Assembly: GCA_041653995.1 (NCBI GenBank)
Contig: JBAZEK010000001.1
Span: forward strand, 1,030,613 to 1,094,612
Reading direction: 5' to 3'
DNA: 64,000 nucleotides
Source of the DNA: Dehalococcoidia bacterium
GTDB taxonomy: Bacteria; Chloroflexota; Dehalococcoidia; GIF9; UBA5629
Part shown: in pieces, positions 1 through 64,000 of the stretch
Layout: every line of letters begins with the position of its first letter
How positions within the stretch are numbered: position 1 is the stretch's first letter
Position numbers and translations under genes: made by a program
Notes under the pieces: generated by a model
What the model was told of the DNA's origin: nothing
The model's input: the letters and a program-made list of their open reading frames with translations, nothing else
Databases searched by the model: none

Positions 1-60
1 CCCGCAGGTGGCAACGGTTCTGCCGAATATGATGCGCAACTGAACAGGAGGACGCAAACA

Positions 61-876
61 ATGGATACTTCGACTGACGAGCTGTTATTCGAGTGTGACA
101 ACGGGATTGGGGTTATCACTCTCAACCGGCCGGAAAGGAGAAATGCGATCACCTCAACGATGGGTGAAAGCTTTGTTAAAGTATTGGAACAGGCCAGAAA
201 AAGGGATGATATCAAGGTACTGATCATCACTGGCAGCGGCGAAGGCTTCTGCGCCGGCGCCGATGCTGCCAGCCGTCTCAAAGAACGGATAGGAGACGGC
301 GGTTACAAAGCGCTGGAGAAATCCCGCTCGGAGCTTCTGGAACCCGGCATGATAGTAATGCCCCACGCGCTTATGGACCTCGGTAAACCCGTAATTGCCG
401 CTGTTAACGGTGTCGCTGCCGCCTCGGGCCTTTCTCTGGCGCTGTTGTGTGACTTTCGCATAGCTTCAGAAAAAGCCAGGTTTGTCGCTTCATGGGTAAG
501 GATAGGGTTGATGCCGGACGCAGGCGCAAGCTACTGGCTGCCAAGGATAGTGGGGGTTGATAATGCTCTGAAGCTATTTTATACTGGTGAAGCGATTGAT
601 GCGGCCGAGGCAAAGAGGATAAACCTTGTTACACAGGTTGTTCCGCATGAAGAGCTCATGAGTACAGCCATGGACTTTGCAGGCAAAATAGCCAGTATGC
701 CCTCGGTGTCGATTGAGTTGACCCACCGTACGGTTTACCGTTTATTCAACGAGGAGTTGGCGAGGCAGCTGTTTAATGAAAACCTGGCAATGAACATCTG
801 CTTTAACACGGAAGATTTCAGAGAAGGTACAAAGGCTTTTCTCGAGAAGCGAAAGCCCGTATTTAAAGGCATCTAG
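61..876 (+). CDS. enoyl-CoA hydratase/isomerase (crotonase) family protein
   Basis: 271 aa; crotonase-fold motifs (ITGSGEGFCAGADA..., oxyanion-hole region GxG); full-length ORF. Confidence 0.85.
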   Translation: MDTSTDELLFECDNGIGVITLNRPERRNAITSTMGESFVKVLEQARKRDDIKVLIITGSGEGFCAGADAASRLKERIGDGGYKALEKSRSELLEPGMIVMPHALMDLGKPVIAAVNGVAAASGLSLALLCDFRIASEKARFVASWVRIGLMPDAGASYWLPRIVGVDNALKLFYTGEAIDAAEAKRINLVTQVVPHEELMSTAMDFAGKIASMPSVSIELTHRTVYRLFNEELARQLFNENLAMNICFNTEDFREGTKAFLEKRKPVFKGI

Positions 877-906
877 TCAATCAAAGAATCTAGAAGGAGT
901 GCTACA

Positions 907-2271
907 GTGAAGAAAATCAGGATCGGGGCGGGTTCGGGTTACGCGCCTTCCAAGACGGGTGAAGCACTGAGGCTCGTGCTGGAAGGGAATTTAAATTACA
1001 TCTGCTTCGACCAGCTGGCCGAGCTAACCATGTCCATCATGTCCAAGAACCAGCAGAAGGATCCCTCCAAGGGTTACCTTACCCAGCACATCGACGGTAT
1101 GAAACAGGTACTGCCTGAAGCTCACAAGAGGGGCGTTAAAATCATCACCAACGGCGGTGGCGTCAATCCCGAGGCGGCGGCTGACCAGATACTCAAAATA
1201 GCCTCCGATAATAACATCAAAGGTTTGAAAGTTGCCGTGATCAAAGGCGACAATATAGCAGGCAGGATCGACGAGCTGCTCAAGAAAGGATGGAAGTTCA
1301 CCAACCTGGAGACAGGCGAGGACGATATCAGCCGGATAAAAGACAATATCCTGATCGCCAATGCTTACATCGGCTCCGACTCCATTGTCGAAGCACTGGA
1401 GGCCGGCGCTGACGTGGTTGTGGCTGGCAGATGTTCTGATAGCGCGCTTTTCGTTGCCCCAATGATGCACGAGTTCGGATGGAAGTTTGAAGACACATAC
1501 TGGCCACGCATAGGCGCTGCCATTACCATCGGCCACACGCTGGAATGCGCCGATTTCGTCACGGGAGTGGCCAGCCCGGTGTGGGAACATGTACCCAAGC
1601 CGAACGAGATCGTCTATCCGCTGGCCGAGGTATCCGAGGACGGGACGGCCATACTGGAGATGCCGTCATCGGGAGGCGGCCTGCTCAACGAATGGACCGT
1701 CAAAAGCCAGCTCGTTTACGAGGTGCATGATCCTAAAAACTATATTATGCCCGACGGCGTGGCCGATATGACGGCGGTAAAGGTGGAGGACCTGGGCAAC
1801 AACAGGGTGAAGCTGAGCAATATGACCGGCAAGCGCAGGCCGGACACCCTCAAGGTGATCATCGGGTATCCGGGTGGGTTCATAGCGGAGACCATGAACT
1901 ACATATCGGCGCCTAAAGCCCTGACCAAGGCCAGAAGAGTGGAGGAACTGGGCTGGAAGAACCTTACCAAATACGGCATGAAGCGCGAGGATGTGGACGT
2001 ACAGATCGATTACGTCGGCTTGAATTCGATACTCAAGTCCATAGTCCCCCTGCCGGACGAAGACAGTATCAACGAACTCTGCCTGCGTATAGCGGCCAGG
2101 GGTAAAAATCCTCTCGAGGCGGGCATGATAGCCGTGTCTTTCCTGGACATGTCGCCGGTTGGTTTCACTGTATCGGTCCCTTCCAAGCCGAGAAGCTATA
2201 TATCCCTGTGGCCGACGCTGATACCGCGCGAAGAAGTCCCAACGAGTTTTATTATGAAGAGGCTGGAATAA
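907..2271 (+). CDS. AtuA-like (DUF1446) acyclic terpene utilisation family protein
   Basis: 454 aa; GTG start 7 nt after AAGGAG; N-terminus KIRIGAGSGY typical of DUF1446; followed by small DUF4387-like partner as in atuA loci. Confidence 0.5.
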   Translation: MKKIRIGAGSGYAPSKTGEALRLVLEGNLNYICFDQLAELTMSIMSKNQQKDPSKGYLTQHIDGMKQVLPEAHKRGVKIITNGGGVNPEAAADQILKIASDNNIKGLKVAVIKGDNIAGRIDELLKKGWKFTNLETGEDDISRIKDNILIANAYIGSDSIVEALEAGADVVVAGRCSDSALFVAPMMHEFGWKFEDTYWPRIGAAITIGHTLECADFVTGVASPVWEHVPKPNEIVYPLAEVSEDGTAILEMPSSGGGLLNEWTVKSQLVYEVHDPKNYIMPDGVADMTAVKVEDLGNNRVKLSNMTGKRRPDTLKVIIGYPGGFIAETMNYISAPKALTKARRVEELGWKNLTKYGMKREDVDVQIDYVGLNSILKSIVPLPDEDSINELCLRIAARGKNPLEAGMIAVSFLDMSPVGFTVSVPSKPRSYISLWPTLIPREEVPTSFIMKRLE

Positions 2272-2273
2272 AA

Positions 2274-2624
2274 ATGAGCAAGAAAGTGTTGATTAAAGAG
2301 CTGGCCTATGTCCGCAGCGGCGATAAAGGCGATATCTCCAACGTGGGGATAATGGCGTTCAATAAAGAGAACTACGAGATCATTAAAAAGCAGGTTACGC
2401 CTCAGAAGGTCAAGGACCATTACAAAGAGCTGGTCAAAGGCGAAGTCAAGGTATACGAGATGCCCAATATCGACGCTCTGCAGGTGGTCATGTACAGAGC
2501 CCTGGGAGGCGGCGCTACCTCTACACTCAGGTTCGATGAGACGGGAAAAGCCATGTGCCTGGGCATGCTATTCATGCCGGTCGAGGTGCCGGACGGATTC
2601 AAGCCGGCCAAACCTCCCATGTAA
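2274..2624 (+). CDS. small DUF4387-like protein (AtuA partner)
   Basis: 116 aa from ATG 2274 (same frame as listed ORF 2208..2624); immediately downstream of DUF1446 gene. Confidence 0.45.
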   Translation: MSKKVLIKELAYVRSGDKGDISNVGIMAFNKENYEIIKKQVTPQKVKDHYKELVKGEVKVYEMPNIDALQVVMYRALGGGATSTLRFDETGKAMCLGMLFMPVEVPDGFKPAKPPM

Positions 2625-2671
2625 AATGTGTTATAAAAGGTCCAGCGCTTTCGTGCCGGCCATTCCGACTG

Positions 2672-3040
2672 CTATACGCCAGCCAGCCACTCCAGCAATC
2701 CGAATACCAGAACGCAGGCGATAAAATCTATACAGATACCGAAGCCTATTGCCTTGGTCACGCCGCCCTTACGTTTAACGGCGAAAACGACCAATACTAT
2801 TATTGCTATTCCGACCAGCCCAAGAGCTATAACGAAAAATGTATTTGCCAGAACTGACACCCCCGCCATTCCGGTGGCATTGCCGAGCACTTGTGAAGCA
2901 ATAGCAAGCAGGAGCGCCAGACATGGTGGAATTATTGTTGCGGGTATAGCCAGTCTGGCGGGACCAACCAGTTTCTCTTTTGGCCGGATCACCCATGCAA
3001 GAACGATGGCAGCAATGGTCAGCGGGATGGTCAATAACAT
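2672..3040 (-). CDS. small multi-TM membrane protein
   Basis: ATG at 3040 preceded by GGAGGA; about 4 predicted hydrophobic helices; last gene of membrane–HTH–membrane module. Confidence 0.5.
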   Translation of the reverse strand: MLLTIPLTIAAIVLAWVIRPKEKLVGPARLAIPATIIPPCLALLLAIASQVLGNATGMAGVSVLANTFFVIALGLVGIAIIVLVVFAVKRKGGVTKAIGFGICIDFIACVLVFGLLEWLAGV

Positions 3041-3098
3041 AATGAATTCTCCTCCACTTTTTGGTTTTCTGTCAGAATGTAATTTAGCACGCCTTCCG

Positions 3099-3302
3099 CT
3101 ATCCCTCTTTATCATTCAGAATAAAGATATCTTCGATGGCAGCTCCCAGCGCGCGAGAAATTCCATAAGCCAGCTTGAGCGATGGATTATATTTGCCTTG
3201 CTCGAGAAAGATAATGGTCTCGCGCCGCACCCCCACCATCTCCGCCAGCTTCTCCTGGGTCAGGCCGAGGCGGGCGCGATATTCTTTCATCCTTGTTTTC
3301 AT
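3099..3302 (-). CDS. XRE-family helix-turn-helix transcriptional regulator
   Basis: 67 aa; [29 protein letters not shown]_3 signature; paralog of 23893..24129. Confidence 0.8.
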
Positions 3303-3919
3303 GACTGTTCAACGGCACTGAAACTTGCACATAATCCCTTGCTATAGATTACCAGGCATCCCAGCAGGCTTAATGCCAGCACCGCCGGCGCCACCAGCAG
3401 CCCGAGTATAAAGAAGAAAGCATCCTCGAAGCCGAACCAGACGCTGACCAGATTATGCAGGACGATGGCCAGCGCGATTGTGCTGAGACAGAGCCCGGCT
3501 GTAATCAGGCATATCCTGAGCCATCTTGCCGCTTTCTCACCCAGGCAGGGACGGACACGGTCATAGTAATAATAGCCGATGACATAGACGAAGCCCACGA
3601 CCACGAGTTGTCCGCTGATGATCAGCTCTTTGGGAGTATTCTTGAAGACATTGAACCTGAACAGCAATATCAGCACTATGCTGGCAATAAAGAAAAATAT
3701 TCCGGTCAGGCGCATTGCACCTGTGAGATTATCGCGAACCCGTTCATCGATGACGGGCATCCGGCCGTGACGGATGAGCGACCACAATTCACGATGCCCC
3801 AGCAGCAAAATACCGGCTATCAGCGCTATCACTACGTACAGGTTCTCTCTGGAAAGCATCAGCATCAATGCCAGCAAACTGACAGCGGCATAGGCTATTA
3901 GTATCCATCTTGCTTTCAC
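3299..3919 (-). CDS. membrane protein, DUF2178-like (DER motif) partner of XRE regulator
   Basis: 206 aa, multiple TM helices; cytoplasmic PVIDERVRD segment resembles the DER motif of membrane proteins that pair with small XRE regulators; 4-nt overlap with HTH gene. Confidence 0.55.
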
Positions 3920-4357
3920 CGCATTTCCTCCCTATGTTAGAAATATTTAACGTTAGATATATATAACATATCACGTTCAAAAAGACCTGTCAAGGATTCC
4001 CACAGAAGCATGATGCAATTAAGCGCAGGTCACTGAGAAGAGTTACTTCGAAAAGCGGAGAGGGTTGATGACAGTCCGAGATAATTTACGCTTTGGTGGG
4101 GCATTGTGGACAGTTCCCGAACTCCTGTTTGAGAGCAAAAAGCTTATTTCGGTGCTGCAGCAATTGCTCACTGAAGGCTAACATGACCTTGTTTCCTTCC
4201 CTCCGACAACCACTTGCTCCTCGCCGGGATAAAACCTTTTCGTTTTGCTAAGCAAGACGCTCGAGATTATAAAGGCAGACCACTGACAGAAATCAAACTT
4301 GACAATTTATACCGGAGAAAGCATCTTCAATGTAGATACTATTGAAGGAGGCTTGGA

Positions 4358-4600
4358 TTGAAAGCTCGTATACAGAAATGGGGAAATAGTCTTGCTTTGC
4401 GTATCCCCAAGTCTTTTGCTTCAGAAGCAGGTTTGCAAAGAGAAACCTCTATTGAAATTTCACTATCAGAGGGAAAGCTCATAATAACACCATTGGCTAA
4501 TCCGAAATTTACTCTTAAACAGCTATTGGCAAAGGTTAATAAAGAGAATTTGCATCATGAGACGGATACTGGCCCCGCCGCAGGTAACGAAGCATGGTAA
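4358..4600 (+). CDS. AbrB/MazE-family antitoxin
   Basis: 80 aa; IQKWGNSLALRIPK swapped-hairpin AbrB/MazE motif; overlaps downstream toxin gene. Confidence 0.75.
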   Translation: MKARIQKWGNSLALRIPKSFASEAGLQRETSIEISLSEGKLIITPLANPKFTLKQLLAKVNKENLHHETDTGPAAGNEAW

Positions 4601-4940
4601 GCGCTTCACCTATATTCCAAGATGCGGAGACATAGTGTGGATAACCTTAAATCCTCAAGCAGGACATGAACAATCAGGACGCCGCCCCGCCCTGGTAGTT
4701 TCACCTGTTAGTTATAATGATAAGACAGGGTTGGCCGTCCTTTGTCCCATCAGCAGCATTGTCAAGGGCTACCCTTTCGAAGTACTACTTCCAGAAGGAT
4801 CACCAGTGGCGGGGGCAATCTTATCTGACCAGGTAAAAAGCATGGATTGGCGTATTAGAAATGCAGTACTATTATGCACACTGCCTGCCGGAAATATCTC
4901 TGAGGTGCTCTTAAAACTGAACACCTTGTTATCACACTAA
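4557..4940 (+). CDS. MazF/PemK-family endoribonuclease toxin
   Basis: GDIVWITLNPQAGHEQSGRRPALVVSP matches the MazF/PemK core; start uncertain (only in-frame ATG is 4557, overlapping antitoxin by 44 nt). Confidence 0.7.
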   Translation: MRRILAPPQVTKHGKRFTYIPRCGDIVWITLNPQAGHEQSGRRPALVVSPVSYNDKTGLAVLCPISSIVKGYPFEVLLPEGSPVAGAILSDQVKSMDWRIRNAVLLCTLPAGNISEVLLKLNTLLSH

Positions 4941-5137
4941 ACAAATGCAATAAGGTCGTAGCCGGGTTGCGACTTGGACTACTTTACGATACGGCCTAAC
5001 AACTCTATACCGTTCGCAATATGAGTGTACATGCATAATAAAGTCAGCTTTAAATTCTGACACGCCGGCTTGACTGTGCCTTAATTTTCCCTTAATATTT
5101 CGCTCAACCATGACGTGAGGTTTAGGAGGATTGAAAT

Positions 5138-7201
5138 ATGGTGACAATGCTGAGGCTCTGCATAGCCCTGATTATCATTATCGCATTGGTCCTGCCAGGA
5201 ACAGGTTGTATTAAATTGGGCAAACTGCCGGGAAAACAGGCCGCGGAAAATAAGACTGCAGCATCAGGCGTCACGGCCGGGGGAACTGCCGGACAGTCAG
5301 GATCACAGGCGCCGGACACGGCGGGCAATCAGCCCGGTCAGGGCGGACAACCGGGCGCCCAACCCTCCGGCCAGGAGGCACAGGTCATTACCGGCGGTGG
5401 TGGAGTTGCCGTTGCCAACTGGATCGGCACCTGGCAATGCGGCAACTTTAAAATGTATCTGAACCAGGCAGGTGACCGGGTAACTGGGTGGTACGAGTAC
5501 GAAAACAGCGACATCGAAGGCACTGCTACCGGCAACACTCTCACCGGTACCTGGACTGTATCAGGTGTTAAATATGGTTTTCAGATTGTTCAGTCCTCTG
5601 ACGGCAAATCCTTTTCCGGCCGTTATAACCAGGGAACTTCAAGCAATCAAGGTGGATCATGGTCATGCACAAGGATAAGCACGGCCATGCCCACTGCAAA
5701 ATCATCAGGAGAAAATTCCCAGGTAATCACCCAGGGAGGAGGCGTGGCCGTTGCCAACTGGATCGGCACCTGGCAGTGCGGCAACAATAAAATGTACTTG
5801 GACCAATCAGGAAATCAGGTGACCGGGTGGTTCGATTCTGAAAATAGCGATATTGAGGGCTTTGCCACAGGCAATACACTTGTGGGTACCTGGACCAAGG
5901 GCGGAGTCAAATATGATTTCCAACTGGATCAGTCGTCTGACGGTAAATCATTTGCCGGACATTTTCGCCAGGGATCATCAGGCGCATGGACGGGAGAATG
6001 GTTCTGTATACGCACCAGCAGCGCCAGACCTCCGGCGAAACCAGCCACATCATATCCCCCCTCAGCCATACAGACTGCAAGCTGGACAGGTACATGGGAA
6101 TGCAATAATTATAAAATGTACCTGACCCAGACAGGCAGCAAGGTGACCGGCTGGACTGAACTGGATAATGGTGACATCGAAGGCTATGCAACCGGTAACA
6201 CAATTGTCGGCACCTGGACACTCTCCGGAATTGAATATGATATTCAGCTAAACCAGTCATCCGACGGCAAATCCTTTACAGGCCATTACCGTCAGGGTTC
6301 ATCAGGCAATTGGGCAGGAAGCTGGCCCTGCACTTTTATAACCAACGCACAGCCTCTGCCAAAGTCCGCAGTTCGATCTCAGCCTGCACCGACAGCACCC
6401 CCCACAAGCTGGACCGGCACATGGCAGTGCGGCCAGAAACAAATATGGCTACTTCAGACGGGCAGCCAGGTCATTGGCTGGTATGATGAACAGAGCGGTG
6501 ATATTCAGGGCTATGTCACAGGAAATACACTGGTAGGAACCTGGGCGGACGCCTCGGGTGAAAAAGATATTCAGCTGTCCATGTCCGCAGACGGGAATGC
6601 TTTTTCGGGTCATTACCGCACCAGCCCTTCAGCAAGCTGGATCAGCCACTTCTCCTGCACGAAAAAAAGCGCGGAATTACCCGCACCCAAAGTAACATTT
6701 GATATACAGCCCGTAAGTATTACCAGGGGGATGTCCGCGCAGTTATCCTGGAGCACTATACTGGCTACTTCTGTAGATATTAAACCGGACATAGGTCCCT
6801 GTGGCGCTAATGGCAAAATAAATGTCAAGCCCGACGCAGACATCTCATATACATTGAGCGCGAGCAACCCATTTGGCGGATCTAAAGTAACAGTTCCCCT
6901 AAAGGTAACATCGCCGAACTGGAGCGGGGAATGGGACTGCGGAAGCTTTGGGCATATGATACTCACCCAATCCGGCAACCAGGTTAACGGAATATATACA
7001 TACCAGGGCGGTAAAATCAGTGGCTATGTTAACGGGAATAAGCTTGCAGGAACGTGGTCTGAGGACCCGACCCATAAAGCTCCTGATGATGCGGGTGGTT
7101 GCGAATTCACCCAGTCAGCAGATGGTCTTTCCTTTACCGGTTATTATGACTACGGGTTTTCAGGCGCCGTGAGTCCCTGGAACGGGAAAAGGATTAGATA
7201 G
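5138..7201 (+). CDS. secreted/membrane-anchored protein with five tandem ~105-aa Cys-pair repeats and one Ig-like domain
   Basis: 687 aa; N-terminal hydrophobic signal/anchor, Gly/Gln/Pro-rich linker, then repeats of W-x-G-T-W-x-C-G...M-Y-L-x-Q-x-G-x-x-V-T-G-W...D-I-E-G-x-A-T-G-N-T-L-x-G-T-W...Q-S-S-D-G-K-S-F-x-G-x-Y-R-Q-G-S-S-G-x-W-x-G-x-W-x-C; repeats also >80% identical at DNA level between copies 1 and 2. Confidence 0.7.
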   Translation: MVTMLRLCIALIIIIALVLPGTGCIKLGKLPGKQAAENKTAASGVTAGGTAGQSGSQAPDTAGNQPGQGGQPGAQPSGQEAQVITGGGGVAVANWIGTWQCGNFKMYLNQAGDRVTGWYEYENSDIEGTATGNTLTGTWTVSGVKYGFQIVQSSDGKSFSGRYNQGTSSNQGGSWSCTRISTAMPTAKSSGENSQVITQGGGVAVANWIGTWQCGNNKMYLDQSGNQVTGWFDSENSDIEGFATGNTLVGTWTKGGVKYDFQLDQSSDGKSFAGHFRQGSSGAWTGEWFCIRTSSARPPAKPATSYPPSAIQTASWTGTWECNNYKMYLTQTGSKVTGWTELDNGDIEGYATGNTIVGTWTLSGIEYDIQLNQSSDGKSFTGHYRQGSSGNWAGSWPCTFITNAQPLPKSAVRSQPAPTAPPTSWTGTWQCGQKQIWLLQTGSQVIGWYDEQSGDIQGYVTGNTLVGTWADASGEKDIQLSMSADGNAFSGHYRTSPSASWISHFSCTKKSAELPAPKVTFDIQPVSITRGMSAQLSWSTILATSVDIKPDIGPCGANGKINVKPDADISYTLSASNPFGGSKVTVPLKVTSPNWSGEWDCGSFGHMILTQSGNQVNGIYTYQGGKISGYVNGNKLAGTWSEDPTHKAPDDAGGCEFTQSADGLSFTGYYDYGFSGAVSPWNGKRIR

Positions 7202-7331
7202 GAGCATTATTGGTTTATGGTAAGTATTTTGGCTTCTATATTTAGTGCCAAATAACCAATATCCCATTGAATACCAGTCCATGCTAAAAAGAGATAAGTG
7301 GTGGTAGTATTACCTGGGGGCAGGTCATTTT

Positions 7332-7407
7332 TGGTGGACCTGGGGAGATTCGAACTCCCGACCTCCTGAATGCAAATCAGGCGCTCTCCCAATTGAGCTA
7401 CAGGCCC
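7332..7407 (-). tRNA. tRNA-Ala (anticodon UGC)
   Basis: Reverse complement GGGCCTGTAGCTCAATTGGGAGAGCGCCTGATTTGCATTCAGGAGGTCGGGAGTTCGAATCTCCCCAGGTCCACCA; cloverleaf with G3:U70, anticodon loop TTTGCAT, encoded CCA. Confidence 0.9.
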
Positions 7408-7468
7408 GCAAGACTACATATTATACTAAATCCGCTTCTGTTTGCTAAACGCCAGTGCGGCGATATAG

Positions 7469-8026
7469 CTATTTCTTGCCTTTGGCTGGTTTAGATGGAC
7501 GCGGCTCCGGTGAGCCCATCCAGCGCTCGTAGTGCACGCGCTCCGGCTTGAACCTGTCCTCCATGCGCGGCCTCTCGTCCGGATAGCCTACGGAAACGAG
7601 GGCGATCGGCACTATCCTGGTCGGCATGTTGAGCAGTTTCCTCATACCGTTCATCCTTTCCACCACCGGATAGACGCCGACCCACACCGCCCCCAGTCCC
7701 AGATCATGTGCGGCCAGCAGGATGTTCTGCGTGGCCGCCGAGCAGTCCAGCACACCCCTGCCTCTGGTCAGCTCGAGGCCGCTGTCGTTACACACCAGTA
7801 TGGCAAGCGCGGCTTCCTTGAGCATATGCGCGTGCGGATGAAAGGTCGGCACCTGTACGAGCGTCTTGCGCTCGGTGATGACCACGAAATGCCACGGCTG
7901 CTCATTGGCTGCCGAAGGGGCTGCCATCCCGGCCCGCAGGAGTTGCTCGACAACTTCCGCCGGCACGCGGTTATCCGTATATTTCCTGATGCTTCTGCGC
8001 GTCATGATTGATTCAAATGTTTCCAT
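7469..8026 (-). CDS. nitroreductase family protein
   Basis: 185 aa; N-terminal SIMTRRSIRKY nitroreductase signature. Confidence 0.8.
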   Translation of the reverse strand: METFESIMTRRSIRKYTDNRVPAEVVEQLLRAGMAAPSAANEQPWHFVVITERKTLVQVPTFHPHAHMLKEAALAILVCNDSGLELTRGRGVLDCSAATQNILLAAHDLGLGAVWVGVYPVVERMNGMRKLLNMPTRIVPIALVSVGYPDERPRMEDRFKPERVHYERWMGSPEPRPSKPAKGKK

Positions 8027-8050
8027 CGGTTCACCTCGTAAGCGCCGGAT

Positions 8051-9532
8051 CTATATACGCCGCCTGACCCTGGCAATCCAGCGCCCGATTAAAACGATCA
8101 GTGTAATGACTACCGCCGCCAGAACATAAGGCCAGATCATCTCGTAAAGCGGTGTGGGCGGCGGTTGCCTGTATCCGGTTAAATTCACCTTGAGCCTGTT
8201 GTCCAGTCCGCCGGCTATATGGAAAGTAGTCGCAGTCCTCTTGCCTTCTTTCTCGACAACTATCTTATATGTGCCGTAGAAGCCGCGCATTCTGGCGATG
8301 CCGTCATCACCCGTGTACACATCGCCGCGCGACCACCATTTATCACGGATAAGAGTCAGCAGGCGGTTATAGGCCGGCTTTTTCGTCATATCCATCCGCA
8401 ACAGCCCGGCCGGCGCCCCCTGCCAGGCGCCACTATCCGACAGGTCCCACCAGGTTATGGCCTGCACGGACGGGTGGCTGAAGAGCAGTATGTAGAACTT
8501 CTCCGCGTAATCAGCCTGCTCGTTCTCGCCTGCAGGTGTGGACGGCCACTCGGACGGCTGCTCCTGGGACGATATGCCCGTCCTGGGCTTGCCGCTCAAC
8601 ACGGTCACTTCGGTGAAATGAATGGGGGCATCGAAATCCTTGAACCGCTCGCAGGTATCCCAGACTTGGTATAAAGGCCAGTTGCCGCGGTGCATATGCG
8701 ATTGTATGCCTATGGCATCGAATTTACCCTTCTGCCTGACGATCCCCTGGAGCAGATCGCTATAATCCTGGTCGGTGCGAAAATCGTTGATTATGAGCGT
8801 CGACGTCGGGCAGGCCGACCTGGCCCAGCCCAGCGCATCCGCGCAGACCGTCACAGGTGTACGCTGGGACATCCACTTGCCCACCCGGGTGCTCACCTGC
8901 GCGCTCATGGTCGGCTCATTCACAACATCCCAATAATCGATCGTTCCGCAGAATTCACCGGCAATCTCCTTGACCCGCTTCTCCTGCGCTTTTTGCATAT
9001 CATCGGGCCCGACGGGCGCCCAGCCGGGCACCGATTCAGCCCAGATCAGAGGATGTCCCTTTACCGTGATACCCCTTTTCTCACACCATTCCGCAACCAT
9101 CTCGAGCATAATGGCTGATGACTGGCCCTGCTGCTCTTCATAGCTATCCCAGTAAAAAGGCGCGGTGCCGTAATTGAAAAAAGCGCTCAATGCTTCAGCC
9201 CAGTCCTGGTTGACTGCGGTGGGCCCGTTCTCGGCCAGCGGCGCCAGGCCGGTTCCGAAAAGGAAGTCATGGCTCTGCTGCTCGTAGTATACGCGCGCGC
9301 CCCTCACAGGAACGTTGTTCTCGTCCAGCACCTGTATAACGCCATCCCCCTTGCGTATCTTCTCGATACGGTCGCCGGCGCTCTGCATAATGAACCACTC
9401 AAATATCCCATTGTAAGCCTGAATGATGACATTGCCCGCGCTGACCCCAGGCGCCTGGCAGGCCGCCGCAGGCACAAGCAAAGAGACAACCACAATGGTC
9501 AGCGTCGCTATATAAAAACATCTTCTGTTCAT
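8051..9532 (-). CDS. glycoside hydrolase family 10-like (endo-beta-1,4-xylanase-like) protein with N-terminal signal/anchor and C-terminal TM helix
   Basis: WDVVNEP (acid/base Glu) and IHFTEVTVL (nucleophile Glu, cf. ITELD) GH10 motifs; start at internal ATG 9532 (MNRRCFYIATL... hydrophobic) preferred over 9616; C-terminal WPYVLAAVVITLIVLIGRWIARVRRR anchor. Confidence 0.65.
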   Translation of the reverse strand: MNRRCFYIATLTIVVVSLLVPAAACQAPGVSAGNVIIQAYNGIFEWFIMQSAGDRIEKIRKGDGVIQVLDENNVPVRGARVYYEQQSHDFLFGTGLAPLAENGPTAVNQDWAEALSAFFNYGTAPFYWDSYEEQQGQSSAIMLEMVAEWCEKRGITVKGHPLIWAESVPGWAPVGPDDMQKAQEKRVKEIAGEFCGTIDYWDVVNEPTMSAQVSTRVGKWMSQRTPVTVCADALGWARSACPTSTLIINDFRTDQDYSDLLQGIVRQKGKFDAIGIQSHMHRGNWPLYQVWDTCERFKDFDAPIHFTEVTVLSGKPRTGISSQEQPSEWPSTPAGENEQADYAEKFYILLFSHPSVQAITWWDLSDSGAWQGAPAGLLRMDMTKKPAYNRLLTLIRDKWWSRGDVYTGDDGIARMRGFYGTYKIVVEKEGKRTATTFHIAGGLDNRLKVNLTGYRQPPPTPLYEMIWPYVLAAVVITLIVLIGRWIARVRRRI

Positions 9533-9684
9533 TTCCAACCCTGTCAACGAAAATACTTTATCTATTTTAGCACAGCATCCAATCTGTCTATACCGGCCTG
9601 CAGCCGCGAATGCCATTAACCCGACCGATAGTATTTTTTGACTATTGTTATAAACATCAATATAATATATGATAATATGAGTAT

Positions 9685-10050
9685 ATGGTAATATATTCAG
9701 GGAGTAATCATTTGGCTGAATTGAAATTGGACCGGGTCACGCTGTATGAGTTTCATGCTCAGTTCTGCAAGACGCTGGCTGACGCCAATCGTTTGCTGAT
9801 CATCGCAGAACTTGTCGGTGGAGAGAAGTCTGTGACCGATCTGGCGCACAATCTGGGCCTCGGTCAGTCCAATGTGTCGAAGCACCTGGCGCTGATGAGG
9901 GAGCGCGGACTGGTGGAAACCAGGCGTGACGGCGCGTCCATCTACTACTCACTGTCGGACCCCAGAATCTTTAAGGCTATTGAACTGCTGGTGCAGGTTC
10001 AAACCGAACAGGTTGCCAGAAGGCATAGCCTTGCGCAGCACAGCCGCTGA
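9685..10050 (+). CDS. ArsR/SmtB-family metalloregulator-type transcriptional repressor
   Basis: 121 aa; winged HTH LAHNLGLGQSNVSKHLALMRERGLV. Confidence 0.8.
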   Translation: MVIYSGSNHLAELKLDRVTLYEFHAQFCKTLADANRLLIIAELVGGEKSVTDLAHNLGLGQSNVSKHLALMRERGLVETRRDGASIYYSLSDPRIFKAIELLVQVQTEQVARRHSLAQHSR

Positions 10051-10116
10051 CGCCGTACGGCGTAGTATCAGCTATGAACGTTGGATTTTAATCAAAAGTT
10101 AAGGAGGCTATTCGAA

Positions 10117-10596
10117 ATGGATAACCAGGCAGACGGGGTGACCATAATAGTAATGAGTGGCGACATGGATAAGATAATAGCTGCGTTCAATATCTCCATT
10201 GGCGCCGCAGCTCTGGGCAAAGAAGCTAATATGTTTTTCACATTCTGGGGCATCAAGGCCATTCAGAAGGGCAACCTGACCGGAGACAGTTTCTTCGGCA
10301 AGATGATGGGGCTTCTGAACCGCGGCGGCATTGATCGCATCGGCCCCTCCCGCTTCAACTTCTGGGGCATGGGGAAATGGATGTTCAACCAGATGATGAA
10401 AATGCATAAGATCACACCCATAGCCGAGCTGCGTCAAACCGCCATCGACCTGGGAGTCAAGCTTCTACCCTGCCAGATGAGTATGGAAGTAATGGAAATC
10501 AAAAAAGAGGATCTCATCGACGAGGCCCAGCCTGCCTGCGGTGTGGCCACCATGCTGGAAATGGCCTACCGCTCCAAGGCGACCCTCTTTATTTAA
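10117..10596 (+). CDS. DsrE/DsrF-like family protein (DsrE2-type)
   Basis: ATG 10117 nine nt after AAGGAGG; TIIVMSGDMDK...MFFTFWG pattern of DsrE2-like proteins that sit next to TusA. Confidence 0.6.
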   Translation: MDNQADGVTIIVMSGDMDKIIAAFNISIGAAALGKEANMFFTFWGIKAIQKGNLTGDSFFGKMMGLLNRGGIDRIGPSRFNFWGMGKWMFNQMMKMHKITPIAELRQTAIDLGVKLLPCQMSMEVMEIKKEDLIDEAQPACGVATMLEMAYRSKATLFI

Positions 10597-10606
10597 GGAG
10601 CATATT

Positions 10607-11059
10607 ATGTCAGTAGAAAATGAAGTAGTAATGACGCTTAACCTGGAAGGTCTCCTCTGTCCCATCCCGGTAGTTAAAGTCAGCAAAGCAATGCAGGACC
10701 TTCCCGTCGGGGGCGTGCTGGAAGCGACGGCCACCGACCCGGGCGTGCTTGCCGACATCCCCGCCTGGGCGCGCACCACCGGCAACGAGGTCATCAAGAT
10801 CGAACGAGAAGGCAAGCTGGTCAAATTTCAGATCCGAAGATTGAAATATTATACCCGCCATGATCGATCTATCGTTGGCTGTTCTCCTGGTCTCGTTGGC
10901 CGTTGCCCTGGCAGGCGTGGCGGTATGGATTTACCAGCTCTTCTCCAGGCCGAGCGCGTGCGATCCATCGCCCGGCAAGGGTTCGGACAAGCTGGGAGTA
11001 CTGTATGCCTTTACACTTGGCATGCTGCCGTGGAAGAAGGAAAGCGCCGGCCTGCATAA
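10607..11059 (+). CDS. TusA-like sulfurtransferase (CPxP motif); reading frame runs on without stop into next gene
   Basis: ATG 10607 after AAGGAG; N-terminal 80 aa is a canonical TusA fold signature (LNLEGLLCPIPVVKVSKAM...); expected stop near 10850 absent, frame continues 70 codons overlapping 10860..11504. Confidence 0.7.
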   Translation: MSVENEVVMTLNLEGLLCPIPVVKVSKAMQDLPVGGVLEATATDPGVLADIPAWARTTGNEVIKIEREGKLVKFQIRRLKYYTRHDRSIVGCSPGLVGRCPGRRGGMDLPALLQAERVRSIARQGFGQAGSTVCLYTWHAAVEEGKRRPA

Positions 11060-11504
11060 AATAGTCTATCTAAGGGGTATCTGCTTTCACATCGGCATTT
11101 TCGCCGGTATAGTGGCGCTAATACTTAGTATCTTCGGCATAGCGGCCGGCAGCACGTTGAACCTGGTGCTGAGCATACTGATGTGGATCGGCGCCGTTGC
11201 AGGCGTTACAGCAATAATATCACGCGCAACCGAAGCCAACCTGAGGGGGATCAGCCGCCCCGACGATTACATCTCGCCCGCGTTGATCACGCTCTTTATG
11301 TCCATGGGCGCGCTGCACGCCATGAACCTCGTCGATACCGTGTATTTTTATGCTGCCGCCAGCGTGCTGTGCCTTTACCTCCCCTGGAGCAAGGTCCGGC
11401 ACTGCGTTTACTTCTTCTTCATGCGCGGTAAGATCGGCGCGATGATGGGCCATCGAGGTCTGCTGGGCACGACGCAACGACAGACGAGGAAAGGAACACC
11501 ATGA
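10860..11504 (+). CDS. polytopic membrane protein, possibly NarI/DsrM/HdrE-like cytochrome b subunit
   Basis: 214 aa, about 5 TM helices; His pair 11 residues apart in TM2 (LHKIVYLRGICFH) reminiscent of di-haem NarI fold; 4-nt overlap with downstream Fe-S gene. Confidence 0.4.
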   Translation: MIDLSLAVLLVSLAVALAGVAVWIYQLFSRPSACDPSPGKGSDKLGVLYAFTLGMLPWKKESAGLHKIVYLRGICFHIGIFAGIVALILSIFGIAAGSTLNLVLSILMWIGAVAGVTAIISRATEANLRGISRPDDYISPALITLFMSMGALHAMNLVDTVYFYAAASVLCLYLPWSKVRHCVYFFFMRGKIGAMMGHRGLLGTTQRQTRKGTP

Positions 11505-12790
11505 GCGACAACGACACAGCCACATTAACACCGGCGAATCCGGCATCTACGGACGCCGATATGCTTGATAAGCAGCTGACCAGAGAGGTTGAAGCTGCGC
11601 TGGGCGGCTGCGTACGCTGCGGCCTCTGCGCCGAGTCCTGCCATTACTACTCCGCCCAGCCTCAACTTCAGAATATGCCCGTCTACCGGGGTGAGGCCGT
11701 GAGAAAATTTTTCCGCCAGGCCGGCAGCCGGGCGAAGGGATTATTTCATCGGCCTGCAAAGGCGAAAACCGATGTATCGTCCCTTGACACGCTGGCGGAT
11801 ATGGCCTTCGGCAAGTGCACCCTTTGCCGCCGCTGCACGGTGAACTGCCCTGTGGGAGTGGATACGGCGGCGCTCATGCGTACCGCACGCGCCATCGCCA
11901 CGGCCTCCGGCAAAGCGCCGGAGATACTGGTCCAGCTCGCCGATGCGGCCATCAGCCGCGGGGAGAACATGGAGCTCTTTCGCGATATGTTGCTGGACCG
12001 TTTCAAAGAGCTTGAGGTCGAGACACGCAACAAGATCAATGATCCCGCTTTTTCGATTCCCGTGGGTAAAAAAGGCGCCGATATGCTGTTCGTAGGCCTC
12101 TCGGGCGAGCACAGCATAGTGCCCCCCGCCATATTGTTTCATTACGCCGGGGCAAACTGGACACTCAGCCTGTTTGAGGCGTCCAATTATGGCTCATTCC
12201 TGGGCGACAGCGAGAGATCGAAAAAAATAGCTCAACGCATAATCGACGAAGCCGGAGACCTTGGTGTGAAAGAGGTTGTGATCGGCGAGTGCGGCCACGC
12301 ATATACGGTGCTGCGCTGGGAGGCGCCCAAGTGGTTCAAAAAAGCGCTGCCGTTTCGTGTCAGGAGCCTGATAGAGGTGCTGGCCGAGTGGATACAGAGC
12401 GGGCGGCTGATCCTCAATCCCGAGGCCAATCCCGATCCTGTCACATATCATGATTCCTGCAACCTGGGCCGCAACGGCGGCCTTCTGGAGGAGCCACGCG
12501 TTGTGCTGCGCGCTGCAGTCAAGGATTTCCGCGAGATGTACCCCAACAGGGAGGAAAGCTATTGCTGCGGAGGAGGCAGCGGCATGGTGGCCGTTTCCGA
12601 ATGGGAAGAACGGCGCATGCTGGCGGGCTTGCCTAAAGCCAGGCAGATCAAGGCCACCGGCGCTAAAATCGTTGTCGCTTCCTGCGACAACTGCCGTATC
12701 CAGCTTGGCGAGCTCAACGAGCGCTACAACCTGGGCATCAAAGTGACCGGCCTGGCCGACCTGGTTGTGAACGCCGTCGTCAAAAAATAG
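11501..12790 (+). CDS. HdrD/DsrK/GlpC-like iron-sulfur protein (two 4Fe-4S ferredoxin motifs + two CCG domains)
   Basis: 429 aa; CVRCGLCAESCHYY and CTLCRRCTVNCPV cluster motifs; C-terminal cysteine-rich CCG repeats (ECGHAY...; YHDSCNLGR...; CCGGGSG). Confidence 0.75.
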   Translation: MSDNDTATLTPANPASTDADMLDKQLTREVEAALGGCVRCGLCAESCHYYSAQPQLQNMPVYRGEAVRKFFRQAGSRAKGLFHRPAKAKTDVSSLDTLADMAFGKCTLCRRCTVNCPVGVDTAALMRTARAIATASGKAPEILVQLADAAISRGENMELFRDMLLDRFKELEVETRNKINDPAFSIPVGKKGADMLFVGLSGEHSIVPPAILFHYAGANWTLSLFEASNYGSFLGDSERSKKIAQRIIDEAGDLGVKEVVIGECGHAYTVLRWEAPKWFKKALPFRVRSLIEVLAEWIQSGRLILNPEANPDPVTYHDSCNLGRNGGLLEEPRVVLRAAVKDFREMYPNREESYCCGGGSGMVAVSEWEERRMLAGLPKARQIKATGAKIVVASCDNCRIQLGELNERYNLGIKVTGLADLVVNAVVKK

Positions 12791-12833
12791 TTCCAGTGGG
12801 CCTTTTCTCTCCCTGCATTGCCGGCGCTTATTA

Positions 12834-12915
12834 GTCATTGCGAGGAACGTAGTGACGAAGCAATCCTGTACGTGATTGCGTATACACAAGATTGCCACGC
12901 TTCGCTCGCAATGAC
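12834..12915. repeat. MITE-like palindromic element, copy A (11-bp terminal inverted repeats GTCATTGCGAG/CTCGCAATGAC)
   Basis: 82 bp in 3' intergenic region; left 36 bp nearly identical to copy B at 16884. Confidence 0.6.
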
Positions 12916-12988
12916 GAGGAGAGAAACGCTGGCAACGACGTCTCGGCAAATACACCTCTTAACAGCGCCGTATGTTATCATTTGAGAC

Positions 12989-13720
12989 GTGGAATCCATT
13001 CCCCTCCTCAAGTACCTTGTGGAAGCCGGAATCGGCGCCAGGCGCCAGGTAGTAGCCGCCATCAAGATCGGCCGCGTATCAGTCAACGGGAAGCAGGCCG
13101 AGAGCTATACCATGCCGGTCTATCCGCAGGCGGACAGGATCACCTTCGACGGTAAACCCGTCGCGTTCCACAGCCGTGCCAGAATCGTCCTTATGCTGCA
13201 CAAACCGCTGAACCTGCTGACTACCACTAGCGACGACCGCGGCAGGCAGACTGTGCTCGATATCCTCCCAGCCGAGTACCGCGGACTGGGCCTGTATCCT
13301 GTGGGAAGACTGGACCACGATACCACCGGGCTGCTACTTCTGACCAATGACGGCAACCTTACCTACCGCCTGACGCATCCCCGCTTCGAGCTGGGCAAGG
13401 AATACTTTGTGCACATAGAAGGTACGCTGAGCCGGCAGGAAAAAGAGCTGCTGGAAAAAGGCGTGATGCTGGACGACGGCATCACAGCGCCCGCCGGAGT
13501 GAAGGAGATCGGCTACGAGCCGCCCTACAATTACAGCATCACCATCCACGAAGGGCGCAACCGCCAGGTCAGGCGCATGTTCGCCCATCTCGGATATACC
13601 GTCAAATCCTTAAAACGTGTCAGGATGGGGAATCTCCGGCTGGGCGACCTGGCTGAAGGAAGCTTCAGAAGACTCTCTGCACAGGAGATCGCATCGGCCC
13701 TGCGCCAGCACAAACAATAG
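12989..13720 (+). CDS. RsuA/RluB-family pseudouridine synthase (S4 domain + catalytic domain)
   Basis: 243 aa; N-terminal S4 (LKYLVEAGIGARRQVVAAIKIGRVSVNGK), catalytic GRLDHDTTGLLLLTNDG. Confidence 0.8.
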   Translation: MESIPLLKYLVEAGIGARRQVVAAIKIGRVSVNGKQAESYTMPVYPQADRITFDGKPVAFHSRARIVLMLHKPLNLLTTTSDDRGRQTVLDILPAEYRGLGLYPVGRLDHDTTGLLLLTNDGNLTYRLTHPRFELGKEYFVHIEGTLSRQEKELLEKGVMLDDGITAPAGVKEIGYEPPYNYSITIHEGRNRQVRRMFAHLGYTVKSLKRVRMGNLRLGDLAEGSFRRLSAQEIASALRQHKQ

Positions 13721-13837
13721 CACGCTCGAGTTCATAATCATTGACGGGTAAGTCAATGATGTGCAGCCGTTGCCCTGTTGGTGTACAATATGCAGGGTTT
13801 TGCTCGCAACTAATTAAAATAAGGAGTGTGATTCAAT

Positions 13838-14779
13838 ATGGGTGACAGGCTAAAGGGCAAGGTAGCAATCGTTACGGGTTCCGGACGCGGCATCGGCCGT
13901 GCCGAGGCCATGGCGCTGGCCGCTGAGGGCGCCAAGGTTGTTGTCAACGACCTCGGCGCAGCTTCAGACGGCTCCGGCAAATCGGCCAGCCCGGCGGAGG
14001 AAGTCTGCCAGGAGATCAAGAAGCTGGGCGGCGAGGCCGTACCCAATTTTGATTCTGTGGCCACCTGGGCCGGCGGCGAGAATATCGTAAAGACCGCTAT
14101 CGATAAATTCGGCCGCATCGACATCCTGGTCAATAACGCGGGCATCCTGCGCGACCGCATGCTCTTCAACATGAGCGAGGACGAGTGGGATATTATTCTC
14201 AAAATACATCTATATGGCCATTTTTACTGTGCCAGGGCTGCTTCTCCCTATATGCGCCAGCAGCGCTGGGGGCGCATCATCAACACCTCATCCATCGCCG
14301 GCCTGGGCAATATGGGCCAGACCAACTACAGCGCAGCCAAAGAGGGCATCGTCGGATTCACCCGCTCGGCGGCTCTGGATCTGGGCAAATACGGCATAAC
14401 CTGCAATGCCATCCGTCCCAATGCAGCCACGCGCATGACGGTTACACCCGAGCTCAAGGCCGCCTGGGAGAAGAGGGCCGCAGCGGCGGGCATCACCGAT
14501 AAGGCGCAGTTCGAGGCCATGATCAGCCAGATGTTCGCCTCCAAACCTGAGAATATCGCCCCTGTAGTGGTTTTCCTCTGCACGGACGAGGCTGCCAACA
14601 TCAACGGCAGGACCCTCTTTATCAACCTCAACCAGGTCGGCCTGTATTCAGAGCCTGCCCTGATCAAGGAGATCAATAAGGCCGAAGGCTTCTGGTCTGT
14701 TGATGAACTGGTCAAAGAGATCCCGGGCAAGCTGACCGGCGACCTGGTGAATCCGGCGCCGCCTCAGCCGGCCAAATAA
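13838..14779 (+). CDS. short-chain dehydrogenase/reductase (MFE-2/HSD17B4 N-terminal-like SDR)
   Basis: 313 aa; KVAIVTGSGRGIGRAEA Rossmann motif, NNAG, YSAAK catalytic Tyr-Lys. Confidence 0.85.
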   Translation: MGDRLKGKVAIVTGSGRGIGRAEAMALAAEGAKVVVNDLGAASDGSGKSASPAEEVCQEIKKLGGEAVPNFDSVATWAGGENIVKTAIDKFGRIDILVNNAGILRDRMLFNMSEDEWDIILKIHLYGHFYCARAASPYMRQQRWGRIINTSSIAGLGNMGQTNYSAAKEGIVGFTRSAALDLGKYGITCNAIRPNAATRMTVTPELKAAWEKRAAAAGITDKAQFEAMISQMFASKPENIAPVVVFLCTDEAANINGRTLFINLNQVGLYSEPALIKEINKAEGFWSVDELVKEIPGKLTGDLVNPAPPQPAK

Positions 14780-14799
14780 ACCGCTCAAACAGATAAGCT

Positions 14800-14840
14800 A
14801 AACAGAAGGGCATCACCCTAAAAGATGCCCTTCTGTTATA
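14800..14840 (+). terminator. rho-independent terminator-like hairpin downstream of SDR gene
   Basis: AACAGAAGGGCATC-loop-GATGCCCTTCTGTT followed by TTATAAT. Confidence 0.5.
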
Positions 14841-14884
14841 ATCTCCTTTAACAAGCGCCGGCAGGCTTCAATCAGAGGTTGAAA

Positions 14885-16351
14885 ATGACTGATTTCATCG
14901 TGCAGGACAGCCGACGTCAGCTCTGGATCGTCATAAGCGTGGCATTTGCAGCGTTTATGGCGGCGCTGGATACCTATATTGTCAACGTGGCCCTGCCCAC
15001 CATAGCGTCGGATTTCAATGCCAGCCCCACCGATGCGGCGCTCATCACGCTTTCATATCTGCTGGTCATCACCAGCACCCTGCTTATCTTCGGTAAGATC
15101 GGGGAGAGGACAGGCTTCAAAGTCGTGTTTGTCGCCGGATTCGCCCTGTTCGCCGTCGGCTCTTTCCTGAGTGGACTGGCTCCCACGCTGTACCTGCTCT
15201 CAGGCGCGCGCTGCATACAGGGATTTGGCGCCGCCATGCTTTACGCCGTGGGGATGGCCATGATAATCAGGTACATACCGCCGGGCAAGCGCGGCTGGGC
15301 TTTCGGCATCACCTCGACCGGGGCCGGTATGGGCGTGATTATAGGCGCGCCCATGGGCGGCTTTATCACGCAGTACCTGGACTGGCACTGGATATTCTGG
15401 TTCAACGTGCCGGTCGGTATCGCCGCCGTCATCGTGGCGCTGAAGGTGATGCCCAACGACCGCGTCCGCCGCAAAAAGGGCGTCAAACTTCCCCCCTTCG
15501 ATATCGCCGGCGCCCTGATGAGCTTTTTCGCGCTGGCGCTCCTTGTGGGAGCTATAAACCGGGGCCAGCAGTTCGGCTGGGACCACTGGGGCATCTGGGG
15601 CTCATTCACTCTCTCCGCCATACTTTTCATAGCGTTCGTACTGTGGGAGAAGAGGTGCCGCGATCCCCTGCTCGACATGTCCCTTTTCAAGTTCGCCAGC
15701 TTCGGCTTCGGATCGTTCGCCGCACTGGCCGCATGGAGTATGTACTCCGGAGGCAACTTCCTCTTCCCCTTCTACCTGACCATGATCCAGGGCCTTTCAT
15801 CCAGCATGATCGGCTCCATCTTCCTTATCAGCTCCGTTGTATATATCGCCACCAGCCTTTACATGGGACGGCTGTCCGACCGGATCGGCAGGCGGGTGCT
15901 ATGCTGCGCCGGCATGATCTCGGCCTGCGCGGCGCTGATTTTCCTGGCGCTGACGATGGGCCTGCCCTCCCTCATTCCCATGATGGTTTATCTGGCATGG
16001 GTCGGCGTATCCATGGGCACATTCGTCTCACCCAATAACAGCCTTATGCTCGGATCCATACCGACAGATAACCAGGGCGAAGCGTCGGCGGCGTCCAGGG
16101 CCATGCAAAACCTGGGCATGGTGCTGGGCGTGGCTATCTTTGAGACCGTGTTCTCGGCCTTCATACCATCCGCCGACCTGGGCTCCGAGCAGGCCGTTGC
16201 AGGTGTGCCCACAAACGTGCTTGTGATGGGCTTCAGCGCCGCATGTTTCGTGGGCGCCGCCATGTGCGTTTTATCCCTCATCCTATCCTGGCTGGCCAAA
16301 GAAGACAGTGCGGCTGCAACGGGCGAAAAGCCCGGGCCCATAGCGATTTAG
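14885..16351 (+). CDS. MFS transporter, DHA2 (14-TMS drug:H+ antiporter) family
   Basis: about 488 aa; ATG 14885 seven nt after AGAGG (TTG 14879 alternative); 14 hydrophobic segments, MFS motif region GRLSDRIGRR. Confidence 0.85.
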   Translation: MTDFIVQDSRRQLWIVISVAFAAFMAALDTYIVNVALPTIASDFNASPTDAALITLSYLLVITSTLLIFGKIGERTGFKVVFVAGFALFAVGSFLSGLAPTLYLLSGARCIQGFGAAMLYAVGMAMIIRYIPPGKRGWAFGITSTGAGMGVIIGAPMGGFITQYLDWHWIFWFNVPVGIAAVIVALKVMPNDRVRRKKGVKLPPFDIAGALMSFFALALLVGAINRGQQFGWDHWGIWGSFTLSAILFIAFVLWEKRCRDPLLDMSLFKFASFGFGSFAALAAWSMYSGGNFLFPFYLTMIQGLSSSMIGSIFLISSVVYIATSLYMGRLSDRIGRRVLCCAGMISACAALIFLALTMGLPSLIPMMVYLAWVGVSMGTFVSPNNSLMLGSIPTDNQGEASAASRAMQNLGMVLGVAIFETVFSAFIPSADLGSEQAVAGVPTNVLVMGFSAACFVGAAMCVLSLILSWLAKEDSAAATGEKPGPIAI

Positions 16352-16378
16352 CGTACCTTTATACAGAGGTTACTTTCG

Positions 16379-16873
16379 ATGCAGGGCTATGAGATAAGAC
16401 GGGTACGGGAGGCGGACCGCAGCACCGTGGTGAGCATCTTCAACTACTTCGTTGAGAACAGCTTCGCTGCCTACCCCGATAAAAAAGTGGGGCCGGAGAT
16501 CTTCGACCTGCTTAAAAATATGAGCAGGGCGGGGGTTTTTTATGTGGCGGAAACGGCAGACAAAGAGGTGATAGGCTTCGCCCTGCTGAGACATCACCAG
16601 GTTGCAGAGGCGTTCAAGCGTGCCGGCGAGATCACCTATTTCATTCTGCCCGGGCACGAACGCAGGGGCCTGGGCTCCCGCTTTATGGAGACCATTATTA
16701 TTGATGCCAGGGCTGCAGGTGTGGAAACGCTACTGGCCAATATATCATCGCTCAACGAGGTGAGCCTAAATTTCCACCTCAAGCACGGATTCAAAGAGTG
16801 CGGAAGCTTCCAGCGCATCGGGCAGAAGTTCGGCCGGGATTTCGACGTCGTCTGGATGCAGAAATTCCTGTAG
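16379..16873 (+). CDS. GNAT-family N-acetyltransferase
   Basis: 164 aa; acetyl-CoA binding motif HERRGLGSRFM. Confidence 0.8.
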   Translation: MQGYEIRRVREADRSTVVSIFNYFVENSFAAYPDKKVGPEIFDLLKNMSRAGVFYVAETADKEVIGFALLRHHQVAEAFKRAGEITYFILPGHERRGLGSRFMETIIIDARAAGVETLLANISSLNEVSLNFHLKHGFKECGSFQRIGQKFGRDFDVVWMQKFL

Positions 16874-16883
16874 GCCGGCGCAC

Positions 16884-16971
16884 GCGTCATTACGAGGAAC
16901 GCAGTGACGAAGCAATCTTGTGCCGTCATGCGCGTGAACAGGATTGCCGCGCCCTCCGGGCTCGCAATGAC
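16884..16971. repeat. MITE-like palindromic element, copy B
   Basis: 88 bp; GTCATTACGAGGAACGCAGTGACGAAGCAATCTTGT ... CTCGCAATGAC; lies between convergent gene ends. Confidence 0.6.
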
Positions 16972-16990
16972 CAATGATGATTAATACTTA

Positions 16991-18259
16991 CTACTTCGAG
17001 CGGAAATCGAAAGGCCCGATTTTAAATTCGTACTGATCTGAGTCCGGCGCCGGTATCCAATCCTGGCCGTCGCCCTGGTCGAACTCATAGTACCCCGGCA
17101 GCCTGTCGGGCCATTCAGCCAGCTCAACCGGCACCGAGAGCTGCTGATCCCCTCTCTGTATAGACAGTGTGACTTTATCCCCCGGCTTCTTGCCGTTGAA
17201 ATAAGAAAGGATATCGTTCACTTTAGCTACAGGTGTATCATCAACCGCCAGGATAATGTCGCCACCCGCCGCAGGCTCGTTTTGTTTATTCCTGCCGCTC
17301 TCCACCAACCCGGCCCTGTCCGCAGGGCTGCCGGTTATAACGCCGACGATGTACACGCCCTTCGTCGCCTTGAGATCCAGCTTGTCCTCCAGGTCTCGGC
17401 TGACGGGCATGCCCTCGATGCCGAGCCAGGGGGCCCTGATGGTGCTGCCCTTGATCAGCTCAGGCAGTACTTTTTTAGCGGTATTGATAGGTACGGCAAA
17501 TCCCACCCCGTTGGCTGTGGCCTCTATAGCAGTATTGATACCGACTACTTCGCCTTTCGAATTGAGCAGCGGGCCGCCGGAATTGCCGGGATTGATTGCG
17601 GCGTCCGTCTGTATGATATCCGTTATATTGCGGCTGTTGGAATTTGGTATGGACCTGCCCGTGCCGCTGATGATGCCGATGGTGATAGAGCCCTGCAGAC
17701 CGTAGGGCGAACCAAGGGCCAACGCCATCTGGCCGGGTTTGACCTCGCTGGAATCTGCCATCACCAGGTATGTCAGGTTCGGCACTTTGGAAGCATCCAC
17801 CTGCAGCAGGGCTACATCGTTATTGAGGTCTGCTCCGATGACCTTTCCCTGGAGCTCGCTGCCGTCGCTGAGCACGATCTTGACGGTGGAAGCCCTGTCC
17901 ACCACGTGGTTATTGGTGAGAATATGGCCTTCCGTATCGATGATGAAGCCCGATCCCTGCCCCCTCATATTGGGTATATCCAGGCCGAAGGGGCCGAGCA
18001 ATTTAGAGGCGATCGTTGTCTCGGATTCCACCTGCACCACGGCCGGTATGCACTTTTCATACAGCGAAACAACCGTGTCTTCATCGTAGAGCGGCGTCAC
18101 CTGCACCGTCGCCGATGAGGAGGGAAGGTTGATGGACTTCTGCTCCGTGGAAACGGATCCCGCGCTGCAGCCGGTAAGCAGGAGCGCAGCAATTAAAAGG
18201 GCAGCGGCCGGCGTTCCGATCATGCTGCGCCGTCCACTGCAAATTTTTAATAAAGACAT
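16991..18259 (-). CDS. HtrA/DegP-family trypsin-like serine protease with PDZ domain
   Basis: 422 aa; GGGAGG RBS; lipoprotein-like signal (LLLTGCSAG); catalytic TNNHVV, D, GNSGGPL; C-terminal PDZ. Confidence 0.9.
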   Translation of the reverse strand: MSLLKICSGRRSMIGTPAAALLIAALLLTGCSAGSVSTEQKSINLPSSSATVQVTPLYDEDTVVSLYEKCIPAVVQVESETTIASKLLGPFGLDIPNMRGQGSGFIIDTEGHILTNNHVVDRASTVKIVLSDGSELQGKVIGADLNNDVALLQVDASKVPNLTYLVMADSSEVKPGQMALALGSPYGLQGSITIGIISGTGRSIPNSNSRNITDIIQTDAAINPGNSGGPLLNSKGEVVGINTAIEATANGVGFAVPINTAKKVLPELIKGSTIRAPWLGIEGMPVSRDLEDKLDLKATKGVYIVGVITGSPADRAGLVESGRNKQNEPAAGGDIILAVDDTPVAKVNDILSYFNGKKPGDKVTLSIQRGDQQLSVPVELAEWPDRLPGYYEFDQGDGQDWIPAPDSDQYEFKIGPFDFRSK

Positions 18260-18294
18260 TTATAACCTCCCGGTATTCGATATCCGTAGTGAGA

Positions 18295-19104
18295 TCAAAG
18301 GTTCTGCGGCCCGAAGAATATCTCGTAGTAGTACATGTTGCCCGCCTCCGGCTCCGTGATACGCTCAACGCGGCCCTGCTCGAGGTCGACCAGCGCCAGC
18401 CAGGTTTTCCCATCGAGCTGCACCGATACGATGGCCTGTGCCGCGGCGGGCGTAACTTTCAGAATGGAGCCTCCGATAACGGACATATTGGAGACGGAGG
18501 AAAAAATAGGGAAGACCCTGTCCACACTTCCACCCCTGTCCATGACACTTTTCATCCTCTCATCCGCAGCGGCGATTTTTATCGCGCCTTCACGCTCATC
18601 CTGGGCCAGCTCCGGCATAAAAAGCCCCTCGTAGCGCCGTGCGCTTACCACCGTTTTGACGTTTATATCCACATCGGCTTCGATTAAATCCCCCATACAT
18701 CGCCCGCAGATGACGCTGGCCATACCGTCCCTCACATCCACGCGCATTATGATGATCTCCCCCGTGCCGTTGAGGCGCTGCTGTATGCCGGGATCCCTTT
18801 TGACCACGTCCGCAGCGACAACCGAGGGCGAGGGGGCGGCCAGATAAAAGGCCAGCGATAGCACGGCGGCCACAACGAAGATGGCCAGGCCGCTGGCGGC
18901 GGCCATCCTCCAGGACGGCGCGCGCAGCCAGTTCAGCCAGCCCTTAAAGATGTTCCCCGGCGATTCCAGGCTTCCGCCCGCTGCCAGAGCTTTCGCATAG
19001 GCACCCTGCAGCAGCACCTTTCGCAGGCTGCTTTTGTGTCCCGCTACCATCAGGTCGGGCAGATCAGTGCTTTCCAGCATCCTGATAAGCGCTTCTTTTT
19101 TCAT
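18295..19104 (-). CDS. putative membrane-spanning anti-sigma factor
   Basis: 269 aa; single central TM helix; located between ECF sigma factor and HtrA in classic envelope-stress arrangement. Confidence 0.5.
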   Translation of the reverse strand: MKKEALIRMLESTDLPDLMVAGHKSSLRKVLLQGAYAKALAAGGSLESPGNIFKGWLNWLRAPSWRMAAASGLAIFVVAAVLSLAFYLAAPSPSVVAADVVKRDPGIQQRLNGTGEIIIMRVDVRDGMASVICGRCMGDLIEADVDINVKTVVSARRYEGLFMPELAQDEREGAIKIAAADERMKSVMDRGGSVDRVFPIFSSVSNMSVIGGSILKVTPAAAQAIVSVQLDGKTWLALVDLEQGRVERITEPEAGNMYYYEIFFGPQNL

Positions 19105-19156
19105 AATCCTATGCTTCCGTCCAATAATATAATGTGTTTTAACATAAAAAGTTGCA

Positions 19157-19750
19157 TCACTTCATTTGTTCGCGGAGCTTTTCGACCCCCCTGTGCAGCA
19201 GCGACTTGATTGTTCCCTCTTTCTTGCCCAGTATCTTCACCATCTCGCGTATCTTCTTTTTTTCGAAGAACTTCAGGGCTATGACCTCCTGATAAATAAA
19301 GGGCAGCTCGGAGATCTTTTTGTGCAGTGTAATGAATTCCTCGTGCCGGCTCAGCTCCTCCTCCGCCTCGCTTATCTCGTCGCTGTAATCACCGGTGTCC
19401 GCCAGGTCGGCGATGGATTCGATGCTGGATATCCTCCTTCCCCCCTCCCTGCGGTAATGGTCATTAACCTCATTGCTGGCGATACGGTAAAGCCAGGCCG
19501 CGAAGGGCACGTCCCGCCAGCGATACTTTTTAATCTGCGCAAAGGCTTTGAGAAAGGTTATCGATGTTATGTCAAGTGCTAACTGAACACTGGCAGTTCG
19601 TTTCAAAGCATAGTTGAAGATGCGCCGGTAGTAGATTTCGTACAGTTCTCCGAAGGCTTCCGGGCTGTGCTGGGCGCGCTTCACCAGCTCCTTTTCCGCT
19701 TGCAACTGGTCCGGCGAAAGCGAAGTATCAGACGTCATATGATCAGGCAT
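19157..19750 (-). CDS. ECF-type RNA polymerase sigma-70 factor
   Basis: 197 aa; sigma-70 region 2 (YRRIFNYALKR) and region 4 HTH. Confidence 0.85.
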   Translation of the reverse strand: MPDHMTSDTSLSPDQLQAEKELVKRAQHSPEAFGELYEIYYRRIFNYALKRTASVQLALDITSITFLKAFAQIKKYRWRDVPFAAWLYRIASNEVNDHYRREGGRRISSIESIADLADTGDYSDEISEAEEELSRHEEFITLHKKISELPFIYQEVIALKFFEKKKIREMVKILGKKEGTIKSLLHRGVEKLREQMK

Positions 19751-19881
19751 GTAACACAGTTTAACTCATAACGTAATGGATGCAAAAAGGTTGCATGCGT
19801 AAAACAGGCTGCAACGATATTGGTAATTGTGGCAGGCAACATGCACGGCCTGTATGCGAACTGACGGGCAGCGCGATCCGG

Positions 19882-20559
19882 CTACTGGTTCTTGAAACCC
19901 CAGCGCCAGATGACTGCCGCCAGGATGCCGCCTATGAGGGGCGCAACCCAGAAGAGCCAGAGCTGCGACAGTGCCTCTCCGCCAACTACCAGCGCGGGCC
20001 CAAAGCTGCGCGCCGGATTAACAGAGGTCCCTGTGATGGGTATCCCCACCAGGTGGATAAGCACCAGCGAGAGACCGATGGCCAGCCCGGCAAAGCCCGC
20101 CGGGGCATTTTTGCTGATGGATCCGAAGATAACGAAAAGGAAGAGGGCGGTCAGCACGATTTCAGCCACGAAACAGGATAACAGGTTGAACTGGCCGGGA
20201 GATAGAGCGCCGTATCCGTTCTGGCCCAGGCCGTTAACCGCCAGTGAGTATTCGGGCATACCGCTGGCTATCAGCCACAGCAGCAGGGCAGCCAGCACAC
20301 CGCCCACACACTGGAATATCACGTAAAAAATGGTGTCTTTCCAGCCCAGCCTTCCGGCAACCAGCATGGCCACGGATATGGCCGGATTAATATGGCAGCC
20401 TGATATGTTGCCGATGGCGTACACCATCGCCAGCACGGTCAGACCGAAGGCGAAGGAGATGCCCATGAAGCCGATATACTTGCCGGCGATAACGGCGCTG
20501 CCGCATCCTATCAGCACCAGCGCAAATGTGCCTATCAGTTCCGCCCAGTACTTTTTCAC
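19882..20559 (-). CDS. aquaporin/MIP-family channel (AqpZ/GlpF-like)
   Basis: 225 aa; two NPA boxes (HINPAISV, SVNPARSFGP), six TM helices. Confidence 0.9.
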   Translation of the reverse strand: MKKYWAELIGTFALVLIGCGSAVIAGKYIGFMGISFAFGLTVLAMVYAIGNISGCHINPAISVAMLVAGRLGWKDTIFYVIFQCVGGVLAALLLWLIASGMPEYSLAVNGLGQNGYGALSPGQFNLLSCFVAEIVLTALFLFVIFGSISKNAPAGFAGLAIGLSLVLIHLVGIPITGTSVNPARSFGPALVVGGEALSQLWLFWVAPLIGGILAAVIWRWGFKNQ

Positions 20560-20592
20560 TTCCCGTTTACCTCCTTTCCCGGATTATTCGAT

Positions 20593-21294
20593 CTACTTTT
20601 TCAGCGAATCAAGCGCATTCTGCCAGGCAAGCACGGTCGCATAGGCTGTATTCTTATTAAATGCGATATACAGGTCGACCTTGTGCACAAAGGCCACCGC
20701 TTCGATCTCAGCCGGATCCACGCCCGCCTGCTTGGCCACCAACGCCACATCGGCGCCCGTGCCCAGCCAGAGGTCTGCTTCTCCCGCCACCAGCTTCTTC
20801 AGGCCATCGGCGGTTGAATCGACATAAGCGAAATTGATGCATCCCTGCTGAGCCAGCTTCTGCTGGCCCGCTTCATCTTTAACAACGGCAATGCATTTAA
20901 CGGTCCTGGCCTCATCGATACTGCTAACTCTGACATTCGAGCCCTTCCTGGCATAGAGCCAGTTCTCGTAAGAGCCTATAGGACCCACCCACATGAAAAG
21001 GTTTTCCCTTTCCGACGTCCTGGCCATGGAATAAAGCGCGGTATCGGGTTCCGCAAGCACGACCTCGTAGGCCTGTGACCACGGCAACACCTCGATGGTG
21101 ATGTTCTCGCCCAGCTTGTTGATTACACCTTTGACCGCCTCGGTGGATGAACCGACCAGGTTGCCGCCGGCATCGGTGTAATTGAAAGGAGGATATTCCT
21201 CCGTCATAACGCGCAGTTTAGCGGGCTGCGCCGGCGTTGTGCATGCAGTGACAAGCAGTATTACTGCTATAAGAGCAAAACAAAGTCTCTTCAT
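20593..21294 (-). CDS. ABC-transporter family-3 substrate-binding lipoprotein (amino-acid binding type)
   Basis: ATG 21294 after AGGAGA; lipobox LLVTAC; SBP_bac_3-like YPPFNY...GGNLVG region. Confidence 0.7.
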   Translation of the reverse strand: MKRLCFALIAVILLVTACTTPAQPAKLRVMTEEYPPFNYTDAGGNLVGSSTEAVKGVINKLGENITIEVLPWSQAYEVVLAEPDTALYSMARTSERENLFMWVGPIGSYENWLYARKGSNVRVSSIDEARTVKCIAVVKDEAGQQKLAQQGCINFAYVDSTADGLKKLVAGEADLWLGTGADVALVAKQAGVDPAEIEAVAFVHKVDLYIAFNKNTAYATVLAWQNALDSLKK

Positions 21295-21558
21295 ATCTCC
21301 TACCTCAGTGGTTTTTAACAAGATTATACTCCAGATTCGGCAATGTCAATAGGTGAATGGTACTGGACCAAACACTGGGACAAGATGAAAATCGAGATCG
21401 AGGCGGCGCAGCAATACGAGAGCCGTGAATCGCCTGCTTAATCATTCAGACAGGTCAGTCCGCCTTTGTGTGAATCTGATGCAATTTGGTAGCCCTGCAC
21501 AACGGAGCTATAATGCAATTCAGACCCGAGTATAGTGTCGCTGGAGGTTCTGTCTAAT

Positions 21559-22032
21559 ATGAACTTCAAATTTATTCCGGCATTGCTCTTAATGATACTG
21601 GTTTTATCCGGCTGCGCTTCCGGCACAGCTGATTCCAACACCCCACCAACTCCCACCCCGTCAGATAACTCAACTTCAGCGCCTTCGGACAAGGCGCCGC
21701 GCATCAGCATCGAAGAGCTGTTGCAGAAGATGAACAGCGGATCGGATATCCTCATTGTCGATGCCAGGAGGGATGTGGAAGAACAATTCAAGATAGCGCA
21801 TATCAAGGGCGCCATTGCGGTTCCTCCCGATAAAATCACGGCGGGACAATGGACGCCGCCGCCTGATCTAAACAGAGAAATAGTCATCTACTGCTCCTGT
21901 CCCAACGATGGGACAAGCGCCAGCGCTGTGCTTGTACTGGTTAGTAAAGGTTACACCAACGTCAGGGCATTGAAGGGCGGCTGGAACGCCTGGCAGGCAG
22001 CCGGATACCCTGTGGAATCCGGTACCGATTAG
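21559..22032 (+). CDS. rhodanese-domain sulfurtransferase lipoprotein
   Basis: lipobox LSGCASG; rhodanese active-site loop IVIYCSCPNDGTSAS with catalytic Cys. Confidence 0.8.
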   Translation: MNFKFIPALLLMILVLSGCASGTADSNTPPTPTPSDNSTSAPSDKAPRISIEELLQKMNSGSDILIVDARRDVEEQFKIAHIKGAIAVPPDKITAGQWTPPPDLNREIVIYCSCPNDGTSASAVLVLVSKGYTNVRALKGGWNAWQAAGYPVESGTD

Positions 22033-22053
22033 GGAGTTTACTTCCGGCTCATT

Positions 22054-23361
22054 TTACTCAGGCGTAATCTCAGAGATATAGGAAACGCCGGCAACAGCAC
22101 GTTTGATGCGGGTTGTATCCAGAAGGTGACGCATATCCACAAACTCACCGGCGCGCGCGATCCTTCTGATTTCTCCGTCCAGATCCAGGGCATAATCCCA
22201 CTGCATATTTTCAAAGACCACACCGTGGTTATGCAGCAGCATCATCTTCTTATCGCCGACATTGGCCGGGTGCATATAGAACGCGTTCTCCAGTGCTGAT
22301 TTCGACAGGTGGGACAGGTCGGCCGTCAGGTCCAGCCCCAGTCCGAAGCTGATCATGGTCCGGCCGGGCAGCTTCGGCTCCAGATTAATGTCCATCCATT
22401 TCTCTATATTTTCAGGATCCGTAATCAGTCCTTTGTTGGCCGGGGCGTGTTTTTTGATGGGGGAGATTTTGACGCCGGAGCTGAAAAGCACGTCCAGGTC
22501 GGCTATCATGGCCACGCTCACCAGGCCACGATTAATCACCTGCCGCTCCCGGGCTATATCGAAAACGGCTTCGTACAGCTCGCTGAGGGTAATCGCTTTG
22601 CTGCCAGCGTCGTCACCTACCAGCATGATATCGTTAAATTCACCATGCAAAGCCAGATTGAGACCGGTGTGGATCATGACCTCGCCTGTATCTTTTTGAG
22701 GGATGAGAAAATCGGGTGTGTCGTTTCCGTCGGTGGGCAGCCAGACCATGGTGCCTCCGCTGGTCATCATTTCGCCCAGCAGCGGCAGGCAGTCTTCAAG
22801 GCTACCGCCCAACGCCCCCAGGCCGATGGAATACTCCGCCTCGGAGAAACGCCTCTGCCGTATATCGCCTGATTCCAGGGTGGCATTCATTACTTTGCTC
22901 AGATCGCCCACGGTCTTCAGAGTGGCGGGGCGATCGGTAACGTGGAAGACGTGAAAGCTGGTATCCTTTCTGTGGTAACAGGGAAGGCTTCCCCAGTCCT
23001 TTTCGGAGCGTCTCATATCCTTCAGCATGGAGCTGTGGTTGACGGCTTCGTCCACCGTAGAATAGGTGGGGAACATGCCTTCCATACCCGCCATCTTCAA
23101 GACCTGGGCCGGGTATTCCGTAATTCCACACAGGGAGAGATGCCCTTTTCTGCCGGCCAGTTTTTTATGTATGGAGAGAAGGAGCCTGATGCCCCCGCTG
23201 CTCAAATACAGCGCGCCGGACATATCGAGCACCAGATAGTGATCGTCCTCCGTTACAAGGAACTCAAGCTCTTTGCCCAGGCCGGCGGCCTCAAAGGCGC
23301 CCAGCCTGCCCTCCAGAGCCACCACCAGGATGCCGTTTCTGCGTTCCGATTTAATGCTCAC
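22054..23361 (-). CDS. STAS-domain (anti-sigma antagonist-like) protein fused to ~320-aa uncharacterized domain
   Basis: 435 aa, GTG start; N-terminal SpoIIAA-like STAS (GILVVALEGRLGAFEA...LDMSGALYLSSGGIRLL); C-terminal region without recognizable motifs. Confidence 0.5.
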   Translation of the reverse strand: MSIKSERRNGILVVALEGRLGAFEAAGLGKELEFLVTEDDHYLVLDMSGALYLSSGGIRLLLSIHKKLAGRKGHLSLCGITEYPAQVLKMAGMEGMFPTYSTVDEAVNHSSMLKDMRRSEKDWGSLPCYHRKDTSFHVFHVTDRPATLKTVGDLSKVMNATLESGDIRQRRFSEAEYSIGLGALGGSLEDCLPLLGEMMTSGGTMVWLPTDGNDTPDFLIPQKDTGEVMIHTGLNLALHGEFNDIMLVGDDAGSKAITLSELYEAVFDIARERQVINRGLVSVAMIADLDVLFSSGVKISPIKKHAPANKGLITDPENIEKWMDINLEPKLPGRTMISFGLGLDLTADLSHLSKSALENAFYMHPANVGDKKMMLLHNHGVVFENMQWDYALDLDGEIRRIARAGEFVDMRHLLDTTRIKRAVAGVSYISEITPE

Positions 23362-23502
23362 AACGATTCAATTTAATTAATAAGCCGGAGTATGTCAACA
23401 GACAGCAGTCCGAATAAAGACGGTACACAACCGGTAATACACTTGACAGAATGTATAGTATGCTTTACAATTAGTATAATAAACTATATAGGAGACGTTG
23501 TA

Positions 23503-23883
23503 ATGCAAGTAAGCAGATTCCGAGTCTACAGGGCGATTATAGCCGCCGGGCTGGCCGTTGCCGTGGCGATTGCGATCGCCACCGATATCCCCTTAATCGC
23601 GCTGGTCGCGGTTGTCGTTGCTATCGCGCTTGCCATAGTTCTGGAACGCCGCAACAAAGAGATCGTGCGGGATGAGCGGATCCAGCAGATCGGCGGGAGG
23701 GCCGCCACTGCATCTTTCAACAGCGTGATTATACTGGCGGCTGTGGCCGCGCTGGGCGCTGCCCTTTTCCGCAATCAATTGCCTGAAAATATTGTATTCG
23801 TCGGCAACATCATGGGCTATTTCGTCTGCATCGCCATAATACTGCACCTGTGCTTTTACGCATATTTCAGCCGCAAGCTTTAG
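23503..23883 (+). CDS. membrane protein, DUF2178-like (ERR..VRDER motif) partner of XRE regulator
   Basis: ATG 23503 after GGAGA; 3-4 TM helices; LERRNKEIVRDERIQQ cytoplasmic motif; stop 10 nt before HTH gene. Confidence 0.55.
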   Translation: MQVSRFRVYRAIIAAGLAVAVAIAIATDIPLIALVAVVVAIALAIVLERRNKEIVRDERIQQIGGRAATASFNSVIILAAVAALGAALFRNQLPENIVFVGNIMGYFVCIAIILHLCFYAYFSRKL

Positions 23884-23892
23884 GGTGTAAAT

Positions 23893-24129
23893 ATGAAAAA
23901 CAGGTTAAAGGTATTCCGGGCCATGCACGACCTCACACAGGAGGCGCTGGCCGATCGATTGCGCGTGACCAGGCAGACGGTCATATCCATCGAAAACGGC
24001 AAATACGACCCTTCCCTGCCGCTTGCCTTCCGTATCGCCAATCTTTTTAACGTGAAAATCGAGGACGTCTTCTTCTACGAAGGTGGTCCGGGTGAGTTCC
24101 ACGGCTATCCACCCAGGTCTGAAAAATGA
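23893..24129 (+). CDS. XRE-family helix-turn-helix transcriptional regulator
   Basis: 78 aa; LTQEALADRLRVTRQTVISIENGK; paralog of 3099..3302. Confidence 0.8.
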   Translation: MKNRLKVFRAMHDLTQEALADRLRVTRQTVISIENGKYDPSLPLAFRIANLFNVKIEDVFFYEGGPGEFHGYPPRSEK

Positions 24130-24148
24130 AGCCGCCGCAAAGAAGCAG

Positions 24149-24538
24149 TCATGCCTTCCCAAAAGCGCCCTGGAGTATCAGTAGAGCCGAAATTGTAAAA
24201 ATAACCGGACAAAGTCTATATGGAATAAAATCGATTTGGGCGCCTGTAAACAGCGACAGCACTGCCATCGCTATCAGCATGACCGCTGCTGATACAAACA
24301 CAACTTTCCGTGATTTCAGATTACTGTAGTTGAGTGCTGCAACGAGAATTACCAACCCTCCCAGGAATAAGAGCGTCAGGCCTTCATTTATCCATTCCAT
24401 CAAAACTATTCTTGTATTGTCGACTGAAATGGCGCCGAATCCATCGACAACCGAATCAGTGGGAATCAAGTGAGCAATACCCCATAAGATACACAGTGCG
24501 CCACCGATTATAACCAATACTTTCCTGGCCATCTTCAC
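24149..24538 (-). CDS. small 4-TM membrane protein
   Basis: 129 aa, hydrophobic throughout; convergent with HTH gene. Confidence 0.45.
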   Translation of the reverse strand: MKMARKVLVIIGGALCILWGIAHLIPTDSVVDGFGAISVDNTRIVLMEWINEGLTLLFLGGLVILVAALNYSNLKSRKVVFVSAAVMLIAMAVLSLFTGAQIDFIPYRLCPVIFTISALLILQGAFGKA

Positions 24539-24629
24539 ACTCCTTCAATTTGTTACCGCACCATCCAGTTCAGGCAGCTGCCCAATCAATTACAATAGTA
24601 TCCCATCCGACCTCCCATAGTCATCACGC

Positions 24630-24666
24630 CATTTTCATTTCAGTAATCTCACGACTGTTTCTTAAA
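24630..24666 (+). repeat. direct repeat (upstream copy) flanking RHH–MazF cassette
   Basis: CATTTTCATTTCAGTAATCTCACGACTGTTTCTTAAA; core 24 bp 23/24 identical to 25312..25335. Confidence 0.6.
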
Positions 24667-24701
24667 TATGGTATGATAATATGTAATACCAGGAGGTCAT
24701 A

Positions 24702-24944
24702 ATGGGCAAGGAAAAGATAGCGATCACTATTGATGGGCAGCTTGTCAGCGAACTTGACGGGCTGGTGGGTAAAAACGTCTTTCAGAGCCGCAGCCAGGCT
24801 ATTCAGGAAGCTGTCCATGAAAAACTTATGCGAATCAGAAAGACCCGCCTGGCGGAAGAGTGCGCCAAACTTAATCCTTCATTTGAAAGAGCCCTCTCCG
24901 AGGACGGATTTGAAGGGGATATTAAACAGTGGCCGGAATACTGA
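24702..24944 (+). CDS. ribbon-helix-helix (CopG-family) antitoxin
   Basis: 80 aa; AGGAGG RBS; KIAITIDGQLVSELDGLV...SRSQAIQEAV RHH pattern; overlaps toxin by 16 nt. Confidence 0.65.
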   Translation: MGKEKIAITIDGQLVSELDGLVGKNVFQSRSQAIQEAVHEKLMRIRKTRLAEECAKLNPSFERALSEDGFEGDIKQWPEY

Positions 24945-25264
24945 GGGGAGAGATCCGCTGGGCGGACTTAAGCCCAACTCGGGGACATGAACAAACGGGT
25001 TTGCGCCCCGTGCTCGTTGTCAGTCACGACGTTTTCAATGAACGCTCGGGCACCGCTATTGTAGTCGCAATCACGAGTCAGCTGCAGCAGGCTGGTTTTC
25101 CACTTGTCCTGGAGTTGAAAACGGGAGGCCTTCCCAAGCGTTCATGGGCAAAAATCAGCCAGATCAGGACCGTTTCAACTGAAAGGCTGGGCAATAAAGT
25201 CGGTAGATTATCCCACGAAGAGCTGGCAAAAATCATCGATGGTCTGAACGAAATCGTTGCATAA
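24929..25264 (+). CDS. MazF/PemK-family endoribonuclease toxin
   Basis: 111 aa; RGEIRWADLSPTRGHEQTGLRPVLVVS core. Confidence 0.75.
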   Translation: MAGILRGEIRWADLSPTRGHEQTGLRPVLVVSHDVFNERSGTAIVVAITSQLQQAGFPLVLELKTGGLPKRSWAKISQIRTVSTERLGNKVGRLSHEELAKIIDGLNEIVA

Positions 25265-25298
25265 ATATACGCCGGGCAGCTTCGAGAAAAACATACTG

Positions 25299-25335
25299 CA
25301 TTATTATTTAGGTAATCTCACGACTGCTTCTTAAA
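25299..25335 (+). repeat. direct repeat (downstream copy) flanking RHH–MazF cassette
   Basis: CATTATTATTTAGGTAATCTCACGACTGCTTCTTAAA. Confidence 0.6.
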
Positions 25336-25654
25336 CAGGCATGCAACCTGCATCACCAACCTGCCGGGTTGAATTCACCGGTCACTGGTGATAGTATTTC
25401 CAACATAATACGCATAAAGGAGGACTATTGATGCTTGCCATTTTAATAACTGCGGATATTACATCCCTTGAGGTTTCAGGCTAGATACCATATCATCGTT
25501 TAACCGATAGATTGCCGGTCGTTCCGCAGGGAACGGCTTTTTTGTTCTTCTCCTGATCAGGAAGTAAGGCTTAATTACGCACGGGGTGTGAGTCCGTGGA
25601 TTATTCGACATTGAATAATGTCCTGATTAACTTACTTTCGAAAAGGAGCAAGAA

Positions 25655-26764
25655 TTGAATATAGCTTCAAACCATTCACGAACACCCAACCTCCAGGATA
25701 TAGGGTGGAATTCGTTTTTTCAGAAGAGCTACCGGGCGTTGCAAATCCCGGACACCATGCCTGCCAGAGTCATCACCGAACTCAAGGATGCTTTTCAGGT
25801 TTACACTGAATGCGGGGAATTGACTGCCGCGGTTTCAGGCAGGATGAGACACTTCGCTGAAAGTGAAGAACGATATCCGGCCGTCGGCGACTGGGTTGTC
25901 ATCAAACGGCTGAATAACGAACGGAAAGCGGTAATCCATGCCGTACTGCCGAGAAAGAGCAAATTCTCCAGGAAAGTTGCCGGGGAACGTACCGAAGAGC
26001 AGATTGTCTCGGCTAACATAGACACCGTTTTCATTGTCAGCGCTATGGACGGCGGCAGGAACTTCAATCTCCGGCGGATTGAGCGATATCTCACACTTGC
26101 CTGGAGCAGCGGCGCCACCCCGGTAGTTGTCCTCAATAAAGTCGACCTGTGCACGGATATCGATACGCCCGTTCACGAAGTCGAGACTGTCGCTCCGGGC
26201 ATATCCATTCACCCGGTCAGCGCCCGTGAGAAAATCGGTCTGGATGCGCTCACAGCTTACCTGGGAAGAGGAAAAACGACTGCTTTTCTGGGCTCCTCGG
26301 GCGTGGGCAAATCCGCACTGATCAATGCGCTGCTCGGCGTGGAGAGACAGAAGACGGGAGAGGTCCGGGGAGACGACCGCATGGGCAGGCACACCACGAC
26401 CAGACGCGAACTGATCATCCTTCCCGGCGGCGGCATGGTGATTGATACGCCGGGTATGAGGGAAATCCAGATGTGGGCCGGAGAAGAGGACCTGCAGGCG
26501 GCATTTCAAGATATCGAGATGCTGGCCGGACAATGCCGCTTCAGCGATTGCAGTCACAACACGGAATCCGGCTGCGCCGTAAAAGCAGCAATCGCCAGGG
26601 GCGCTCTTGACCCATCCAGGCTGGAGAGCTTCAGGAAACTGCAGAGGGAAATAGATTACCTTGCATACAGGGAAGAGCATGGTACACGCCTGTACGAAAA
26701 GCTCAGATGGAAGAAAGTAGCTAAGCTGGTGAAAGAAATAAAGCATAATCCCAAGAATCGTTAA
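25655..26764 (+). CDS. rsgA: ribosome small-subunit-dependent GTPase A (circularly permuted GTPase)
   Basis: 369 aa, TTG start after AAGGAG; G4-G1-G3 order (VVLNKVDL ... GSSGVGKSALINAL ... DTPG), C-terminal zinc finger CRFSDCSHNTESGCAV. Confidence 0.9.
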   Translation: MNIASNHSRTPNLQDIGWNSFFQKSYRALQIPDTMPARVITELKDAFQVYTECGELTAAVSGRMRHFAESEERYPAVGDWVVIKRLNNERKAVIHAVLPRKSKFSRKVAGERTEEQIVSANIDTVFIVSAMDGGRNFNLRRIERYLTLAWSSGATPVVVLNKVDLCTDIDTPVHEVETVAPGISIHPVSAREKIGLDALTAYLGRGKTTAFLGSSGVGKSALINALLGVERQKTGEVRGDDRMGRHTTTRRELIILPGGGMVIDTPGMREIQMWAGEEDLQAAFQDIEMLAGQCRFSDCSHNTESGCAVKAAIARGALDPSRLESFRKLQREIDYLAYREEHGTRLYEKLRWKKVAKLVKEIKHNPKNR

Positions 26765-26850
26765 CCGGCTGCAGACGTTTGAACCAATAGTCTCCCTCGC
26801 ATCATTCTTGATCGCAGGGGGGCTATCAGTTTTGACCATTTGATTAATAA

Positions 26851-29545
<2,695 letters not shown>

Positions 29546-29566
29546 TACCATAAACGCTTTTCTGTG

Positions 29567-29606
29567 ATTCAAAGGTAACAATGTTACCTTTGAATCACAG
29601 TAGCAA
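29567..29606 (+). terminator. perfect 19-bp-arm inverted repeat immediately downstream of katG (terminator-like hairpin, no T-tract)
   Basis: CTGTGATTCAAAGGTAACA ATG TTACCTTTGAATCACAG. Confidence 0.45.
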
Positions 29607-29661
29607 TCCATTATGAACCCGCAGGCAGGGCAGAATGACTATGCTATGATAGATACTCACA

Positions 29662-30966
29662 ATGGTCTATTTCGAAATAATCATCATTATCTTTTTGACT
29701 ATGCTCAACGGCTTGCTCGCCATGTCCGAGCTTGCTATTGTCTCTTCACGTAAAAGCCGTCTTGAACAGATGATGAAAAACGGGGACAAGGGGGCGCGTT
29801 CAGCTCTCCGGCTCCTCGAGAATCCCAGCCGGTTCCTTTCAACCGTCCAGATAGGCATCACTCTTATCGGCCTGATCGCCGGTGCATTTAGTGGAGCAAC
29901 GATCGGACACCGCCTTGGGCTTTGGCTGGATTCCTTTCCAGTGATCTCACCATATGGTGACATACTGGGTATAGGTGTTACGGTTATAGCCATTACGTAT
30001 TTATCTGTGATAATAGGTGAACTCGTCCCAAAGCGGATTGCCTTTGCCCAACCTGAGAGGATTGCTGCTTCCATTGCCAGGCCAATGCAGGTGCTCTCGC
30101 TCATATTCACGCCTGCGGTCTGGTTGCTTCACGTATCAACCGAAGGAGTGTTGCGTGTATTCCACATGTCGGCAAACAGGGAAACAAGCATCACTGAAGA
30201 TGAGGTCAAATCACTCATCACCGAAGGGACAAGAGCGGGTGTCTTTGCTCCGCAAGAAAAGGAGATGATCGATGGTGTACTCAGGCTGGCAGACCGCCCG
30301 GTAAGAGCAATCATGACACCGCATTCCAAGATAATCTGGTTGGACTTACAATCAGATCGGGATACTATACTCAAGATACTGGAGACCAACCGCTTTTCCC
30401 GTGTTTTAGTCTGTGATGGAACTCTGGATAAGCCGATTGGCGTTGTGAATGCTAAAGACCTTCTGCCAAAAGCCATGACTTGCGCTGATATTAATCTGGC
30501 TGATTTGATTACACCTTTGCTTTATGTTCCTGAAAACACATCTATCCTTATACTTCTCAATCAATTCAAGAAAGAAAAGGTGCATGTGGCCGCCGTAATC
30601 GACGAATACGGCATGACTAAAGGGCTGGTCACGCTCACCGATGTAATCGAAGCAGTCGCTGGAGATTTGCCGGAACTTGGCGAAGATATGACTCCTGAGA
30701 TTACCCAAAGAGATGACGGATCGTGGCTGATCGACGGCATGCTGCCGACGGATGAATTGGAATCCATCACCGGCATCAGCGTGGGGAAAAGTATGAAGAT
30801 CCTTGCCGGATTCGTAATGGAACAGCTTGGACATATACCGGCAGCAGGTGAGAGCTTCATCTATGGGAGCTATCGGTTTGAAGTGGTGGACATGGACGGC
30901 AACCGTATCGACAAGGTACTCATCCAAAACATTCAAAACGCTGCTGAAGCTCAAAGCTCGGATTAG
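29662..30966 (+). CDS. CNNM/TlyC-family membrane protein (DUF21 + CBS pair + CorC_HlyC)
   Basis: 434 aa; N-terminal 4-TM DUF21, tandem CBS, C-terminal transporter-associated domain. Confidence 0.85.
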   Translation: MVYFEIIIIIFLTMLNGLLAMSELAIVSSRKSRLEQMMKNGDKGARSALRLLENPSRFLSTVQIGITLIGLIAGAFSGATIGHRLGLWLDSFPVISPYGDILGIGVTVIAITYLSVIIGELVPKRIAFAQPERIAASIARPMQVLSLIFTPAVWLLHVSTEGVLRVFHMSANRETSITEDEVKSLITEGTRAGVFAPQEKEMIDGVLRLADRPVRAIMTPHSKIIWLDLQSDRDTILKILETNRFSRVLVCDGTLDKPIGVVNAKDLLPKAMTCADINLADLITPLLYVPENTSILILLNQFKKEKVHVAAVIDEYGMTKGLVTLTDVIEAVAGDLPELGEDMTPEITQRDDGSWLIDGMLPTDELESITGISVGKSMKILAGFVMEQLGHIPAAGESFIYGSYRFEVVDMDGNRIDKVLIQNIQNAAEAQSSD

Positions 30967-31038
30967 CAATCATTATCTTTGGCTTTGCCGCTCCCTTTGA
31001 CGCTCGCCCGCCCGGTTGCGGGCCGTTTTGATCTGGGT

Positions 31039-31275
31039 TTACATGATGTAGGGCGTGCGGCAGCATTTAAGTGCAACACGATGAGAACATATGGTGGGCG
31101 ATACTGGATTTGAACCAGTGACCCCCTGTGTGTAAGACAGGTAAAAACCTTTAATTGACTGGAGCTTATTGATAATCTCTAGGGAAGCCTTACGTTGTCC
31201 TGAAAGAATCATGCTCAAATAGCTTTTACTGATACCTAATTCTTTGGCTAATTGACTCTGTGTTAACTTTTTCAT
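31039..31275 (-). CDS. XRE-family HTH protein whose C-terminal codons read through the tRNA-derived att repeat
   Basis: LTQSQLAKELGISKSYLSMILSGQRK HTH; last ~20 codons (GVTGSNPVSPTI) overlie the 51-bp tRNA-Val fragment. Confidence 0.55.
   Translation of the reverse strand: MKKLTQSQLAKELGISKSYLSMILSGQRKASLEIINKLQSIKGFYLSYTQGVTGSNPVSPTICSHRVALKCCRTPYIM
31092..31142. repeat. att-site direct repeat: 51-bp copy of tRNA-Val(TAC) 3' end
   Basis: TGGTGGGCGATACTGGATTTGAACCAGTGACCCCCTGTGTGTAAGACAGGT identical to 43144..43194. Confidence 0.85.
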
Positions 31276-31530
31276 TTATTTCACCCGCCTTTTTATATCC
31301 TTTAAGCCTGCGTTTCCAATTATCGGTAAATATTGGTACGACTTCTTCTGTCTTCCTTTTGCACTAAAGTTCCCCTGTGGTTTTCTCACAAAATGACAGT
31401 CTACCTCATCAATAAGCCATCTCCGTCCAATGTAGAGTGCATTAATCCGTCCCTCTGACAAAAGCTTACGAACCCGTCTCTCAGATATACCAAGCCTTTC
31501 TGCTGCCTGTGGAACCGTAAGTAGTTTCAT
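31276..31530 (-). CDS. excisionase-family (HTH_17/MerR-like) DNA-binding protein
   Basis: 84 aa; LLTVPQAAERLGISERRVRKLLSEGRINALYIGRRWLI matches excisionase/Xis HTH pattern; adjacent to attL. Confidence 0.6.
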   Translation of the reverse strand: MKLLTVPQAAERLGISERRVRKLLSEGRINALYIGRRWLIDEVDCHFVRKPQGNFSAKGRQKKSYQYLPIIGNAGLKDIKRRVK

Positions 31531-31823
31531 TCAATTACCTTCTATCATTTTAATATTATACCGTTATCGGAATAATGTCAAGTATAATTACAAGCTAAAA
31601 TATCTTTTCTTTTTGCCGCATTTTTCCATAATACTCCGCAGAATTTTTTCAAATCGTATTTAAATTAAGTTTTAAAAGTTCAAGAATGAGGGTTTATAAT
31701 ATGCATATAAACTGGAAGCATATGGAAGGAAGCACGATAGAAAGTTAGAACGTAAGCAAGCGAGTAAGCAAGAAGGAAAGCAGGCGAGCAGGGAAGCTAT
31801 GTTGCTTTCCTTTTTTTAATTTT

Positions 31824-32057
31824 TTGATTCGGAGGTACGAAATGACTGAAAACAAGGTCAAGGAAATTAGATTGAGCAAATGCATGAATCAGAGAGAACT
31901 GGCAGAGAGAGCTCATATCTGTCAAACAGCTATTTCAGACATTGAAAGGGGGGTAAGACTACCATGGAAAGCAGCGTCTGAAAAGCTTGCTATTGCATTG
32001 GGTGTCACAATCGAGGAATTATTCCCAAACAATCTTAGGGGAGGTAAAAATTGCTAA
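31824..32057 (+). CDS. XRE-family HTH regulator
   Basis: 77 aa; MNQRELAERAHICQTAISDIERG. Confidence 0.65.
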   Translation: MIRRYEMTENKVKEIRLSKCMNQRELAERAHICQTAISDIERGVRLPWKAASEKLAIALGVTIEELFPNNLRGGKNC

Positions 32058-32398
32058 ACAAAAATAGAACGTCTTTAAAGCTGGGAAACAAGAAAGTAGG
32101 CTACTTTGAAGGTGATAAATTCATCAAACCCGTAATCGGCTCAAAGCATCTGCTGAAATTTCCTTACCAAGCTTGGGCAATTGATGCCAAAGTATTTGAC
32201 GATGAAATTAAACCTAACGCCAATTATTTTATTGTAAGAGATAGGGAGTCGGGGCTTGAATATAGTTGTACGGTAAAGGACTTCGACAATTTAAAGCGAA
32301 CCATTAACAGAGGGTATGGTAAGCAGTACAGTCTATCTCTAAAACATTGGAAAATAGCAGCTATGGAAGACGCTGAAGCTTCCAGTAACGCAACATAG
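32051..32398 (+). CDS. hypothetical protein
   Basis: 115 aa ORF on island, AT-rich codon usage consistent with neighbours. Confidence 0.4.
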   Translation: MLNKNRTSLKLGNKKVGYFEGDKFIKPVIGSKHLLKFPYQAWAIDAKVFDDEIKPNANYFIVRDRESGLEYSCTVKDFDNLKRTINRGYGKQYSLSLKHWKIAAMEDAEASSNAT

Positions 32399-32579
32399 AG
32401 TAGTGCAGCACCCGTTTTAGTAGTTGGAGGTGCTGTGTAAAAATGGTATTAGACAGAAGGAAAAGGCTGATGGAGGAGGGTATGACTCGCCATGATATTT
32501 CAGGAGCCTACTTATTTAATCAATTCAAGTGAGTTGTAATAGATGGTCATACCTATTCGATGGTCTTAAGGAGGAAAAT

Positions 32580-33026
32580 ATGATTCAGGGCATAGAAAAT
32601 TATATAAATTTAACAGATACCAAGAATGAATGGGCAAAATTTCTAAATGGCTTTGAATGGCATTGGTTCTTTACTCTCACATTTGATAAAAAGGTAAGTG
32701 ATGACTTGGCATACAAGCAATTCTTTAGGTGGAAGAATTGGATAAAGAGTTCAGTAGGACACAGAATTTTCTATCTAATTATTCCTGAGCGTCCCAAGTA
32801 TAAGGGAGATAATACTCATATTCATGGATTTCTTAATGGTGTTGAAAATGAGAAACCCTACATATGGAGAAGGAAATGGGAGGCAATGGCAGGCTTTTCT
32901 CGGATTCAACCCTATGATAGTTCAAGGGGTGCAAGCTATTATCTAGCGGATAAAATTGTATTTAAAGAAGAGGATATTTATCATAGCAAAGACCTAAATA
33001 TGATAAAGATAAATACACTCAATTAA
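32580..33026 (+). CDS. putative rolling-circle replication initiator (HUH endonuclease, Rep-like)
   Basis: ATG 32580 after AAGGAGG; motif I FFTLTF, motif II (HUH) THIHGFL, candidate motif III Y-x-x-K in ASYYLADKIVFK. Confidence 0.5.
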   Translation: MIQGIENYINLTDTKNEWAKFLNGFEWHWFFTLTFDKKVSDDLAYKQFFRWKNWIKSSVGHRIFYLIIPERPKYKGDNTHIHGFLNGVENEKPYIWRRKWEAMAGFSRIQPYDSSRGASYYLADKIVFKEEDIYHSKDLNMIKINTLN

Positions 33027-33094
33027 ATCCATTATATATATCAATATGATTATTACTACAAACATCAATATTTATTTCTTTTACTTTTACTTTT

Positions 33095-33150
33095 CCTTAT
33101 GCCCCTTTTTTATTTTTGCCCCAAATATGAATTAAATATAAATATCTACA
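33095..33150. repeat. iteron-like repeat cluster downstream of rep (GCCCCTTTTTTATTTTTGCCCC ... AAATATAAATATCTACAA)
   Basis: GGGGCAAAAA(T/G)A(A/G)AAAAAGGGG-type motif recurs inverted at ~40250..40275; AAATATAAATATCTACAA recurs at 34199..34216. Confidence 0.45.
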
Positions 33151-33231
33151 ATTAATTGCATAAAATTGGGGCATAGGGAAAAAATCACATATAAAATTCA
33201 AATAGAAAGTCAGGAGGAATCAGTAAGTAAA

Positions 33232-33858
33232 ATGAGTACAATAATTTCAAAACCTACGACAATTCAAATTAGCATGCTTGGGACACATGCCTTTTGTGAA
33301 TATAGGATATATCTTGAGCTTGTTATGGGTTTTAAAGCACGAGGTACACCAGAAATGCTTGAAGGCACAAAAGCACACTCAAGGATAAATACGATGGCTT
33401 TCTTAACGAGAGATTCAAATATTAGCATTGAGGATGCGTTGCTCCAAGCAGAGTCAGACGGAAGAGAAATAACAAAAAGGAACGTACGGGTAACAGGTAA
33501 GATACTACGTGGGAATATCGATGAAATTCACATTGGGCCAAAAGAAATTACGATTATAGATGATAAAAAATGGGCAGAGCATTATCCATCATATAAAAAT
33601 CAAGTCTTTGGCTATTGCCTTGCGTTTAAAGAACAATACAACCCAAAGCAGCCGATATACGGTGCCATAAAGAATTATCAGTCTGGAAAGGAAGTCTGGA
33701 AAAAACAATTTTCAGTTTTGGAAGAGGAATATATAAACGGCATTGTTCAAAGAATACTGGGGATAATTCGTGAGGATATCACTCCAAAACCCATTGGTGT
33801 TAGAGAAGTATGCTGGCAATGTGGATTTAAAAATTACTGCAATGTAAGGACACGATAG
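33232..33858 (+). CDS. Cas4-like/DUF83 PD-(D/E)xK nuclease with 4-Cys Fe-S site
   Basis: ATG 33232 after AGGAGG; N-terminal Cys (HAFCEY), IDEI...IIDDKK (D/ExK), QVFGY (QhxxY), C-terminal CWQCGFKNYC (CxxCx5C). Confidence 0.6.
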   Translation: MSTIISKPTTIQISMLGTHAFCEYRIYLELVMGFKARGTPEMLEGTKAHSRINTMAFLTRDSNISIEDALLQAESDGREITKRNVRVTGKILRGNIDEIHIGPKEITIIDDKKWAEHYPSYKNQVFGYCLAFKEQYNPKQPIYGAIKNYQSGKEVWKKQFSVLEEEYINGIVQRILGIIREDITPKPIGVREVCWQCGFKNYCNVRTR

Positions 33859-33895
33859 CAAAATGGTGGAAAAAGGAAAAAGAAGAAACTAACTA

Positions 33896-34159
33896 CTATA
33901 CTGCCTTGAAACCCACAATAAAGTAATTTGATTTATCAAATATAAGTCTTATCTTGTGTTCTGAATTATCCTTGCCGGCCAGGGCAATTAAGAATGATAG
34001 CTTCTTTGGATTAGTAACTGTCTTAGAAATTGGACGATGGACAATAAAACCCTCAAGTTCAATCTTCACATATCTACAGCCAGTCTTCGGATATGGCAAA
34101 TCCTTCTCTTCCACAATATCTATATATTTGCATATGGCTGAATTTGTCCTTCTTGGCAT
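33896..34159 (-). CDS. hypothetical protein
   Basis: 87 aa ORF on island; no motifs. Confidence 0.3.
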   Translation of the reverse strand: MPRRTNSAICKYIDIVEEKDLPYPKTGCRYVKIELEGFIVHRPISKTVTNPKKLSFLIALAGKDNSEHKIRLIFDKSNYFIVGFKAV

Positions 34160-34526
34160 ATTTATTTCCTTTCTTCCCTTTTCCGCTAAATTTAAACTAA
34201 ATATAAATATCTACAAATTATTATATTAAATCCACAACCAAATTTGAATATGAATGCCACAGATAAATGGCGGAAAAGAAAAAGAGTCTTAGAGATATTA
34301 TTATTTTGTATTATTTTCTTTAATAGTCAGATAGCAAGTGTGGCTAAGGGCAATTTTACCTTTAAAAATATTGAATCTGGTTGTCATTTGTCTAGTGCTT
34401 TAAAAATAGAAAACCTTCACGTGTGAGAAATGCCAGTAGCACGTGTATTAGAAGCGGCATTTTAAATAAAATCTTAGCCCAAAGTCATAGCAAATATAGA
34501 TTGTTGCATGCGTCCTTTTAATACGA

Positions 34527-34610
34527 TAGAATACGGTCAATGTAGTGAGGCTGGGGAGATGAAATATTTACTTGCTTGTTTCATAGCACTATTCGTTATA
34601 TCAGCCTGTG
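34527..34610 (+). repeat. 84-bp module (5' UTR + RBS + lipoprotein signal peptide MKYLLACFIALFVISAC) duplicated identically at 40435..40518
   Basis: exact identity of ATAGAATACGGTCAATGTAGTGAGGCTGGGGAGATGAAATATTTACTTGCTTGTTTCATAGCACTATTCGTTATATCAGCCTG; weaker similarity extends ~80 bp upstream. Confidence 0.8.
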
Positions 34611-36502
34611 CATCTCAAGTCCATGTTGGTGACCAAGCTCCAAACTTCACACTGACAGATATAAATGGTAAACGTATTAGTCTGCAAGATTTTCGTGGCA
34701 AGCAGGTTGTTCTTTATCTTTGGTTTTTATATTGTCCTGAATGTACAGAAGACCTTGCTGAGATTCAAGAGTTGAATAATAATAGTGACGAAAGAGTCAT
34801 TAAGTTCCTAACCATTAACCCAGAAAATTCATCAAAAGACGTTGCGGATTTTTTCACTAAAAATGGATATAGTTTCCCAGTTTTGTTTGATTTAGATGGA
34901 AGTATTTACAAGCAATATAATTTACGACCTCGGTCTGCACCCTACACAATAATTATTGCTCCTGATGGAAAGATTAACAATATTACAGTGGGGAATCTTC
35001 ATTATCAAGGTGGTTTAAAACGGTTAATTGGAGATAACGTAACATCCTTCAGTCCAAGTGCACAAACTCAAAAGACTCCAATAATTATCGTACCCAGTTT
35101 ACAATCTCATGGTGTCGATGAACTTGCTTATGTATCTAGCGAAACGAACACGAACTCTATATATGTCGTGAATGCAAACGGGGAATATATTGCTAACTCA
35201 TCTGGAAAAATGGATGCATTATACCATGTTAGTTGGTCGCCAAACGGAGATAAGATTATTTTTGAAGTGGTTAAAGATATCAATATAGACCAGAGAAATA
35301 TGACCCTTATTTCTTCGTCTGATATTTATTCTCTTGATATTAAAGACCATGAAGAGCGTAGACTTACTTCAAATTATCCGTATAGCAATTGTTCTCCCAC
35401 ATGGATTGAAGACGATAAAATCGTATTTTATTCAACAAGGGGAAGTTCGTATGGCAGTTTTTTACAAAATATATACATCATGAACGCAGACGGAAGTAAT
35501 CAGATAAATTTAACTAATTGTGCAGAGAATGTACCTATGGTATTAGAACCAATATTATCGCCTGACCACTTGTCTGCAGCATATATTACGGGTAAGTTAT
35601 TCGATGAAGATATATATGTGATAAACCTAGTGAATGGAAATAAATTTGAAATAGGCCATAATCCAACATTTGCACCCTGGACTTGGTGGTCTCCAAACAG
35701 TAAACAGATAGCGTATATATCTGCCTCTCTAAACGGGGGGCCTGAATCATTTTATCTCTACGATGTCGAAAAACAGAAACCGATAAAATACTATGATAGC
35801 CCTCAATCTTATTCTATTATGGAAATAGCATGGTCGCCAGACAGTAACAAAGTCGCTATTTTTGAAAAACCGCAGAGCTTGTATGTTTTAGATTGTCTGA
35901 GTTCCAAGTTTACAAAACTTGATGGGATATGTGACTGGGTAGTAGAGATGAAATGGATACCTAATAACCAACAAATAGCCATTATTGGTGACAGGTTTAC
36001 AAACAGAAACTTGTATGTAATTGATATTGGTGAGCAGAGTAAGCATAAAATCAATCCAGAGGGAACGGCAGTCGAGTCGTATCGATGGTCAACTGATAAT
36101 ACAAGAATCATTTATTGCTTAGATGATGGATATCTTTACACAACTTTCCTACCCAACTTAAATACCATAAAACTAATGCAACTTAATAAAAATACGATAA
36201 AAGGGTTAGCTTTGTCACCAGACGGTTTATTAATCGCTGTTGCTCTGAGTGACGATACTCTAACTGTAATTTCATTAAACAATAACAAGGTGTGCTTGTT
36301 AACTAATGATTATTACAATATTGGAGCAATTTCTTGGTCGCAAAACAGTAACATACTTGCATTTGAATACGGAACTTTATGGGATAGTCCGTTTGTATGC
36401 AGTAACATTCAAATCATCAATTTCGAAAACGAGGAACAGTTCATTAAATTAGATAAACCAATCTCAGGACGCTCTCCAATTTGGGCGAGAAAGGAAAAAT
36501 AA
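34559..36502 (+). CDS. exported lipoprotein: TlpA/ResA-like thioredoxin-fold domain (CPEC) + TolB-like beta-propeller
   Basis: lipobox ISAC; APNFTLTDINGKRISLQDFRGKQVVLYLWFLYCPEC redoxin; C-terminal repeated W-S-P-D/N-G/S blades (SWSPNGDKIIF, AWSPDSNKVAIF, RWSTDNTRIIY, ALSPDGLLIAV, SWSQNSNILAF). Confidence 0.75.
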   Translation: MKYLLACFIALFVISACASQVHVGDQAPNFTLTDINGKRISLQDFRGKQVVLYLWFLYCPECTEDLAEIQELNNNSDERVIKFLTINPENSSKDVADFFTKNGYSFPVLFDLDGSIYKQYNLRPRSAPYTIIIAPDGKINNITVGNLHYQGGLKRLIGDNVTSFSPSAQTQKTPIIIVPSLQSHGVDELAYVSSETNTNSIYVVNANGEYIANSSGKMDALYHVSWSPNGDKIIFEVVKDINIDQRNMTLISSSDIYSLDIKDHEERRLTSNYPYSNCSPTWIEDDKIVFYSTRGSSYGSFLQNIYIMNADGSNQINLTNCAENVPMVLEPILSPDHLSAAYITGKLFDEDIYVINLVNGNKFEIGHNPTFAPWTWWSPNSKQIAYISASLNGGPESFYLYDVEKQKPIKYYDSPQSYSIMEIAWSPDSNKVAIFEKPQSLYVLDCLSSKFTKLDGICDWVVEMKWIPNNQQIAIIGDRFTNRNLYVIDIGEQSKHKINPEGTAVESYRWSTDNTRIIYCLDDGYLYTTFLPNLNTIKLMQLNKNTIKGLALSPDGLLIAVALSDDTLTVISLNNNKVCLLTNDYYNIGAISWSQNSNILAFEYGTLWDSPFVCSNIQIINFENEEQFIKLDKPISGRSPIWARKEK

Positions 36503-36527
36503 GAAATTTCAAAAATGGAGACTGAAT

Positions 36528-36824
36528 ATGACTGGCGAATTGGGAAATTTTGTTATCGTCATGGGATTACCCTGTTTAGGAGCGCTGTTAATAGCTTTTT
36601 GTTCATTACCAACCGATAAATGGACAATAAAACACACTTTTATGTTGGTGGGAACTTCACTAATTTTTATTAGCTTTATTTTGCAAGCATATCAGATTAT
36701 TGATAAATACCCTGATAAAAATGAATATATATTTGGATGGTGGATTGTCGGTTTAGCTACCGTTATCATGGCTATAATAGGGCAAATTATTAGAATCAGA
36801 TACGGTAAAAGTTGGTTCCAATAG
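36528..36824 (+). CDS. small 3-TM membrane protein
   Basis: 98 aa hydrophobic ORF directly after lipoprotein gene. Confidence 0.4.
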   Translation: MTGELGNFVIVMGLPCLGALLIAFCSLPTDKWTIKHTFMLVGTSLIFISFILQAYQIIDKYPDKNEYIFGWWIVGLATVIMAIIGQIIRIRYGKSWFQ

Positions 36825-36920
36825 GATAATAAAATAGTGGGAAAGGAAAGAGAAGGAAATTTAATTAGCTATCTATATTTAAGATAAGAGTGACTTATAG
36901 AACTTCATTGAGGTTGGGAG

Positions 36921-37451
36921 ATGCAACAACAGTATCAATGCCCTAATTGTAGGTATCCAGTTGCTTATGGGAATAATTTCTGTGGACATTGTAGACAACA
37001 ACTAATCTGGCAACAATTAATGCCACCTTCACCACCAGTACACCATCAGCAAACACCACAAGGCATTATTGGGAAATCACACGAGCAAAACACTTCTGGA
37101 CAAGGTGGTCAATCAATAATACCCGATGAAAAGCGTATTAAACTTCCAAAACTCAATATTCGTTTCGACTTTGAGTTGTTTCAAGCAATTGAGGACAATG
37201 ACCGTAAACTGGCTGAACAGCTCAAAGCAAAATATGGGGATGATGTTTATAATTCCAATTTTTATAACCTGCTTAGTATCGAAGACGCTAACTCAGTAGA
37301 CTCACTTCATCTTAAACTAGTATCAGTTGAAAAAATGAATTTCAATGATATTTTATGCGAAAGTATCAAAATAGAGACTGAAAAAGTACGCAAAAGGATA
37401 GAGGAGCTTGAGAATATAAAAAATTTACGCAACGGGATTGAGGAAGTGTAA
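36921..37451 (+). CDS. zinc-ribbon (MQQQYQCPNC...CGHC) + coiled-coil protein
   Basis: 176 aa; N-terminal CPNC-x11-CGHC; member of the window-wide MQQxYxCPxC family. Confidence 0.55.
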   Translation: MQQQYQCPNCRYPVAYGNNFCGHCRQQLIWQQLMPPSPPVHHQQTPQGIIGKSHEQNTSGQGGQSIIPDEKRIKLPKLNIRFDFELFQAIEDNDRKLAEQLKAKYGDDVYNSNFYNLLSIEDANSVDSLHLKLVSVEKMNFNDILCESIKIETEKVRKRIEELENIKNLRNGIEEV

Positions 37452-37461
37452 GGAACTGACT

Positions 37462-37505
37462 AAACCCCTGAAACTGGCAGCTCGAGTAAGAAAAATGGCG
37501 GGAAA
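37462..37505 (+). repeat. ~44-bp intergenic repeat (AACCCCTGAAACTGGCAGCTCGAGTAAGAAAAATGGCGG), second copy 39411..39455
   Basis: ~90% identity; each sits between a stop codon and next start; in second copy ATGGCGG is the start of the HEPN-like gene. Confidence 0.6.
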
Positions 37506-37511
37506 GAAAAT

Positions 37512-39368
37512 TTGATTTATATGTTATGGGATGATACGTATCGTAAAGATGCAGCGGAGTATGAAATCTATCTGCGTATGCATCATAAAGAAAAAAACGA
37601 TTACGAGAAGCTTTTATCTAATCTTGAACGTGAGTGGTCAGAAAAATCAGTTAAAGAAGAAAACTACATATCGCTTAAAAAGGAATACACAGCGAAACTA
37701 CAGGAAACAAAGAAGTACATTTCAAAGCTGAAATTCCAGATTACAGCACTCATTAAAAAATGTAATAAAGACATAGATAAAATCGATAGCCAAATTGAAC
37801 AAATTAAATTGCGGCACAAAGTTGGTGAATATTCAGAGGAGAAACTCAAAGAACTATTATCACCATCTGAAACAGAAAGAAGGCAATTTGAATCCTTAAT
37901 AATCGAACTGAAACGCATACATGGCTTGAAATATATACCTAAACCAACTACCGATGATGTTGTATCAGAAACAGAACCGAGTCAGCCTAGAAGGTCTCCT
38001 ATCCCAACGTCATCTACTTCTATTTCAACAGCTGAAGAGCAAGCCCCCGAAATATCAGCACCAATGAGTTTTGAAGAACCGCCTCCTATTTTGGTACCTG
38101 CTGTATTTAAAAAGTCTTCACCTGTAAGAGTAAAGAAGAGTCTGTGGATTATGGCTTCGATTACTATGTTTGTAATATTAATTCTCTGTTTTGTTATTTG
38201 GAATATAGAAGTGCATAAAAAGGTAATCCCTCAGATTGGAGACCAAGCTCCAAACTTCTCTCTCCCAGATATGAATGGTAAAACGGTTAACCTTCAGGAC
38301 TTTCACGGAAAGGGTGTTGTTCTTTACCTTTGGGACACATCATGTCCTTACTGCAAAAATGACCTTAGCTGGATAAATGAATTAAATGGCTGCACCTATG
38401 ACGAAGCAATAATATTTTTAACTATTAATATCTCAGATTCACGTGGAACAGCTATTAAATATTTTGAGGAAAATGGATATAGTATTCCCGTTTTAAATGA
38501 TATGCGTGGGACGGTTATTAAGCAGTATGTAAAGTACACCTTAGGCCATACGTATCCAGATACTATTCTTATTGGTTCAAATGGCCAGATTCGTAATGTA
38601 AAAGTCGGGCCCTTCCAAAGCAAGACTGAATTAAAAACATTTATAGAATCAGGTTTAACCCCCCGTTGGGATAATACTCCTCCACAAATTTATGATATTA
38701 ATCTTTCTAAGGCCTCTATTTTGAGTTGGAAAACGGATGAGGAAACACATAGTAATATACAAGGGTTTCGTAATAGTGTCGGAGGTGCTGGAGTCACTCT
38801 TGGTGAAAATTGGACAAGATATCATAGCGTAAATGAAACAGTTTGCACTAATGGCTACTATGACCAAATTCAAATCAACTCGTATGACCGCTGCGGTAAT
38901 TCTGCTTCAAAAGTTTTTACACTGCCCAACTGCATAAATTTAGGTTGTAGAGCTCCTGATTTCACAGCAACTTCAACTAATAATCAGGATATAACGCTGT
39001 CCGCAGTACCTAGCAAAATGACTCTACTTCACTTCTGGCTACTCGGATGTGGTGCATGTGAAAAGGAACTTCCATTAATCCAAAAACTATATTATGAGCG
39101 TCCTAGAGAAGAACTTGAGATATTGGCTGTGAATGTTAGAGGTGACATATACAGCATAAATGACTTCGTTACTGCAAATGGTTATAGATTAATTATTTTA
39201 CTAGATACAGAAGGCATAATAGATGCCGCCTATCATAATCCAAGGTTCCCCACAACCTTTTTATTGGATTGCAATAAGGTAATTATTAACAAGCATGACG
39301 GTGCCTTTCAAAATTATGAAGAAATCGTTGATTTTGTAGGTCAGTATCCAAAACTTCCTGGTAAATAG
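37512..39368 (+). CDS. bitopic protein: cytoplasmic coiled-coil, one TM helix, two periplasmic TlpA-like thioredoxin-fold domains (CPYC, CGAC)
   Basis: 618 aa; TM SLWIMASITMFVILILCFVIW; APNFSLPDMNGKTVNLQDFHGKGVVLYLWDTSCPYC; second redoxin LLHFWLLGCGACEKEL. Confidence 0.7.
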   Translation: MIYMLWDDTYRKDAAEYEIYLRMHHKEKNDYEKLLSNLEREWSEKSVKEENYISLKKEYTAKLQETKKYISKLKFQITALIKKCNKDIDKIDSQIEQIKLRHKVGEYSEEKLKELLSPSETERRQFESLIIELKRIHGLKYIPKPTTDDVVSETEPSQPRRSPIPTSSTSISTAEEQAPEISAPMSFEEPPPILVPAVFKKSSPVRVKKSLWIMASITMFVILILCFVIWNIEVHKKVIPQIGDQAPNFSLPDMNGKTVNLQDFHGKGVVLYLWDTSCPYCKNDLSWINELNGCTYDEAIIFLTINISDSRGTAIKYFEENGYSIPVLNDMRGTVIKQYVKYTLGHTYPDTILIGSNGQIRNVKVGPFQSKTELKTFIESGLTPRWDNTPPQIYDINLSKASILSWKTDEETHSNIQGFRNSVGGAGVTLGENWTRYHSVNETVCTNGYYDQIQINSYDRCGNSASKVFTLPNCINLGCRAPDFTATSTNNQDITLSAVPSKMTLLHFWLLGCGACEKELPLIQKLYYERPREELEILAVNVRGDIYSINDFVTANGYRLIILLDTEGIIDAAYHNPRFPTTFLLDCNKVIINKHDGAFQNYEEIVDFVGQYPKLPGK

Positions 39369-39410
39369 ATAATTTCTTGATATTAAGAAATCGAGGTGTA
39401 CTGGTCTGAA

Positions 39411-39455
39411 CCCCTGAAACTGGACAGCTTGAGTAAGAAAAATGGCGGAAAAAGA
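39411..39455 (+). repeat. second copy of ~44-bp intergenic repeat
   Basis: AACCCCTGAAACTGGACAGCTTGAGTAAGAAAAATGGCGG. Confidence 0.6.
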
Positions 39456-39951
39456 AATGCAACAGGAGGAGCATCCCCTAAATATGGGGAAGCTACTTGT
39501 GAATTTCCAATCACTTGAGATAGCTCTCCGTCTATTTCTTTATAATGATGAAATTGCCTCTAGAGTTTCATCTCCTCAGGCGGTAAACCTAAATGCTATG
39601 AATGCGGGGGATATAGTAGCTGAAAATGCGTTCACAAACTATGATAGTCTAAGTCAACTCATTGATAAATATAATAACCATCCCAACATCATATCGACAG
39701 GTCTAACCATTGATAAGACTTTAGTGGACATACGTGATGCAATAGCTCATGGAAGAGTCGCTGGAGTCACTCCTTTGCTTGTGCCTCCTTTAAAACTAAT
39801 GAAGTTTGATAAACCAAAGAACAAAAGTGTGAAAGTAACATTTAGCGTTTTATTGACAAGGGAATGGTTCATTCTAGAGATGGCTAAGGTTCAAGATGCA
39901 GTTTTTAAAGTCTTTCAAGCTATCCAAATAATACAGAGTGCTAAGACATAA
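39442..39951 (+). CDS. hypothetical protein with HEPN-like R-x4-H motif
   Basis: 169 aa; IRDAIAHGR contains Rx4H; predicted all-alpha. Confidence 0.4.
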   Translation: MAEKEMQQEEHPLNMGKLLVNFQSLEIALRLFLYNDEIASRVSSPQAVNLNAMNAGDIVAENAFTNYDSLSQLIDKYNNHPNIISTGLTIDKTLVDIRDAIAHGRVAGVTPLLVPPLKLMKFDKPKNKSVKVTFSVLLTREWFILEMAKVQDAVFKVFQAIQIIQSAKT

Positions 39952-40434
39952 GTGGTGCCCTCTGAAATCGCTCTGAGGGGCTGAAATCAGGGTGTTGCAT
40001 ATTGAACATGACGGATTCCACCTGTCATTACTATTCCAGCTTAATTAGAGCCTTTAAAGTATTAAACAGTAAAGGTAATAACTCTACTTCCTTTCCCTTA
40101 AGCCCCTTTATTATTTCTTCGCCTAAGTTTCCGTTCAAGTGAATTATGTCGCTTTTAAGACCAACAAACGCTGGTACACCATAAACACGTTTACGTTCAA
40201 GCCAATTATGTCGTTTTGCATATATTATTTCCAGCTTAAATTAACTACAGAAAAATGGGGCAAAAAGAGAAAAAGGGGAATTATATATCAATTTATTGTC
40301 AATAATCTTTGAAATACTATTACTTCATCTGAGAGAGATGCCAGCAGCTAAGTGTAACGGCATTGAATTTTAAATAACTTCTCAGCCCAAAGTGGTAACG
40401 CATATAGGTCTATTGCATAAGTATTGTTCATATA

Positions 40435-40518
40435 ATAGAATACGGTCAATGTAGTGAGGCTGGGGAGATGAAATATTTACTTGCTTGTTTCATAGCACTA
40501 TTCGTTATATCAGCCTGC
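40435..40518 (+). repeat. second copy of 84-bp 5'UTR+signal-peptide module
   Basis: identical to 34527..34610. Confidence 0.8.
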
Positions 40519-41880
40519 ACACCAAATAACTCAATAAACAACGTTGAGACATTCCCAAAAATCGGAGATAAGATACCGAATATCTCATGGACTACTATCA
40601 ATGGCGAAAAGATTGATTTAAATCAGTTTAAAGGCAGTTGGGTGCTACTATGCTATTGGTGCTCTTGCCCTGTACATAGGAATGACATACTGACTATTCA
40701 TAATGTTTATGATTCATTATATGATAAGAATCTCGATGTCATTGTAATTAATGATACTTATGCTCAGATAGAATTAGAGGCATTTGGAAAACAAAACAAT
40801 GTACCGTTTTATTTAATTGAAGATAATCAAAAAACAATTGATAAACTTGTACCATTTGGCAACAGGCCAATATATCTCTTAATTGATGGGAGTGGGGATT
40901 TACATGCTATCGAAATAGGTACATTTCGCTCTGGCGAAAATAGCGTTAACAATGTAATCAATTTCCTTGATGATGTGATTAAGGTAAGAATCGATAATAT
41001 TACAGTCACTAATATTACTTCAAATAGGGCAACTGTGAGATGGAAAACAGATAAGGCAGTACCGTGTTGGTTGGAAATTCACCCCCAAGGTGACCCAATC
41101 GGAAAGTGCATCGGCAAGACAAATCCAAATACATTTCATGAATTGATATTAAACTGTAATCCCAACACAGCTTACACTTTTAACGTAGCTGCTAGTGGAT
41201 TAGATAATTCTTTAATTAACGATGCAAGCAATCGTAGTAGTGAATTTTCATTTCAAACATTACCAAATTGGGTTACTTCTTTATATGAGGTTGACTCTAC
41301 TAAACCAAAAATATCGAATGTTAAAGTTTCTATAATTACAGATACGAGTGCAGAGTTATATTGGGAAACTGATGTGGAAGCTCAAGTCACCGCTACAATC
41401 TGTAAATATATATCCAGTACTGATGCGCCCTTAAACTCCCAGAAAATTGATTTTATAGAAGACATATATTTTACAAAGAAACATAGCTTTACAATTAGCT
41501 CTCTTGAGCCAAGACGATTATATGACGTTGGTTTAAATGCCAAAGATAGAATGGGAAGGGTTGCCGATTACAGTGTCGAATTTTTAACACAACCTTCAAA
41601 TTATACTCACGGAGCGAAGATATCCAATATATCTTTATATGACATCACGGACAGGAGTGCTAAATTAAAATGGTCAACTGACAAGTCAGTATGGAGTTCA
41701 GCCTGCTATAAATATGAGTGCTCTTCTGGGGACATCAACACTGAGCATTCATATACACTATCCTATGGTCTGGAACCCGATACAGAATACTGGGTGCAAA
41801 TTCTAGCACATGGGGAATCGGTATCTGATGTATTCAACTTCAGAACATTAAAGACAACAGATAAGGTAGATATGAAATGA
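40468..41880 (+). CDS. exported lipoprotein: thioredoxin-fold domain (CYWCSC) + three fibronectin-III/purple-acid-phosphatase-N-like domains
   Basis: 470 aa; same signal peptide as 34559 gene; Fn3-like segments TNITSNRATVRWKTD, VSIITDTSAELYWETD, ISLYDITDRSAKLKWSTD. Confidence 0.7.
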   Translation: MKYLLACFIALFVISACTPNNSINNVETFPKIGDKIPNISWTTINGEKIDLNQFKGSWVLLCYWCSCPVHRNDILTIHNVYDSLYDKNLDVIVINDTYAQIELEAFGKQNNVPFYLIEDNQKTIDKLVPFGNRPIYLLIDGSGDLHAIEIGTFRSGENSVNNVINFLDDVIKVRIDNITVTNITSNRATVRWKTDKAVPCWLEIHPQGDPIGKCIGKTNPNTFHELILNCNPNTAYTFNVAASGLDNSLINDASNRSSEFSFQTLPNWVTSLYEVDSTKPKISNVKVSIITDTSAELYWETDVEAQVTATICKYISSTDAPLNSQKIDFIEDIYFTKKHSFTISSLEPRRLYDVGLNAKDRMGRVADYSVEFLTQPSNYTHGAKISNISLYDITDRSAKLKWSTDKSVWSSACYKYECSSGDINTEHSYTLSYGLEPDTEYWVQILAHGESVSDVFNFRTLKTTDKVDMK

Positions 41881-41907
41881 AAGAAAATCAAAAGGGAGGT
41901 AAAGAAG

Positions 41908-42084
41908 ATGGTAGCAAATAAGAAGAAGTATTATGCAGGGGAATCAGCTAAAGTCTCTGGCAAATACAACGAATGCAGATTGGGCACAGGCAAAACAGGA
42001 GTAACAGCAAATGTCAAGAAGGGGGATACACTCCCACCACATAAAATAGGAGCTCATTGGGAGTTATCAAGAAAATCTAAATAA
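41908..42084 (+). CDS. small basic protein (58 aa), hypothetical
   Basis: strong RBS AAGGGAGG 8 nt upstream; MVANKKKYYAGESAKVSGKYNECRLGTGKTG...; not in ORF track (<60 aa). Confidence 0.35.
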   Translation: MVANKKKYYAGESAKVSGKYNECRLGTGKTGVTANVKKGDTLPPHKIGAHWELSRKSK

Positions 42085-42316
42085 TATAGACATATTTAAG
42101 AAAGTGGTGACTTATAAAACTTCATGCTGTCCTGAAAGCTGAATGACCGAGTATATCTTTGCACCATAATAAAGTTCAGCCAAGGCACCGTTAAAATGTA
42201 CTACAGAATTGTTCTAAAGGGCCAAAATGGGGTATATAATATAGGGCATGACAGATTCTTCCTGCCTGAGCTTTTCAAGCTTAATTATTGAACAAATAAC
42301 TATGAAATCCTGATTG

Positions 42317-43081
42317 CTAACGAGGTAACTGATTTGAGCCGTTCACATCTTTGTAGACTTGAAGAGCATCCTCAAAGGATAAAGATTTTGAATACCTTTC
42401 AACCATAGAAATGCTTTCCCAACCGCCTAGATTTTGCACAATACGAGTGGATAACCCAGACTTAATATTGTGAATACAAAACCCTCTTCTATAGCTATGG
42501 GCGTTGGACTTAATGCCAGTTTCTTTAGACAATCGTTTAAGCATAGTTTTAATGCCAGCTCTTGATATTTCAAAACTATCATGCTCATCAAACCACTTTC
42601 CGATAACACCATTACCAGCTAAAGCCTTACGATACTTGTTACCCTTGCCCAGAATGGTTACTGTACCTTCACCCCAGTCAAAGTCTTTAGCGTGCACATT
42701 AGCACATTCACTCAGCCTTACTCCTGAGTACCATAAGAAACTAATTAATGCTCTATCACGTTCACAATGACAATGATTTATCAGAACTTCTAATTGTTCT
42801 TTTGATACCGCAGGCAATAGCTTCTTTTGAATTTTTGGGCTAGGAACTTTGTCAATAACCTTGTCGTGAATATAGCTATTGCTGTATAGCCATGAAATGA
42901 GAGTTTTGAGAGCTTGATAGAATCTTGCTTTGCCATTATGACAGGTAAGTGATTTTAGATAAGCATTAACTCCATCTGGACTTAGGGGATAACCAATAAA
43001 ATGAGTTAAAGTATATTCGTAAAATTCAATAGTTCGCTTACTACAACCATCGGGGCGAGAAGAAATAAACTTCTCCAACAA
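42317..43081 (-). CDS. tyrosine recombinase/phage-type integrase (compact XerC/D-like)
   Basis: 254 aa; N-terminal SAM-like domain, catalytic R...HSYRRGF...LGGW...Y (R-H-R-Y); adjacent to tRNA-Val target. Confidence 0.85.
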   Translation of the reverse strand: MLEKFISSRPDGCSKRTIEFYEYTLTHFIGYPLSPDGVNAYLKSLTCHNGKARFYQALKTLISWLYSNSYIHDKVIDKVPSPKIQKKLLPAVSKEQLEVLINHCHCERDRALISFLWYSGVRLSECANVHAKDFDWGEGTVTILGKGNKYRKALAGNGVIGKWFDEHDSFEISRAGIKTMLKRLSKETGIKSNAHSYRRGFCIHNIKSGLSTRIVQNLGGWESISMVERYSKSLSFEDALQVYKDVNGSNQLPR

Positions 43082-43143
43082 TTCTTTTGTGAACTTTTTG
43101 TAGCTAACTTGTGAATATTGTGAAATTGAGCTGTAGTTTTCTT

Positions 43144-43219
43144 TGGTGGGCGATACTGGATTTGAACCAGTGACCCCCTGTGTGTAAGACAGGTGCTCTA
43201 ACCGCTGAGCTAATCGCCC
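43144..43219 (-). tRNA. tRNA-Val (anticodon UAC); integration target
   Basis: rc GGGCGATTAGCTCAGCGGTTAGAGCACCTGTCTTACACACAGGGGGTCACTGGTTCAAATCCAGTATCGCCCACCA; encoded CCA. Confidence 0.9.
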
Positions 43220-43226
43220 TGGGGAG

Positions 43227-43302
43227 TGGCACGCCTGGTGGGGCTTGAACCCACGGCCTCAGCCTCCGCAGGGCTGCGCTCTATCCACTGAGCTACAGGC
43301 GC
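43227..43302 (-). tRNA. tRNA-Arg (anticodon GCG as read; G37)
   Basis: rc GCGCCTGTAGCTCAGTGGATAGAGCGCAGCCCTGCGGAGGCTGAGGCCGTGGGTTCAAGCCCCACCAGGCGTGCCA; anticodon stem CAGCC/GGCTG, loop CTGCGGA; G1·U72 wobble if ends are as drawn. Confidence 0.7.
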
Positions 43303-43308
43303 ATAAAA

Positions 43309-43395
43309 TGGTGCCGAAGGTGGGAGTTGAACCCACACATCCGTTACGGATACTACGCCCTGAACGTAGCGCGTCTGCCATTCCGCCACTTCGGC
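43309..43395 (-). tRNA. tRNA-Leu (anticodon CAG), long variable arm
   Basis: rc GCCGAAGTGGCGGAATGGCAGACGCGCTACGTTCAGGGCGTAGTATCCGTAACGGATGTGTGGGTTCAACTCCCACCTTCGGCACCA. Confidence 0.85.
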
Positions 43396-43397
43396 CC

Positions 43398-43470
43398 TGG
43401 GCAGCACAGGATTTGAACCTGTGACCCCTTGCGTGTGAAGCAAGTGCTCTAACCGCTGAGCTAGCCGCCC
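43398..43470 (-). tRNA. tRNA-Val (anticodon CAC), CCA not encoded
   Basis: rc GGGCGGCTAGCTCAGCGGTTAGAGCACTTGCTTCACACGCAAGGGGTCACAGGTTCAAATCCTGTGCTGCCCA followed by GG. Confidence 0.85.
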
Positions 43471-43481
43471 TCTAACGCTAT

Positions 43482-43511
43482 ATTTTATTCTTTAACAAGG
43501 TTTAAAAGCAA
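43482..43511 (-). promoter_or_regulatory. candidate sigma-70 promoter for the tRNA operon (TTGCTT-N18-TAAAAT)
   Basis: read on minus strand; -10 lies ~12 nt upstream of tRNA-Val(CAC) 5' end. Confidence 0.3.
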
Positions 43512-43605
43512 GGCGAACCGCCCCGTACAATCATAGTTCATCAGGATTTATAAGCCCGCGCTGTGGACATCCCTCTACTCCAATGCATATAATTCAACTA
43601 CACCC

Positions 43606-44448
43606 ATGTTATCTTTTAAGCCGCTTGAAGCCGGCCCATCATCGCTGCTGAGTGTCCTCATCCTGCTTGCCGTGCTGGCTGTGGCCTGTGCATCACCCCT
43701 GCCGTCGCAACCGACGCCGGGCGACGATAATTCTCAACCCACGGCTGAGCCGGCGCAGATACCGGCTGCTCCTCCACCGGAACCGGCTGAATCCGAGAAC
43801 GTCTCCACAACAGTTGCCACTCCGGGATCGCCCGTCCGGATAAAGCTTATCCACTACAGGGGCACGCTCAGCAGGATCGGTTGCTGCAATCCGGGACTTT
43901 ACGAGAGAGATGAATTCGTTGTCATCCAGAATGTCGGAGATACGTATGTCGATATCGTCGACTGGCGTCTGACCAATATTACCAGGGGCTATCCCACTTT
44001 CATATTCCCGTCGCACTTCCCCTGCGTCCCCTACGAGCTGCCGCCGCCGGACCCGACCGAGGAAATAATATCGACCGAAAGCTATTACTCCTTGACCAAG
44101 AACCCGGCGCAGTCCGAGATCTACAGGTTCACGACAAATCCCCAGCAGTCCAAACCGACCAATGTGCCCAACAGTGAAATAGACTGGGCTTCATGCACGC
44201 CGGTGGAACCGCTGGACGAGACGCCCATGCAGCCGATAGCGGGCGAACAGGGAGTGCCGCCGCAGTGCATCCTCTACCCCGGTCAAACGATACTGGTATT
44301 CACAGATGAAATTCACTGCCAGACCGGAGGCTTCTCCTTCAACTGGGGACTGGGCAATATCTGGAACAACGTGACCGCCGATACGGCCGCGCTGTATAAC
44401 GCCCGCGGCGAAGAGGTATCGCGCAGGAGCTACCTTGTCGGCAGATAG
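43606..44448 (+). CDS. lipoprotein with two lamin-tail-domain (LTD)-like segments
   Basis: 280 aa; signal + Pro-rich linker; EFVVIQNVGDTYVDIVDWRL resembles the LTD core motif (EYVElyN.GdtaVDLsGW.L). Confidence 0.5.
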   Translation: MLSFKPLEAGPSSLLSVLILLAVLAVACASPLPSQPTPGDDNSQPTAEPAQIPAAPPPEPAESENVSTTVATPGSPVRIKLIHYRGTLSRIGCCNPGLYERDEFVVIQNVGDTYVDIVDWRLTNITRGYPTFIFPSHFPCVPYELPPPDPTEEIISTESYYSLTKNPAQSEIYRFTTNPQQSKPTNVPNSEIDWASCTPVEPLDETPMQPIAGEQGVPPQCILYPGQTILVFTDEIHCQTGGFSFNWGLGNIWNNVTADTAALYNARGEEVSRRSYLVGR

Positions 44449-44586
44449 CGGCATGTTTTTCTCCCCGAATTATTAAGTTTATTGATTTATTTAATACCTG
44501 TGTATATAATCAAGAAAATGGTTAAACATAGTCCGCCGGAAATACGTTTTCTCTATGGATAGTTATGGATGTGATGGAGAGATGAA

Positions 44587-45612
44587 ATGCAGCAATGGAT
44601 AAGATGCACCAGATGCGGCGCCAATAATGCTCCCGGACAGAAATTCTGTAACGCATGCGGTACACCCCTGCCGACCGTCTGCCCCAATTGCGGAACCCCG
44701 GCAGGTCCCGGCAGCACTTTCTGCGCCAGGTGCGGCATGACATTCAGCGGTATGCCCCAGCAGACCGGATATTACCCTCCGCAGCAGCCGGGATATCCTC
44801 AGCAACCTGGCTATCCGCAGCAACCGGCATATCCGCAACAGCCGGGCTATCCTCAGCAACCGGGCTATCCTCAGCAACCGGGCTATCCGCAACAGCCGGG
44901 ATACCCGCAACAGCCTGGATATCCGCAGCAGCCCCCCGGCTACCCGCCTCAACAGACCGGCTATTATCCTCCGCAGCAGCCGGGTTATCCTCCACAGCCG
45001 GGATATCCGCAGCAACCGCCCGGTTATCCGCCGCAGCCGGGATATCCGCAACAGCCCGGCTATCCCCAGCAACCGGGATATCCGCCGGGCTATCCTCCGC
45101 AGCAGCCGCCACGCGGAGCGTATCCGCCGGGCGCAAGGCCACCCCAGCAAGGCGGCGGCAAAGGCATGCTCATATTGCTGCTGGTTGTTCTGATTGCCGG
45201 CCTGGCAGGCTTCGGTTACTGGGCTTACAGCCAGGGCTACCTCAAGGGCATACTTAACTTCGGCAGCGATAACACCACCACCTCCACAGGGAAACAGAAG
45301 GACACTGTGCCGCCCACCATCAGCGGCGTAGAAGTTAGCGCCAAGGCCATAAACGAAGTCGGCATTATCTGGAAGACGGACAAGCCATCCAGTTCTCAGG
45401 TGGAATGGGGTCCCAAGGGATCGTTCGGCAACAAGACGACACTACAGGATGACCCCGTGAGCGGTACCAGCATCGGTGTCACCGATCACGGGGTTATCGT
45501 CAAGGGATTAACGGCAAATACTGAATACCAGTACCGTGTGTTATCACATACCGACGGCAACGTTGACGCCGTATCCGCCACCAATACTTTCACGACACCT
45601 TCGGCAGATTAA
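44587..45612 (+). CDS. double zinc-ribbon – PQ-rich (PGYPQQ x ~20) – TM – Fn3-like domain protein
   Basis: 341 aa; [44 protein letters not shown]; [23 protein letters not shown]; C-terminal [17 protein letters not shown]...TEYQYRV purple-acid-phosphatase-N/Fn3-like. Confidence 0.65.
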
Positions 45613-45644
45613 CCCTCCTTTTCGCTGCGTTTACAGATTTTCTA

Positions 45645-46529
45645 ATGTATCAATCAACAGTACCCTGCCCTAAATGCGGCGCGCAGAACCTGCGGGGACA
45701 GTGGGTATGCGCGTACTGCGGAAATACGCTTGTCGTTTATTGTCCATCCTGCCATACCGGCAACGCCATCGACAGCCAGTATTGCCACGCCTGCCATGCA
45801 GTTCTCGCGTATACCGGCGTTCCGCCGGCTCAACCACAGTATCAACCCCAACCCCAGCAGCCTCAACCATATCCGCAGTACCCGCAATATCCTCCCGGGC
45901 AAACTGACCAGGGCCAGTACCCTCCGCAGTATCCACCCTACCCTCCACCCGGTTATCCACCACAGCAACCACCCTACCCGGACTACCAGGCCGGATACGG
46001 CCAGCCCGGCGATTATAAACCATACTCGGTTCACGGCGGCGAAGCCTACGCCGGAGGCGGGCTGGACGGCCTGATCGACAGGCTCAAAGAGTTCGTGCGC
46101 AATACCAATCCCATTCTCCTCTCTTCGCTGGTGGTGCTGGTAGTCGGTCTGACCATCTTCCTCATCCTGGCCTTCCAGTTCGGCTGGATCAAGACGGGTT
46201 CGGCGCCCAAAGTAGAAACAGTTAAAGATACCACAGCTCCTGTGATAACTTATTTAACTTATGAGCCCGGTGAAAATAGAAGCATTATAATAATTTGGGC
46301 AACCAATGAGCCAGCAAGTACGCGGGTCGAGTGGGGTATCGCACCTGTTTTCAACCAATTCACACTTATAGAAAACGATCCCCAAGTTGGCCAAGGTACA
46401 CTTTCACATAGGGTAACATTGACTAACCTGCTACCAAACACCAGCTATATTTACCGCGCAATATCATATGACAAAGCAGGGAACAAATGCATGAGTCCTA
46501 CTATGCCATTCCAAACTACGAACTACTAG
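45645..46529 (+). CDS. paralogous double zinc-ribbon – PQY-rich – TM – Fn3-like protein
   Basis: 294 aa; CPKCGAQNLRGQWVCAYCGNTLVVYCPSCHTGNAIDSQYCHAC; same architecture as upstream gene. Confidence 0.65.
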   Translation: MYQSTVPCPKCGAQNLRGQWVCAYCGNTLVVYCPSCHTGNAIDSQYCHACHAVLAYTGVPPAQPQYQPQPQQPQPYPQYPQYPPGQTDQGQYPPQYPPYPPPGYPPQQPPYPDYQAGYGQPGDYKPYSVHGGEAYAGGGLDGLIDRLKEFVRNTNPILLSSLVVLVVGLTIFLILAFQFGWIKTGSAPKVETVKDTTAPVITYLTYEPGENRSIIIIWATNEPASTRVEWGIAPVFNQFTLIENDPQVGQGTLSHRVTLTNLLPNTSYIYRAISYDKAGNKCMSPTMPFQTTNY

Positions 46530-46632
46530 TAGAAACGCACCCTGCCTCAAAGCCCGCGTAACATCCGACACCGATCATACATTGCTCCGGGCCCGCATTG
46601 GACATACAATATTAAGCATTTAAGGGATTATC

Positions 46633-46917
46633 ATGCAGCAAAACTTTCTCTGTCCCATCTGCTGGCAAGAAAATACGGCCGGCAGCACGGTGTGCAGCCA
46701 CTGCCACTCACAACTCGGCGTTCTGGGCGCCGTCAATTCCAATTGCCCCCATCCCGGCTGCCGATGGCCGCGCGTACCCTACGACCGCTTCTGCGGCAAC
46801 TGCGGAAGCCCTCTGCAACCCATCTGCCCTAACTGCGGCAACAACATCTCCAGGGACTCGAGATACTGCCCCAAATGCAGCTTTTTCTGCGGCGGGGGCC
46901 GGGAAGGATTAAAATAA
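46633..46917 (+). CDS. triple zinc-ribbon small protein (MQQNFLCPIC...)
   Basis: 94 aa with three CxxC-x(10-12)-CxxC pairs. Confidence 0.5.
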   Translation: MQQNFLCPICWQENTAGSTVCSHCHSQLGVLGAVNSNCPHPGCRWPRVPYDRFCGNCGSPLQPICPNCGNNISRDSRYCPKCSFFCGGGREGLK

Positions 46918-46942
46918 TCATATAGCACTGCTGGAGAAGTAT

Positions 46943-47263
46943 ATGGCTGATATCCTTGACGAAGCTCAATCGTTATTACAGTGCAAGACCTGCCCCTGGT
47001 ATAAGAACTGCGTCCTGCCTGTCCGCGTGACGGAGCTCGACCTGAAAAAGCAACTCGGCTCGAATATATCTTTCTCCACGCCTCCCGGCATGGAGGACCT
47101 GGGTCTCAACCAGTTGCTGGGGGGTCTGGCTTCAGCCGCCGAAAATTCGATGCTGGAAGGCTGCCCGGTTTTCATCGATAGACTGCGCTCCAATCCCAAT
47201 CTGGCCCTGCGCATTAAAAAGGTCATGCAGGAGTGGTCGGACGAAAGCGGCGACCAGCAATAG
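46943..47263 (+). CDS. hypothetical protein (106 aa)
   Basis: ORF with coding-like composition, stop 3 nt before xth start. Confidence 0.4.
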   Translation: MADILDEAQSLLQCKTCPWYKNCVLPVRVTELDLKKQLGSNISFSTPPGMEDLGLNQLLGGLASAAENSMLEGCPVFIDRLRSNPNLALRIKKVMQEWSDESGDQQ

Positions 47264-47266
47264 CTG

Positions 47267-48130
47267 ATGAGCGATCAGATCAAGCTTATCTCCTGGAACG
47301 TGGTCAGCATGCGAAACATGCTGGATAAGGCCAACCTGGCGCCGGACGGACAACCACATTTGCCCTTTCTCGACTGGTTGAAACGGGAATCGCCCGACGT
47401 TGTCTGTTTCCAGGAAACGAAGCTGCAGCAGTCCCAGCTCCCTCCCGCCCTCGAAAACCCGGCCGGCTACTTCACGCTCTGGAATTTCGCAGAGAAGAAG
47501 GGCTACAGCGGTGTGGCCACATTCAGCCGTAATAAGCCTCTTTCCCACAGCAGCGGGCTGGGGATAGAAAGGTTCGACAGCGAGGGCAGGGTGCTGATGA
47601 CCGAACACCCCGGATTCAAACTCTTCAACATCTATTTTCCCAAGGCCTATTCGCCAAAGGAGGTGGCCACAGCCCGCAAAGAGGGCGCAGGAAATGCCGA
47701 TAAAATGGCGGAACGGCTGCCCTTCAAGCTGGCCTTTTACGATGCGCTGCTGGAACACGTGGACCGATTATCGGAGCGGGGCGAAAAAATTGTTATCTGC
47801 GGCGACTTCAATGTAGCCCATACCGAGATAGACCTTGCCCGTCCCAGGGAAAACCGCGAGACCTCCGGATTCCTGCCCGAGGAACGCGCATGGATGGATA
47901 AGCTGATCGACCATGGGTACGTCGACACCTTCCGCCATATCTATAAGGACGCCGGGCATTACACCTGGTGGAGCTACCGCTTCAAAGCACGGGAAAAAGA
48001 TATCGGTTGGCGTCTCGACTATTTCTTTATCTCACGCAATCTGACCGAATCGCTGACCGGCGCATTCATCCTCAAAAACGTGCTGGGATCGGACCACTGC
48101 CCGGTGGGCATAACGTTGAAAATAGGCTGA
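47267..48130 (+). CDS. xth: exodeoxyribonuclease III (EEP-family AP endonuclease)
   Basis: 287 aa; KLISWNV, CFQETK, final SDHCPV motifs. Confidence 0.85.
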   Translation: MSDQIKLISWNVVSMRNMLDKANLAPDGQPHLPFLDWLKRESPDVVCFQETKLQQSQLPPALENPAGYFTLWNFAEKKGYSGVATFSRNKPLSHSSGLGIERFDSEGRVLMTEHPGFKLFNIYFPKAYSPKEVATARKEGAGNADKMAERLPFKLAFYDALLEHVDRLSERGEKIVICGDFNVAHTEIDLARPRENRETSGFLPEERAWMDKLIDHGYVDTFRHIYKDAGHYTWWSYRFKAREKDIGWRLDYFFISRNLTESLTGAFILKNVLGSDHCPVGITLKIG

Positions 48131-48153
48131 GCAGGCCTTAATATAAAGGGTAT

Positions 48154-48453
48154 ATGATCGACGCCCTGCACGAACTGAAAAACAATATAGCGCGCGTAGA
48201 GCAGAGCCATCCCCACCTGGGCAACGACCTTTCATCCACATGCGACAGGGCCATCACGGAACTGCAGGAGATCCACCGACGGCAGCGCATGGCCGGGACG
48301 AGGGATAGCGCTGAAGCCGCGCCGCGGACAACCGGGACCAATCCCCTTTCGCAGATGATCGATAAGACAGGCGCCTGTATCATAAGCGGACTGGACAGGA
48401 TGGGCGACGCCATCATATTTCTCTTCGTAAAGATCGGCAGGGTATTCAGTTAG
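48154..48453 (+). CDS. hypothetical protein (99 aa)
   Basis: ORF only. Confidence 0.3.
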   Translation: MIDALHELKNNIARVEQSHPHLGNDLSSTCDRAITELQEIHRRQRMAGTRDSAEAAPRTTGTNPLSQMIDKTGACIISGLDRMGDAIIFLFVKIGRVFS

Positions 48454-48498
48454 ACGCCTGATTTCAATACAAAGCGGCTTCTCTGTTAAGATATTTGC

Positions 48499-49443
48499 AT
48501 GAAAAAAACGCAGCGCATCGCTGTGATAGGCGCCGGCGCCGTGGGAAGCTATTACGGGGGACGTCTGGCCGAGGCCGGACATGATGTCCGATTCCTGGTC
48601 AGGCGTGATTACCATACCGTCAGGTCGTCCGGCCTGAATGTAACCAGTCCGGACGGGGATTTCCTGCTGGCACGTCCTTTTACAGCTGCAGACAGCACGG
48701 AGATAGGTACGGTGGACTGGGTGATCTGCGCGCTCAAGTCAACCTCCATTCATGCCGCACACAAGCTGGTCCAGCCCTGCGTGGGCGCCGACACCCGCAT
48801 ACTGGTGCTGATGAACGGCCTGGGATTGGAGGACCATTTCGCCGGGTGGTTCGGCCAAGAACGCATATTCGGAGGCCTGGCCTTTACCTGTATCAACAGA
48901 GGCAAGCCCGGTAACGTGCATCACCTGGCATACGGAACGGTTACACTGGGACACTACAAAAACGATCAAGGCGAGATCGACAAAGCCCTTGCGCTGTGGT
49001 CGGGCAGCAAAACCAGCGTTGTCTCAGCGTCCTCGCTTTTGAAGGCCCGCTGGGAGAAGCTTTGCTGGAATATACCTTTCAGCGGCCTGTGCGTGGCCGG
49101 CGGAGGTATCACGACCGACCGCATCATGGCGGACGAAGGACTGCGCGCCGCTGCAAAGGCATTGATGCAGGAAGTCATATGCGCGGGAAACGCCGACCTG
49201 GCATATCACGGCGAAAAATCCGACATCGACCGCAATACAATAATAAATAGTCTGTTTCAGAAGACTTCCACCATGGGAGCATATAAGCCGAGCACCATGA
49301 TCGATTTCGTGGAGGGCAAGGCTATGGAGGTCGACGCCATCTTCGCTGAGCCGCTACGGCGCGCCCGTGAACTCAAGGTCCCCACCCACCGCCTTGCGCT
49401 GCTTACAACCCTGCTGAGATCCCTCAACCACGGCCGGCAATAG
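48499..49443 (+). CDS. panE: 2-dehydropantoate 2-reductase (ketopantoate reductase, ApbA/PanE family)
   Basis: 314 aa; IAVIGAGAVGSYYGGRLAEAGHDV Rossmann N-terminus and ApbA C-terminal domain. Confidence 0.8.
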   Translation: MKKTQRIAVIGAGAVGSYYGGRLAEAGHDVRFLVRRDYHTVRSSGLNVTSPDGDFLLARPFTAADSTEIGTVDWVICALKSTSIHAAHKLVQPCVGADTRILVLMNGLGLEDHFAGWFGQERIFGGLAFTCINRGKPGNVHHLAYGTVTLGHYKNDQGEIDKALALWSGSKTSVVSASSLLKARWEKLCWNIPFSGLCVAGGGITTDRIMADEGLRAAAKALMQEVICAGNADLAYHGEKSDIDRNTIINSLFQKTSTMGAYKPSTMIDFVEGKAMEVDAIFAEPLRRARELKVPTHRLALLTTLLRSLNHGRQ

Positions 49444-49455
49444 GGCCCGAGGCCG

Positions 49456-49866
49456 CTACGGTACCGTTATGCCCGATTCCCCTGAGATAGGCACGTATCT
49501 GAATGGACCGCTGTAATCCAGACCCTCCATGCCCATTTTAATATCGTTTACATCCCATATCGAGCTGATGATCCAGACCACCGCCACCTGTTTGCTGGCG
49601 GTAAGCTTTATTAGTATGGGGGCGAAGTCCTTTGTTCCCTGTTTATAGTACTCGATGGGGCCTATCTCGTAACCCTCAGCGACGGATCGCTGCTTCATCG
49701 CGGCCAGCGAGCTCCTTCCGGTCTCATTATCGAGGACCAGGAAAGAGGCATAACTTTTGGATGGATCATAGGTGAAGCCCTGTTCCGGCAACAACGAACA
49801 TGCAAGACACGGCAACGCAAGCAGGACGAGAGCCGCCAGGGTAGCAAGAAGCAGTTTCAGACGCAT
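49456..49866 (-). CDS. small lipoprotein, hypothetical
   Basis: internal ATG 49866 gives MRLKLLLATLAALVLLALPCLACS signal/lipobox; the longer 232-aa ORF upstream lacks support. Confidence 0.4.
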   Translation of the reverse strand: MRLKLLLATLAALVLLALPCLACSLLPEQGFTYDPSKSYASFLVLDNETGRSSLAAMKQRSVAEGYEIGPIEYYKQGTKDFAPILIKLTASKQVAVVWIISSIWDVNDIKMGMEGLDYSGPFRYVPISGESGITVP

Positions 49867-49950
49867 CTTTTTAATTTCCTTACCGGTATTCCGTATATTA
49901 TACAAAATGGCAGGCCTGGACGCCCAATTCGATGTATAATCGTCAGTAAT

Positions 49951-50160
49951 ATGAAAAGGGTCTACCACAACGATAAAATAACGGTTTTCTGGGATTCGGA
50001 GAAGTGTATACATTCCGGCAACTGCTTCTCCAACCTGCCCGAGGTTTTTAAACCGATGAGGCGTCCCTGGGTGGATATCAATGCCGCCGAAGCGGCGACT
50101 ATTAAAAGCGCCATAGACAAATGCCCATCGGGCGCGCTTACCTGTGAACTGCATAAATAG
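49951..50160 (+). CDS. small ferredoxin-like (divergent 4Fe-4S mono-cluster-type) protein
   Basis: 69 aa; KITVFWDSEKCIHSGNC ... CPSGAL Cys pattern. Confidence 0.3.
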   Translation: MKRVYHNDKITVFWDSEKCIHSGNCFSNLPEVFKPMRRPWVDINAAEAATIKSAIDKCPSGALTCELHK

Positions 50161-50252
50161 CGGGTGACTGTCGTTAGGGACATTGGGGGCATGACTAAAT
50201 ACCTATTGATACCGGAATATCTGCTGTTATAATAAGCAGTTGGAGGTGATCT

Positions 50253-50900
50253 ATGGGAATCCAGAATGCGGGACAGGTGCTCGGTGTCGTATGCCTGGGT
50301 CTGGCATCCCTGGCAGCATTTCTCATGGTGCCGGCGCGCGAACTGAGCATACGGGAGAGGATCGGCATACATACGTTTTACTGGGCTTTTGCCGTCTACG
50401 CAGCCTGGACCATATTCTTCATGTCGGCAGACCAGGGCTGGGAAAGATATTTTTATACCTGCATACCGTTGATGCTGGGATTGATCCTCAGCCTGTTGTC
50501 CGAGCTGCAGTCCAAACAGCCGCCCATCAATATAAACGATGCCCGTCTCAAAAAGATCGCCGTCCGGACGTGGCAAAGGCTGCCTAATCACGTGAAAAGA
50601 GGGCTGCAGAGCACCGTCATGAATATACAGGAGGTCCCGGAGTGGGACGAGCTGGACGAGGAATATTCCAGGGATTCCACGGCCAGGGCAGCGCGCTGGT
50701 ATACCATCCTGCCCCTGCCGACCAGAGGTATAATACACGTATCGGAAAGCGACTGCCGAAACCTGCAGGACCAGGCTGTAGCGGCAGCCCTGGCACGCGA
50801 GTTAGGCATGGCATATCAATCCACCAAAACCCCCTTCGACAGCAACGCCATCGAAAAAGCCGGCGACGAGCTGCCTGTTAAATGGAAGTTCACTAAATAG
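50253..50900 (+). CDS. hypothetical membrane protein
   Basis: 215 aa; 3-4 N-terminal TM helices. Confidence 0.4.
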   Translation: MGIQNAGQVLGVVCLGLASLAAFLMVPARELSIRERIGIHTFYWAFAVYAAWTIFFMSADQGWERYFYTCIPLMLGLILSLLSELQSKQPPININDARLKKIAVRTWQRLPNHVKRGLQSTVMNIQEVPEWDELDEEYSRDSTARAARWYTILPLPTRGIIHVSESDCRNLQDQAVAAALARELGMAYQSTKTPFDSNAIEKAGDELPVKWKFTK

Positions 50901-50990
50901 GTCCGGCCTGTTGCATTCGTCTCATATCAACCGTATCATGGTGACGGTTCACTATCTATGCCCGCGGGGAACTGAGGAGGAGAACAGTAT

Positions 50991-52187
50991 ATGCTGAGCA
51001 AAAGCAGGACCTCTGTCAGGGCCGTCGATGTCGACGATGTGCTTTCCGAGTGGCGTTCCAGGGCGGTCACGGTTTTAACTTACGTGGTTCTGATAGTGGC
51101 GCTGCCGGCATTTGCGATTTCAGCGTTCTCCATGTACGCGTCAAAATCCTGGGCCGCGTTTGTCGTGATGAGCGCGGCTTACCTGGGGATGATCGCGCTT
51201 GCCTTATTAAAAAAGATCGATTTCAGGTTGCGGGCCTGGGTGCTGATCACACTGGGCTATATGATGGCCGCGGTCAATTTATGGTATTTCGGGTCCGCGG
51301 GTTCCGCGCGCGTTTATCTCCTGGCATTACCCATTTTGGGATTCATTCTAATCGGTACGCGCACCGGATGGGTCACCACCGCCTTCAGCGCCCTGCTCTA
51401 CGCTGTTTTCTGCCTTCTTGACTATTACGCAATCCTCTCGCCCCGCTTATTGCCTCTCGATAGATTTGATTTGTTGAACTGGGTTACGACTGGTTTTACT
51501 ATGATGATGCTGCTGGTTATCATCGTGATCCTGCTGATACGCATGTACCGTTTCCTGATCAACACCCTGAGGAAAGAGCGTGTCCTTTCGGCCGAGCTGG
51601 AACAGACCTACGACGCGACTCTGGAGGGCTGGGCTACTGCACTGGAATATCGCGACCTTGAAACGGCCGGACACTGTCACCGCGTCAGCGCAATAACCAA
51701 AAGGCTGGCGGAGGCCGACGGCACGGGAGCGCTCGATATAATGGACGTCCATCGCGGCTCCCTTCTGCACGACGTCGGCAAAATGGGCATACCGGACAGC
51801 GTCCTGCTCAAGCCGGGCAAGCTCACCGATGAGGAATTCAAGCAGATGCAGCAGCATACAACCTATGCGTATGAACTGTTGTCCCATATACCCTATCTCA
51901 AACATGCGCTGGATATACCTTACTGCCACCACGAGAAATGGGATGGCAGCGGCTATCCGCGCGGGTTGAAGGGCACGGATATCCCCCTTTCGGCCCGCAT
52001 CTTCTCGGTGGTCGACGTCTACGATGCCCTCATCTCGGACCGCCCATACCGCAAAGCCTGGCAGGAAGAGAAGGCGATCGAATATATAAAAGAGAGATCG
52101 GGCAAAGATTTCGACCCGGCCGTGGTCCAGGCGTTTGTAAAGCTGGCCGAAGAGGAAACCGATTCGCTTTCCAGCAGCGAAGAATGA
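50991..52187 (+). CDS. membrane-anchored HD-GYP domain c-di-GMP phosphodiesterase
   Basis: 398 aa; ~6 TM helices then HDVGKMGIP...HHEKWDGSGYPRGL. Confidence 0.85.
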   Translation: MLSKSRTSVRAVDVDDVLSEWRSRAVTVLTYVVLIVALPAFAISAFSMYASKSWAAFVVMSAAYLGMIALALLKKIDFRLRAWVLITLGYMMAAVNLWYFGSAGSARVYLLALPILGFILIGTRTGWVTTAFSALLYAVFCLLDYYAILSPRLLPLDRFDLLNWVTTGFTMMMLLVIIVILLIRMYRFLINTLRKERVLSAELEQTYDATLEGWATALEYRDLETAGHCHRVSAITKRLAEADGTGALDIMDVHRGSLLHDVGKMGIPDSVLLKPGKLTDEEFKQMQQHTTYAYELLSHIPYLKHALDIPYCHHEKWDGSGYPRGLKGTDIPLSARIFSVVDVYDALISDRPYRKAWQEEKAIEYIKERSGKDFDPAVVQAFVKLAEEETDSLSSSEE

Positions 52188-52350
52188 CAGACCATAGCAA
52201 ACCCGAGGCTATGTCGCTTCAAGCTGTTATGAAAATCCTTCTCAAGAATAATTAATCAGCCCGCTACTGAATTAGGTATGCCTACGTATTTATCAGGCGG
52301 CGCTAAGATTGTATACTTTCCACTCACTACAATGGAGGAGAAAGTATACA

Positions 52351-53187
52351 ATGATAAAAATAATCTGCGACAGCACCGGAGACATTCCCGAGGAAATAAG
52401 AAAGCAGTACGACATCACCATCGTGCCGCTTAACGTGCAATTCGGCACCGACAGCTATCAGGACGGCGTGAACCTTACTGGAACTCAGTTCTATAAGATG
52501 CTGGTGGAGGGCAAGGTGCATCCCACCACATCCCAGCCCGCGCCCGGCGTGTTTGCCGAGGCATATGAGAAGCTGGCCAAACAAACGGATGAAATACTGG
52601 TGCTGACCATATCGGCCGGCATCAGCGGCACCTACGACAGCGCCATGCAGGCCAAACAACTTGTGGACAGCAAGCTTAAAATCGAGGTCATCGATAGCAA
52701 GTGGACCTGCGCCGGGCTGCTGCTGCCCACACTCAAAGCTGCCAGGGCGGTTGAAAAGGGCATGAAGATGGCGGAGATCACCAGTATGATAAAGGATATC
52801 CTGCCTAAGATCCGTGTCTACATGATTTTCGACACCCTGGAATACCTGAGGAAAGGCGGCCGCATCGGCCGGGCCAAGGCGCTGCTGGGGGGTATGCTCA
52901 AACTGAACCCGGTTTTGACGCTCAAGGACGGTGTAATCCACCCGGTGACTCAAGCTCGCGGCCGTGCCAAAGCCGTAGATCTATTGGTTGACCTGATTAA
53001 AAAGACCGGTAATCCTGACGAAATCGTGGTGGAAGATGCCACCACACCGGATGAGCTCGAAGACCTGGCCAAACGTATAGGCTCCGCCATCCCCAACGCC
53101 AAAATAATCCGCACCAAGGTTGGCCCCACTATCGGCGTCCACGCCGGTCCGAGGATTATGGTCGCCGGCGCAATAGCCACCGTCTGA
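52351..53187 (+). CDS. DegV-family fatty-acid-binding protein
   Basis: ATG 52351 after GGAGGAG; IKIICDSTGDIP N-terminus. Confidence 0.85.
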   Translation: MIKIICDSTGDIPEEIRKQYDITIVPLNVQFGTDSYQDGVNLTGTQFYKMLVEGKVHPTTSQPAPGVFAEAYEKLAKQTDEILVLTISAGISGTYDSAMQAKQLVDSKLKIEVIDSKWTCAGLLLPTLKAARAVEKGMKMAEITSMIKDILPKIRVYMIFDTLEYLRKGGRIGRAKALLGGMLKLNPVLTLKDGVIHPVTQARGRAKAVDLLVDLIKKTGNPDEIVVEDATTPDELEDLAKRIGSAIPNAKIIRTKVGPTIGVHAGPRIMVAGAIATV

Positions 53188-53235
53188 TCCTCCTCTCCAT
53201 CAGTCAGACTACTGGAACCTGTGAAGAATCCCGAT

Positions 53236-53283
53236 GTGAGCCGGGTGCGGTCTATGTCGTTATCCGGCTCACAGGTTTTTTTT
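53236..53283 (+). terminator. rho-independent terminator
   Basis: GTGAGCCGG-loop-CCGGCTCAC followed by T8. Confidence 0.75.
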
Positions 53284-53479
53284 GCTTTCAGCCCTTCCGC
53301 CGCCTGCAATCGATCCCATTTCAGCAGTGTTTCGGATCAACCCTGTATTAACCCAGTACCTAAGTCATAGTACCATAGTAGTATTGCTAATTTGAATATA
53401 CTGAGGTTATATATATGACATATGTATATGAGGTCGGATGTGAGGGTCCCCTTCAAATCAAACTTATATACATGCAAGG

Positions 53480-55312
53480 GTGAGGGTGAAACCGAATAGA
53501 TATGAAAAAGATCGATCTTTAAGTGAGGCATGGGCCGGCATCGACCGCGAGAGCTGTGATCAGCTGTTCAAATCGATATTTTTGAATTCCCCCATAGGTA
53601 AATACGTTGGGCAGAACGGCAAGTTCGTGCTCTTTAATCCTGCCTTTGAAAAGATCACCGGTCATAAGAAAGACGATCTCAGGGACATGCGCCATTTGAG
53701 CCTGGTCGTCCCGGCCGACAGGGAGCTCGTCAGAAGGAATGCCGTGCGCATGCTTAAAGGTTTGCGCAAAACACCCTACCGGTTCAGGGTATGTACGCGC
53801 ACGGGCGAGGTGCGCTGGATAATCGAGACAGTCGTGCCCATCGTGTACCGGGGCCGGCGCGCCGTCCTGGGCAATTCCACGGACATCACCAGCCAGAAAA
53901 ACCTGGGGGAGTCGTTTAAGGCAAGCGAGGAAAAATACCGCGCGCTGGTGGAGAATATCAACGACGTTTTATTCACGCTGGACACCAGGAAGACTATAAC
54001 TTATATAAGTCCGGTCGTAGAGCGCGTCACCAGCTATAAAGTTAAGGAATTGCTGGGACAACCCTTTACCTCATATGTACATCCGGATGACCTGCCGGGC
54101 CTGCTGGGCAGCTACAAACGCCTGCTGTCGGGGATAGTGGAGCCATGGGAATTCCGCCTGAAGGACAGGGACGGTGAAACCAGATTCGTGCGTTCCTCCA
54201 GCCGCCCGATCTACCGGGAAAAACGCATCGTGGGGGTTTCCGGCCTGATAACCGATATAACCGAGCACAGGAAAGCTGAGGACGAGCTTGTGAGATCCAA
54301 GAACCTGTTGCAGAACGTGATAGACGCCACTCCCGACTGGATGTGCGTCAAAGATTTCGAGCATAAATACATATTAGTCAACAAGAGCTTTGCTCAGGCT
54401 CAGCACCTTTCACCCCGGGATATGATAGGCAGGCCGGATACCGACTTCTTCGCGGAAGAGCTATGCGTGGGTAATCCGGGAAAAGGCATCGCGGGATTTC
54501 ACCATGACGACATGCAGGCCTTTCAGGGCCTCCTCGTGCAGAATCCCGGGACCGTTGTAACCTGGGCCGATAGCTCACAACATATTTACGATATATACAA
54601 TATCCCGTTGAGGGACAACTCGGGAAATGTGTACGCCGCCCTCACGTACAGCCGCGACTCCACAGAGAGACAGAAGGCGGAGGAAGAGCGCGAGGCATCC
54701 ATCAACGCCCTACAGAGGACTTTGCGGGCCCTGGTGGATACCATGGTCAAGGTGGTGGAGATGCGAGACCCATATACCGCCGAACACCAGCACCGGGTGG
54801 CCGACCTGGCGGGCGCCATTGCCAGGGAAATGAAGATGGATGAGCTGCGGATCGAACACCTGGTGATGGCGGCCAAAATCCACGATATCGGCAAGATGTA
54901 TGTGCCGTCGGATATACTCAGCAAGCCCGGCAAACTGACCGACACCGAACTGGACCTGATCAAGACGCATACCCTCGGCAGCTATTCCATACTGCGGGAC
55001 ATCGAGTTCTCCCGTCCCATCGCCTTAATGGTCCTGCAGCACCATGAAAGGCTGGACGGTTCCGGTTACCCCCGGGGATCGACGGGCAAAGAGATGCTGA
55101 CGGAGTCCAAGATACTGGCTGTGGCCGATGTGGTGGAAGCCATGTCGTCGCACCGCCCCTACAGAGCGGCGCTGGGTATAGATAAAGCCCTGAATGAAAT
55201 ATCAAAGAATCAAGGCAGGCTGTACGATCCCGAAGTTGTCGACGTCTGCCTGATGCTGTTTAAAGAGAAAGGATTTAAATTCGAGGACAGGTTCGTCTAC
55301 AGGGACCTGTAG
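53480..55312 (+). CDS. PAS-domain (x3-4) sensor fused to HD-GYP phosphodiesterase
   Basis: 610 aa; HDIGKMYVPSDIL...HHERLDGSGYPRGS. Confidence 0.85.
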   Translation: MRVKPNRYEKDRSLSEAWAGIDRESCDQLFKSIFLNSPIGKYVGQNGKFVLFNPAFEKITGHKKDDLRDMRHLSLVVPADRELVRRNAVRMLKGLRKTPYRFRVCTRTGEVRWIIETVVPIVYRGRRAVLGNSTDITSQKNLGESFKASEEKYRALVENINDVLFTLDTRKTITYISPVVERVTSYKVKELLGQPFTSYVHPDDLPGLLGSYKRLLSGIVEPWEFRLKDRDGETRFVRSSSRPIYREKRIVGVSGLITDITEHRKAEDELVRSKNLLQNVIDATPDWMCVKDFEHKYILVNKSFAQAQHLSPRDMIGRPDTDFFAEELCVGNPGKGIAGFHHDDMQAFQGLLVQNPGTVVTWADSSQHIYDIYNIPLRDNSGNVYAALTYSRDSTERQKAEEEREASINALQRTLRALVDTMVKVVEMRDPYTAEHQHRVADLAGAIAREMKMDELRIEHLVMAAKIHDIGKMYVPSDILSKPGKLTDTELDLIKTHTLGSYSILRDIEFSRPIALMVLQHHERLDGSGYPRGSTGKEMLTESKILAVADVVEAMSSHRPYRAALGIDKALNEISKNQGRLYDPEVVDVCLMLFKEKGFKFEDRFVYRDL

Positions 55313-55453
55313 CTACCGCCTGCCGATATCACCGCCATCTTTCTAAACCACTTTGCTTTCCTCTACGTTTTAATATTTGATCAATATTTGAGCTGTATAC
55401 TGTTTATGTAAACAGCTTAAGATGGTCAATTATAGTGCGCAGGACGTAGATAA

Positions 55454-55651
55454 ATGCTGAAGAATTTGTACTGCCCCAGGTGCATGGCGCGGGTTATGTG
55501 CGGTGAGAGATTCTGTGGGAATTGCGGTGCAAACCTTGTATGGGCGGTGCGGCCGGCACAGTCAGGTGTGCCTGTGACGCCCATCAGCAAGGATATCTCC
55601 AGATTACTGGCAGACTTCGAGAAGCATATTAAATACAGCCATTCCAACTGA
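55454..55651 (+). CDS. small zinc-ribbon protein
   Basis: 65 aa; CPRC-x10-CGNC. Confidence 0.4.
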   Translation: MLKNLYCPRCMARVMCGERFCGNCGANLVWAVRPAQSGVPVTPISKDISRLLADFEKHIKYSHSN

Positions 55652-55751
55652 AGTAATACACCGCCCGTTTAAGTTTAAGAGTTGCATAATAAGGAAGCGC
55701 TGACCGGGTCGATGCGATCAGCGCTTCCCTGTTTTATAAGACGTCAGGCTG

Positions 55752-56180
55752 CTACGGCATGGGCGGCGGGGGTGGCATGGTGCCGGGGAAGGGGCCGGGG
55801 AACGGGCCGGGGAACGGAGCGGGCCGCGGCGCCGGGTATGAACGATACGGGTAGTTATACCAGGGTGTGCCGTAGGAGTAGGTCCGGTAATAGATAACGG
55901 TGGGTTGATAGGCCGGCTGCGCAGAAGTTACATACGTATTCTGCTGCCGCAGTTTGGCCTGGGCTTCAGCCAGCGATTGCTGGGTAGTATTCAGTTGCTG
56001 CTGGGTTGAAGACAACTGCTGCTGTGTAGAGTTCAGCGAGTTGTTGAGTGAGTTCACCTGGCCTTGCAGGGCCATGTACTGCTCGCTGCTTATACCAGTG
56101 GAAATGCAACCCGCAGACATCACCGTCATCAGCAATACGACTGATAGAACCGCGATAATTGCTGTCTTTTTCATTTTCAC
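55752..56180 (-). CDS. lipoprotein with Q/N/S-rich coiled-coil and Pro-rich tail
   Basis: 142 aa; lipobox MSAGC. Confidence 0.5.
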   Translation of the reverse strand: MKMKKTAIIAVLSVVLLMTVMSAGCISTGISSEQYMALQGQVNSLNNSLNSTQQQLSSTQQQLNTTQQSLAEAQAKLRQQNTYVTSAQPAYQPTVIYYRTYSYGTPWYNYPYRSYPAPRPAPFPGPFPGPFPGTMPPPPPMP

Positions 56181-56281
56181 CTCCTTTTTCTTAGCATAAA
56201 GGAGGTGAACTCAGTATGCTTGACGGCAATCTGACAAGTTACTGATATCAGGCTAACAAATTATCGATCGAGGCTGAATTG

Positions 56282-57880
56282 TCACGGGGTTACGCTCACG
56301 GTGACCGTGGCGTTATCAGTCCCGTAGCTGTTGATGGCGGTCAAGGTAAAGCTGGTGGTTTCAGCCGGCGATACAGCCTGCGTGTATTTCGAGGCTGGAA
56401 CGCCGATGCCCTGGTCAATAATGTATAAAGTAGCGCCATTCACATTCCAGGAAAGGTTGGATGTCCCGCCCTGAGAAATGCCGGTAGGCGTGGCCGTGAA
56501 AGATCTTATTATCGGCGCAGTGCCGTCGGTTAAAACGCCTACCGCAACCGTGACTTCCTTCTTTACGGAGCCGAACGTGTTGACCGCGGTCAGCTCATAA
56601 GTGGTGGAAGCGGTCGGTATCACCTTCGTCCAGCCGGAAGACGGTACGCTGCCGACATTCGGGCTGATAGAGACTGTCCTGGCCGCATCGACCGTCCAAT
56701 TGAGTGTCACCTCCTCCCCCAGCATGATCGAATTGTTGCTTACGGAGAAGGTTTTAATCCGGGGCGGGTCTTTGGTCAGCGCCGGACCGGTGCTCAGGCT
56801 GGAAGCATCCACGCTGATAGTGACCGTCCTGGTTACCGAGCCGTAGTCGCTGTCGGCCCTCAATGTATATACTGCGGTCTCGGAGGGCGTTATTCTGACC
56901 GTACCCTTTAAGGCCACGCCGCCGATGCCCGGACTGATATTAATCGATTTCGCGCCGATGATATCCCATGCCAGCGTCGCTTCGTCGCCGGCTTTAATCG
57001 AGGACGGGCTGGCGCTGAAGATCGTGATGATGGGCGTCTTGGATGTGCTTACCTCCAGCGCGGCTGAAGCGGTTGTATTGCCGTTGATATTGGCCGCCGT
57101 CAGCACATAGCGGGTGGTCGCTCCCGGGGAAACGACTTTCGATCCGGTCGAAGATACGGTTCCCACCTCCGGCTGGATGGAAACCGATGTTGCGCCGGAG
57201 ACGTTCCAGGATAAAGTGGACGTCTGCCCCACATAGATACCGCCAGGGCTGGCAACAAAGCTGTTGACCGTCGGCGGCTTGCCGGTGACCTCAACGGTTA
57301 TCTCCCTGCTCACAGAGCCGCCGAAACGGCTATCGGCGGTCAGCTTATAGGTAGTGGTTTCATCCGGCGACATTTTCTTTGTTCCGCTGAAAGACACCGT
57401 CCCTATGCCGGGGCTGATGGAGACGGCGGTTGCCTCGCCGACATCCCACTGTAAAGTCACCTCCTGGCCGGATATAATCGTAGATGAACTGGCCTCGAAA
57501 GCTGTAATAACCGGCGGCGCAAACAGTTTTTCAATATCTCCCTTCAAAGCAACGCCCGTGACGATAAGCGCTGTAACAACAAGCAAGGCAGAGGCTATAG
57601 CAATAGTCTTTGTCCGGTTATCTTTTATCCGCTGCAGCAGTTTCGATACGACGCTATTATTCGGCGGTTGTTCCTGTCCCTGCGAATCCTGACCCGCCCA
57701 TTGATTACCTTCCTGCGACTGATACCATTGCTGCTGCTGATCATGCCGGGAATCGTATGACTGGGACTGGCCCTGCGTCTGGGATCCCTGCCAGTTGAGG
57801 ACGGTTTTGCAGTATGAGCACTGCGCCTGTCCGTAGACGACAGGTGTGTTGCAGTAGGGGCAGTAATACATTTGCTGCAT
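56282..57880 (-). CDS. zinc-ribbon (MQQMYYCPYC) – TM – Ig-like-repeat surface protein
   Basis: 532 aa; five ~95-aa repeats with TLxWxVxGAxSVSIxPGIGTVSxSGxxxVxPxxTTxYxLTA consensus. Confidence 0.7.
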   Translation of the reverse strand: MQQMYYCPYCNTPVVYGQAQCSYCKTVLNWQGSQTQGQSQSYDSRHDQQQQWYQSQEGNQWAGQDSQGQEQPPNNSVVSKLLQRIKDNRTKTIAIASALLVVTALIVTGVALKGDIEKLFAPPVITAFEASSSTIISGQEVTLQWDVGEATAVSISPGIGTVSFSGTKKMSPDETTTYKLTADSRFGGSVSREITVEVTGKPPTVNSFVASPGGIYVGQTSTLSWNVSGATSVSIQPEVGTVSSTGSKVVSPGATTRYVLTAANINGNTTASAALEVSTSKTPIITIFSASPSSIKAGDEATLAWDIIGAKSINISPGIGGVALKGTVRITPSETAVYTLRADSDYGSVTRTVTISVDASSLSTGPALTKDPPRIKTFSVSNNSIMLGEEVTLNWTVDAARTVSISPNVGSVPSSGWTKVIPTASTTYELTAVNTFGSVKKEVTVAVGVLTDGTAPIIRSFTATPTGISQGGTSNLSWNVNGATLYIIDQGIGVPASKYTQAVSPAETTSFTLTAINSYGTDNATVTVSVTP

Positions 57881-58106
57881 GATATATTTTTACTTCCGTC
57901 ACAGAGGTAAGTCAAGCTGTATAAATAGTCCGGTGTGCCGGGATTGTTCGATCTTCTCCCTGTGGTTGACGAAGCTTAGCATAATGCATAGTCCGGGCCG
58001 GGTCAACTCATTCTCAGATAAGGACGCCATTGCTTTCGTGCCCTTAATAAATCCTTTATAATTTGCACATAAACTATTACATATATGACAAAAGTGAAGA
58101 TTTGTT

Positions 58107-60068
58107 ATGCAGCAAATGTACTCTTGTCCAAACTGTAGAGCGCTTATTCAGTATGGACAGCCGTATTGCAGCAACTGCGGTATGACCTTTAATTGGCCTC
58201 CTCCACAACCGCCTCCTTACCCATACCCCAACCAGCAATATATGTACGGCAATCAGGGGGCTATGCCGCCCGGGAAAAGCTCGATGGGCGGTTTTGTCTG
58301 GTTTATTGTGATATTGCTGATCGTCGGCGGAGCGATCGGCGGCTTCTATTACGCTACGAACGGAGATGTCTTGAAATGGTTCACCCCACCCTCCGTAACA
58401 TCCTTCGACGCCAGTCCCAAGTCCATCACGTCGGGAGGGACGGCAACATTAAACTGGGCCGTCATGGGGGCTCAATCGGTCTCCATCAGCCCCGACATCG
58501 GGACCGTGTCATCCAGCGGTTCGCAGGCTGTGAATCCTGATAAAACGACCGAGTACACACTGACCGCCTCCAATTTATCCGGCTCCTCCCGCGCCTGGGC
58601 CACCGTTACAGTTACAGCTCCGAGCAAGCCGGCCATCAGCAGCTTCAGTTCCAATCCGGGCACTATCACCGCCGGGCAGTCGGCCACATTATCATGGAAT
58701 GTTACGGGGGCAACCTCGGTTTCCATCAGTCCCGCTGTCGGCAACGTATCATCGAGCGGCTCAAAGACAGTGACACCCACCGAGACAACCAGCTACACGA
58801 TCACCGCCGTCAACGACGCCGGCTCGTCTACAACAACAGCCAAAGTTACGGTGAATCCGTCCGGACCACCGACGATCGCCAGTTTTACAGCCAGCCCGGC
58901 CTCTATCACCTCAGGCGGGAGTTCGACGCTGTCCTGGACCGTCAGCGGCGCAACCTCTGTTACCATTAACCAGGGTGTGGGCACAGTATCGACTTCCGGA
59001 ACCAGGTCGGTATCGCCCTCCACCACAACCACCTACACCCTTACAGCCGGCAACAGCCTGGGCAGCTCCACCGCGACGGCCGCTGTCACGGTCACGGCGG
59101 CAGGCATACCCGTCATAACCATATTCACCGCCAGCCCGTCGCCGATTACCGCAGGGGACAATATGACACTGTCGTGGACCGTAACGGGGGCGACAACGAT
59201 CAATATCTTGCCAGGTGTCGGAACAGTATCGGCAACAGGAACGCGCACTCTGATCCCCGCTGCGACCACCACCTATACGCTAACCGCCACCAACACTAAC
59301 GGCCCGGCGACCGCGACAGCGACGGTGACGGTGGCTTCGGAAGGCCCACCGGTAATCAGCTCGTTTTACCCATCTCCCGTCACCGTTACCTCCGGATCGT
59401 CTTCGACACTGCACTGGACTGTTGCGGATGCGACGGAGGTATCCATTACCCCCGGCATCGGCGTCGTATCTGCCACCGGATTAGAGACGGTAACGCCTTT
59501 ATCCACAACCACCTATGTATTAACCGCCTTTAACAGCCACGGCACAATCACGGCGACGACCGCTGTCACAGTGGCCCCGGCAGGCTATCCCGCGATCAGC
59601 TTCTTCAATGCCGTCCCGGCCTCGGTCGCGTCGGGACAATCGACAACGTTATCATGGACCGTCACTGGGGCGAGCACGGTCTCCATCAACCAGGGCATAG
59701 GCGCCGTTTCGGCCTCGGGTTCCAGGACAATAACTCCCGCCGCCACCACCACATACACAATTACCGCAACCAACGGCTCCGGCTCTGTTGCTGCTTCAGC
59801 TACGGTAACCGTAACGACAACCTCAGGTACGCCTCCGGTAATAGATTCTTTCGGAGCTTCGCCCACTACCATCTCGCCCGGAGGATCATCGCTGCTGAAC
59901 TGGTCCATAACGGGAGCAACTTCCATCTCAATCGAACCCGATATAGGCGAGCCATCATCGTGGGGCTATCAGGACGTATATCCCACGGAGACCACGACTT
60001 ATACCCTGACCGCCTTCAACAGCGCGGGTTCGGATACAGCCACAGTGACCGTGACGGTAACTCCCTGA
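58107..60068 (+). CDS. zinc-ribbon (MQQMYSCPNC) – TM – Ig-like-repeat (x7) surface protein
   Basis: 653 aa; same architecture, divergently transcribed from 56282..57880. Confidence 0.7.
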   Translation: MQQMYSCPNCRALIQYGQPYCSNCGMTFNWPPPQPPPYPYPNQQYMYGNQGAMPPGKSSMGGFVWFIVILLIVGGAIGGFYYATNGDVLKWFTPPSVTSFDASPKSITSGGTATLNWAVMGAQSVSISPDIGTVSSSGSQAVNPDKTTEYTLTASNLSGSSRAWATVTVTAPSKPAISSFSSNPGTITAGQSATLSWNVTGATSVSISPAVGNVSSSGSKTVTPTETTSYTITAVNDAGSSTTTAKVTVNPSGPPTIASFTASPASITSGGSSTLSWTVSGATSVTINQGVGTVSTSGTRSVSPSTTTTYTLTAGNSLGSSTATAAVTVTAAGIPVITIFTASPSPITAGDNMTLSWTVTGATTINILPGVGTVSATGTRTLIPAATTTYTLTATNTNGPATATATVTVASEGPPVISSFYPSPVTVTSGSSSTLHWTVADATEVSITPGIGVVSATGLETVTPLSTTTYVLTAFNSHGTITATTAVTVAPAGYPAISFFNAVPASVASGQSTTLSWTVTGASTVSINQGIGAVSASGSRTITPAATTTYTITATNGSGSVAASATVTVTTTSGTPPVIDSFGASPTTISPGGSSLLNWSITGATSISIEPDIGEPSSWGYQDVYPTETTTYTLTAFNSAGSDTATVTVTVTP

Positions 60069-60195
60069 CGTTTTGAACCTGCAATACGTTTGCGTTCAAC
60101 TAAAAACCGGTATAGCTATAGCGAACCAATCATTACAGGGAATCGCTATAATCCGGTGCACTTATACAGCGATGGAACCCGGCAATAACCGGATG

Positions 60196-60282
60196 CTACT
60201 TCTTCTTGGCTGTGCCCTTTTTAGCTTTGGTCGGCTTACCCTTTGTCTTCGGCGGATTGTGAGCAGCGCACGTCTTGCACAT
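60196..60282 (-). CDS. candidate 28-aa Cys/Lys-rich micro-protein (MCKTCAAHNPPKTKGKPTKAKKGTAKKK)
   Basis: GGAGGA RBS 6 nt upstream of ATG; too short to be in ORF track. Confidence 0.25.
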   Translation of the reverse strand: MCKTCAAHNPPKTKGKPTKAKKGTAKKK

Positions 60283-60379
60283 AATATCCTCCTCGCCTTG
60301 AAGCTGTCTCCTTACTTCCGATAATAGTTATTCCGTTTAAAGCTGTCAAATTAAAAGGCATACATACTTAAAAGGTCGA

Positions 60380-61465
60380 TCAAGGGGTGCATGTGATGGT
60401 AAAACTCGCCTGGTTCGACATCATCGGCAACGGGGTAAGGATGCTCACCCTTTCCCAGTACGTGACATTGGAGGCCACATAGATCATCCAGCTCGTTGAT
60501 ACGGTCTTGGTGCCGGCCGCGCTGAAGACGAGGGTCTCCACCGGGCCTGTCGCGCCGTCGATACGCTCCCATCTATATGTTACCGTGCAGGGCCCGTCGA
60601 CAGTGATATCAGCGGACGTGGTAACAGTTTTCGGGCACGGGCCGGTATAGTTGGACGGATTTGCCGTAGCTACAGCGCTTGTCACCTTGGGAGGACCCGA
60701 CCAGCCGCCTCCACCGGGCGGAGTTGCGGGAGGCGGTGTTATCGGTACCGGCGTCCCTACCACAAATGTTCCGACCTGGACTGTTTTTGTAGCTGTCCCA
60801 CCACAGCCGGTGGCTGTCAGTACATAGGTTGTAGAAGTTGTCGGATAAACCACGCGTGAGCCCGGTGACCCCACTTCACCGAAGCCGCCGGGTGAAAGAA
60901 CAACAGAATTCACCAGTTCCCCCGACGTTCCGTTGGTTACCGGACCCCATTCCAGTGTAACCGCCTTGCCGGATTCAACAAAACCGGGATTCGCCTCAAA
61001 ATGGGAAAAAATAGGTGCTCCGGGACATCCGGCGGGCGAGGGTTGCTGCGGTTGGCCCGGTTGCGATGGCTGTTGCGGCTGGCCCGGTTGCGACGGTTGC
61101 TGCGGCGTCCCTGTTCCTGCCACTTCAACCATAACCTCGCGTCTGAGCACAGTGCTGCCTATATCTATCATAAGAGCATAGACGGTGGATTCGGACGGGC
61201 ATACCTGCTTCTGGCCGGAGGCATTCACCGGTTGGCCTTGCAGTTCCACTCCAAAGAAACCTTCGCCCTGAATACTCCAGTTCAGATTAACGCATTCTCC
61301 CGGCTGAATAGTGTTTCTGTCCGTTGTGAAAACTATTTGCGGTTCCCCGGGGGGCTGAGCGCCCTGCGGCGTGCCCGGAGCAACTTCACTTCCTCCCCGG
61401 CATGTGCAGCTGACAGTGGCCAGCATGATCGCAATAAGCACTACAGCAAATACACTTCTACACAT
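60380..61465 (-). CDS. secreted lipoprotein with Ig-like repeat modules and PQQPSQPGQ linker
   Basis: 361 aa; signal LATVSCTC; repeats ending TVYALMI / TTYVLTA as in neighbouring family. Confidence 0.65.
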   Translation of the reverse strand: MCRSVFAVVLIAIMLATVSCTCRGGSEVAPGTPQGAQPPGEPQIVFTTDRNTIQPGECVNLNWSIQGEGFFGVELQGQPVNASGQKQVCPSESTVYALMIDIGSTVLRREVMVEVAGTGTPQQPSQPGQPQQPSQPGQPQQPSPAGCPGAPIFSHFEANPGFVESGKAVTLEWGPVTNGTSGELVNSVVLSPGGFGEVGSPGSRVVYPTTSTTYVLTATGCGGTATKTVQVGTFVVGTPVPITPPPATPPGGGGWSGPPKVTSAVATANPSNYTGPCPKTVTTSADITVDGPCTVTYRWERIDGATGPVETLVFSAAGTKTVSTSWMIYVASNVTYWERVSILTPLPMMSNQASFTITCTP

Positions 61466-61683
61466 TTCAAAACCTCCTCAGTATCATAGCAGTGTGCTGA
61501 GTCCCGACAATACAAACCCGTTAAGGACATATTAAAAGAAATCCCTGGAATCGGCAATCAAGACGATGGTCCCGGCTGATAGAACGTATGATCGGCCTGC
61601 TGACCGCCGGGATTGATTAATGCCGGAGGCAAGATCCCGTTATTGACACCGGGACACATCAGAATCTACAATACTTATCTGAA

Positions 61684-62109
61684 ATGCCGATTGCTTCTTA
61701 TACGCATACCATTGCCACTGTGCTGGGCTTTATTTGCGCGATAGTCTGCGCCGCCCTCATGCTGAACTTGAAGACGGATGAGCAGAGGCTTAAAAGGGCG
61801 CGCATCGCACGTCGCATAGCGCCTGTAACCTGGGTCGCCTTTATCGCGCTTATTATCAGCGGAATCTTTCTGGCCCTGGACAAGAATGACCTCAATGTCT
61901 ATGTATTGGGAGCGAAGCACCTGCTGGTGTTAATACTGCTGGTCGACGCCCTGCTGATTCACTTCCGCTATTTCCCGCGATTTTTCAAACAGATCGGATC
62001 ACCCGAGTTCGCTAAAACATACACGGTGATGCGCCGCATCGGCGCACTGTCCGTTTCCTGCTGGATCATCATCCTTGTGCTTTCGGTCCTGCTTGACCGT
62101 TTGACTTAG
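61684..62109 (+). CDS. hypothetical 4-TM membrane protein
   Basis: 141 aa. Confidence 0.4.
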   Translation: MPIASYTHTIATVLGFICAIVCAALMLNLKTDEQRLKRARIARRIAPVTWVAFIALIISGIFLALDKNDLNVYVLGAKHLLVLILLVDALLIHFRYFPRFFKQIGSPEFAKTYTVMRRIGALSVSCWIIILVLSVLLDRLT

Positions 62110-62151
62110 GCTCTTGTTCCCATTTCCTGCGCAAAGACTATAATATCAGCT

Positions 62152-62439
62152 ATGAAAGGCGCCTGGTACGTTTATATAGTCGAGTGCAGTGAGGGTACCC
62201 TTTACACAGGCATCACTAACAATATTGATAAGCGTATAAGGGATCACAATGCAGGGATCGGTTCCAGGTACACCAAAGGGAGGAGGCCTGTTAAATTGCT
62301 CGGGAAGTGGGATTGTGCCGACAAATCACATGCAGCTAAAATGGAGTATAAAATAAAGCGCCTTTCCAGATCAGATAAACTGAGGGCAATCATGGGAATG
62401 GTAAAATCAAAAGGAGAAGGGGAACTTGATCAACGTTAA
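62152..62439 (+). CDS. GIY-YIG nuclease-family protein (UPF0213-type)
   Basis: 95 aa; WYVYIVECSEGTLYTGITNNIDKRIRDHN. Confidence 0.8.
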   Translation: MKGAWYVYIVECSEGTLYTGITNNIDKRIRDHNAGIGSRYTKGRRPVKLLGKWDCADKSHAAKMEYKIKRLSRSDKLRAIMGMVKSKGEGELDQR

Positions 62440-63448
62440 GACTGTTCTGTGTATTATATTGGCTGGATTGGCAACCATTTTATGCGGTTGCATTCCTGCG
62501 GTGGTGGTATCCGATATCCCGGCCCGCAACTGGGTAATGAGCGTCGTGACCAACGAAAACTCAGCCTGGACCAGAGGAGCGCAGCTGTTCGCCGACCTGG
62601 TCAAACAACGCAGCGGCGGCCGGATTCAGATAACAGTTCATCCCGATGCCGGGCTGGCGGGCGGCAACCAGGTGAACGAACTGACCATGCTGCGGGACGG
62701 CAACATTAATTTCACCTATCACTCCAATTTGCTTTATTCCAATCTCGACCAATCGTTCGCGGCCATTTCCATGCCGTGGTTGTTCACGGACTATGCGCAG
62801 GTCGATGCGGCGCTGTCAGGTGCGGCCGGCAGCGAGCTGTTGAAGGAGACGGAAGCCTACGGCATAGTCGGCCTGGCCTACGGCGAGAACGGTTTTCGCC
62901 AGTTGACCAACAGCAAGCTCGCGGTACGTGGACCCGACGACATGCACGGTTTGAAGATCCGTATCCCCGATGTAGGGCTATATAACTCGATTTACACAGA
63001 ACTGGGCGCCACCCCCATAATAATGAACTTCCCCGAGGTTACCGGCGCACTCAAGCAGGGACAAATCGACGGCCAGGAGAATCCCGTGGACATTATTGTG
63101 TCCTCCCGGCTCTACGAGGTACAGAACCATATTACCGTCTGGAACTACTCCTACGACGCCCTTATCCTGGGAATGAACAAGAAGGACTGGGACGGTTTAC
63201 CCGCCGCTGCACAGAATATTATCAGGCAGGCGGCAATCGAAGCTTCACAGGAACAGGTAAAGCTGTCTCGCGATGCCGCCCGGACGAAGTTGAGCCTGTT
63301 GCGTGATAAGGGCATGGCTGTAACCGAACTGACACCGGACCAGGTTAAAGCATTTCGGACTGCGACAGAACCGGTATATGCGGAATGGTCGGGTAAGATC
63401 GAACCCCATATTCAAAAGTTATGGGAGATCAGGAGCCTGTCCCAGTAG
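62426..63448 (+). CDS. DctP-family TRAP-transporter substrate-binding protein (orphan; no DctQM adjacent)
   Basis: 340 aa; TTG start after AAGGAG; ALKQGQIDGQENPVD hallmark. Confidence 0.75.
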   Translation: MINVKTVLCIILAGLATILCGCIPAVVVSDIPARNWVMSVVTNENSAWTRGAQLFADLVKQRSGGRIQITVHPDAGLAGGNQVNELTMLRDGNINFTYHSNLLYSNLDQSFAAISMPWLFTDYAQVDAALSGAAGSELLKETEAYGIVGLAYGENGFRQLTNSKLAVRGPDDMHGLKIRIPDVGLYNSIYTELGATPIIMNFPEVTGALKQGQIDGQENPVDIIVSSRLYEVQNHITVWNYSYDALILGMNKKDWDGLPAAAQNIIRQAAIEASQEQVKLSRDAARTKLSLLRDKGMAVTELTPDQVKAFRTATEPVYAEWSGKIEPHIQKLWEIRSLSQ

Positions 63449-63612
63449 CCGCAAGCTACACGGATCGTTTCAACGCTATCATATGGCAGCCATCTGCCGG
63501 CACTATCTGATATTGACCGATATTAATCAGACTTATACAATGTAACTTAACGAACACTTACTTTTTCCACTATCAATAAACGCAGATCAGTCTTGCAATA
63601 TAGGAGGCAGCA

Positions 63613-64000
63613 GTGAAAAAAAACATAGCATCTCAGATATTGGTGGCGATTCTTACTCTGGCTTTATTGTTTGTATCTGCGCCCGTCGTCGCTGATTCCG
63701 GTCTCACCAGCGGGTTTGTAAAAATCAAGGACTGGGATGAGACACATGAAGCCTTCAGTTTTTCATCGGGACAAGTTGCCTGGGGCAGCGGCGACTTCTT
63801 TATTTCACCCAGAGGGATCCATGTTTTTGAATCTCCCGGCATCATCGATATGGGTTTGGTATATCTTGACGATGTAGGCGAGGCGCCGGCAGCGGGATAT
63901 GTGGAGATGGCTGCGCCGGTTGATGGTCATACATATGTTGTGCGCTCCAATGGAAAGTACGGTAAATTCTATCTCGAGGAGACCTATGATTGGCTGACCC
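63613..64000 (+). CDS. secreted hypothetical protein (3'-truncated by window end)
   Basis: GTG start 7 nt after GGAGG; signal peptide ILTLALLFVSAPVVA; frame open to position 64000. Confidence 0.45.
   Translation, partial: MKKNIASQILVAILTLALLFVSAPVVADSGLTSGFVKIKDWDETHEAFSFSSGQVAWGSGDFFISPRGIHVFESPGIIDMGLVYLDDVGEAPAAGYVEMAAPVDGHTYVVRSNGKYGKFYLEETYDWLT

Follow-up and report, generated by a model that had tools for sequence, protein, structure and literature searches.

Proteins of the ResA, TlpA, CcmG (DsbE) and StoA class are thioredoxin-fold (Trx) proteins that are membrane-anchored and extracytoplasmic and carry a CxxC active site. The related Etrx1 and Etrx2 of Streptococcus pneumoniae, a bacterium without an outer membrane, are surface thioredoxin-fold lipoproteins with the partners CcdA and MsrAB2, a methionine sulfoxide reductase (PMC3914529); both are single-domain and chromosomal. 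Conserved lipoprotein leaders in front of variable mature parts are found in the Vpma, Vsp and Vsa multigene families of Mycoplasma, in which inverted genes share a single promoter through site-specific inversion. The vpma genes of Mycoplasma agalactiae have conserved 5' UTR and signal-peptide regions, and Xer1 recombines them within positions -1 to -72, beside a tRNA gene (PMC2268961). Integrative elements with a rolling-circle Rep that target tRNA genes combine an integrase by the tRNA, a directly repeated tRNA 3' half, an excisionase (Xis) and an HUH Rep, with deviant GC content and cargo that varies between sister elements. The locus described here has features of each of these systems.

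We analysed a window of 64 kb, the whole stretch of DNA under study, from a Dehalococcoidia metagenome-assembled genome (MAG). It contains a 12,052-bp element integrated into the 3' end of tRNA-Val(TAC), and the redoxin genes described below are its cargo, as the first-pass annotation had proposed. The element has 36.1% GC, against 53.6% and 54.2% in its flanks and 54% in the host MAG; the drop from 54% to 36% falls at attL. Its boundaries and backbone are:

31092..31142, minus strand: attL, the left end of the island, a 51-bp copy of the tRNA-Val(TAC) 3' half and an exact direct repeat of 43144-43194
31276..31530, minus strand: excisionase-like (Xis) HTH_17 protein (PHROG excisionase families; HTH_17 in precomputed Pfam)
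32529..33026, plus strand: HUH rolling-circle Rep-like protein with motifs FFTLTF, THIHGF and SYYLADK, read from the translation
33166..33858, plus strand: Cas4-like PD-(D/E)XK nuclease with a C-terminal Cys cluster (Pfam Cas_Cas4, 4e-07; NCBIfam cas4, 1e-13; PADLOC Cas4)
42317..43081, minus strand: small XerA-like tyrosine recombinase, the integrase (Pfam Phage_integrase, 3e-21; PHROG integrase, 1e-22)
43144..43219, minus strand: intact tRNA-Val(TAC) (ARAGORN), whose 3' 51 nt (43144-43194) form attR and close the island on the right

HTH regulators complete the backbone. The top NCBIfam match of the integrase is XerA_Arch (110 bits, under the 220-bit cutoff), and the Rep-like protein falls just short of Pfam REP_ORF2-G2P (27.6 bits against a cutoff of 27.8). 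Unlike the Reps of described tRNA-targeting elements, it has one homologue (P0134, 68% identical) among 5.8e9 proteins. We recognised no genes for mobilisation or conjugation on the island, and searches of plasmid, phage and viral collections gave no match for parts of the element. An independent ENA assembly (L001) has the same arrangement, is 99.9% identical over 20.8 kb and covers the whole island. The island is real and tidy, and its parts are all of known kinds.

The genes of the cargo region are:

34559..36502, plus strand: gene A (MFA5399816.1), with a lipoprotein signal in residues 1-17, a CPEC-bearing ResA-like Trx domain (residues ~23-147) and then a propeller
36528..36824, plus strand: 98-residue protein with three hydrophobic segments, beginning 25 nt past gene A
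36921..37451, plus strand: 176-residue protein with an N-terminal zinc ribbon (weak Pfam DZR matches)
37512..39368, plus strand: gene B (MFA5399819.1), cytoplasmic coiled coil, one transmembrane helix (residues ~211-231), then Trx1, an Fn3-like linker and Trx2
39442..39951, plus strand: 169-residue protein with an R-x4-H motif, RDAIAH (weak HEPN_RiboL-PSP match, E 0.078)
40468..41880, plus strand: gene C (MFA5399821.1), lipoprotein signal, divergent ResA-like Trx domain (residues ~30-170) and three FnIII-like domains (~175-460)

Genes A, B and C lie exactly where they had first been called, and the four TlpA-like thioredoxin-fold domains assigned to them hold up. Pfam AhpC-TSA/Redoxin matches gene A (E 9e-25), two stretches of gene B (E 4e-38) and gene C (E 2e-12). 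Sequence matches to the PDB rank ResA first among solved structures for all four domains, followed by Etrx, StoA and TlpA; the Etrx structures 2yp6 and 4hqz are among the top matches of A and B. For gene C, an AlphaFold2 model searched with Foldseek gave a confident Trx domain (TM 0.81 to ResA 4nmu_A) and confirmed the three Fn3-like domains already proposed. The model of gene A's own Trx domain has low confidence (pLDDT 30-60) because just 4 of the 33 aligned sequences had been chosen for matching that part. The TolB-like propeller attributed to gene A is present as ~11 PD40/TolB-like blades (residues ~185-640, ~450 residues).

All four domains are ordinary ResA/TlpA-class thioredoxin folds, although none of the three proteins reaches the curated NCBIfam ResA cutoff. 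The active sites of gene A (CPEC), Trx1 of gene B (CPYC, residues 242-371) and Trx2 (CGAC, residues ~478-600) have the CxxC expected of the class, which the first-pass annotation had ascribed to every domain. Gene C does not: its active site reads C67-P-V-H70 inside C62-Y-W-C65-S-C67, a CxxCxCxxH motif that is conserved across its family and is the only unusual feature among the domains. Similarly, a common opening motif, xGDxAPNFxL, applies to gene A and the first domain of gene B, and fits only loosely in the second (LGCRAPDFTA) and in gene C (IGDKIPNISW). What sets the island proteins apart from the class is their setting. The redoxin domains are fused to a β-propeller, Fn3 domains or a cytoplasmic coiled coil, and their genes sit on a mobile island that has no gene for cytochrome maturation, Sco or CcdA nearby.

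The smaller cargo genes are less easily placed. Profile searches of Pfam and NCBIfam gave no family match for the 98-residue protein, which is probably co-transcribed with gene A given the 25-nt spacing. The 176-residue protein has a diverged copy of a promoter/RBS module upstream (TATAGAAC ... TGAGGTTGGGAGATG), and its N-terminus is similar to host ORFs at 56282-57880 and 58107-60068. The 169-residue protein possibly contains a HEPN domain, to judge from its motif and weak profile match. Diverged repeats lie on either side of the gene C unit, at 39990-40047 and 42230-42287.

Genes A and C begin with the same DNA:

34420..34525, plus strand: homologous block upstream of gene A, putative -35 box TTGCAT at 34504-34509; the same block occurs in a sister element, L020
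34526..34608, plus strand: exact repeat copy 1, 83 bp, delimited by exact extension and alignment; putative -10 box TAGAAT at 34527-34532, Shine-Dalgarno GAGG at 34547-34550, ATG at 34559
40329..40434, plus strand: homologous block upstream of gene C, putative -35 box TTGCAT at 40413-40418
40435..40517, plus strand: exact repeat copy 2, 83 bp, with putative -10 box, 5' UTR, RBS and signal peptide

The two copies are offset by 5909. The repeat had been described as 84 bp long; it is exact, but it measures 83 bp, and the coordinate pair first given was one base out of register. Starting at the putative -10 box, it spans the 5' UTR, the RBS and 16 codons of the signal peptide MKYLLACFIALFVISA, and stops two bases into the lipobox Cys codon. 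Its reading as a module of putative promoter, 5' UTR and lipoprotein signal is supported. Self-comparison shows that the only exact repeats of at least 30 bp in the 64-kb window are this one and the 51-bp att repeat. Chance cannot account for it. Beyond the tract there is older, diverged homology upstream (the upstream blocks are about 58-67% identical) and essentially none downstream, where mature A and C DNA is at background level (~52%). The mature proteins had been called otherwise unrelated, but both open with a Trx domain, ~25-27% identical.

Alignment of family members shows that a conserved block, CTATTGTATAAGT..TTAATGCGATAGAATgCGG, then TGAGGC, then ATG, heads their genes. We infer that this block supplies the -35 and -10 promoter elements and the RBS; the promoter itself, the start codons and lipidation are all predictions from sequence. 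A generic sigma-70 scan does not list the putative site because TTGCAT fits just 3 of the 6 positions of TTGACA. Two further copies of the promoter block head unrelated, non-redoxin genes in L020. This sister element lies at a tRNA-Ala in another Chloroflexota MAG and shares the backbone (Xis 81% and Rep 66% identical, with integrase remnants), but its cargo is different and includes no redoxin genes.

The redoxin genes are members of a rare multigene family that is AT-rich and occurs only in contigs of low GC or in islets of Chloroflexota-type contigs; its proteins shuffle ResA/TlpA-class domains with Fn3 and PD40 β-propeller modules. The islets often adjoin tRNAs (for example L009 and L011). 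Only six representatives appear at E<1e-30 among 1.84e9 proteins. Just one of 185,579 species genomes has a close C-type relative (45% identical); two other loci from the same search are ~30%-identical redoxin genes of Cycloclasticus. The architecture of gene B recurs in P0002, P0006 and P0136.

Sequence comparison shows that the leader of A and C, MKYLLACFIALFVISAC (MKYLL), derives from the commoner MGNKIQYLLICVLA.LAISAC leader: the old ATG was lost, 5 nt were deleted and a new ATG was gained. This derived leader is found on four mature-protein lineages, and for two of them the nearest relatives have the older MGNK-type leader. P0003 (MKYLL) is 72-74% identical to P0004/P0005, which have an MGSK leader, and only 60% to gene A; gene C is 74% identical to P0122 (MGNK) and only 45% to P0130 (MKYLL). 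Leader type and mature-domain type are thus incongruent across genomes, which argues that the leader has moved by recombination separately from the mature part. The MKYLL-leader genes all trace to a small set of related metagenome projects, which makes it uncertain how many independent recombination events took place. Comparison across genomes gives 76-85% identity for the UTR and 94-98% for the leader, whereas A and C match at 33 of 33 UTR positions and 50 of 51 leader positions. Recombination of the 5' module, as the first-pass annotation suggested, explains the pattern best, and the 83-bp identity is probably the mark of a recent gene conversion between A and C, whose 5' ends are paralogous.

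Could nucleotide-level selection alone, acting on an operator, a regulatory 5' UTR or leader RNA, or an sRNA target, have kept the 83 bp identical without any A-C recombination? Unrelated genomes share the conserved promoter/RBS block, and the 51-nt leader is almost free of synonymous changes in four genes from three genomes; such selection could contribute to leader conservation. As the whole explanation it is unlikely. Selection alone does not hold the UTR at 100% between genomes, the rough expectation for 83 identical bases at between-genome rates is ~1e-4, the leader RNA folds no better than shuffled sequences (z = 0.26), and a derived leader on incongruent mature lineages requires recombination anyway. 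We regard as similarly improbable a Vpma/Vsp-like or integron-like system in which the 5' module is the substrate of the XerA-like recombinase, which would swap or capture cargo behind a fixed promoter and leader. There is a parallel with vpma, where the Xer1 site lies in the same region next to a tRNA (PMC2268961): a small Xer-like recombinase and a tRNA adjoin here too, the promoter module precedes unrelated genes in L020, and diverged repeats flank the gene C unit. However, A and C are direct rather than inverted and each has a complete promoter, the recombinase is the island's own integrase and has an ordinary att site in the tRNA, the leader region resembles the att core no more than expected by chance, and the integron-integrase model scores 53 bits against a cutoff of 265. 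Nor was any rearrangement seen between the two independent assemblies, and the mature parts are enzyme-like domains, not repetitive antigens. For the cassette-like swapping suggested at first pass, no dedicated mechanism turned up, neither a recombination site nor an inverted orientation. The promoter block and related leaders do recur in other genomes. Since A and C each have their own promoter, ordinary homologous gene conversion between paralogues suffices.

Two further readings concern the element itself. It might be an integrated membrane-containing (pleomorphic) virus, its redoxin, propeller and Fn3 proteins forming the virion surface instead of benefiting the host. Its size (~12 kb), a Rep whose sole Pfam resemblance is to plectrovirus/inovirus Rep, the Cas4-like nuclease with an integrase, and large cargo proteins that are all predicted to be membrane-anchored would suit such a virus, and some Dehalococcoidia, such as Dehalococcoides, have no cell wall. 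Nevertheless, we think it very unlikely. The leader, the C family, Rep and Cas4 match no viral contig or phage record; PHROGs match only the regulators, Xis and integrase; the island has no Walker-A ATPase and no recognisable capsid or morphogenesis gene; and redoxin genes are present as well in islets and contigs that lack the backbone. An artefact of assembly or duplication behind the repeat, a reading for which we found no supporting point, can practically be discounted: 83 bp falls below typical read lengths and below the k of 141 implied by the name (k141_) of the contig in the second assembly, that assembly contains both copies, and related leaders are present in other samples.

How might the cargo work? 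The lipobox ISAC would give the products of genes A and C a lipid anchor, since their leader satisfies a PROSITE-type lipobox rule; lipobox-like N-termini occur in many host ORFs of the window. Gene B would be held by its single transmembrane helix. This arrangement would put every redoxin domain at the outer surface of the cytoplasmic membrane, as in Etrx. The term periplasmic, used at first pass, is doubtful because Dehalococcoidia are regarded as having no outer membrane. The domains of A and B are predicted to be extracytoplasmic thiol-disulfide oxidoreductases like ResA, TlpA and Etrx, with a host protein of the CcdA/DsbD type as their possible electron source. No CcdA/DsbD, Msr, Sco or cytochrome-maturation genes are on the island or evident in the 64-kb window (Pfam, NCBIfam), so that Etrx-type partners are missing from the island. 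With ordinary domains and no electron donor or substrate gene on the island, the proposal of a novel envelope redox or host-interaction system is not supported. Gene C lacks a resolving Cys; its chemistry would therefore have to differ, and might involve a CxC disulfide, a Cys/His metal site or a monothiol mechanism.

Taken as a whole, the locus is a tRNA-Val integrative element with cargo from a rare family, a leader that probably recombines separately and a predicted extracytoplasmic redox role, in which the propeller and Fn3 modules may aim the redoxin domains at envelope substrates.

Genes A and C of the integrative island begin with the same stretch of DNA. All three redoxin open reading frames (ORFs) lie where the first-pass annotation had placed them, and the sequences concerned are these:

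34559-36502, + strand: gene A, encoding a thioredoxin-fold (Trx) domain and a propeller
37512-39368, + strand: gene B, encoding two Trx domains (B1 and B2)
40468-41880, + strand: gene C, encoding a Trx domain and Fn3-like modules
34526-34608 and 40435-40517: exact repeat of 83 bp at the 5' ends of A and C, offset 5909
31092-31142 and 43144-43194: exact direct repeats of 51 bp (attL and attR) bounding the 12,052-bp element

The segment shared by A and C had been described as 84 bp long. An exact repeat does exist, but it measures 83 bp, and the earlier coordinates were one base out of register. The tract begins with the A directly 5' of a TAGAAT hexamer, covers ∼26 nt of 5' untranslated region (UTR), including a GAGG 8 bases 5' of the ATG, continues through codons 1-16, and ends within the codon for Cys17, the third base of which differs between the copies (TGT and TGC). 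About 190 bp upstream of the tract can be aligned between the two loci, at only 58-67% identity; downstream, A and C DNA is ∼52% identical, which is the background level. The att repeat is the sole other exact repeat of at least 30 bp in the 64-kb window, and chance is therefore excluded. The doubt that the identity might reflect an assembly or duplication artefact can also be set aside, because an independent ENA assembly of the island (L001, 20.8 kb, 99.9% identical to window positions 30999-51778) reproduces both copies and the repeat is shorter than typical reads. L001 starts at window position 30999, its contig end lying 93 bp left of attL; island-present and island-absent variants could coexist in that population.

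All three cargo proteins have ResA-class folds and carry signals for export or anchoring, although NCBI annotates each only as 'redoxin domain-containing protein'.

Domain matches of the three redoxins (Pfam AhpC-TSA/Redoxin; PDB sequence match to ResA; NCBIfam ResA model NF002854, cutoff 170 bits; other domains)
A: 9e-25; 8e-20; 89.5 bits; PD40/WD40-like propeller
B: 4e-38, two domains; 2e-16; 161.7 bits; none
C: 2e-12; 1e-07; 53 bits; fn3/Pur_ac_phosph_N

ResA is the closest solved relative of every domain, followed by Etrx, StoA and TlpA. The ResA model tops the list for all three proteins and all three score under its cutoff, so the domains are ResA-like, not ResA equivalogs. The thioredoxin fold expected of them is borne out for C: its AF2 model (mean pLDDT 78; 85-92 in the Trx part) has a Trx domain that matches ResA 4nmu_A with a TM score of 0.81, plus three FnIII-like sandwiches. 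For A the model is less informative, as few aligned sequences span its Trx part, which is consequently of low confidence; ∼450 residues are well modelled as a beta-propeller of roughly 11 blades, with structural matches to double-propeller proteins, tricorn and TolB.

The first-pass annotation had counted four CxxC redoxin domains. Three hold: the active sites are CPEC in A, CPYC in B1 and CGAC in B2. In C, however, C67-P-V-H70 lies on the C-x-x-C of ResA in the HMMER alignment, so that the set consists of three CxxC domains and one CxxCxCxxH variant. The C-type family shows little or no variation at C62, C65, C67 and H70. Across residues 62-70 of C and the homologous proteins P0122-P0131 the conserved pattern is C-Y-W-C-x-C-x-x-H, and the second domains of P0129 and P0131 carry V-C-G-C-P, a CxC. 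Only about a dozen proteins among 1.84e9 representatives have the C-type motif. Judged by its pattern, this motif, placed where thioredoxins have their active site, resembles a CxC redox centre or a Cys/His metal site.

Export and membrane anchoring of A, B and C are predicted by rule. The lipoprotein signal rule is PROSITE PS51257. The leader of A and C, MKYLLACFIALFVISAC, has a Lys (K2) in its n-region, an uncharged core and I-S-A-C with the Cys at 17; lipobox N-termini of this kind also occur in several host ORFs of the window. B runs from a cytoplasmic coiled coil through a positively charged stretch and one transmembrane (TM) helix to its two Trx domains. A CcdA/DsbD electron donor is absent from the island, and none is obvious among the window ORFs; the idea that the 98-aa membrane protein might be a half-size CcdA was dropped, since an E threshold as loose as 10 gave it no match to DsbD/CcdA.

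The claim that these genes ride on an integrative element is upheld by a direct repeat of a tRNA 3' end, an adjacent integrase and a deviant GC content (36.1% in the island versus 53.6% and 54.2% in its flanks). The right-hand 51-bp repeat is the 3' half of tRNA-Val(TAC). This tRNA is the outermost of a cluster of four (43144-43470, - strand: Val(TAC), Arg(GCG), Leu(CAG), Val(CAC)). At the other end, a 78-aa HTH ORF (31039-31275, - strand) spans attL and takes its last ∼25 residues from the tRNA-derived repeat and flank; its C terminus would thus change on excision or integration. The backbone comprises a small Xer-like tyrosine integrase adjoining the tRNA, an HTH_17 excisionase-like protein, two further HTH proteins, a Cas4-like nuclease, and a 165-aa protein with the HUH Rep motifs FFTLTF, THIHGF and SYYLADK, a borderline match to Pfam REP_ORF2-G2P (27.6 bits versus a 27.8-bit cutoff).

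This Rep-like protein has one homologue among 5.8e9 proteins, and it lies in a sister element, L020 (positions 9000-17500 of contig_46783, Chloroflexia MAG MFD03726.bin.2.102). This low-GC element of ∼8.5 kb adjoins tRNA-Ala(TGC) and retains integrase remnants; its Xis is 81% and its Rep 66% identical to those of the island. L020 has the island backbone but other cargo, namely membrane proteins and a zinc-ribbon/TPR protein, with no redoxin genes. The redoxin genes thus qualify as genuine cargo that can be exchanged, and the element is tRNA-integrated with variable cargo.

Several features of the cargo region can be described alongside. In the 169-aa cargo protein (39442-39951), an R-x4-H motif (RDAIAH) is accompanied by a weak HEPN_RiboL-PSP match (E 0.078); the protein is possibly a HEPN-type RNase or toxin. 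The 176-aa protein shares a zinc-ribbon N terminus (MQQ.Y.CP.C) with four host envelope proteins, in which long P/Q/G/Y-rich repeats, built from 18-nt PQQPGY units, accompany a TM segment and a domain of the Fn3/Pur_ac_phosph_N type:

44587-45612: zinc-ribbon host envelope protein
45645-46529: zinc-ribbon host envelope protein
56282-57880, - strand: zinc-ribbon host envelope protein
58107-60068: zinc-ribbon host envelope protein

The intergenic regions of the island hold ∼10 copies of a purine-rich motif, AAAATGG[CGT]GG[GA]AAA[AG]GAAA, with two weak matches in the other 52 kb, and there are three imperfect direct repeats:

31606-31624 (-), 33092-33110 (-), 33860-33878, 34263-34281, 36831-36849, 37491-37509, 39439-39457, 40252-40270: purine-rich motif copies
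39990-40047 and 42230-42287: 58-nt direct repeat, 71% identical, bracketing the gene C unit
36875-36908 and 42092-42125: 34-nt direct repeat, 85% identical
40127-40155 and 40189-40217: 29-nt direct repeat, two copies 62 nt apart with 86% identity, within the long intergenic stretch 5' of C

Related copies of the purine-rich motif occur in L020 and in three loci with redoxin relatives (L008, L009 and L017), where it sometimes forms an ORF start (MAGKK/MAGR); it could serve the island HTH proteins as an operator or be what remains of a common gene start. One member of the 34-nt pair is the promoter-like region of the 176-aa gene; the other stands alone, followed by no gene. Both this pair and the 58-nt one may be scars of past cargo rearrangements.

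Relatives of the redoxins are few. They include A-type Trx proteins (P0003-P0005), proteins of B-type architecture (P0002, P0006, P0136) and C-type proteins (P0122-P0132). A query with the C domain returned six cluster representatives below 1e-30 out of 1.84e9, and a close C-type relative (45% identical) is encoded in one of 185,579 GTDB species genomes; two other loci from that search are Cycloclasticus redoxin genes, ∼30% identical. One scan of JGI metagenomes for the leader matched only the already-known L010 contig, and our literature search on Dehalococcoidia redoxin islands found nothing relevant. Where context is available the family genes always lie in AT-rich DNA, some as islets of 35-40% GC within contigs of 47-58% GC. 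The islets of L009 and L011 each begin directly after a tRNA gene, tRNA-Glu and tRNA-Asn respectively; that of L002 is ∼7 kb. Redoxin-bearing loci have no backbone in common, only the redoxin genes themselves. The L008, L018 and L019 contigs are low in GC throughout and hold tandemly arrayed family members along with separate PD40 propeller genes. In L018 (2527-7941, Logan SRR17650021) three tandem C-type redoxin genes accompany a separate PD40 propeller gene; L008 (2976-8344, same accession) encodes an FHA-ABC transporter, a TM2-Trx protein, a DnaJ-domain protein, P0005 and a propeller. Both loci may derive from a low-GC lineage serving as donor pool of the family. Members combine their domains as Trx+propeller, Trx+Fn3+Ig-like, Trx+Trx+Fn3 and, in P0132, Trx+Fn3+propeller, which demonstrates module shuffling.

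We aligned the 5' regions of seven family members from five genomes. A conserved block reads CTATTGTATAAGT...TTAATGCGATAGAATgCGG, then TGAGGC, then ATG. From its conservation, we infer that it comprises a -35 element (TTGTAT or TTGCAT), a 17-nt spacer, a -10 element (TAGAAT) and a ribosome-binding site; a generic sigma-70 scan missed it because the -35 matches at three of six positions only. A regular-expression search located two copies in L020, at 13342 and 14342, with part of the upstream homology, heading a small non-secreted ORF and the zinc-ribbon/TPR protein, and a diverged copy lies 5' of the island zinc-ribbon gene at 36921. The promoter part is thus recurrent in this element pool, independent of redoxin genes.

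Leaders are of at least two types. The commoner, MG(N/S)K(I/F)(Q/K)Y(F/L)LI..LA.LAIS(A/G)C, shows 74-78% DNA identity between genomes, a normal divergence. The MKYLL leader aligns as a derived form of it, by a change of GAGGCATGGG to GAGGCTGGGG, a 5-nt deletion and a new ATG downstream. Its DNA is 94-98% identical among four genes from three genomes (A, C, P0130 of L009 and P0003 of L017), and besides the Cys codon the sole changes are A6P and I9L. The mature parts tell a different story. That of P0003 (MKYLL) is 72-74% identical to P0004/P0005 (MGSK leaders) and 60% to A (MKYLL); that of C (MKYLL) is 74% identical to P0122 (MGNK) and 45% to P0130 (MKYLL). A derived leader on lineages whose closest relatives keep the ancestral one requires recombination between leader and mature part. 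At the level of sequence, leaders have been exchanged across the redoxin family. Moreover, the UTR is identical at 33 of 33 positions between A and C and only 76-85% identical between genomes; at between-genome rates, 83 consecutive identities would have a probability of roughly 1e-4 by our estimate. Identity within the island is far above these rates, so A and C were homogenised recently, the signature of a gene-conversion tract.

Selection at the nucleotide level alone fails to account for this excess identity or for the incongruence of leader and mature part, and the RNA fold of the leader is not unusual (z = 0.26). A site-specific switch like that of Vpma is an attractive analogy. In the vpma system the 5' UTR and signal peptide are conserved, an Xer1 site lies between -1 and -72, and a tRNA is nearby (PMC2268961); a 5' UTR and signal peptide common to family members, by the definition in that paper, are found here too. 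But vpma has a single promoter, inverted copies and recombinase-driven inversion, whereas A and C are direct and each has its own -35 and -10. The leader has no similarity to the att core beyond chance, no rearranged forms were seen, and gene arrangement is identical in two assemblies. We consider such a switch unlikely; recombination that homogenised A and C and exchanged leaders is the reading we retain.

Other kinds of element fit no better. An integron would need an integron-type integrase, but with the model for that type the score is 53 bits, where the cutoff is 265, and no attC-like inverted repeats were found around the cargo genes. Reading the island mainly as a virus, inovirus or plectrovirus prophage has no positive support: it has no pI/Zot-like ATPase or coat proteins, no Walker A motif in any ORF of at least 60 aa, and no PHROG structural match. 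IMG/VR viral contigs hold no match for the leader pattern, the C-family profile, Rep or Cas4, and phage and plasmid records none for Rep. As for a defence system, PADLOC matches the Cas4-like nuclease only.

How might the cargo work? Transcription would be organised in three units, the first comprising A and the 98-aa gene, the second the 176-aa gene, B and the 169-aa gene, and the third C and the 58-aa gene. Lipid anchors are predicted for A and C. By analogy with ResA, TlpA or the pneumococcal Etrx lipoproteins (PMC3914529), A, B1 and B2 would act as thiol-disulfide oxidoreductases on the external face of the membrane, perhaps drawing electrons from a host CcdA-type protein, while the propeller and Fn3 modules could be targeting or binding parts. 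For C the chemistry would differ and might involve a CxC disulfide, a monothiol mechanism or a Cys/His metal site.

Taken jointly, the observations allow a bolder reading that we consider improbable. The ∼150-bp promoter/5' UTR block, with or without the leader, would be a portable expression cassette of undescribed rolling-circle, tRNA-integrating Chloroflexota elements, re-heading captured cargo by means of the Xer-like recombinase or frequent templated conversion. As hallmark cargo, diversifying surface redoxins, some with a new Trx-fold centre, CxxCxCxxH (CxC/His, possibly metal-binding), would remodel the envelope of hosts without an outer membrane.

Integrative islands, ResA-like redoxins and concerted evolution of lipoprotein leaders are already known kinds, and existing ideas are not overturned by the island, the redoxin family or the leader exchange. 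New are an element backbone with almost no relatives in public data, a rare island-borne redoxin family with shuffled modules, a recurrent promoter block and the CxxCxCxxH subfamily. The backbone, tRNA-integrating and putatively rolling-circle with variable cargo, comes from a phylum about whose mobile elements little is known. The 5' ends offer a clean, checkable case of concerted evolution and module exchange in surface-protein genes outside the usually studied pathogens. The cargo genes delimit a small, unstudied family of envelope redoxins carried on islands in Dehalococcoidia and Chloroflexota, in one subfamily of which CxxC has given way to CxxCxCxxH.

What the first reader, a model, noticed from the sequence alone, without database searches (positions are those of the whole stretch)
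37462..39455. Second repeated junction module (~44 bp) between island genes, one copy supplying the start codon of a HEPN-motif protein
AACCCCTGAAACTGG(C/A)CAGCT(C/T)GAGTAAGAAAAATGGCGG occurs after the stop of 36921..37451 and again after the stop of 37512..39368. In the second copy ATGGCGG is the start of 39442..39951, which carries an R-x4-H HEPN-like motif (IRDAIAHGR). In the first copy the same ATG opens only a 6-codon mini-ORF. Together with the 84-bp leader duplication, this points to modular cassette shuffling inside the element. A HEPN protein on a mobile element may be a toxin or abortive-infection component.
Basis: seen in the sequence. Interest (0 to 1): 0.5.

Follow-up and report, generated by a model that had tools for sequence, protein, structure and literature searches.

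The report
Duplicated spacer upstream of HEPN gene
A ~57-base spacer is present twice between neighbouring genes of a mobile island inserted in a tRNA-Val gene; the gene after the second copy encodes a small, partner-less HEPN-type (probable RNase) protein, but the spacer most likely supplies only a weak ribosome-binding region, not the start codon, so the finding is real but fairly ordinary.

Summary
The repeat is real. Blocks 37455-37508 and 39400-39456 align at 50 of 57 columns, with 3 one-base gaps. No shuffle comes close.

Both copies are intercistronic spacers in a same-strand gene array. The array sits on a 35% GC island bounded by a 48-nt tRNA-Val repeat, with a tyrosine recombinase at one end.

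Neither copy folds, and neither scores as a promoter or terminator. The 3' half is one of 6-7 copies of an island-specific 18-nt purine-rich motif, which I call the P-box (AAATGGCGGAAAAAGAAA).

No conserved neighbour exists, so there is no MNT antitoxin.

Homologue N-termini align to ATG 39457, not to the repeat's ATG at 39442. The closest relatives carry a TATAAT box 7 nt before that ATG, which implies leaderless transcripts.

My reading is that the module is a recombination-duplicated linker. Its GGCGG lies 8-10 nt before each downstream start.

The "cassette shuffling" idea is partly supported by a related element (L061). The toxin role is untested.

The parts
37455..37508 (+). Module copy 1. 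It fills the spacer between the zinc-ribbon gene (stop at 37451) and the 618-aa redoxin gene (TTG 37512 or ATG 37521).
   Evidence: 50 of 57 columns identical to copy 2. As RNA it folds less well than shuffles (z +2.1). No promoter or terminator was scored here.
39400..39456 (+). Module copy 2. It forms the 3' part of the spacer between the 618-aa gene (stop at 39368) and the HEPN-like gene.
   Evidence: RNA fold z +0.76. Nucleotide homology to the L061 orthologue begins only at 39450, so the module lies outside the conserved gene block.
37493..37510 (+). P-box inside copy 1 (AAATGGCGGGAAAGAAAA). Its GGCGG(G) lies 9-10 nt before TTG 37512.
   Evidence: 6 copies in the island at up to 3 mismatches, against 0.05 expected. 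SD:anti-SD -5.3 kcal/mol, against -6.4 to -12.9 for other island genes.
39440..39457 (+). P-box inside copy 2 (AAATGGCGGAAAAAGAAA). Its GGCGG lies 8 nt before ATG 39457.
   Evidence: -4.8 kcal/mol for ATG 39457; -3.0 for ATG 39442.
39457..39951 (+). HEPN-like gene at its best-supported start (164 aa). The open frame also contains ATG 39442 (169 aa) and ATG 39484 (155 aa).
37512..39368 (+). 618-aa protein: coiled-coil N-terminal region, TM segment and two AhpC/TSA-ResA-like redoxin domains. This is the gene flanked by the two module copies.
   Evidence: The N-terminal 237 aa has no detectable homologue. Its redoxin domain is a 70% nt paralogue of 34626-34777.
36921..37451 (+). 176-aa protein with an N-terminal zinc ribbon (sub-threshold DZR matches), upstream of copy 1.
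   Evidence: DZR families E about 1e-3, 16-20 bits, all below cut-off. A remnant of its start is present in L061 at 3758-3788.
31095..31142 (.). Left att repeat of the island: a 48-nt copy of the 3' end of tRNA-Val(tac).
   Evidence: identical to 43147-43194.
43147..43194 (.). Right att repeat, inside the intact tRNA-Val(tac) gene (43144-43219, minus strand).
42317..43081 (-). Island tyrosine recombinase (XerA-like, 254 aa).
   Evidence: (PF00589, 3.3e-21). Homologues are named in Chloroflexota and Dehalococcoidia MAGs.
42094..42177 (+). Full copy of a second junction segment, which I call 'M' (..GGTGACTTATAAAACTTCAT..CCTGAAAGCTGAATGACC..). In the related element L061 this segment flanks the HEPN gene on both sides.
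   Evidence: 75-79% identity to L061 2776-2827 and 3331-3405, E 1e-5 to 1e-10.
36868..36908 (+). Left half of the same 'M' segment, directly upstream of the zinc-ribbon gene.
   Evidence: (family D12, 85% to 42092-42125).

Best explanation
The two copies are one intercistronic linker that was duplicated by recombination inside a mosaic integrative element, probably in a Chloroflexota host. They separate three consecutive genes (zinc-ribbon protein, double-redoxin membrane protein, HEPN-like protein). These are the last three of a five-gene same-strand array running from about 34559 to 39951.

The linker is unstructured and purine-rich, with no promoter, terminator or hairpin. In both copies its 3' end places a weak Shine-Dalgarno-like GGCGG in an A-rich context 8-10 nt before the start codon of the next gene (TTG 37512 and ATG 39457). 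It most likely acts as a shared, weak translation-initiation region for two genes that lack the GGAGG-type sites of the other island genes.

For the HEPN gene this linker replaces the TATAAT-7 nt-ATG leaderless promoter that the closest relatives carry. The ATG inside the repeat is part of the motif and is probably not the start.

The downstream protein is a standalone HEPN-fold protein with an intact Rx4H catalytic motif. It is probably an RNase that acts without a genetically linked antitoxin.

Shown: the repeat, its lack of structure, its geometry relative to the starts, the family N-terminus, the fold and motif, and the absence of a partner. Inferred: RBS function, co-transcription, origin by duplication, and RNase activity.
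For: - Repeat.
- Island context.
- No structure: both copies fold worse than shuffles on both strands. No consensus promoter or terminator lies in either spacer. No Rfam family matches at gathering score.
- Start sites: GGCGG lies 8-10 nt before TTG 37512 and ATG 39457. The SD:anti-SD energies there are -5.3 and -4.8 kcal/mol, against -6.4 to -12.9 for the likely starts of the other plus-strand island genes.
- Family N-termini align to Met6.
- TATAAT ends exactly 7 nt before the ATG in 14 of 99 non-redundant upstream regions. That is a sharp peak against 0-4 at any other offset. It includes most relatives at 50% identity or more.
- Homology to the L061 orthologue starts 7 nt before ATG 39457.
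- No neighbour family is shared by more than 11 of 147 loci.
Against: - GGCGG is a poor anti-SD match, and the other five P-box copies are not followed by a start codon. RBS function therefore cannot be the motif's general role.
- Which start codon is used cannot be decided from sequence. ATG 39442 is in frame and keeps the full protein.
- Co-transcription is inferred only from short gaps and the lack of consensus signals.
- Only identical copies of this island were found (L001, L227). No 'single-module' ancestor is documented.
Confidence: 0.5

Rival explanations
1. The functional unit is the 18-nt P-box. It would be a protein-binding site, either iterons or an origin arm for the island's HUH Rep (32529..33026), or an operator for its XRE or excisionase regulators. 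Under this reading the two module copies are just two of at least 7 such sites.
For: There are 6 copies at up to 3 mismatches, against 0.05 expected, and all lie in non-coding DNA. The motif is almost absent from 2 Mb of other loci. A variant is conserved in the related element L061. There, two inverted copies form a 15-bp stem around an AT-rich loop, with DNA fold z -2.8. One copy lies upstream of the excisionase promoter region. Rep carries HUH-type motifs (FFTLTF, HIH, YYLADK) by my reading of the translation, and has a near-threshold Pfam hit.
Against: The motif is not palindromic. Sites are scattered over 9 kb rather than clustered. The window's own inverted pair does not fold significantly (z -0.9). 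No binding data exist. This reading does not explain why the 5' 35 nt of the module are also duplicated.
Confidence: 0.22
2. The module is a site-specific recombination site (attC-like or secondary att) used by the island recombinase to capture single-gene cassettes. The 618-aa gene would have been inserted as a circle, duplicating the site.
For: Direct repeats flank exactly one gene. In L061 the HEPN gene is likewise flanked by direct repeats of another junction segment. The module's 5' part gives a weak match to the tRNA-Val att repeat (score 11; 27 of 2000 shuffles).
Against: There is no inverted-repeat or hairpin anatomy. The recombinase is a short XerA-like enzyme well below the integron-integrase cut-offs. 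The att similarity is not exceptional, because a coding segment at about 38550 scores higher. Homologous or illegitimate recombination would produce the same picture.
Confidence: 0.07
3. The copies are neutral scars of accretion and rearrangement of related elements and have no function of their own.
For: The island looks composite. Segment 39990-40047, after the HEPN gene, is 71% identical to 42230-42287, next to the integrase. A promoter/leader block with signal peptide is also duplicated, 34459-34608 against 40367-40517. The modules have no detectable signal.
Against: Both copies keep the same distance to the next start codon, and they are the only upstream sequence available to load ribosomes. 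The P-box part belongs to a strongly over-represented motif.
Confidence: 0.15
4. The repeats are RNA processing sites or antitoxic RNA for the HEPN RNase, by analogy with type III toxin-antitoxin systems.
For: An RNase-type gene follows a repeated non-coding unit. There is no protein antitoxin.
Against: The repeats are 1.9 kb apart, not tandem. They are unstructured. Other family members lack them entirely and carry their own leaderless promoter.
Confidence: 0.03

Closest known systems
HEPN superfamily, nearest Pfam family RiboL-PSP-HEPN (PF18735; Anantharaman et al. 2013, PMC3710099)
   Same: [quoted passage not shown] Twenty of 34 members give weak hits to PF18735 over the motif helix.
   Different: No member reaches the gathering score (best 25.1 against 28.4 bits). 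There is no L-PSP fusion and no ParB neighbour. A three-stranded beta insert (residues 105-138) follows the motif. The paper describes a beta-hairpin insert immediately after the motif only for the Csx1 family.
HepS, the single-protein HEPN abortive-infection system of prophage Gifsy-1 (PMC13043305)
   Different: There is no detectable sequence relationship. The trigger, the tRNA-anticodon target and the defence phenotype are unknown here. Most family members are not obviously on mobile elements.
HEPN-MNT type II/VII toxin-antitoxin pairs
   Different: There is no adjacent MNT, or any other conserved neighbour, in 147 loci.
Conserved boundary/linker sequences and 'moron' insertions in mosaic phage and island genomes (from my own knowledge)
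   Same: Short conserved non-coding segments at gene junctions are reused between related elements and flank single inserted genes.
   Different: Here the duplicated linker carries no promoter or terminator, unlike classical morons.
Integron attC sites
   Same: Both are repeats that follow successive single genes.
   Different: There is no imperfect palindrome or hairpin and there are no R''/R' core sites (my own inspection). There is no integron integrase.

Membership tests
HEPN superfamily | Conserved Rx4-6H motif | tested here: met
   R98 and H103 are invariant in 34 aligned members, followed by invariant G104 and R105.
HEPN superfamily | Four-helix up-down bundle with the motif at the end of helix 3, before the loop to helix 4 | tested here: met
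HEPN superfamily | Metal-independent RNase activity | not testable with these tools
   This needs a biochemical assay.
Pfam PF18735 HEPN_RiboL-PSP | Score at or above the gathering threshold (28.4 bits) | tested here: not met
   The window protein scores 13.3 bits. The best family member scores 25.1 bits and covers only profile positions 134-181.
HEPN-MNT toxin-antitoxin | Adjacent minimal nucleotidyltransferase (or any conserved partner gene) | tested here: not met
   Neighbouring ORFs within 1.5 kb were clustered across 147 loci. The largest shared family covers 11 loci and is a housekeeping-type gene. No PADLOC hit was found.
tRNA-integrated genomic island / integrative element | Direct repeat of the tRNA 3' end at both borders, a tyrosine recombinase next to the tRNA, and atypical composition | tested here: met
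   The 48-nt repeats are identical. The integrase is at 42317..43081. An excisionase is present. GC is 35% against 54% for the host.
Integron attC site | Imperfect inverted repeat that folds as a hairpin, plus an integron integrase | tested here: not met
   Fold z-scores are +0.8 to +2.1 on both strands. The recombinase scores 53 bits against a 265-bit cut-off for the integron integrase model.
Intrinsic terminator or sigma-70 promoter | GC-rich hairpin plus T-run, or -35/-10 hexamers | tested here: not met
   Nothing was scored in 37452-37511 or 39369-39456 on the plus strand.
Known RNA families (Rfam) | Covariance-model match at gathering score | tested here: not met
   Only tRNAs pass. There is one chance-level hit at 37449-37492 on the minus strand to a plastid group II domain-5 model (21 bits against 65.5, E 1.5).
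Type III toxin-antitoxin (ToxIN-like) | Tandem array of short repeats directly upstream of the RNase gene | tested here: not met
   There are two copies 1.9 kb apart with a protein gene between them.

The most novel reading that the evidence does not exclude
The P-box-containing modules and the 'M' junction segments could be the cis-acting parts of an undescribed gene-joining or replication-control system in a family of small HUH-Rep/XerA-type integrative elements of Chloroflexota. Examples would be Rep- or recombinase-bound sites at which single cargo genes are captured. The partner-less, normally leaderless HEPN protein would then be a self-contained sensor-effector RNase spread by such elements.
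Probability: 0.08. Interest if true: 0.6.

Novelty: new member of a known kind. Interest (0 to 1): 0.3.

Why it matters
The practical gain is modest.
- It corrects the gene model of the HEPN gene: the start is ATG 39457, giving 164 aa.
- It shows that a normally leaderless, self-promoted gene has been wired into an operon on a mobile island through a reused linker.
- It defines a compact family of about 970 clusters of standalone HEPN-fold proteins with an intact catalytic motif, no Pfam home and no antitoxin partner. After the HepS work, such solitary HEPN proteins are plausible one-gene defence or stress nucleases and are worth testing.
- The island-specific P-box motif is a clean, testable candidate for a Rep or regulator binding site.

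Tried and rejected
- **Module elsewhere.** I searched for it in 59 genome loci and 80 metagenome loci around HEPN homologues, in four loci around the closest integrase homologues, and in IMG/VR. Apart from two contigs that duplicate the window's own island (L001, L227), only the L061-L063 group shares non-coding segments. For the module itself the match is marginal: score 12, 15 of 2000 shuffles.
- **IMG/VR matches.** Exact hits to CCTGAAAGCTRAATGAC lie in coding sequence (five read ...RHRSFSFQE..., which I take to be ThyX; the other three are unrelated contexts). The 66 hits to AACCCCTGAAACTGG show no wider similarity. Both sets are chance matches.
- **Module as a decayed att or tRNA-Val remnant.** The similarity scores 11, but a coding segment scores 12, so it is not distinguishable from chance.
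- **Junction segment 42094-42177 as a gene remnant.** No tblastn support was found from neighbours of related integrases.
- **RNA structure, terminator, promoter, Rfam.** All negative.
- **Other island variants.** P0001's contig and the Logan contig are the same island, with no single-module variant.
- **Homologues of the 618-aa N-terminal region, and viral-contig relatives of the 618-aa, zinc-ribbon and Rep proteins.** None were found.
- **tRNA proximity of the HEPN family as a whole.** Eight of 147 loci have a tRNA within 1 kb, which is about the background rate.
- **afdb50 fold library.** It was unavailable.

Full report
**Setting**

The window is about 54% GC, but 31.1-43.2 kb is about 35% GC. 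This block is bounded by two identical 48-nt repeats, at 31095-31142 and 43147-43194. The right-hand repeat is the 3' part of an intact tRNA-Val(tac) gene on the minus strand.

A 254-aa XerA-like tyrosine recombinase lies next to that tRNA (42317..43081, minus strand). The other end of the block carries:
- an excisionase-family gene (31276..31530, minus strand);
- XRE-type HTH genes;
- a small Rep, likely HUH-type (32529..33026; near-threshold Pfam hit, HUH motifs by my reading of the translation);
- a Cas4-like nuclease (sub-threshold matches).

Homologues of the recombinase are named in Chloroflexota and Dehalococcoidia MAGs. The host is therefore probably a Chloroflexota bacterium, though this is an inference. 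The region is an integrative mobile element.

**The observation**

The two copies are real. A local alignment pairs 37455-37508 with 39400-39456. It has 50 identical columns of 57, four mismatches and three one-base gaps. The score is 40, against a maximum of 16 in 2000 shuffles.

The core 13-mer occurs nowhere else in the window. The 6-codon mini-ORF of copy 1 and the IRDAIAHGR motif are as described.

**What the module is not**

- As RNA, both copies fold worse than dinucleotide shuffles on either strand (z +0.8 to +2.1).
- No consensus promoter or terminator is scored in either spacer.
- No Rfam family matches beyond a chance-level hit.
- There is no inverted-repeat anatomy of the kind found in attC or core recombination sites.
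- Its weak resemblance to the tRNA-Val att repeat is matched or beaten by a random coding segment of the island.

**What the module contains**

Its 3' 18 nt (AAATGGCGGAAAAAGAAA) belong to a motif I call the P-box. The island holds six copies at up to 3 mismatches, or seven at up to 4. First-order Markov shuffles give 0.05 and 0.4 respectively. All copies are non-coding: 31606(-), 33861, 34265, 36832, 37493, 39440 and 40253.

The motif is nearly absent from 2 Mb of other fetched loci. A variant is conserved in the one related element I found, L061. There, two inverted copies form a 15-bp stem around an AT-rich loop.

**Geometry relative to the downstream genes**

In both module copies the P-box places GGCGG 8-10 nt before the start codon of the next gene (TTG 37512 and ATG 39457). 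Those two genes have the weakest SD:anti-SD pairing of the plus-strand gene array, at -5.3 and -4.8 kcal/mol. The likely starts of the other genes in that array score -6.4 to -12.9.

The genes from about 34559 to 39951 are on one strand. The gaps between them are 25-96 nt. I therefore infer a single operon whose last gene is the HEPN gene.

**The start codon**

Thirty-odd homologues begin M-(E/K)-Q-(E/D)-(E/Q)-H-P-L-N, aligned to Met6 of the 169-aa ORF, which is ATG 39457.
- The 82%-identical orthologue in L061 has an in-frame stop three codons before that ATG.
- Nucleotide homology between the two genes begins only 7 nt upstream of ATG 39457.
- In the closest relatives the ATG is preceded by TTGnnn-17 nt-TATAAT-7 nt. 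Across 99 non-redundant upstream regions, a strong -10 box ends exactly 7 nt before the ATG in 14 cases, against 0-4 at any other offset.

This is the signature of leaderless transcripts. In the window that promoter is gone and the module stands in its place. The repeat's ATG at 39442 is part of the P-box; five other copies also carry an ATG. It is probably not the start, although sequence alone cannot exclude it.

**The protein**

The family has 968 representatives of 50%-identity clusters at E up to 1e-3. Almost all are standalone proteins of about 150-175 aa.

R98, H103, G104, R105, E26, R30 and D68 are invariant. The AlphaFold model is confident (pLDDT 90.3). It puts R-x4-H at the end of the helix before the last helix, the position described for HEPN domains. 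A three-stranded beta insert follows the motif.

The support remains at remote-homology level:
- Foldseek against PDB finds nothing.
- The best Pfam score in the family is 25.1 bits against a threshold of 28.4 for RiboL-PSP-HEPN, and it covers only the motif helix.
- PADLOC, PHROGs and NCBIfam give nothing.

I accept 'HEPN fold with intact catalytic motif' at about 0.8. I do not file the protein under any named HEPN family.

**Partner genes**

I clustered all ORFs within 1.5 kb of the gene across 147 loci. No family is shared by more than 11 loci. There is no MNT or other conserved neighbour.

The gene contexts are diverse. Some close relatives sit next to tRNA genes or att fragments (L069, L070, L064, L092). 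L070 is a different small island in the same tRNA-Val locus. Family-wide, however, tRNA proximity is at the background rate. A toxin or defence role is plausible by analogy with the solitary HEPN protein HepS, but it is untested.

**Mosaicism**

The island looks composite. Segment 39990-40047, after the HEPN gene, resembles 42230-42287, next to the integrase (71%). A promoter-like leader plus lipoprotein signal peptide is duplicated at 34459-34608 and 40367-40517.

A second junction segment, which I call 'M', occurs at 36868-36908 (left half only) and 42094-42177 (full). In L061 it flanks the HEPN gene on both sides.

This supports reuse of short non-coding junctions by recombination. The module under review has only a marginal relative at the equivalent place in L061 (15 of 2000 shuffles). 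All other copies of the island that I found are identical. The duplication event itself is therefore inferred, not documented.

**Verdict**

The repeat is real, but its biology is ordinary. It is a duplicated, unstructured linker that probably serves as a weak translation-initiation region in an operon on a mosaic island.

The HEPN call is supported, the start-codon claim is not, and the toxin role is open. The P-box motif is the least explained feature, and it is the main route by which something more interesting could emerge.

Noticed in passing
window 31606(-), 33861, 34265, 36832, 37493, 39440, 40253; L061 3499-3567: An island-specific 18-nt purine-rich motif (P-box, AAATGGCGGAAAAAGAAA) is about 100-fold over-represented and always non-coding. 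Inverted pairs flank an AT-rich core (AAATATAAATATCTA) at 34162-34283 and in L061. It could be the origin or iterons of the island's small HUH Rep, or an operator.
   Followed up: partly
window 34504-34561 and 40413-40470; L061 ~1290-1330 and ~3700-3760: A conserved promoter-like block (TTGCAT-17 nt-TAGAAT) followed by GAGGCTGGGGAG-ATG precedes both redoxin lipoprotein genes. Their real starts are ATG 34559 and ATG 40468 (MKYLLACFIALFVISAC, lipobox). The listed 664-aa ORF is therefore 17 codons too long, and the ENA gene call agrees. Upstream lies a stem with a possible compensatory change between elements (ATGCC..GGCAT versus ATACC..GGTAT).
   Followed up: partly
window 39990-40047 vs 42230-42287: The segment after the HEPN gene resembles the segment just downstream of the integrase stop (71%). 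This suggests the island arose by accretion of at least two related elements, the first having lost its integrase.
   Followed up: partly
window 36868-36908, 42094-42177; L061 2776-2827, 3331-3405, 4826-4855: A second junction segment ('M': GGTGACTTATAAAACTTCAT..CCTGAAAGCTGAATGACC..GTATATCT) is shared with L061, where it brackets the HEPN gene as direct repeats. Its function is unknown, and only the L061 3331-3405 copy folds significantly (z -2.4).
   Followed up: partly
window 36921-39368: The zinc-ribbon gene and the 618-aa redoxin gene are in the same reading frame, separated only by TAA GGA ACT GAC TAA plus the open module sequence. This is probably coincidence. However, a zinc ribbon-linker-TM-ectodomain layout would form a single plausible protein.
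   Followed up: no
window 37512-38222 (residues 1-237 of the 618-aa protein): The coiled-coil and proline/serine-rich N-terminal region has no detectable homologue in the 5.8-billion-protein collection.
   Followed up: yes
L070 4715-8724; L069 3228-3951: Related genomes carry different content at the same tRNA cluster (Val-tac, Arg-gcg, Leu-cag). L070 has a 3.9-kb island with the HEPN gene as the first gene after the att fragment. L069 has the HEPN gene directly beside tRNA-Arg, with no integrase and no tRNA-Val between them.
   Followed up: partly
P0244 (289 aa): A few family members carry N-terminal extensions, and one is a DUF6941-HEPN fusion. This may hint at a sensor domain.
   Followed up: no
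window 44587-46100: Host genes just outside the island encode long tandem PQQPGYP-type repeats with an 18-nt period.
   Followed up: no
window 37449-37492 (-): There is a chance-level Rfam hit to a plastid group II intron domain-5 model (21 bits, E 1.5). No intron features are present nearby.
   Followed up: yes

Follow-up and report, generated by a model that had tools for sequence, protein, structure and literature searches.

Three neighbouring genes, here termed A, B and C, in a 64,000-nucleotide stretch of DNA from a Dehalococcoidia bacterium (the whole of the sequence analysed, hereafter ‘the window’) form a single operon, conserved in an uncultured clade of Dehalococcoidia. A and B are tandem paralogs, each built from a double zinc ribbon, a low-complexity, P/Q/Y/G-rich tract, one transmembrane (TM) segment and a fibronectin type III (Fn3) domain of the purple-acid-phosphatase-N (PAP-N) type; an architecture proposed in an initial annotation of this DNA and upheld here by Pfam, hydropathy and an AF2 model of B. 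C is a soluble protein with three zinc ribbons. By analogy with ZitP, GltJ, ZipA and CdpC, we tentatively suggest that the three could act as a membrane-anchored cytoplasmic binding or tether module; a reading to which we would give close to, but short of, an even chance.

Organisation of the A-B-C operon

Reading along the plus strand, which carries every gene described in this section, we see that A is preceded by a gene for a lamin-tail-domain protein with an N-terminal hydrophobic leader (LTD; 43606..44448; Pfam LTD, 47.6 bits). After the LTD gene, a terminator-like hairpin (44436-44453) and then a promoter-like site on the same strand as A (TTGATT-17-TATAAT, 10/12 matches; 44482..44510) are candidates picked out by consensus scan only, whilst a ribosome-binding site (GGAGAG, 44575-44580) that precedes A can be read directly in the sequence. 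Beyond C lie p106 (46943..47263), encoding a conserved 106-amino-acid protein with four cysteines and neither a family match nor a match in a sequence search of the PDB, and xth, the gene for exodeoxyribonuclease III (47267..48130; NCBIfam TIGR00633, 279.8 bits). A search of NCBIfam returned no family for LTD, p106, or any of the seven zinc-ribbon ORFs of the window (A to C, and D to G below).

The A-B-C module is found in the same gene order in ~24 species-level Dehalococcoidia metagenome-assembled genomes (MAGs; GTDB species-representative loci) and on ~30 metagenome contigs, within a wider conserved order of LTD-A-B-C-(p106)-xth: the LTD gene lies upstream of A in 23 of the 24 genome loci, C follows B in essentially all loci, p106 sits between C and xth in ~60% of them, and xth is downstream of the module in every one. 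Intergenic gaps across these loci are short, at 20-44 nt between A and B and 2-103 nt between B and C. A, B and C are three separate orthologous groups whose order is the same in at least 24 species-level genomes, and since this order persists across species they are an old, conserved three-gene module rather than a recent expansion. The initial annotation had suggested a lineage-specific expansion, of which the first half stands—in our searches, members of the families in question came only from MAGs of Dehalococcoidia or Chloroflexi—whereas a recent expansion is contradicted by the fixed orthologs. In a profile search against 1.84 billion representatives, giant multi-Fn3 proteins crowded the results, with one full-length relative among the best 150 matches, and the search does not set the taxonomic range of the architecture; in the metagenome scan, unrelated proteins matching only the PGYPQQ tract were excluded as compositional matches.

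A (44587..45612) encodes 341 amino acids. Its double zinc ribbon (residues 1-50; 44587..44736), probably cytoplasmic, carries CxxC-x10-CxxC at residues 7 and 32 and scores 45.3 bits against DZR (PF12773) and 46.7 bits against Zn_Ribbon_1 (PF13240), both above the curated Pfam cut-offs of 27.3 and 25 bits. The low-complexity tract follows (residues 51-189; 44737..45153), in which P, Q, G and Y account for 128 of 138 residues, and then a TM segment, assigned by hydropathy (residues 190-216; 45154..45234), containing a stretch, AGLxGFGYWA, invariant among five orthologs. The ectodomain (residues 252-337; 45340..45597) is an Fn3 / Pur_ac_phosph_N-like domain (PF16656, E = 1.3e-9, 38.9 bits; cut-off 30 bits). 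Full-length, in-frame orthologs of A are present at 42 loci.

B (45645..46529; 294 aa) repeats this layout, and its paralogy with A extends over the ribbons as well as the Fn3 domain; each protein has one hydrophobic helix. The AF2 model of B comprises a double zinc ribbon (residues 1-51; 45645..45797; pLDDT 76-87), a disordered P/Q/Y-rich linker (residues 52-139; 45798..46061; pLDDT <50 for residues 59-139), a juxtamembrane helix (residues 140-153) leading into the TM helix (residues 156-178; together 46062..46178), and a confidently predicted Fn3 beta-sandwich (residues 201-290; 46245..46514; pLDDT >90; PF16656, 37.3 bits). In a Foldseek search of the PDB, the modelled sandwich hits both Fn3 domains and the purple acid phosphatase N-domain (3zk4) at E ~1e-4; consistent with this, the NCBI label of B is ‘fibronectin type III domain-containing protein’. 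Ribbon scores are lower than for A, at 29.7 bits for DZR and 30.8 bits for Zn_Ribbon_1, and again above cut-off; PDB sequence searches gave, for the ribbons, only a weak match, to DZANK1. Homologs of B fall into 74 clusters, with linkers of 81-123 aa in the orthologs (P/Q/Y/G fraction 0.51-0.71) and many near-invariant positions in the juxtamembrane/TM region among relatives.

C (46633..46917; 94 aa) has three zinc ribbons and a conserved C-terminal RYCPKCSFFCGGGRE. Its ribbons also score above cut-off (DZR, 53.7 bits; Zn_Ribbon_1, 33.6 bits), whilst a fold search with a model of the protein gave no significant match, single ribbons resembling RanBP2/NZF-type fingers only at E >1.

The module is subject to a systematic annotation error: gene callers skip C, and for A they either cut the gene short at its low-complexity stretch or place a call on the opposite strand. 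In the public gene call on an identical contig (our locus L001), A is cut to 148 aa and no gene is called at C. This truncation, rather than absence of the gene, accounts for the empty result of an exact-sequence look-up of A, and as A is mis-called and C skipped, the module is largely invisible in public annotations. A minus-strand ORF at 44563-45150 was considered as a real gene and rejected as a repeat-generated artefact, since it is the plus-strand frame that joins two conserved domains in 42 orthologs.

Topology and conservation

For A and B, the most plausible arrangement is N-in / C-out, given that the eight zinc-binding cysteines all lie on the N-terminal side of the TM segment (with none or one on the other), that there is no signal peptide, that the TM segment comes after 150-190 hydrophilic residues, and that the Fn3 domain is of a kind met in giant, surface-like multi-repeat proteins. 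Charge bias across the TM flanks is weak (net +1.6 vs +0.9 for A; +1.75 vs +1.5 for B), and the proposed topology is therefore drawn from these indirect arguments.

A gradient of conservation runs along both proteins. In A, conservation peaks in the ribbons, with a mean identity to the window sequence of 84% (range 74-98% across the 42 orthologs), compared with 60% for the ectodomain, which in both proteins is conserved least; the TM segment ranges over 59-100%, and the whole segment that follows it over 37-94%. Corresponding means for B (19 relatives) are 73% for the ribbons and 48% for the ectodomain, whilst C as a whole averages 76%. Selection points inward, not toward the cell surface; with ribbons so much better conserved than ectodomains, the module is a poor fit with a purely S-layer or surface role.

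Possible roles and related systems

In the arrangement we favour, A and B would be paralogous single-pass membrane proteins with the N-terminus in the cytoplasm; in each, a compact double zinc ribbon would be linked to the membrane via a disordered P/Q/Y/G tether of ~90-145 residues, with the small Fn3 domain placed ~25 residues beyond the membrane, on the outside. C would be a soluble, cytoplasmic protein of three zinc ribbons. The zinc-ribbon ‘heads’ would constitute the functional, partner-binding parts, the partner more probably being a protein (possibly C, or one that is unlinked) than a nucleic acid; the tract would act as a flexible spacer, allowing the heads to reach tens of nanometres into the cytoplasm; and the TM helices, those of A and B perhaps pairing, together with the Fn3 ‘feet’ would fix, and possibly position, a putative complex of A, B and C in the envelope. 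Counting against a tether are the ribbons, which are of the generic CxxC-x10-CxxC kind that can also bind nucleic acids, the constant xth neighbourhood, which could hint at a DNA-related role, the weak charge bias at the TM segments of A and B, and the lack of a significant fold match for C.

The architecture of A and B is of a type already known. TcaA of Staphylococcus aureus has a zinc ribbon at its N-terminus, crosses the membrane once and exposes a large extracellular domain; by this description it is set apart from A and B by its lone ribbon, its lack of a P/Q/Y/G tract and its unrelated ectodomain. It is named a zinc-ribbon-domain-containing protein (PMC10611510). The zinc-ribbon/YARHG proteins of monoderm bacteria likewise run from an N-terminal double ribbon through a TM helix to an extracellular domain (Coggill & Bateman 2012, PMC3355149), and share with A and B the PF12773, PF13240 and PF13248 ribbons at the extreme N-terminus, the single central TM segment, the small ectodomain and an occurrence in monoderm lineages. 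Unlike these, A and B have a PAP-N-type Fn3 domain in place of YARHG, carry an inserted P/Q/Y/G tether of 90-145 aa, and are encoded as two paralogs in a fixed operon with a soluble three-ribbon protein. The A-B-C module is in this sense a well-defined and testable addition to a widespread, functionally unexplained class of bitopic proteins with N-terminal zinc ribbons.

For other proteins of related design, a partner is known from experiment. GltJ of Myxococcus xanthus is bitopic, with an N-terminal cytoplasmic zinc ribbon on a flexible linker that binds MglB (PMC11135422), and Caulobacter crescentus ZitP, likewise bitopic with a cytoplasmic N-terminal ribbon on a flexible linker, binds PopZ, as cited in the same paper. 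A and B are similarly bitopic, with an N-terminal ribbon on a flexible linker and a cytoplasmic location that we infer for them; in contrast, GltJ and ZitP have a single ribbon with CxxC-x19-CxxC spacing (PMC11135422) rather than the x10 of all seven ORFs here, come from diderm organisms and have different ectodomains, GltJ possessing a GYF domain in addition. In agreement with this distinction, Pfam gave no zinc_ribbon_4/5-type (GltJ/ZitP) match for A or B at E values up to 0.1.

The tether itself has a counterpart in Escherichia coli ZipA, where an unstructured, P/Q-rich segment of ~100 residues separates the membrane anchor from a globular cytoplasmic binding domain (PMC6904479). The likeness to A and B extends only to this disordered, P/Q-rich tether: in ZipA the order is reversed (TM N-terminal, then a charged domain, the P/Q segment and, C-terminally, the head), the head is an FtsZ-binding domain and there is no ectodomain; the sequences are unrelated, and Pfam gave no ZipA domain match. 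In CdpC of Haloferax volcanii, a very long disordered linker joins zinc ribbons, with one end of the protein at the membrane and the other binding FtsZ1 (bioRxiv 10.64898/2026.07.16.738847). Here too the ribbons are conserved and the rest fast-evolving, but CdpC is archaeal, uses an amphipathic helix rather than a TM segment and lacks an ectodomain; the likeness is one of design.

Should the ribbons be partner-binding heads on tethers, the operon would mark a conserved part of how the cell interior is linked to the envelope, in a bacterial class that is large, uncultured and of environmental importance and whose cell-envelope and division biology is poorly known. Going further, A-B-C might, in a role so far unrecognised, anchor a cytoplasmic polymer or machine (e.g. 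FtsZ, another cytoskeletal element or the nucleoid) to the membrane in these monoderm Dehalococcoidia, as a functional analogue of ZipA/CdpC in which two tethered bitopic proteins and a soluble three-ribbon adaptor couple the cell interior to the envelope via Fn3 feet. We regard this as a long shot.

A different reading would make A and B one-component transmembrane signalling proteins of ToxR/CadC-like layout, with the Fn3 domain sensing outside, the ribbons binding DNA or RNA whilst tethered or once released, and C modulating their action. Coggill & Bateman proposed as much for the double zinc ribbon-TM-extracellular YARHG proteins (PMC3355149); zinc ribbons are often nucleic-acid binders (PMC3581485), a linker so long and flexible would give a tethered head access to the nucleoid, and the module is packed against xth. 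Double ribbons also prefix signalling enzymes elsewhere, with weak NCBIfam matches to a Ser/Thr phosphatase and a kinase ‘4-Cys prefix’. We nevertheless consider signalling unlikely: counted from the sequence, the ribbon regions are only mildly basic (~+4 for A and ~+1 for B, before the charge of the Zn-thiolates is taken into account), the conserved neighbourhood shows no obvious protease or regulated target gene, a lone Fn3 domain without a pocket-forming partner would be an unusual sensor, and the pairing of two paralogs with a soluble ribbon protein is better suited to a structural complex. The resemblance to ToxR and CadC is confined to overall layout, Pfam having found no winged-helix DNA-binding domain of their kind in A or B.

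The initial annotation, which named the cell surface besides signalling, can be extended to a model in which A and B are surface or S-layer structural proteins, the zinc ribbon being a fast-folding cytoplasmic plug that sets the N-in orientation and anchors a variable ectodomain. Some features of the window sit well with this: an extracellular LTD protein is encoded next door; in the profile search, giant surface-like proteins carry 6-30 copies of the Fn3 type seen in A and B; the weak charge bias of the TM segments of A and B means that a folded N-terminal domain could determine topology; and F and G, which lie within a cluster of surface-protein genes, place five to seven Ig-like repeats outside. 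Saying this, a plug requires neither two ribbons at 74-98% identity, nor a tract of at least 96 aa, nor a soluble three-ribbon protein, all of which are more conserved than the ectodomain. A 90-aa Fn3 domain on a stalk of ~25 residues is also too small for a surface layer, and three of the ribbon ORFs (C, D and E) have no membrane anchor. A surface or S-layer role is, in our view, improbable. Pfam found no SLH or other anchoring domain.

An anti-sigma factor of the ZAS type, with an HxxxCxxC (zf-HC2) domain and an ECF sigma gene alongside, was also considered and set aside: Pfam gave no zf-HC2 match, and no sigma-factor gene lies near the locus in the window or in the syntenic loci.

The repeat tract and the other zinc-ribbon ORFs

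Returning to the proposed tether, the tract of A is encoded by ~16 copies of an 18-bp unit (44778-45085; 71% match between copies, TRF), the longest exact DNA repeat being 29 bp; at the protein level, ten identical PGYPQQ units are specified by nine different 18-mers. Across orthologs the tract spans 96-147 aa with a P/Q/Y/G fraction of at least 0.83, composition and length being kept but not register, and indels are in frame in 42 of 42. The tract is maintained by selection acting on the protein, as judged from its constant minimum length and composition, its in-frame indels, and the recurrence of the same hexapeptide from different 18-mers. Many membrane proteins unrelated to A also carry tracts of this composition in their N-terminal tails (metagenome scan), and for that reason the tract of A may be no more than a generic spacer.

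It had been asked whether the length of this tract varies as in phase variation: length does differ among related species, but because the changes are always in frame and the DNA repeats are degenerate, the tract is not a phase-variation locus. The idea that it is a slippage-prone contingency locus is accordingly rejected as very improbable; the multiple copies and the variation in length (113-142 aa among related species sharing at least 82% ectodomain identity) speak for it, and the unit length (a multiple of three), the poor match between copies and the intact frame in every ortholog speak against it, in a comparison that is between species, the one same-species pair being an identical contig.

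A similar verdict applies to the proposal that A, B, C and four further ORFs of the window belong to one recently expanded, lineage-specific paralog family. All seven ORFs do exist. D (55454..55651, plus strand; 65 aa) is a single zinc ribbon with no TM segment, starting MLKNLYCPRC, with orthologs at two loci of our set (L009 and L010). E (36921..37451, plus strand; 176 aa) is soluble, with a single ribbon and an N-terminus resembling those of F and G, and lies inside a low-GC integrated island. F (56282..57880; 532 aa), which is on the minus strand, a detail absent from the initial annotation, has a single ribbon, a Q-rich linker, a TM segment and approximately five Ig-like repeats; G (58107..60068, plus strand; 653 aa) is its divergently transcribed paralog, with a single ribbon, a P-rich linker, a TM segment and some six or seven Ig-like repeats.

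What the seven have in common is C-x2-C-x10-C-x2-C from residue 7 or 8, a pattern that appeared in none of 100 shuffles. Five also start with MQQ, and these are the only five such starts among the 271 ORFs of at least 60 aa in the window, so that MQQ is non-random here; the shared MQQxYxCPxC start reported earlier, taken strictly, applies only to E, F and G. Outside the cysteines, N-terminal identity is 14-30% between groups (36-43% among E, F and G), and likeness between groups is largely limited to generic CxxC spacing, which the initial annotation had named as grounds for refuting its family. An all-against-all BLASTP comparison yields just two real paralog pairs, A/B and F/G, plus the resemblance of the E N-terminus to F and G, and within each group a distinct N-terminal consensus is conserved through dozens of other genomes. 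Together with the separate orthology of A, B and C, these results leave a single seven-member family scarcely credible; the ORFs are four or five separate families sharing only a generic zinc-ribbon fold.

Nor are all seven anchored at the surface, as had been claimed. A, B, F and G combine a ribbon at the extreme N-terminus with one TM segment and a folded C-terminal domain; hydropathy shows no TM segment in C, D or E (3/7 soluble), which are therefore not zinc-ribbon-anchored surface proteins. The ribbons of D to G, moreover, fall below the Pfam cut-offs (DZR, 20.5 bits for D and 19.9 bits for E; Zn_ribbon_3, 21.7 bits for G against a cut-off of 27), the only ribbon match for F being Zn_ribbon_DZR_6 at 14.2 bits; with the four-cysteine pattern present, we describe them as zinc-ribbon-like and outside these Pfam models.

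F and G (E = 5e-76 to one another, BLASTP) constitute a pair separate from A and B, in a family with more than 500 homologs, whose N-terminal consensus, taken for F, reads MQQmYsCPnC...YGQ...NW. Sequence comparison of G with the PDB returns titin-like Ig matches. In F, three K+R residues in the N-terminal flank of the TM segment (five if the adjacent RTK is counted) against one in the C-terminal flank give a clear positive-inside bias.

The A-B-C operon and its proteins

Proteins A (44587-45612, 341 aa) and B (45645-46529, 294 aa), both encoded on the plus strand, are tandem paralogs, as the initial annotation had it. A combines two zinc ribbons, a low-complexity P/Q/Y/G tract, one hydrophobic segment (residues 190-216) and an Fn3 domain; B has two ribbons, a linker, one hydrophobic segment (156-178) and an Fn3 domain. 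Both exceed the Pfam cut-offs for DZR/Zn_Ribbon_1 and Pur_ac_phosph_N, and their paralogy is seen in the ribbon and Fn3 regions alike. The tract of A comprises 138 amino acids, 128 of them P, Q, G or Y, its DNA being an 18-bp repeat of ~16 copies (44778-45085). An AF2 model of B, built from a 45-sequence alignment, predicts structured ribbons (residues 1-55, pLDDT 76-87), a disordered stretch (59-139, pLDDT <50), a juxtamembrane helix (140-153), a TM helix (156-178) and a beta-sandwich (201-290, pLDDT >90); the last resembling, in a fold search, Fn3 domains and the purple acid phosphatase N-domain (E ~1e-4). C (46633-46917, plus strand) is modelled by AF2 as three ribbons (mean pLDDT 77), and its homologs fall into 21 clusters, all standalone proteins of 90-94 aa. 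The A/B ectodomain profile also matches, among the matches listed from a representative library, giant proteins of 0.6-7.3 kaa (P0216-P0365) in which the same PAP-N-type Fn3 is repeated 6-30 times in tandem.

Loci were gathered from contigs encoding B homologs, a scan of GTDB species representatives and a metagenome scan. One gene order holds throughout the 24 species-level Dehalococcoidia/Chloroflexota MAG loci and ~30 metagenome loci: a lamin-tail-domain (LTD) protein gene, A, B, C, p106 (in ~60% of loci) and the exodeoxyribonuclease III gene xth, with gaps of 20-44 nt between A and B and 2-103 nt between B and C. A-B-C is thus a conserved operon; a promoter-like TTGATT-17-TATAAT 5' of A and a terminator-like hairpin 3' of the LTD gene are consensus matches only. 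The window belongs to an uncultured Dehalococcoidia bacterium; bacterial housekeeping genes lie nearby (HtrA, KatG, Xth, PanE and a DsrK-like protein), and positions 43463-52529 are matched at 100% identity by a Logan contig. The p106 gene (46943-47263) sits between C and xth, 3 nt from the latter in the window; its 106-aa product has four cysteines (C14, C17, C23, C74), is 79-92% identical across relatives and finds no match in Pfam, NCBIfam or PDB.

Public gene calls regularly shorten A to ~145-150 aa or place an opposite-strand ORF over its repeat, and C goes without a call on an identical public contig (miscalls of A/C were noted in syntenic loci L001, L004, L006 and L007); the protein collection for this reason lacks the exact A and C proteins. 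Reading A on the plus strand rests firmly on 42 full-length orthologs whose tract insertions and deletions all preserve the frame. An NCBI MAG protein named [quoted passage not shown], encoded on a 1.28-Mb contig, has 100% identity to B, and B-like and C-like proteins are already in databases under generic names.

Conservation, topology and possible role

Over the 19 loci having all three genes, mean identity to the window is 84% for the ribbons of A and 60% for its ectodomain; 73% for the ribbons of B, 69% for its juxtamembrane and TM helices and 48% for its ectodomain; and 76% for C. Orthologs of A range over 74-98% identity in the ribbons, 59-100% in the TM segment and 37-94% in the ectodomain, and all retain a tract of 96-147 aa with a P/Q/Y/G fraction of at least 0.83.

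We infer an N-in / C-out topology for A and B, because eight zinc-ligand cysteines lie on the N-side of the TM helix versus 0-1 cysteines outside, neither protein has a signal peptide, 150-190 hydrophilic residues stand ahead of the sole TM helix, and the A/B-type Fn3 is repeated 6-30 times in giant surface-like proteins among the matches listed. A and B show a weak charge bias at the TM helix, and F, a ribbon protein encoded further downstream, a clear one.

We tentatively favour A-B-C as a membrane-anchored cytoplasmic binding or tether module, since its most constrained parts are probably cytoplasmic, a gene for a soluble three-ribbon protein always accompanies A and B, and the tract behaves like a conserved disordered spacer. 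The ribbon ‘heads’ would bind a partner and the tract would tether them flexibly; the Fn3 ‘feet’, together with the TM helices, would hold the complex in the envelope. This logic has experimental precedents: GltJ, which binds MglB through an N-terminal zinc ribbon carried on a linker (PMC11135422); ZitP, which binds PopZ (as cited in PMC11135422); ZipA, whose P/Q domain serves as a flexible tether (PMC6904479); and CdpC, in which zinc ribbons connected by a 243-aa disordered linker anchor FtsZ1 at the membrane (bioRxiv 10.64898/2026.07.16.738847). None is a homolog; in membership tests the module differs from them in ribbon spacing, domain order or head domain.

A membrane-tethered nucleic-acid binder or one-component sensor, a role already proposed for analogous double-ribbon/TM/YARHG proteins (PMC3355149), is unlikely but the next to consider. 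Somewhat less probable again is the initial annotation's surface or S-layer anchor with the ribbon merely a topogenic plug, a view weakened by ribbons more conserved than ectodomains and by soluble ribbon members. We think it improbable that A-B-C specifically works like ZipA/CdpC, anchoring the nucleoid or an element of the cytoskeleton or division machinery. The combination of an N-terminal (double) zinc ribbon, TM helix and ectodomain was described bioinformatically in monoderm bacteria in 2012 (PMC3355149), and the literature searched holds no description of the A-B-C module; what is new is the fixed operon, the long conserved P/Q/Y/G tether and the inward-pointing selection pattern.

Ten identical PGYPQQ units of A use 9 different 18-mers; this degeneracy, together with the kept length and composition, means that selection on both acts at the protein level. 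Tract length does differ between related species (113 to 142 aa in close relatives at ≥82% ectodomain identity); the initial annotation had proposed to compare it between strains. We rejected a slippage-prone contingency repeat, given the varied 18-mers and a longest exact DNA repeat of 29 bp, and a phase-variable locus, contradicted by these data, is very improbable. PGYPQQ-like tracts are also found in other organisms (metagenome loci L072-L108), where many unrelated membrane proteins, single- and multi-pass, carry them in a presumably cytoplasmic N-terminal tail; this suggests a generic juxtamembrane low-complexity module.

Relatedness of the seven zinc-ribbon ORFs

All seven zinc-ribbon ORFs initially annotated exist: A, B, C, D (55454-55651, plus strand), E (36921-37451, plus), F (56282-57880, minus) and G (58107-60068, plus). 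A pattern check finds C-x2-C-x10-C-x2-C from residue 7 or 8 in each, and 100 block shuffles of the window yield no ORF with such a four-Cys pattern. Their supposedly common start, MQQxYxCPxC, is literal in E, F and G only; MQQ alone is found in five. This MQQ start is non-random: among 271 ORFs of at least 60 aa in the window it opens five, all of them ribbon ORFs (starts 44587, 46633, 36921, 58107 and, on the minus strand, 57880), and MQQ or MQK is also retained by orthologs elsewhere (e.g. 52/71 F-family N-termini).

A single seven-member family does not emerge. With cysteines excluded, N-terminal identity between groups is 14-30% (36-43% among E, F and G), and all-against-all BLASTP of the seven recovers only A/B and F/G (E-value 5e-76) as true paralog pairs, the N-terminus of E being similar to F and G. 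D, E, F and G score under the Pfam ribbon cut-offs. Group-specific N-terminal consensuses are kept in many other genomes: [18 protein letters not shown]+FCNACG for A, MYQsTiPCPkCGaQNLRGqWVCAhCG for B, MQqNFLCPnCwkEN for C and MQQmYsCPnCrapVaYGQp.C.NC..vlnW for F/G. Nor are all seven membrane-anchored surface proteins, as had been claimed: A and B each have one TM segment, and hydropathy finds none in C (94 aa), D (65 aa) or E (176 aa). The data contradict a recent, lineage-specific seven-member expansion, which we consider scarcely credible.

Neighbouring island and second envelope cluster

E lies within a ~12-kb low-GC island (31095-43219; 35% GC vs 54% in the flanks), whose edges are a 51-bp exact direct repeat matching the 3' half of tRNA-Val(TAC). 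Next to the intact tRNA is a gene for a tyrosine integrase (42317-43081, minus strand); also on the island are a Rep-like gene (32529-33026), a Cas4/PD-(D/E)XK nuclease (33166-33858) and three large AhpC/TSA-redoxin fusion proteins: one with a beta-propeller (34508-36502), one with two redoxin domains (37512-39368) and one joining redoxin to Fn3/PAP-N (40468-41880). The whole resembles an integrated mobile element with unusual redoxin cargo. Four closely packed minus-strand tRNA genes (43144-43470; Val-TAC, Arg-GCG, Leu-CAG, Val-CAC) directly separate it from the LTD gene.

A second envelope-gene cluster (55454-61465) contains the ribbon protein D; a 142-aa protein (55752-56180, minus strand) that has a TM helix, a coiled coil and a Pro-rich tail; the divergent F/G pair, each combining a ribbon and a TM helix with 5-7 Ig-like repeats; and a 361-aa secreted protein (60380-61465, minus strand) that has a related repeat as well as a QPSQPGQPQQ tract. 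The arrangement of D, the 142-aa protein, F and G is kept in a close relative (L109).
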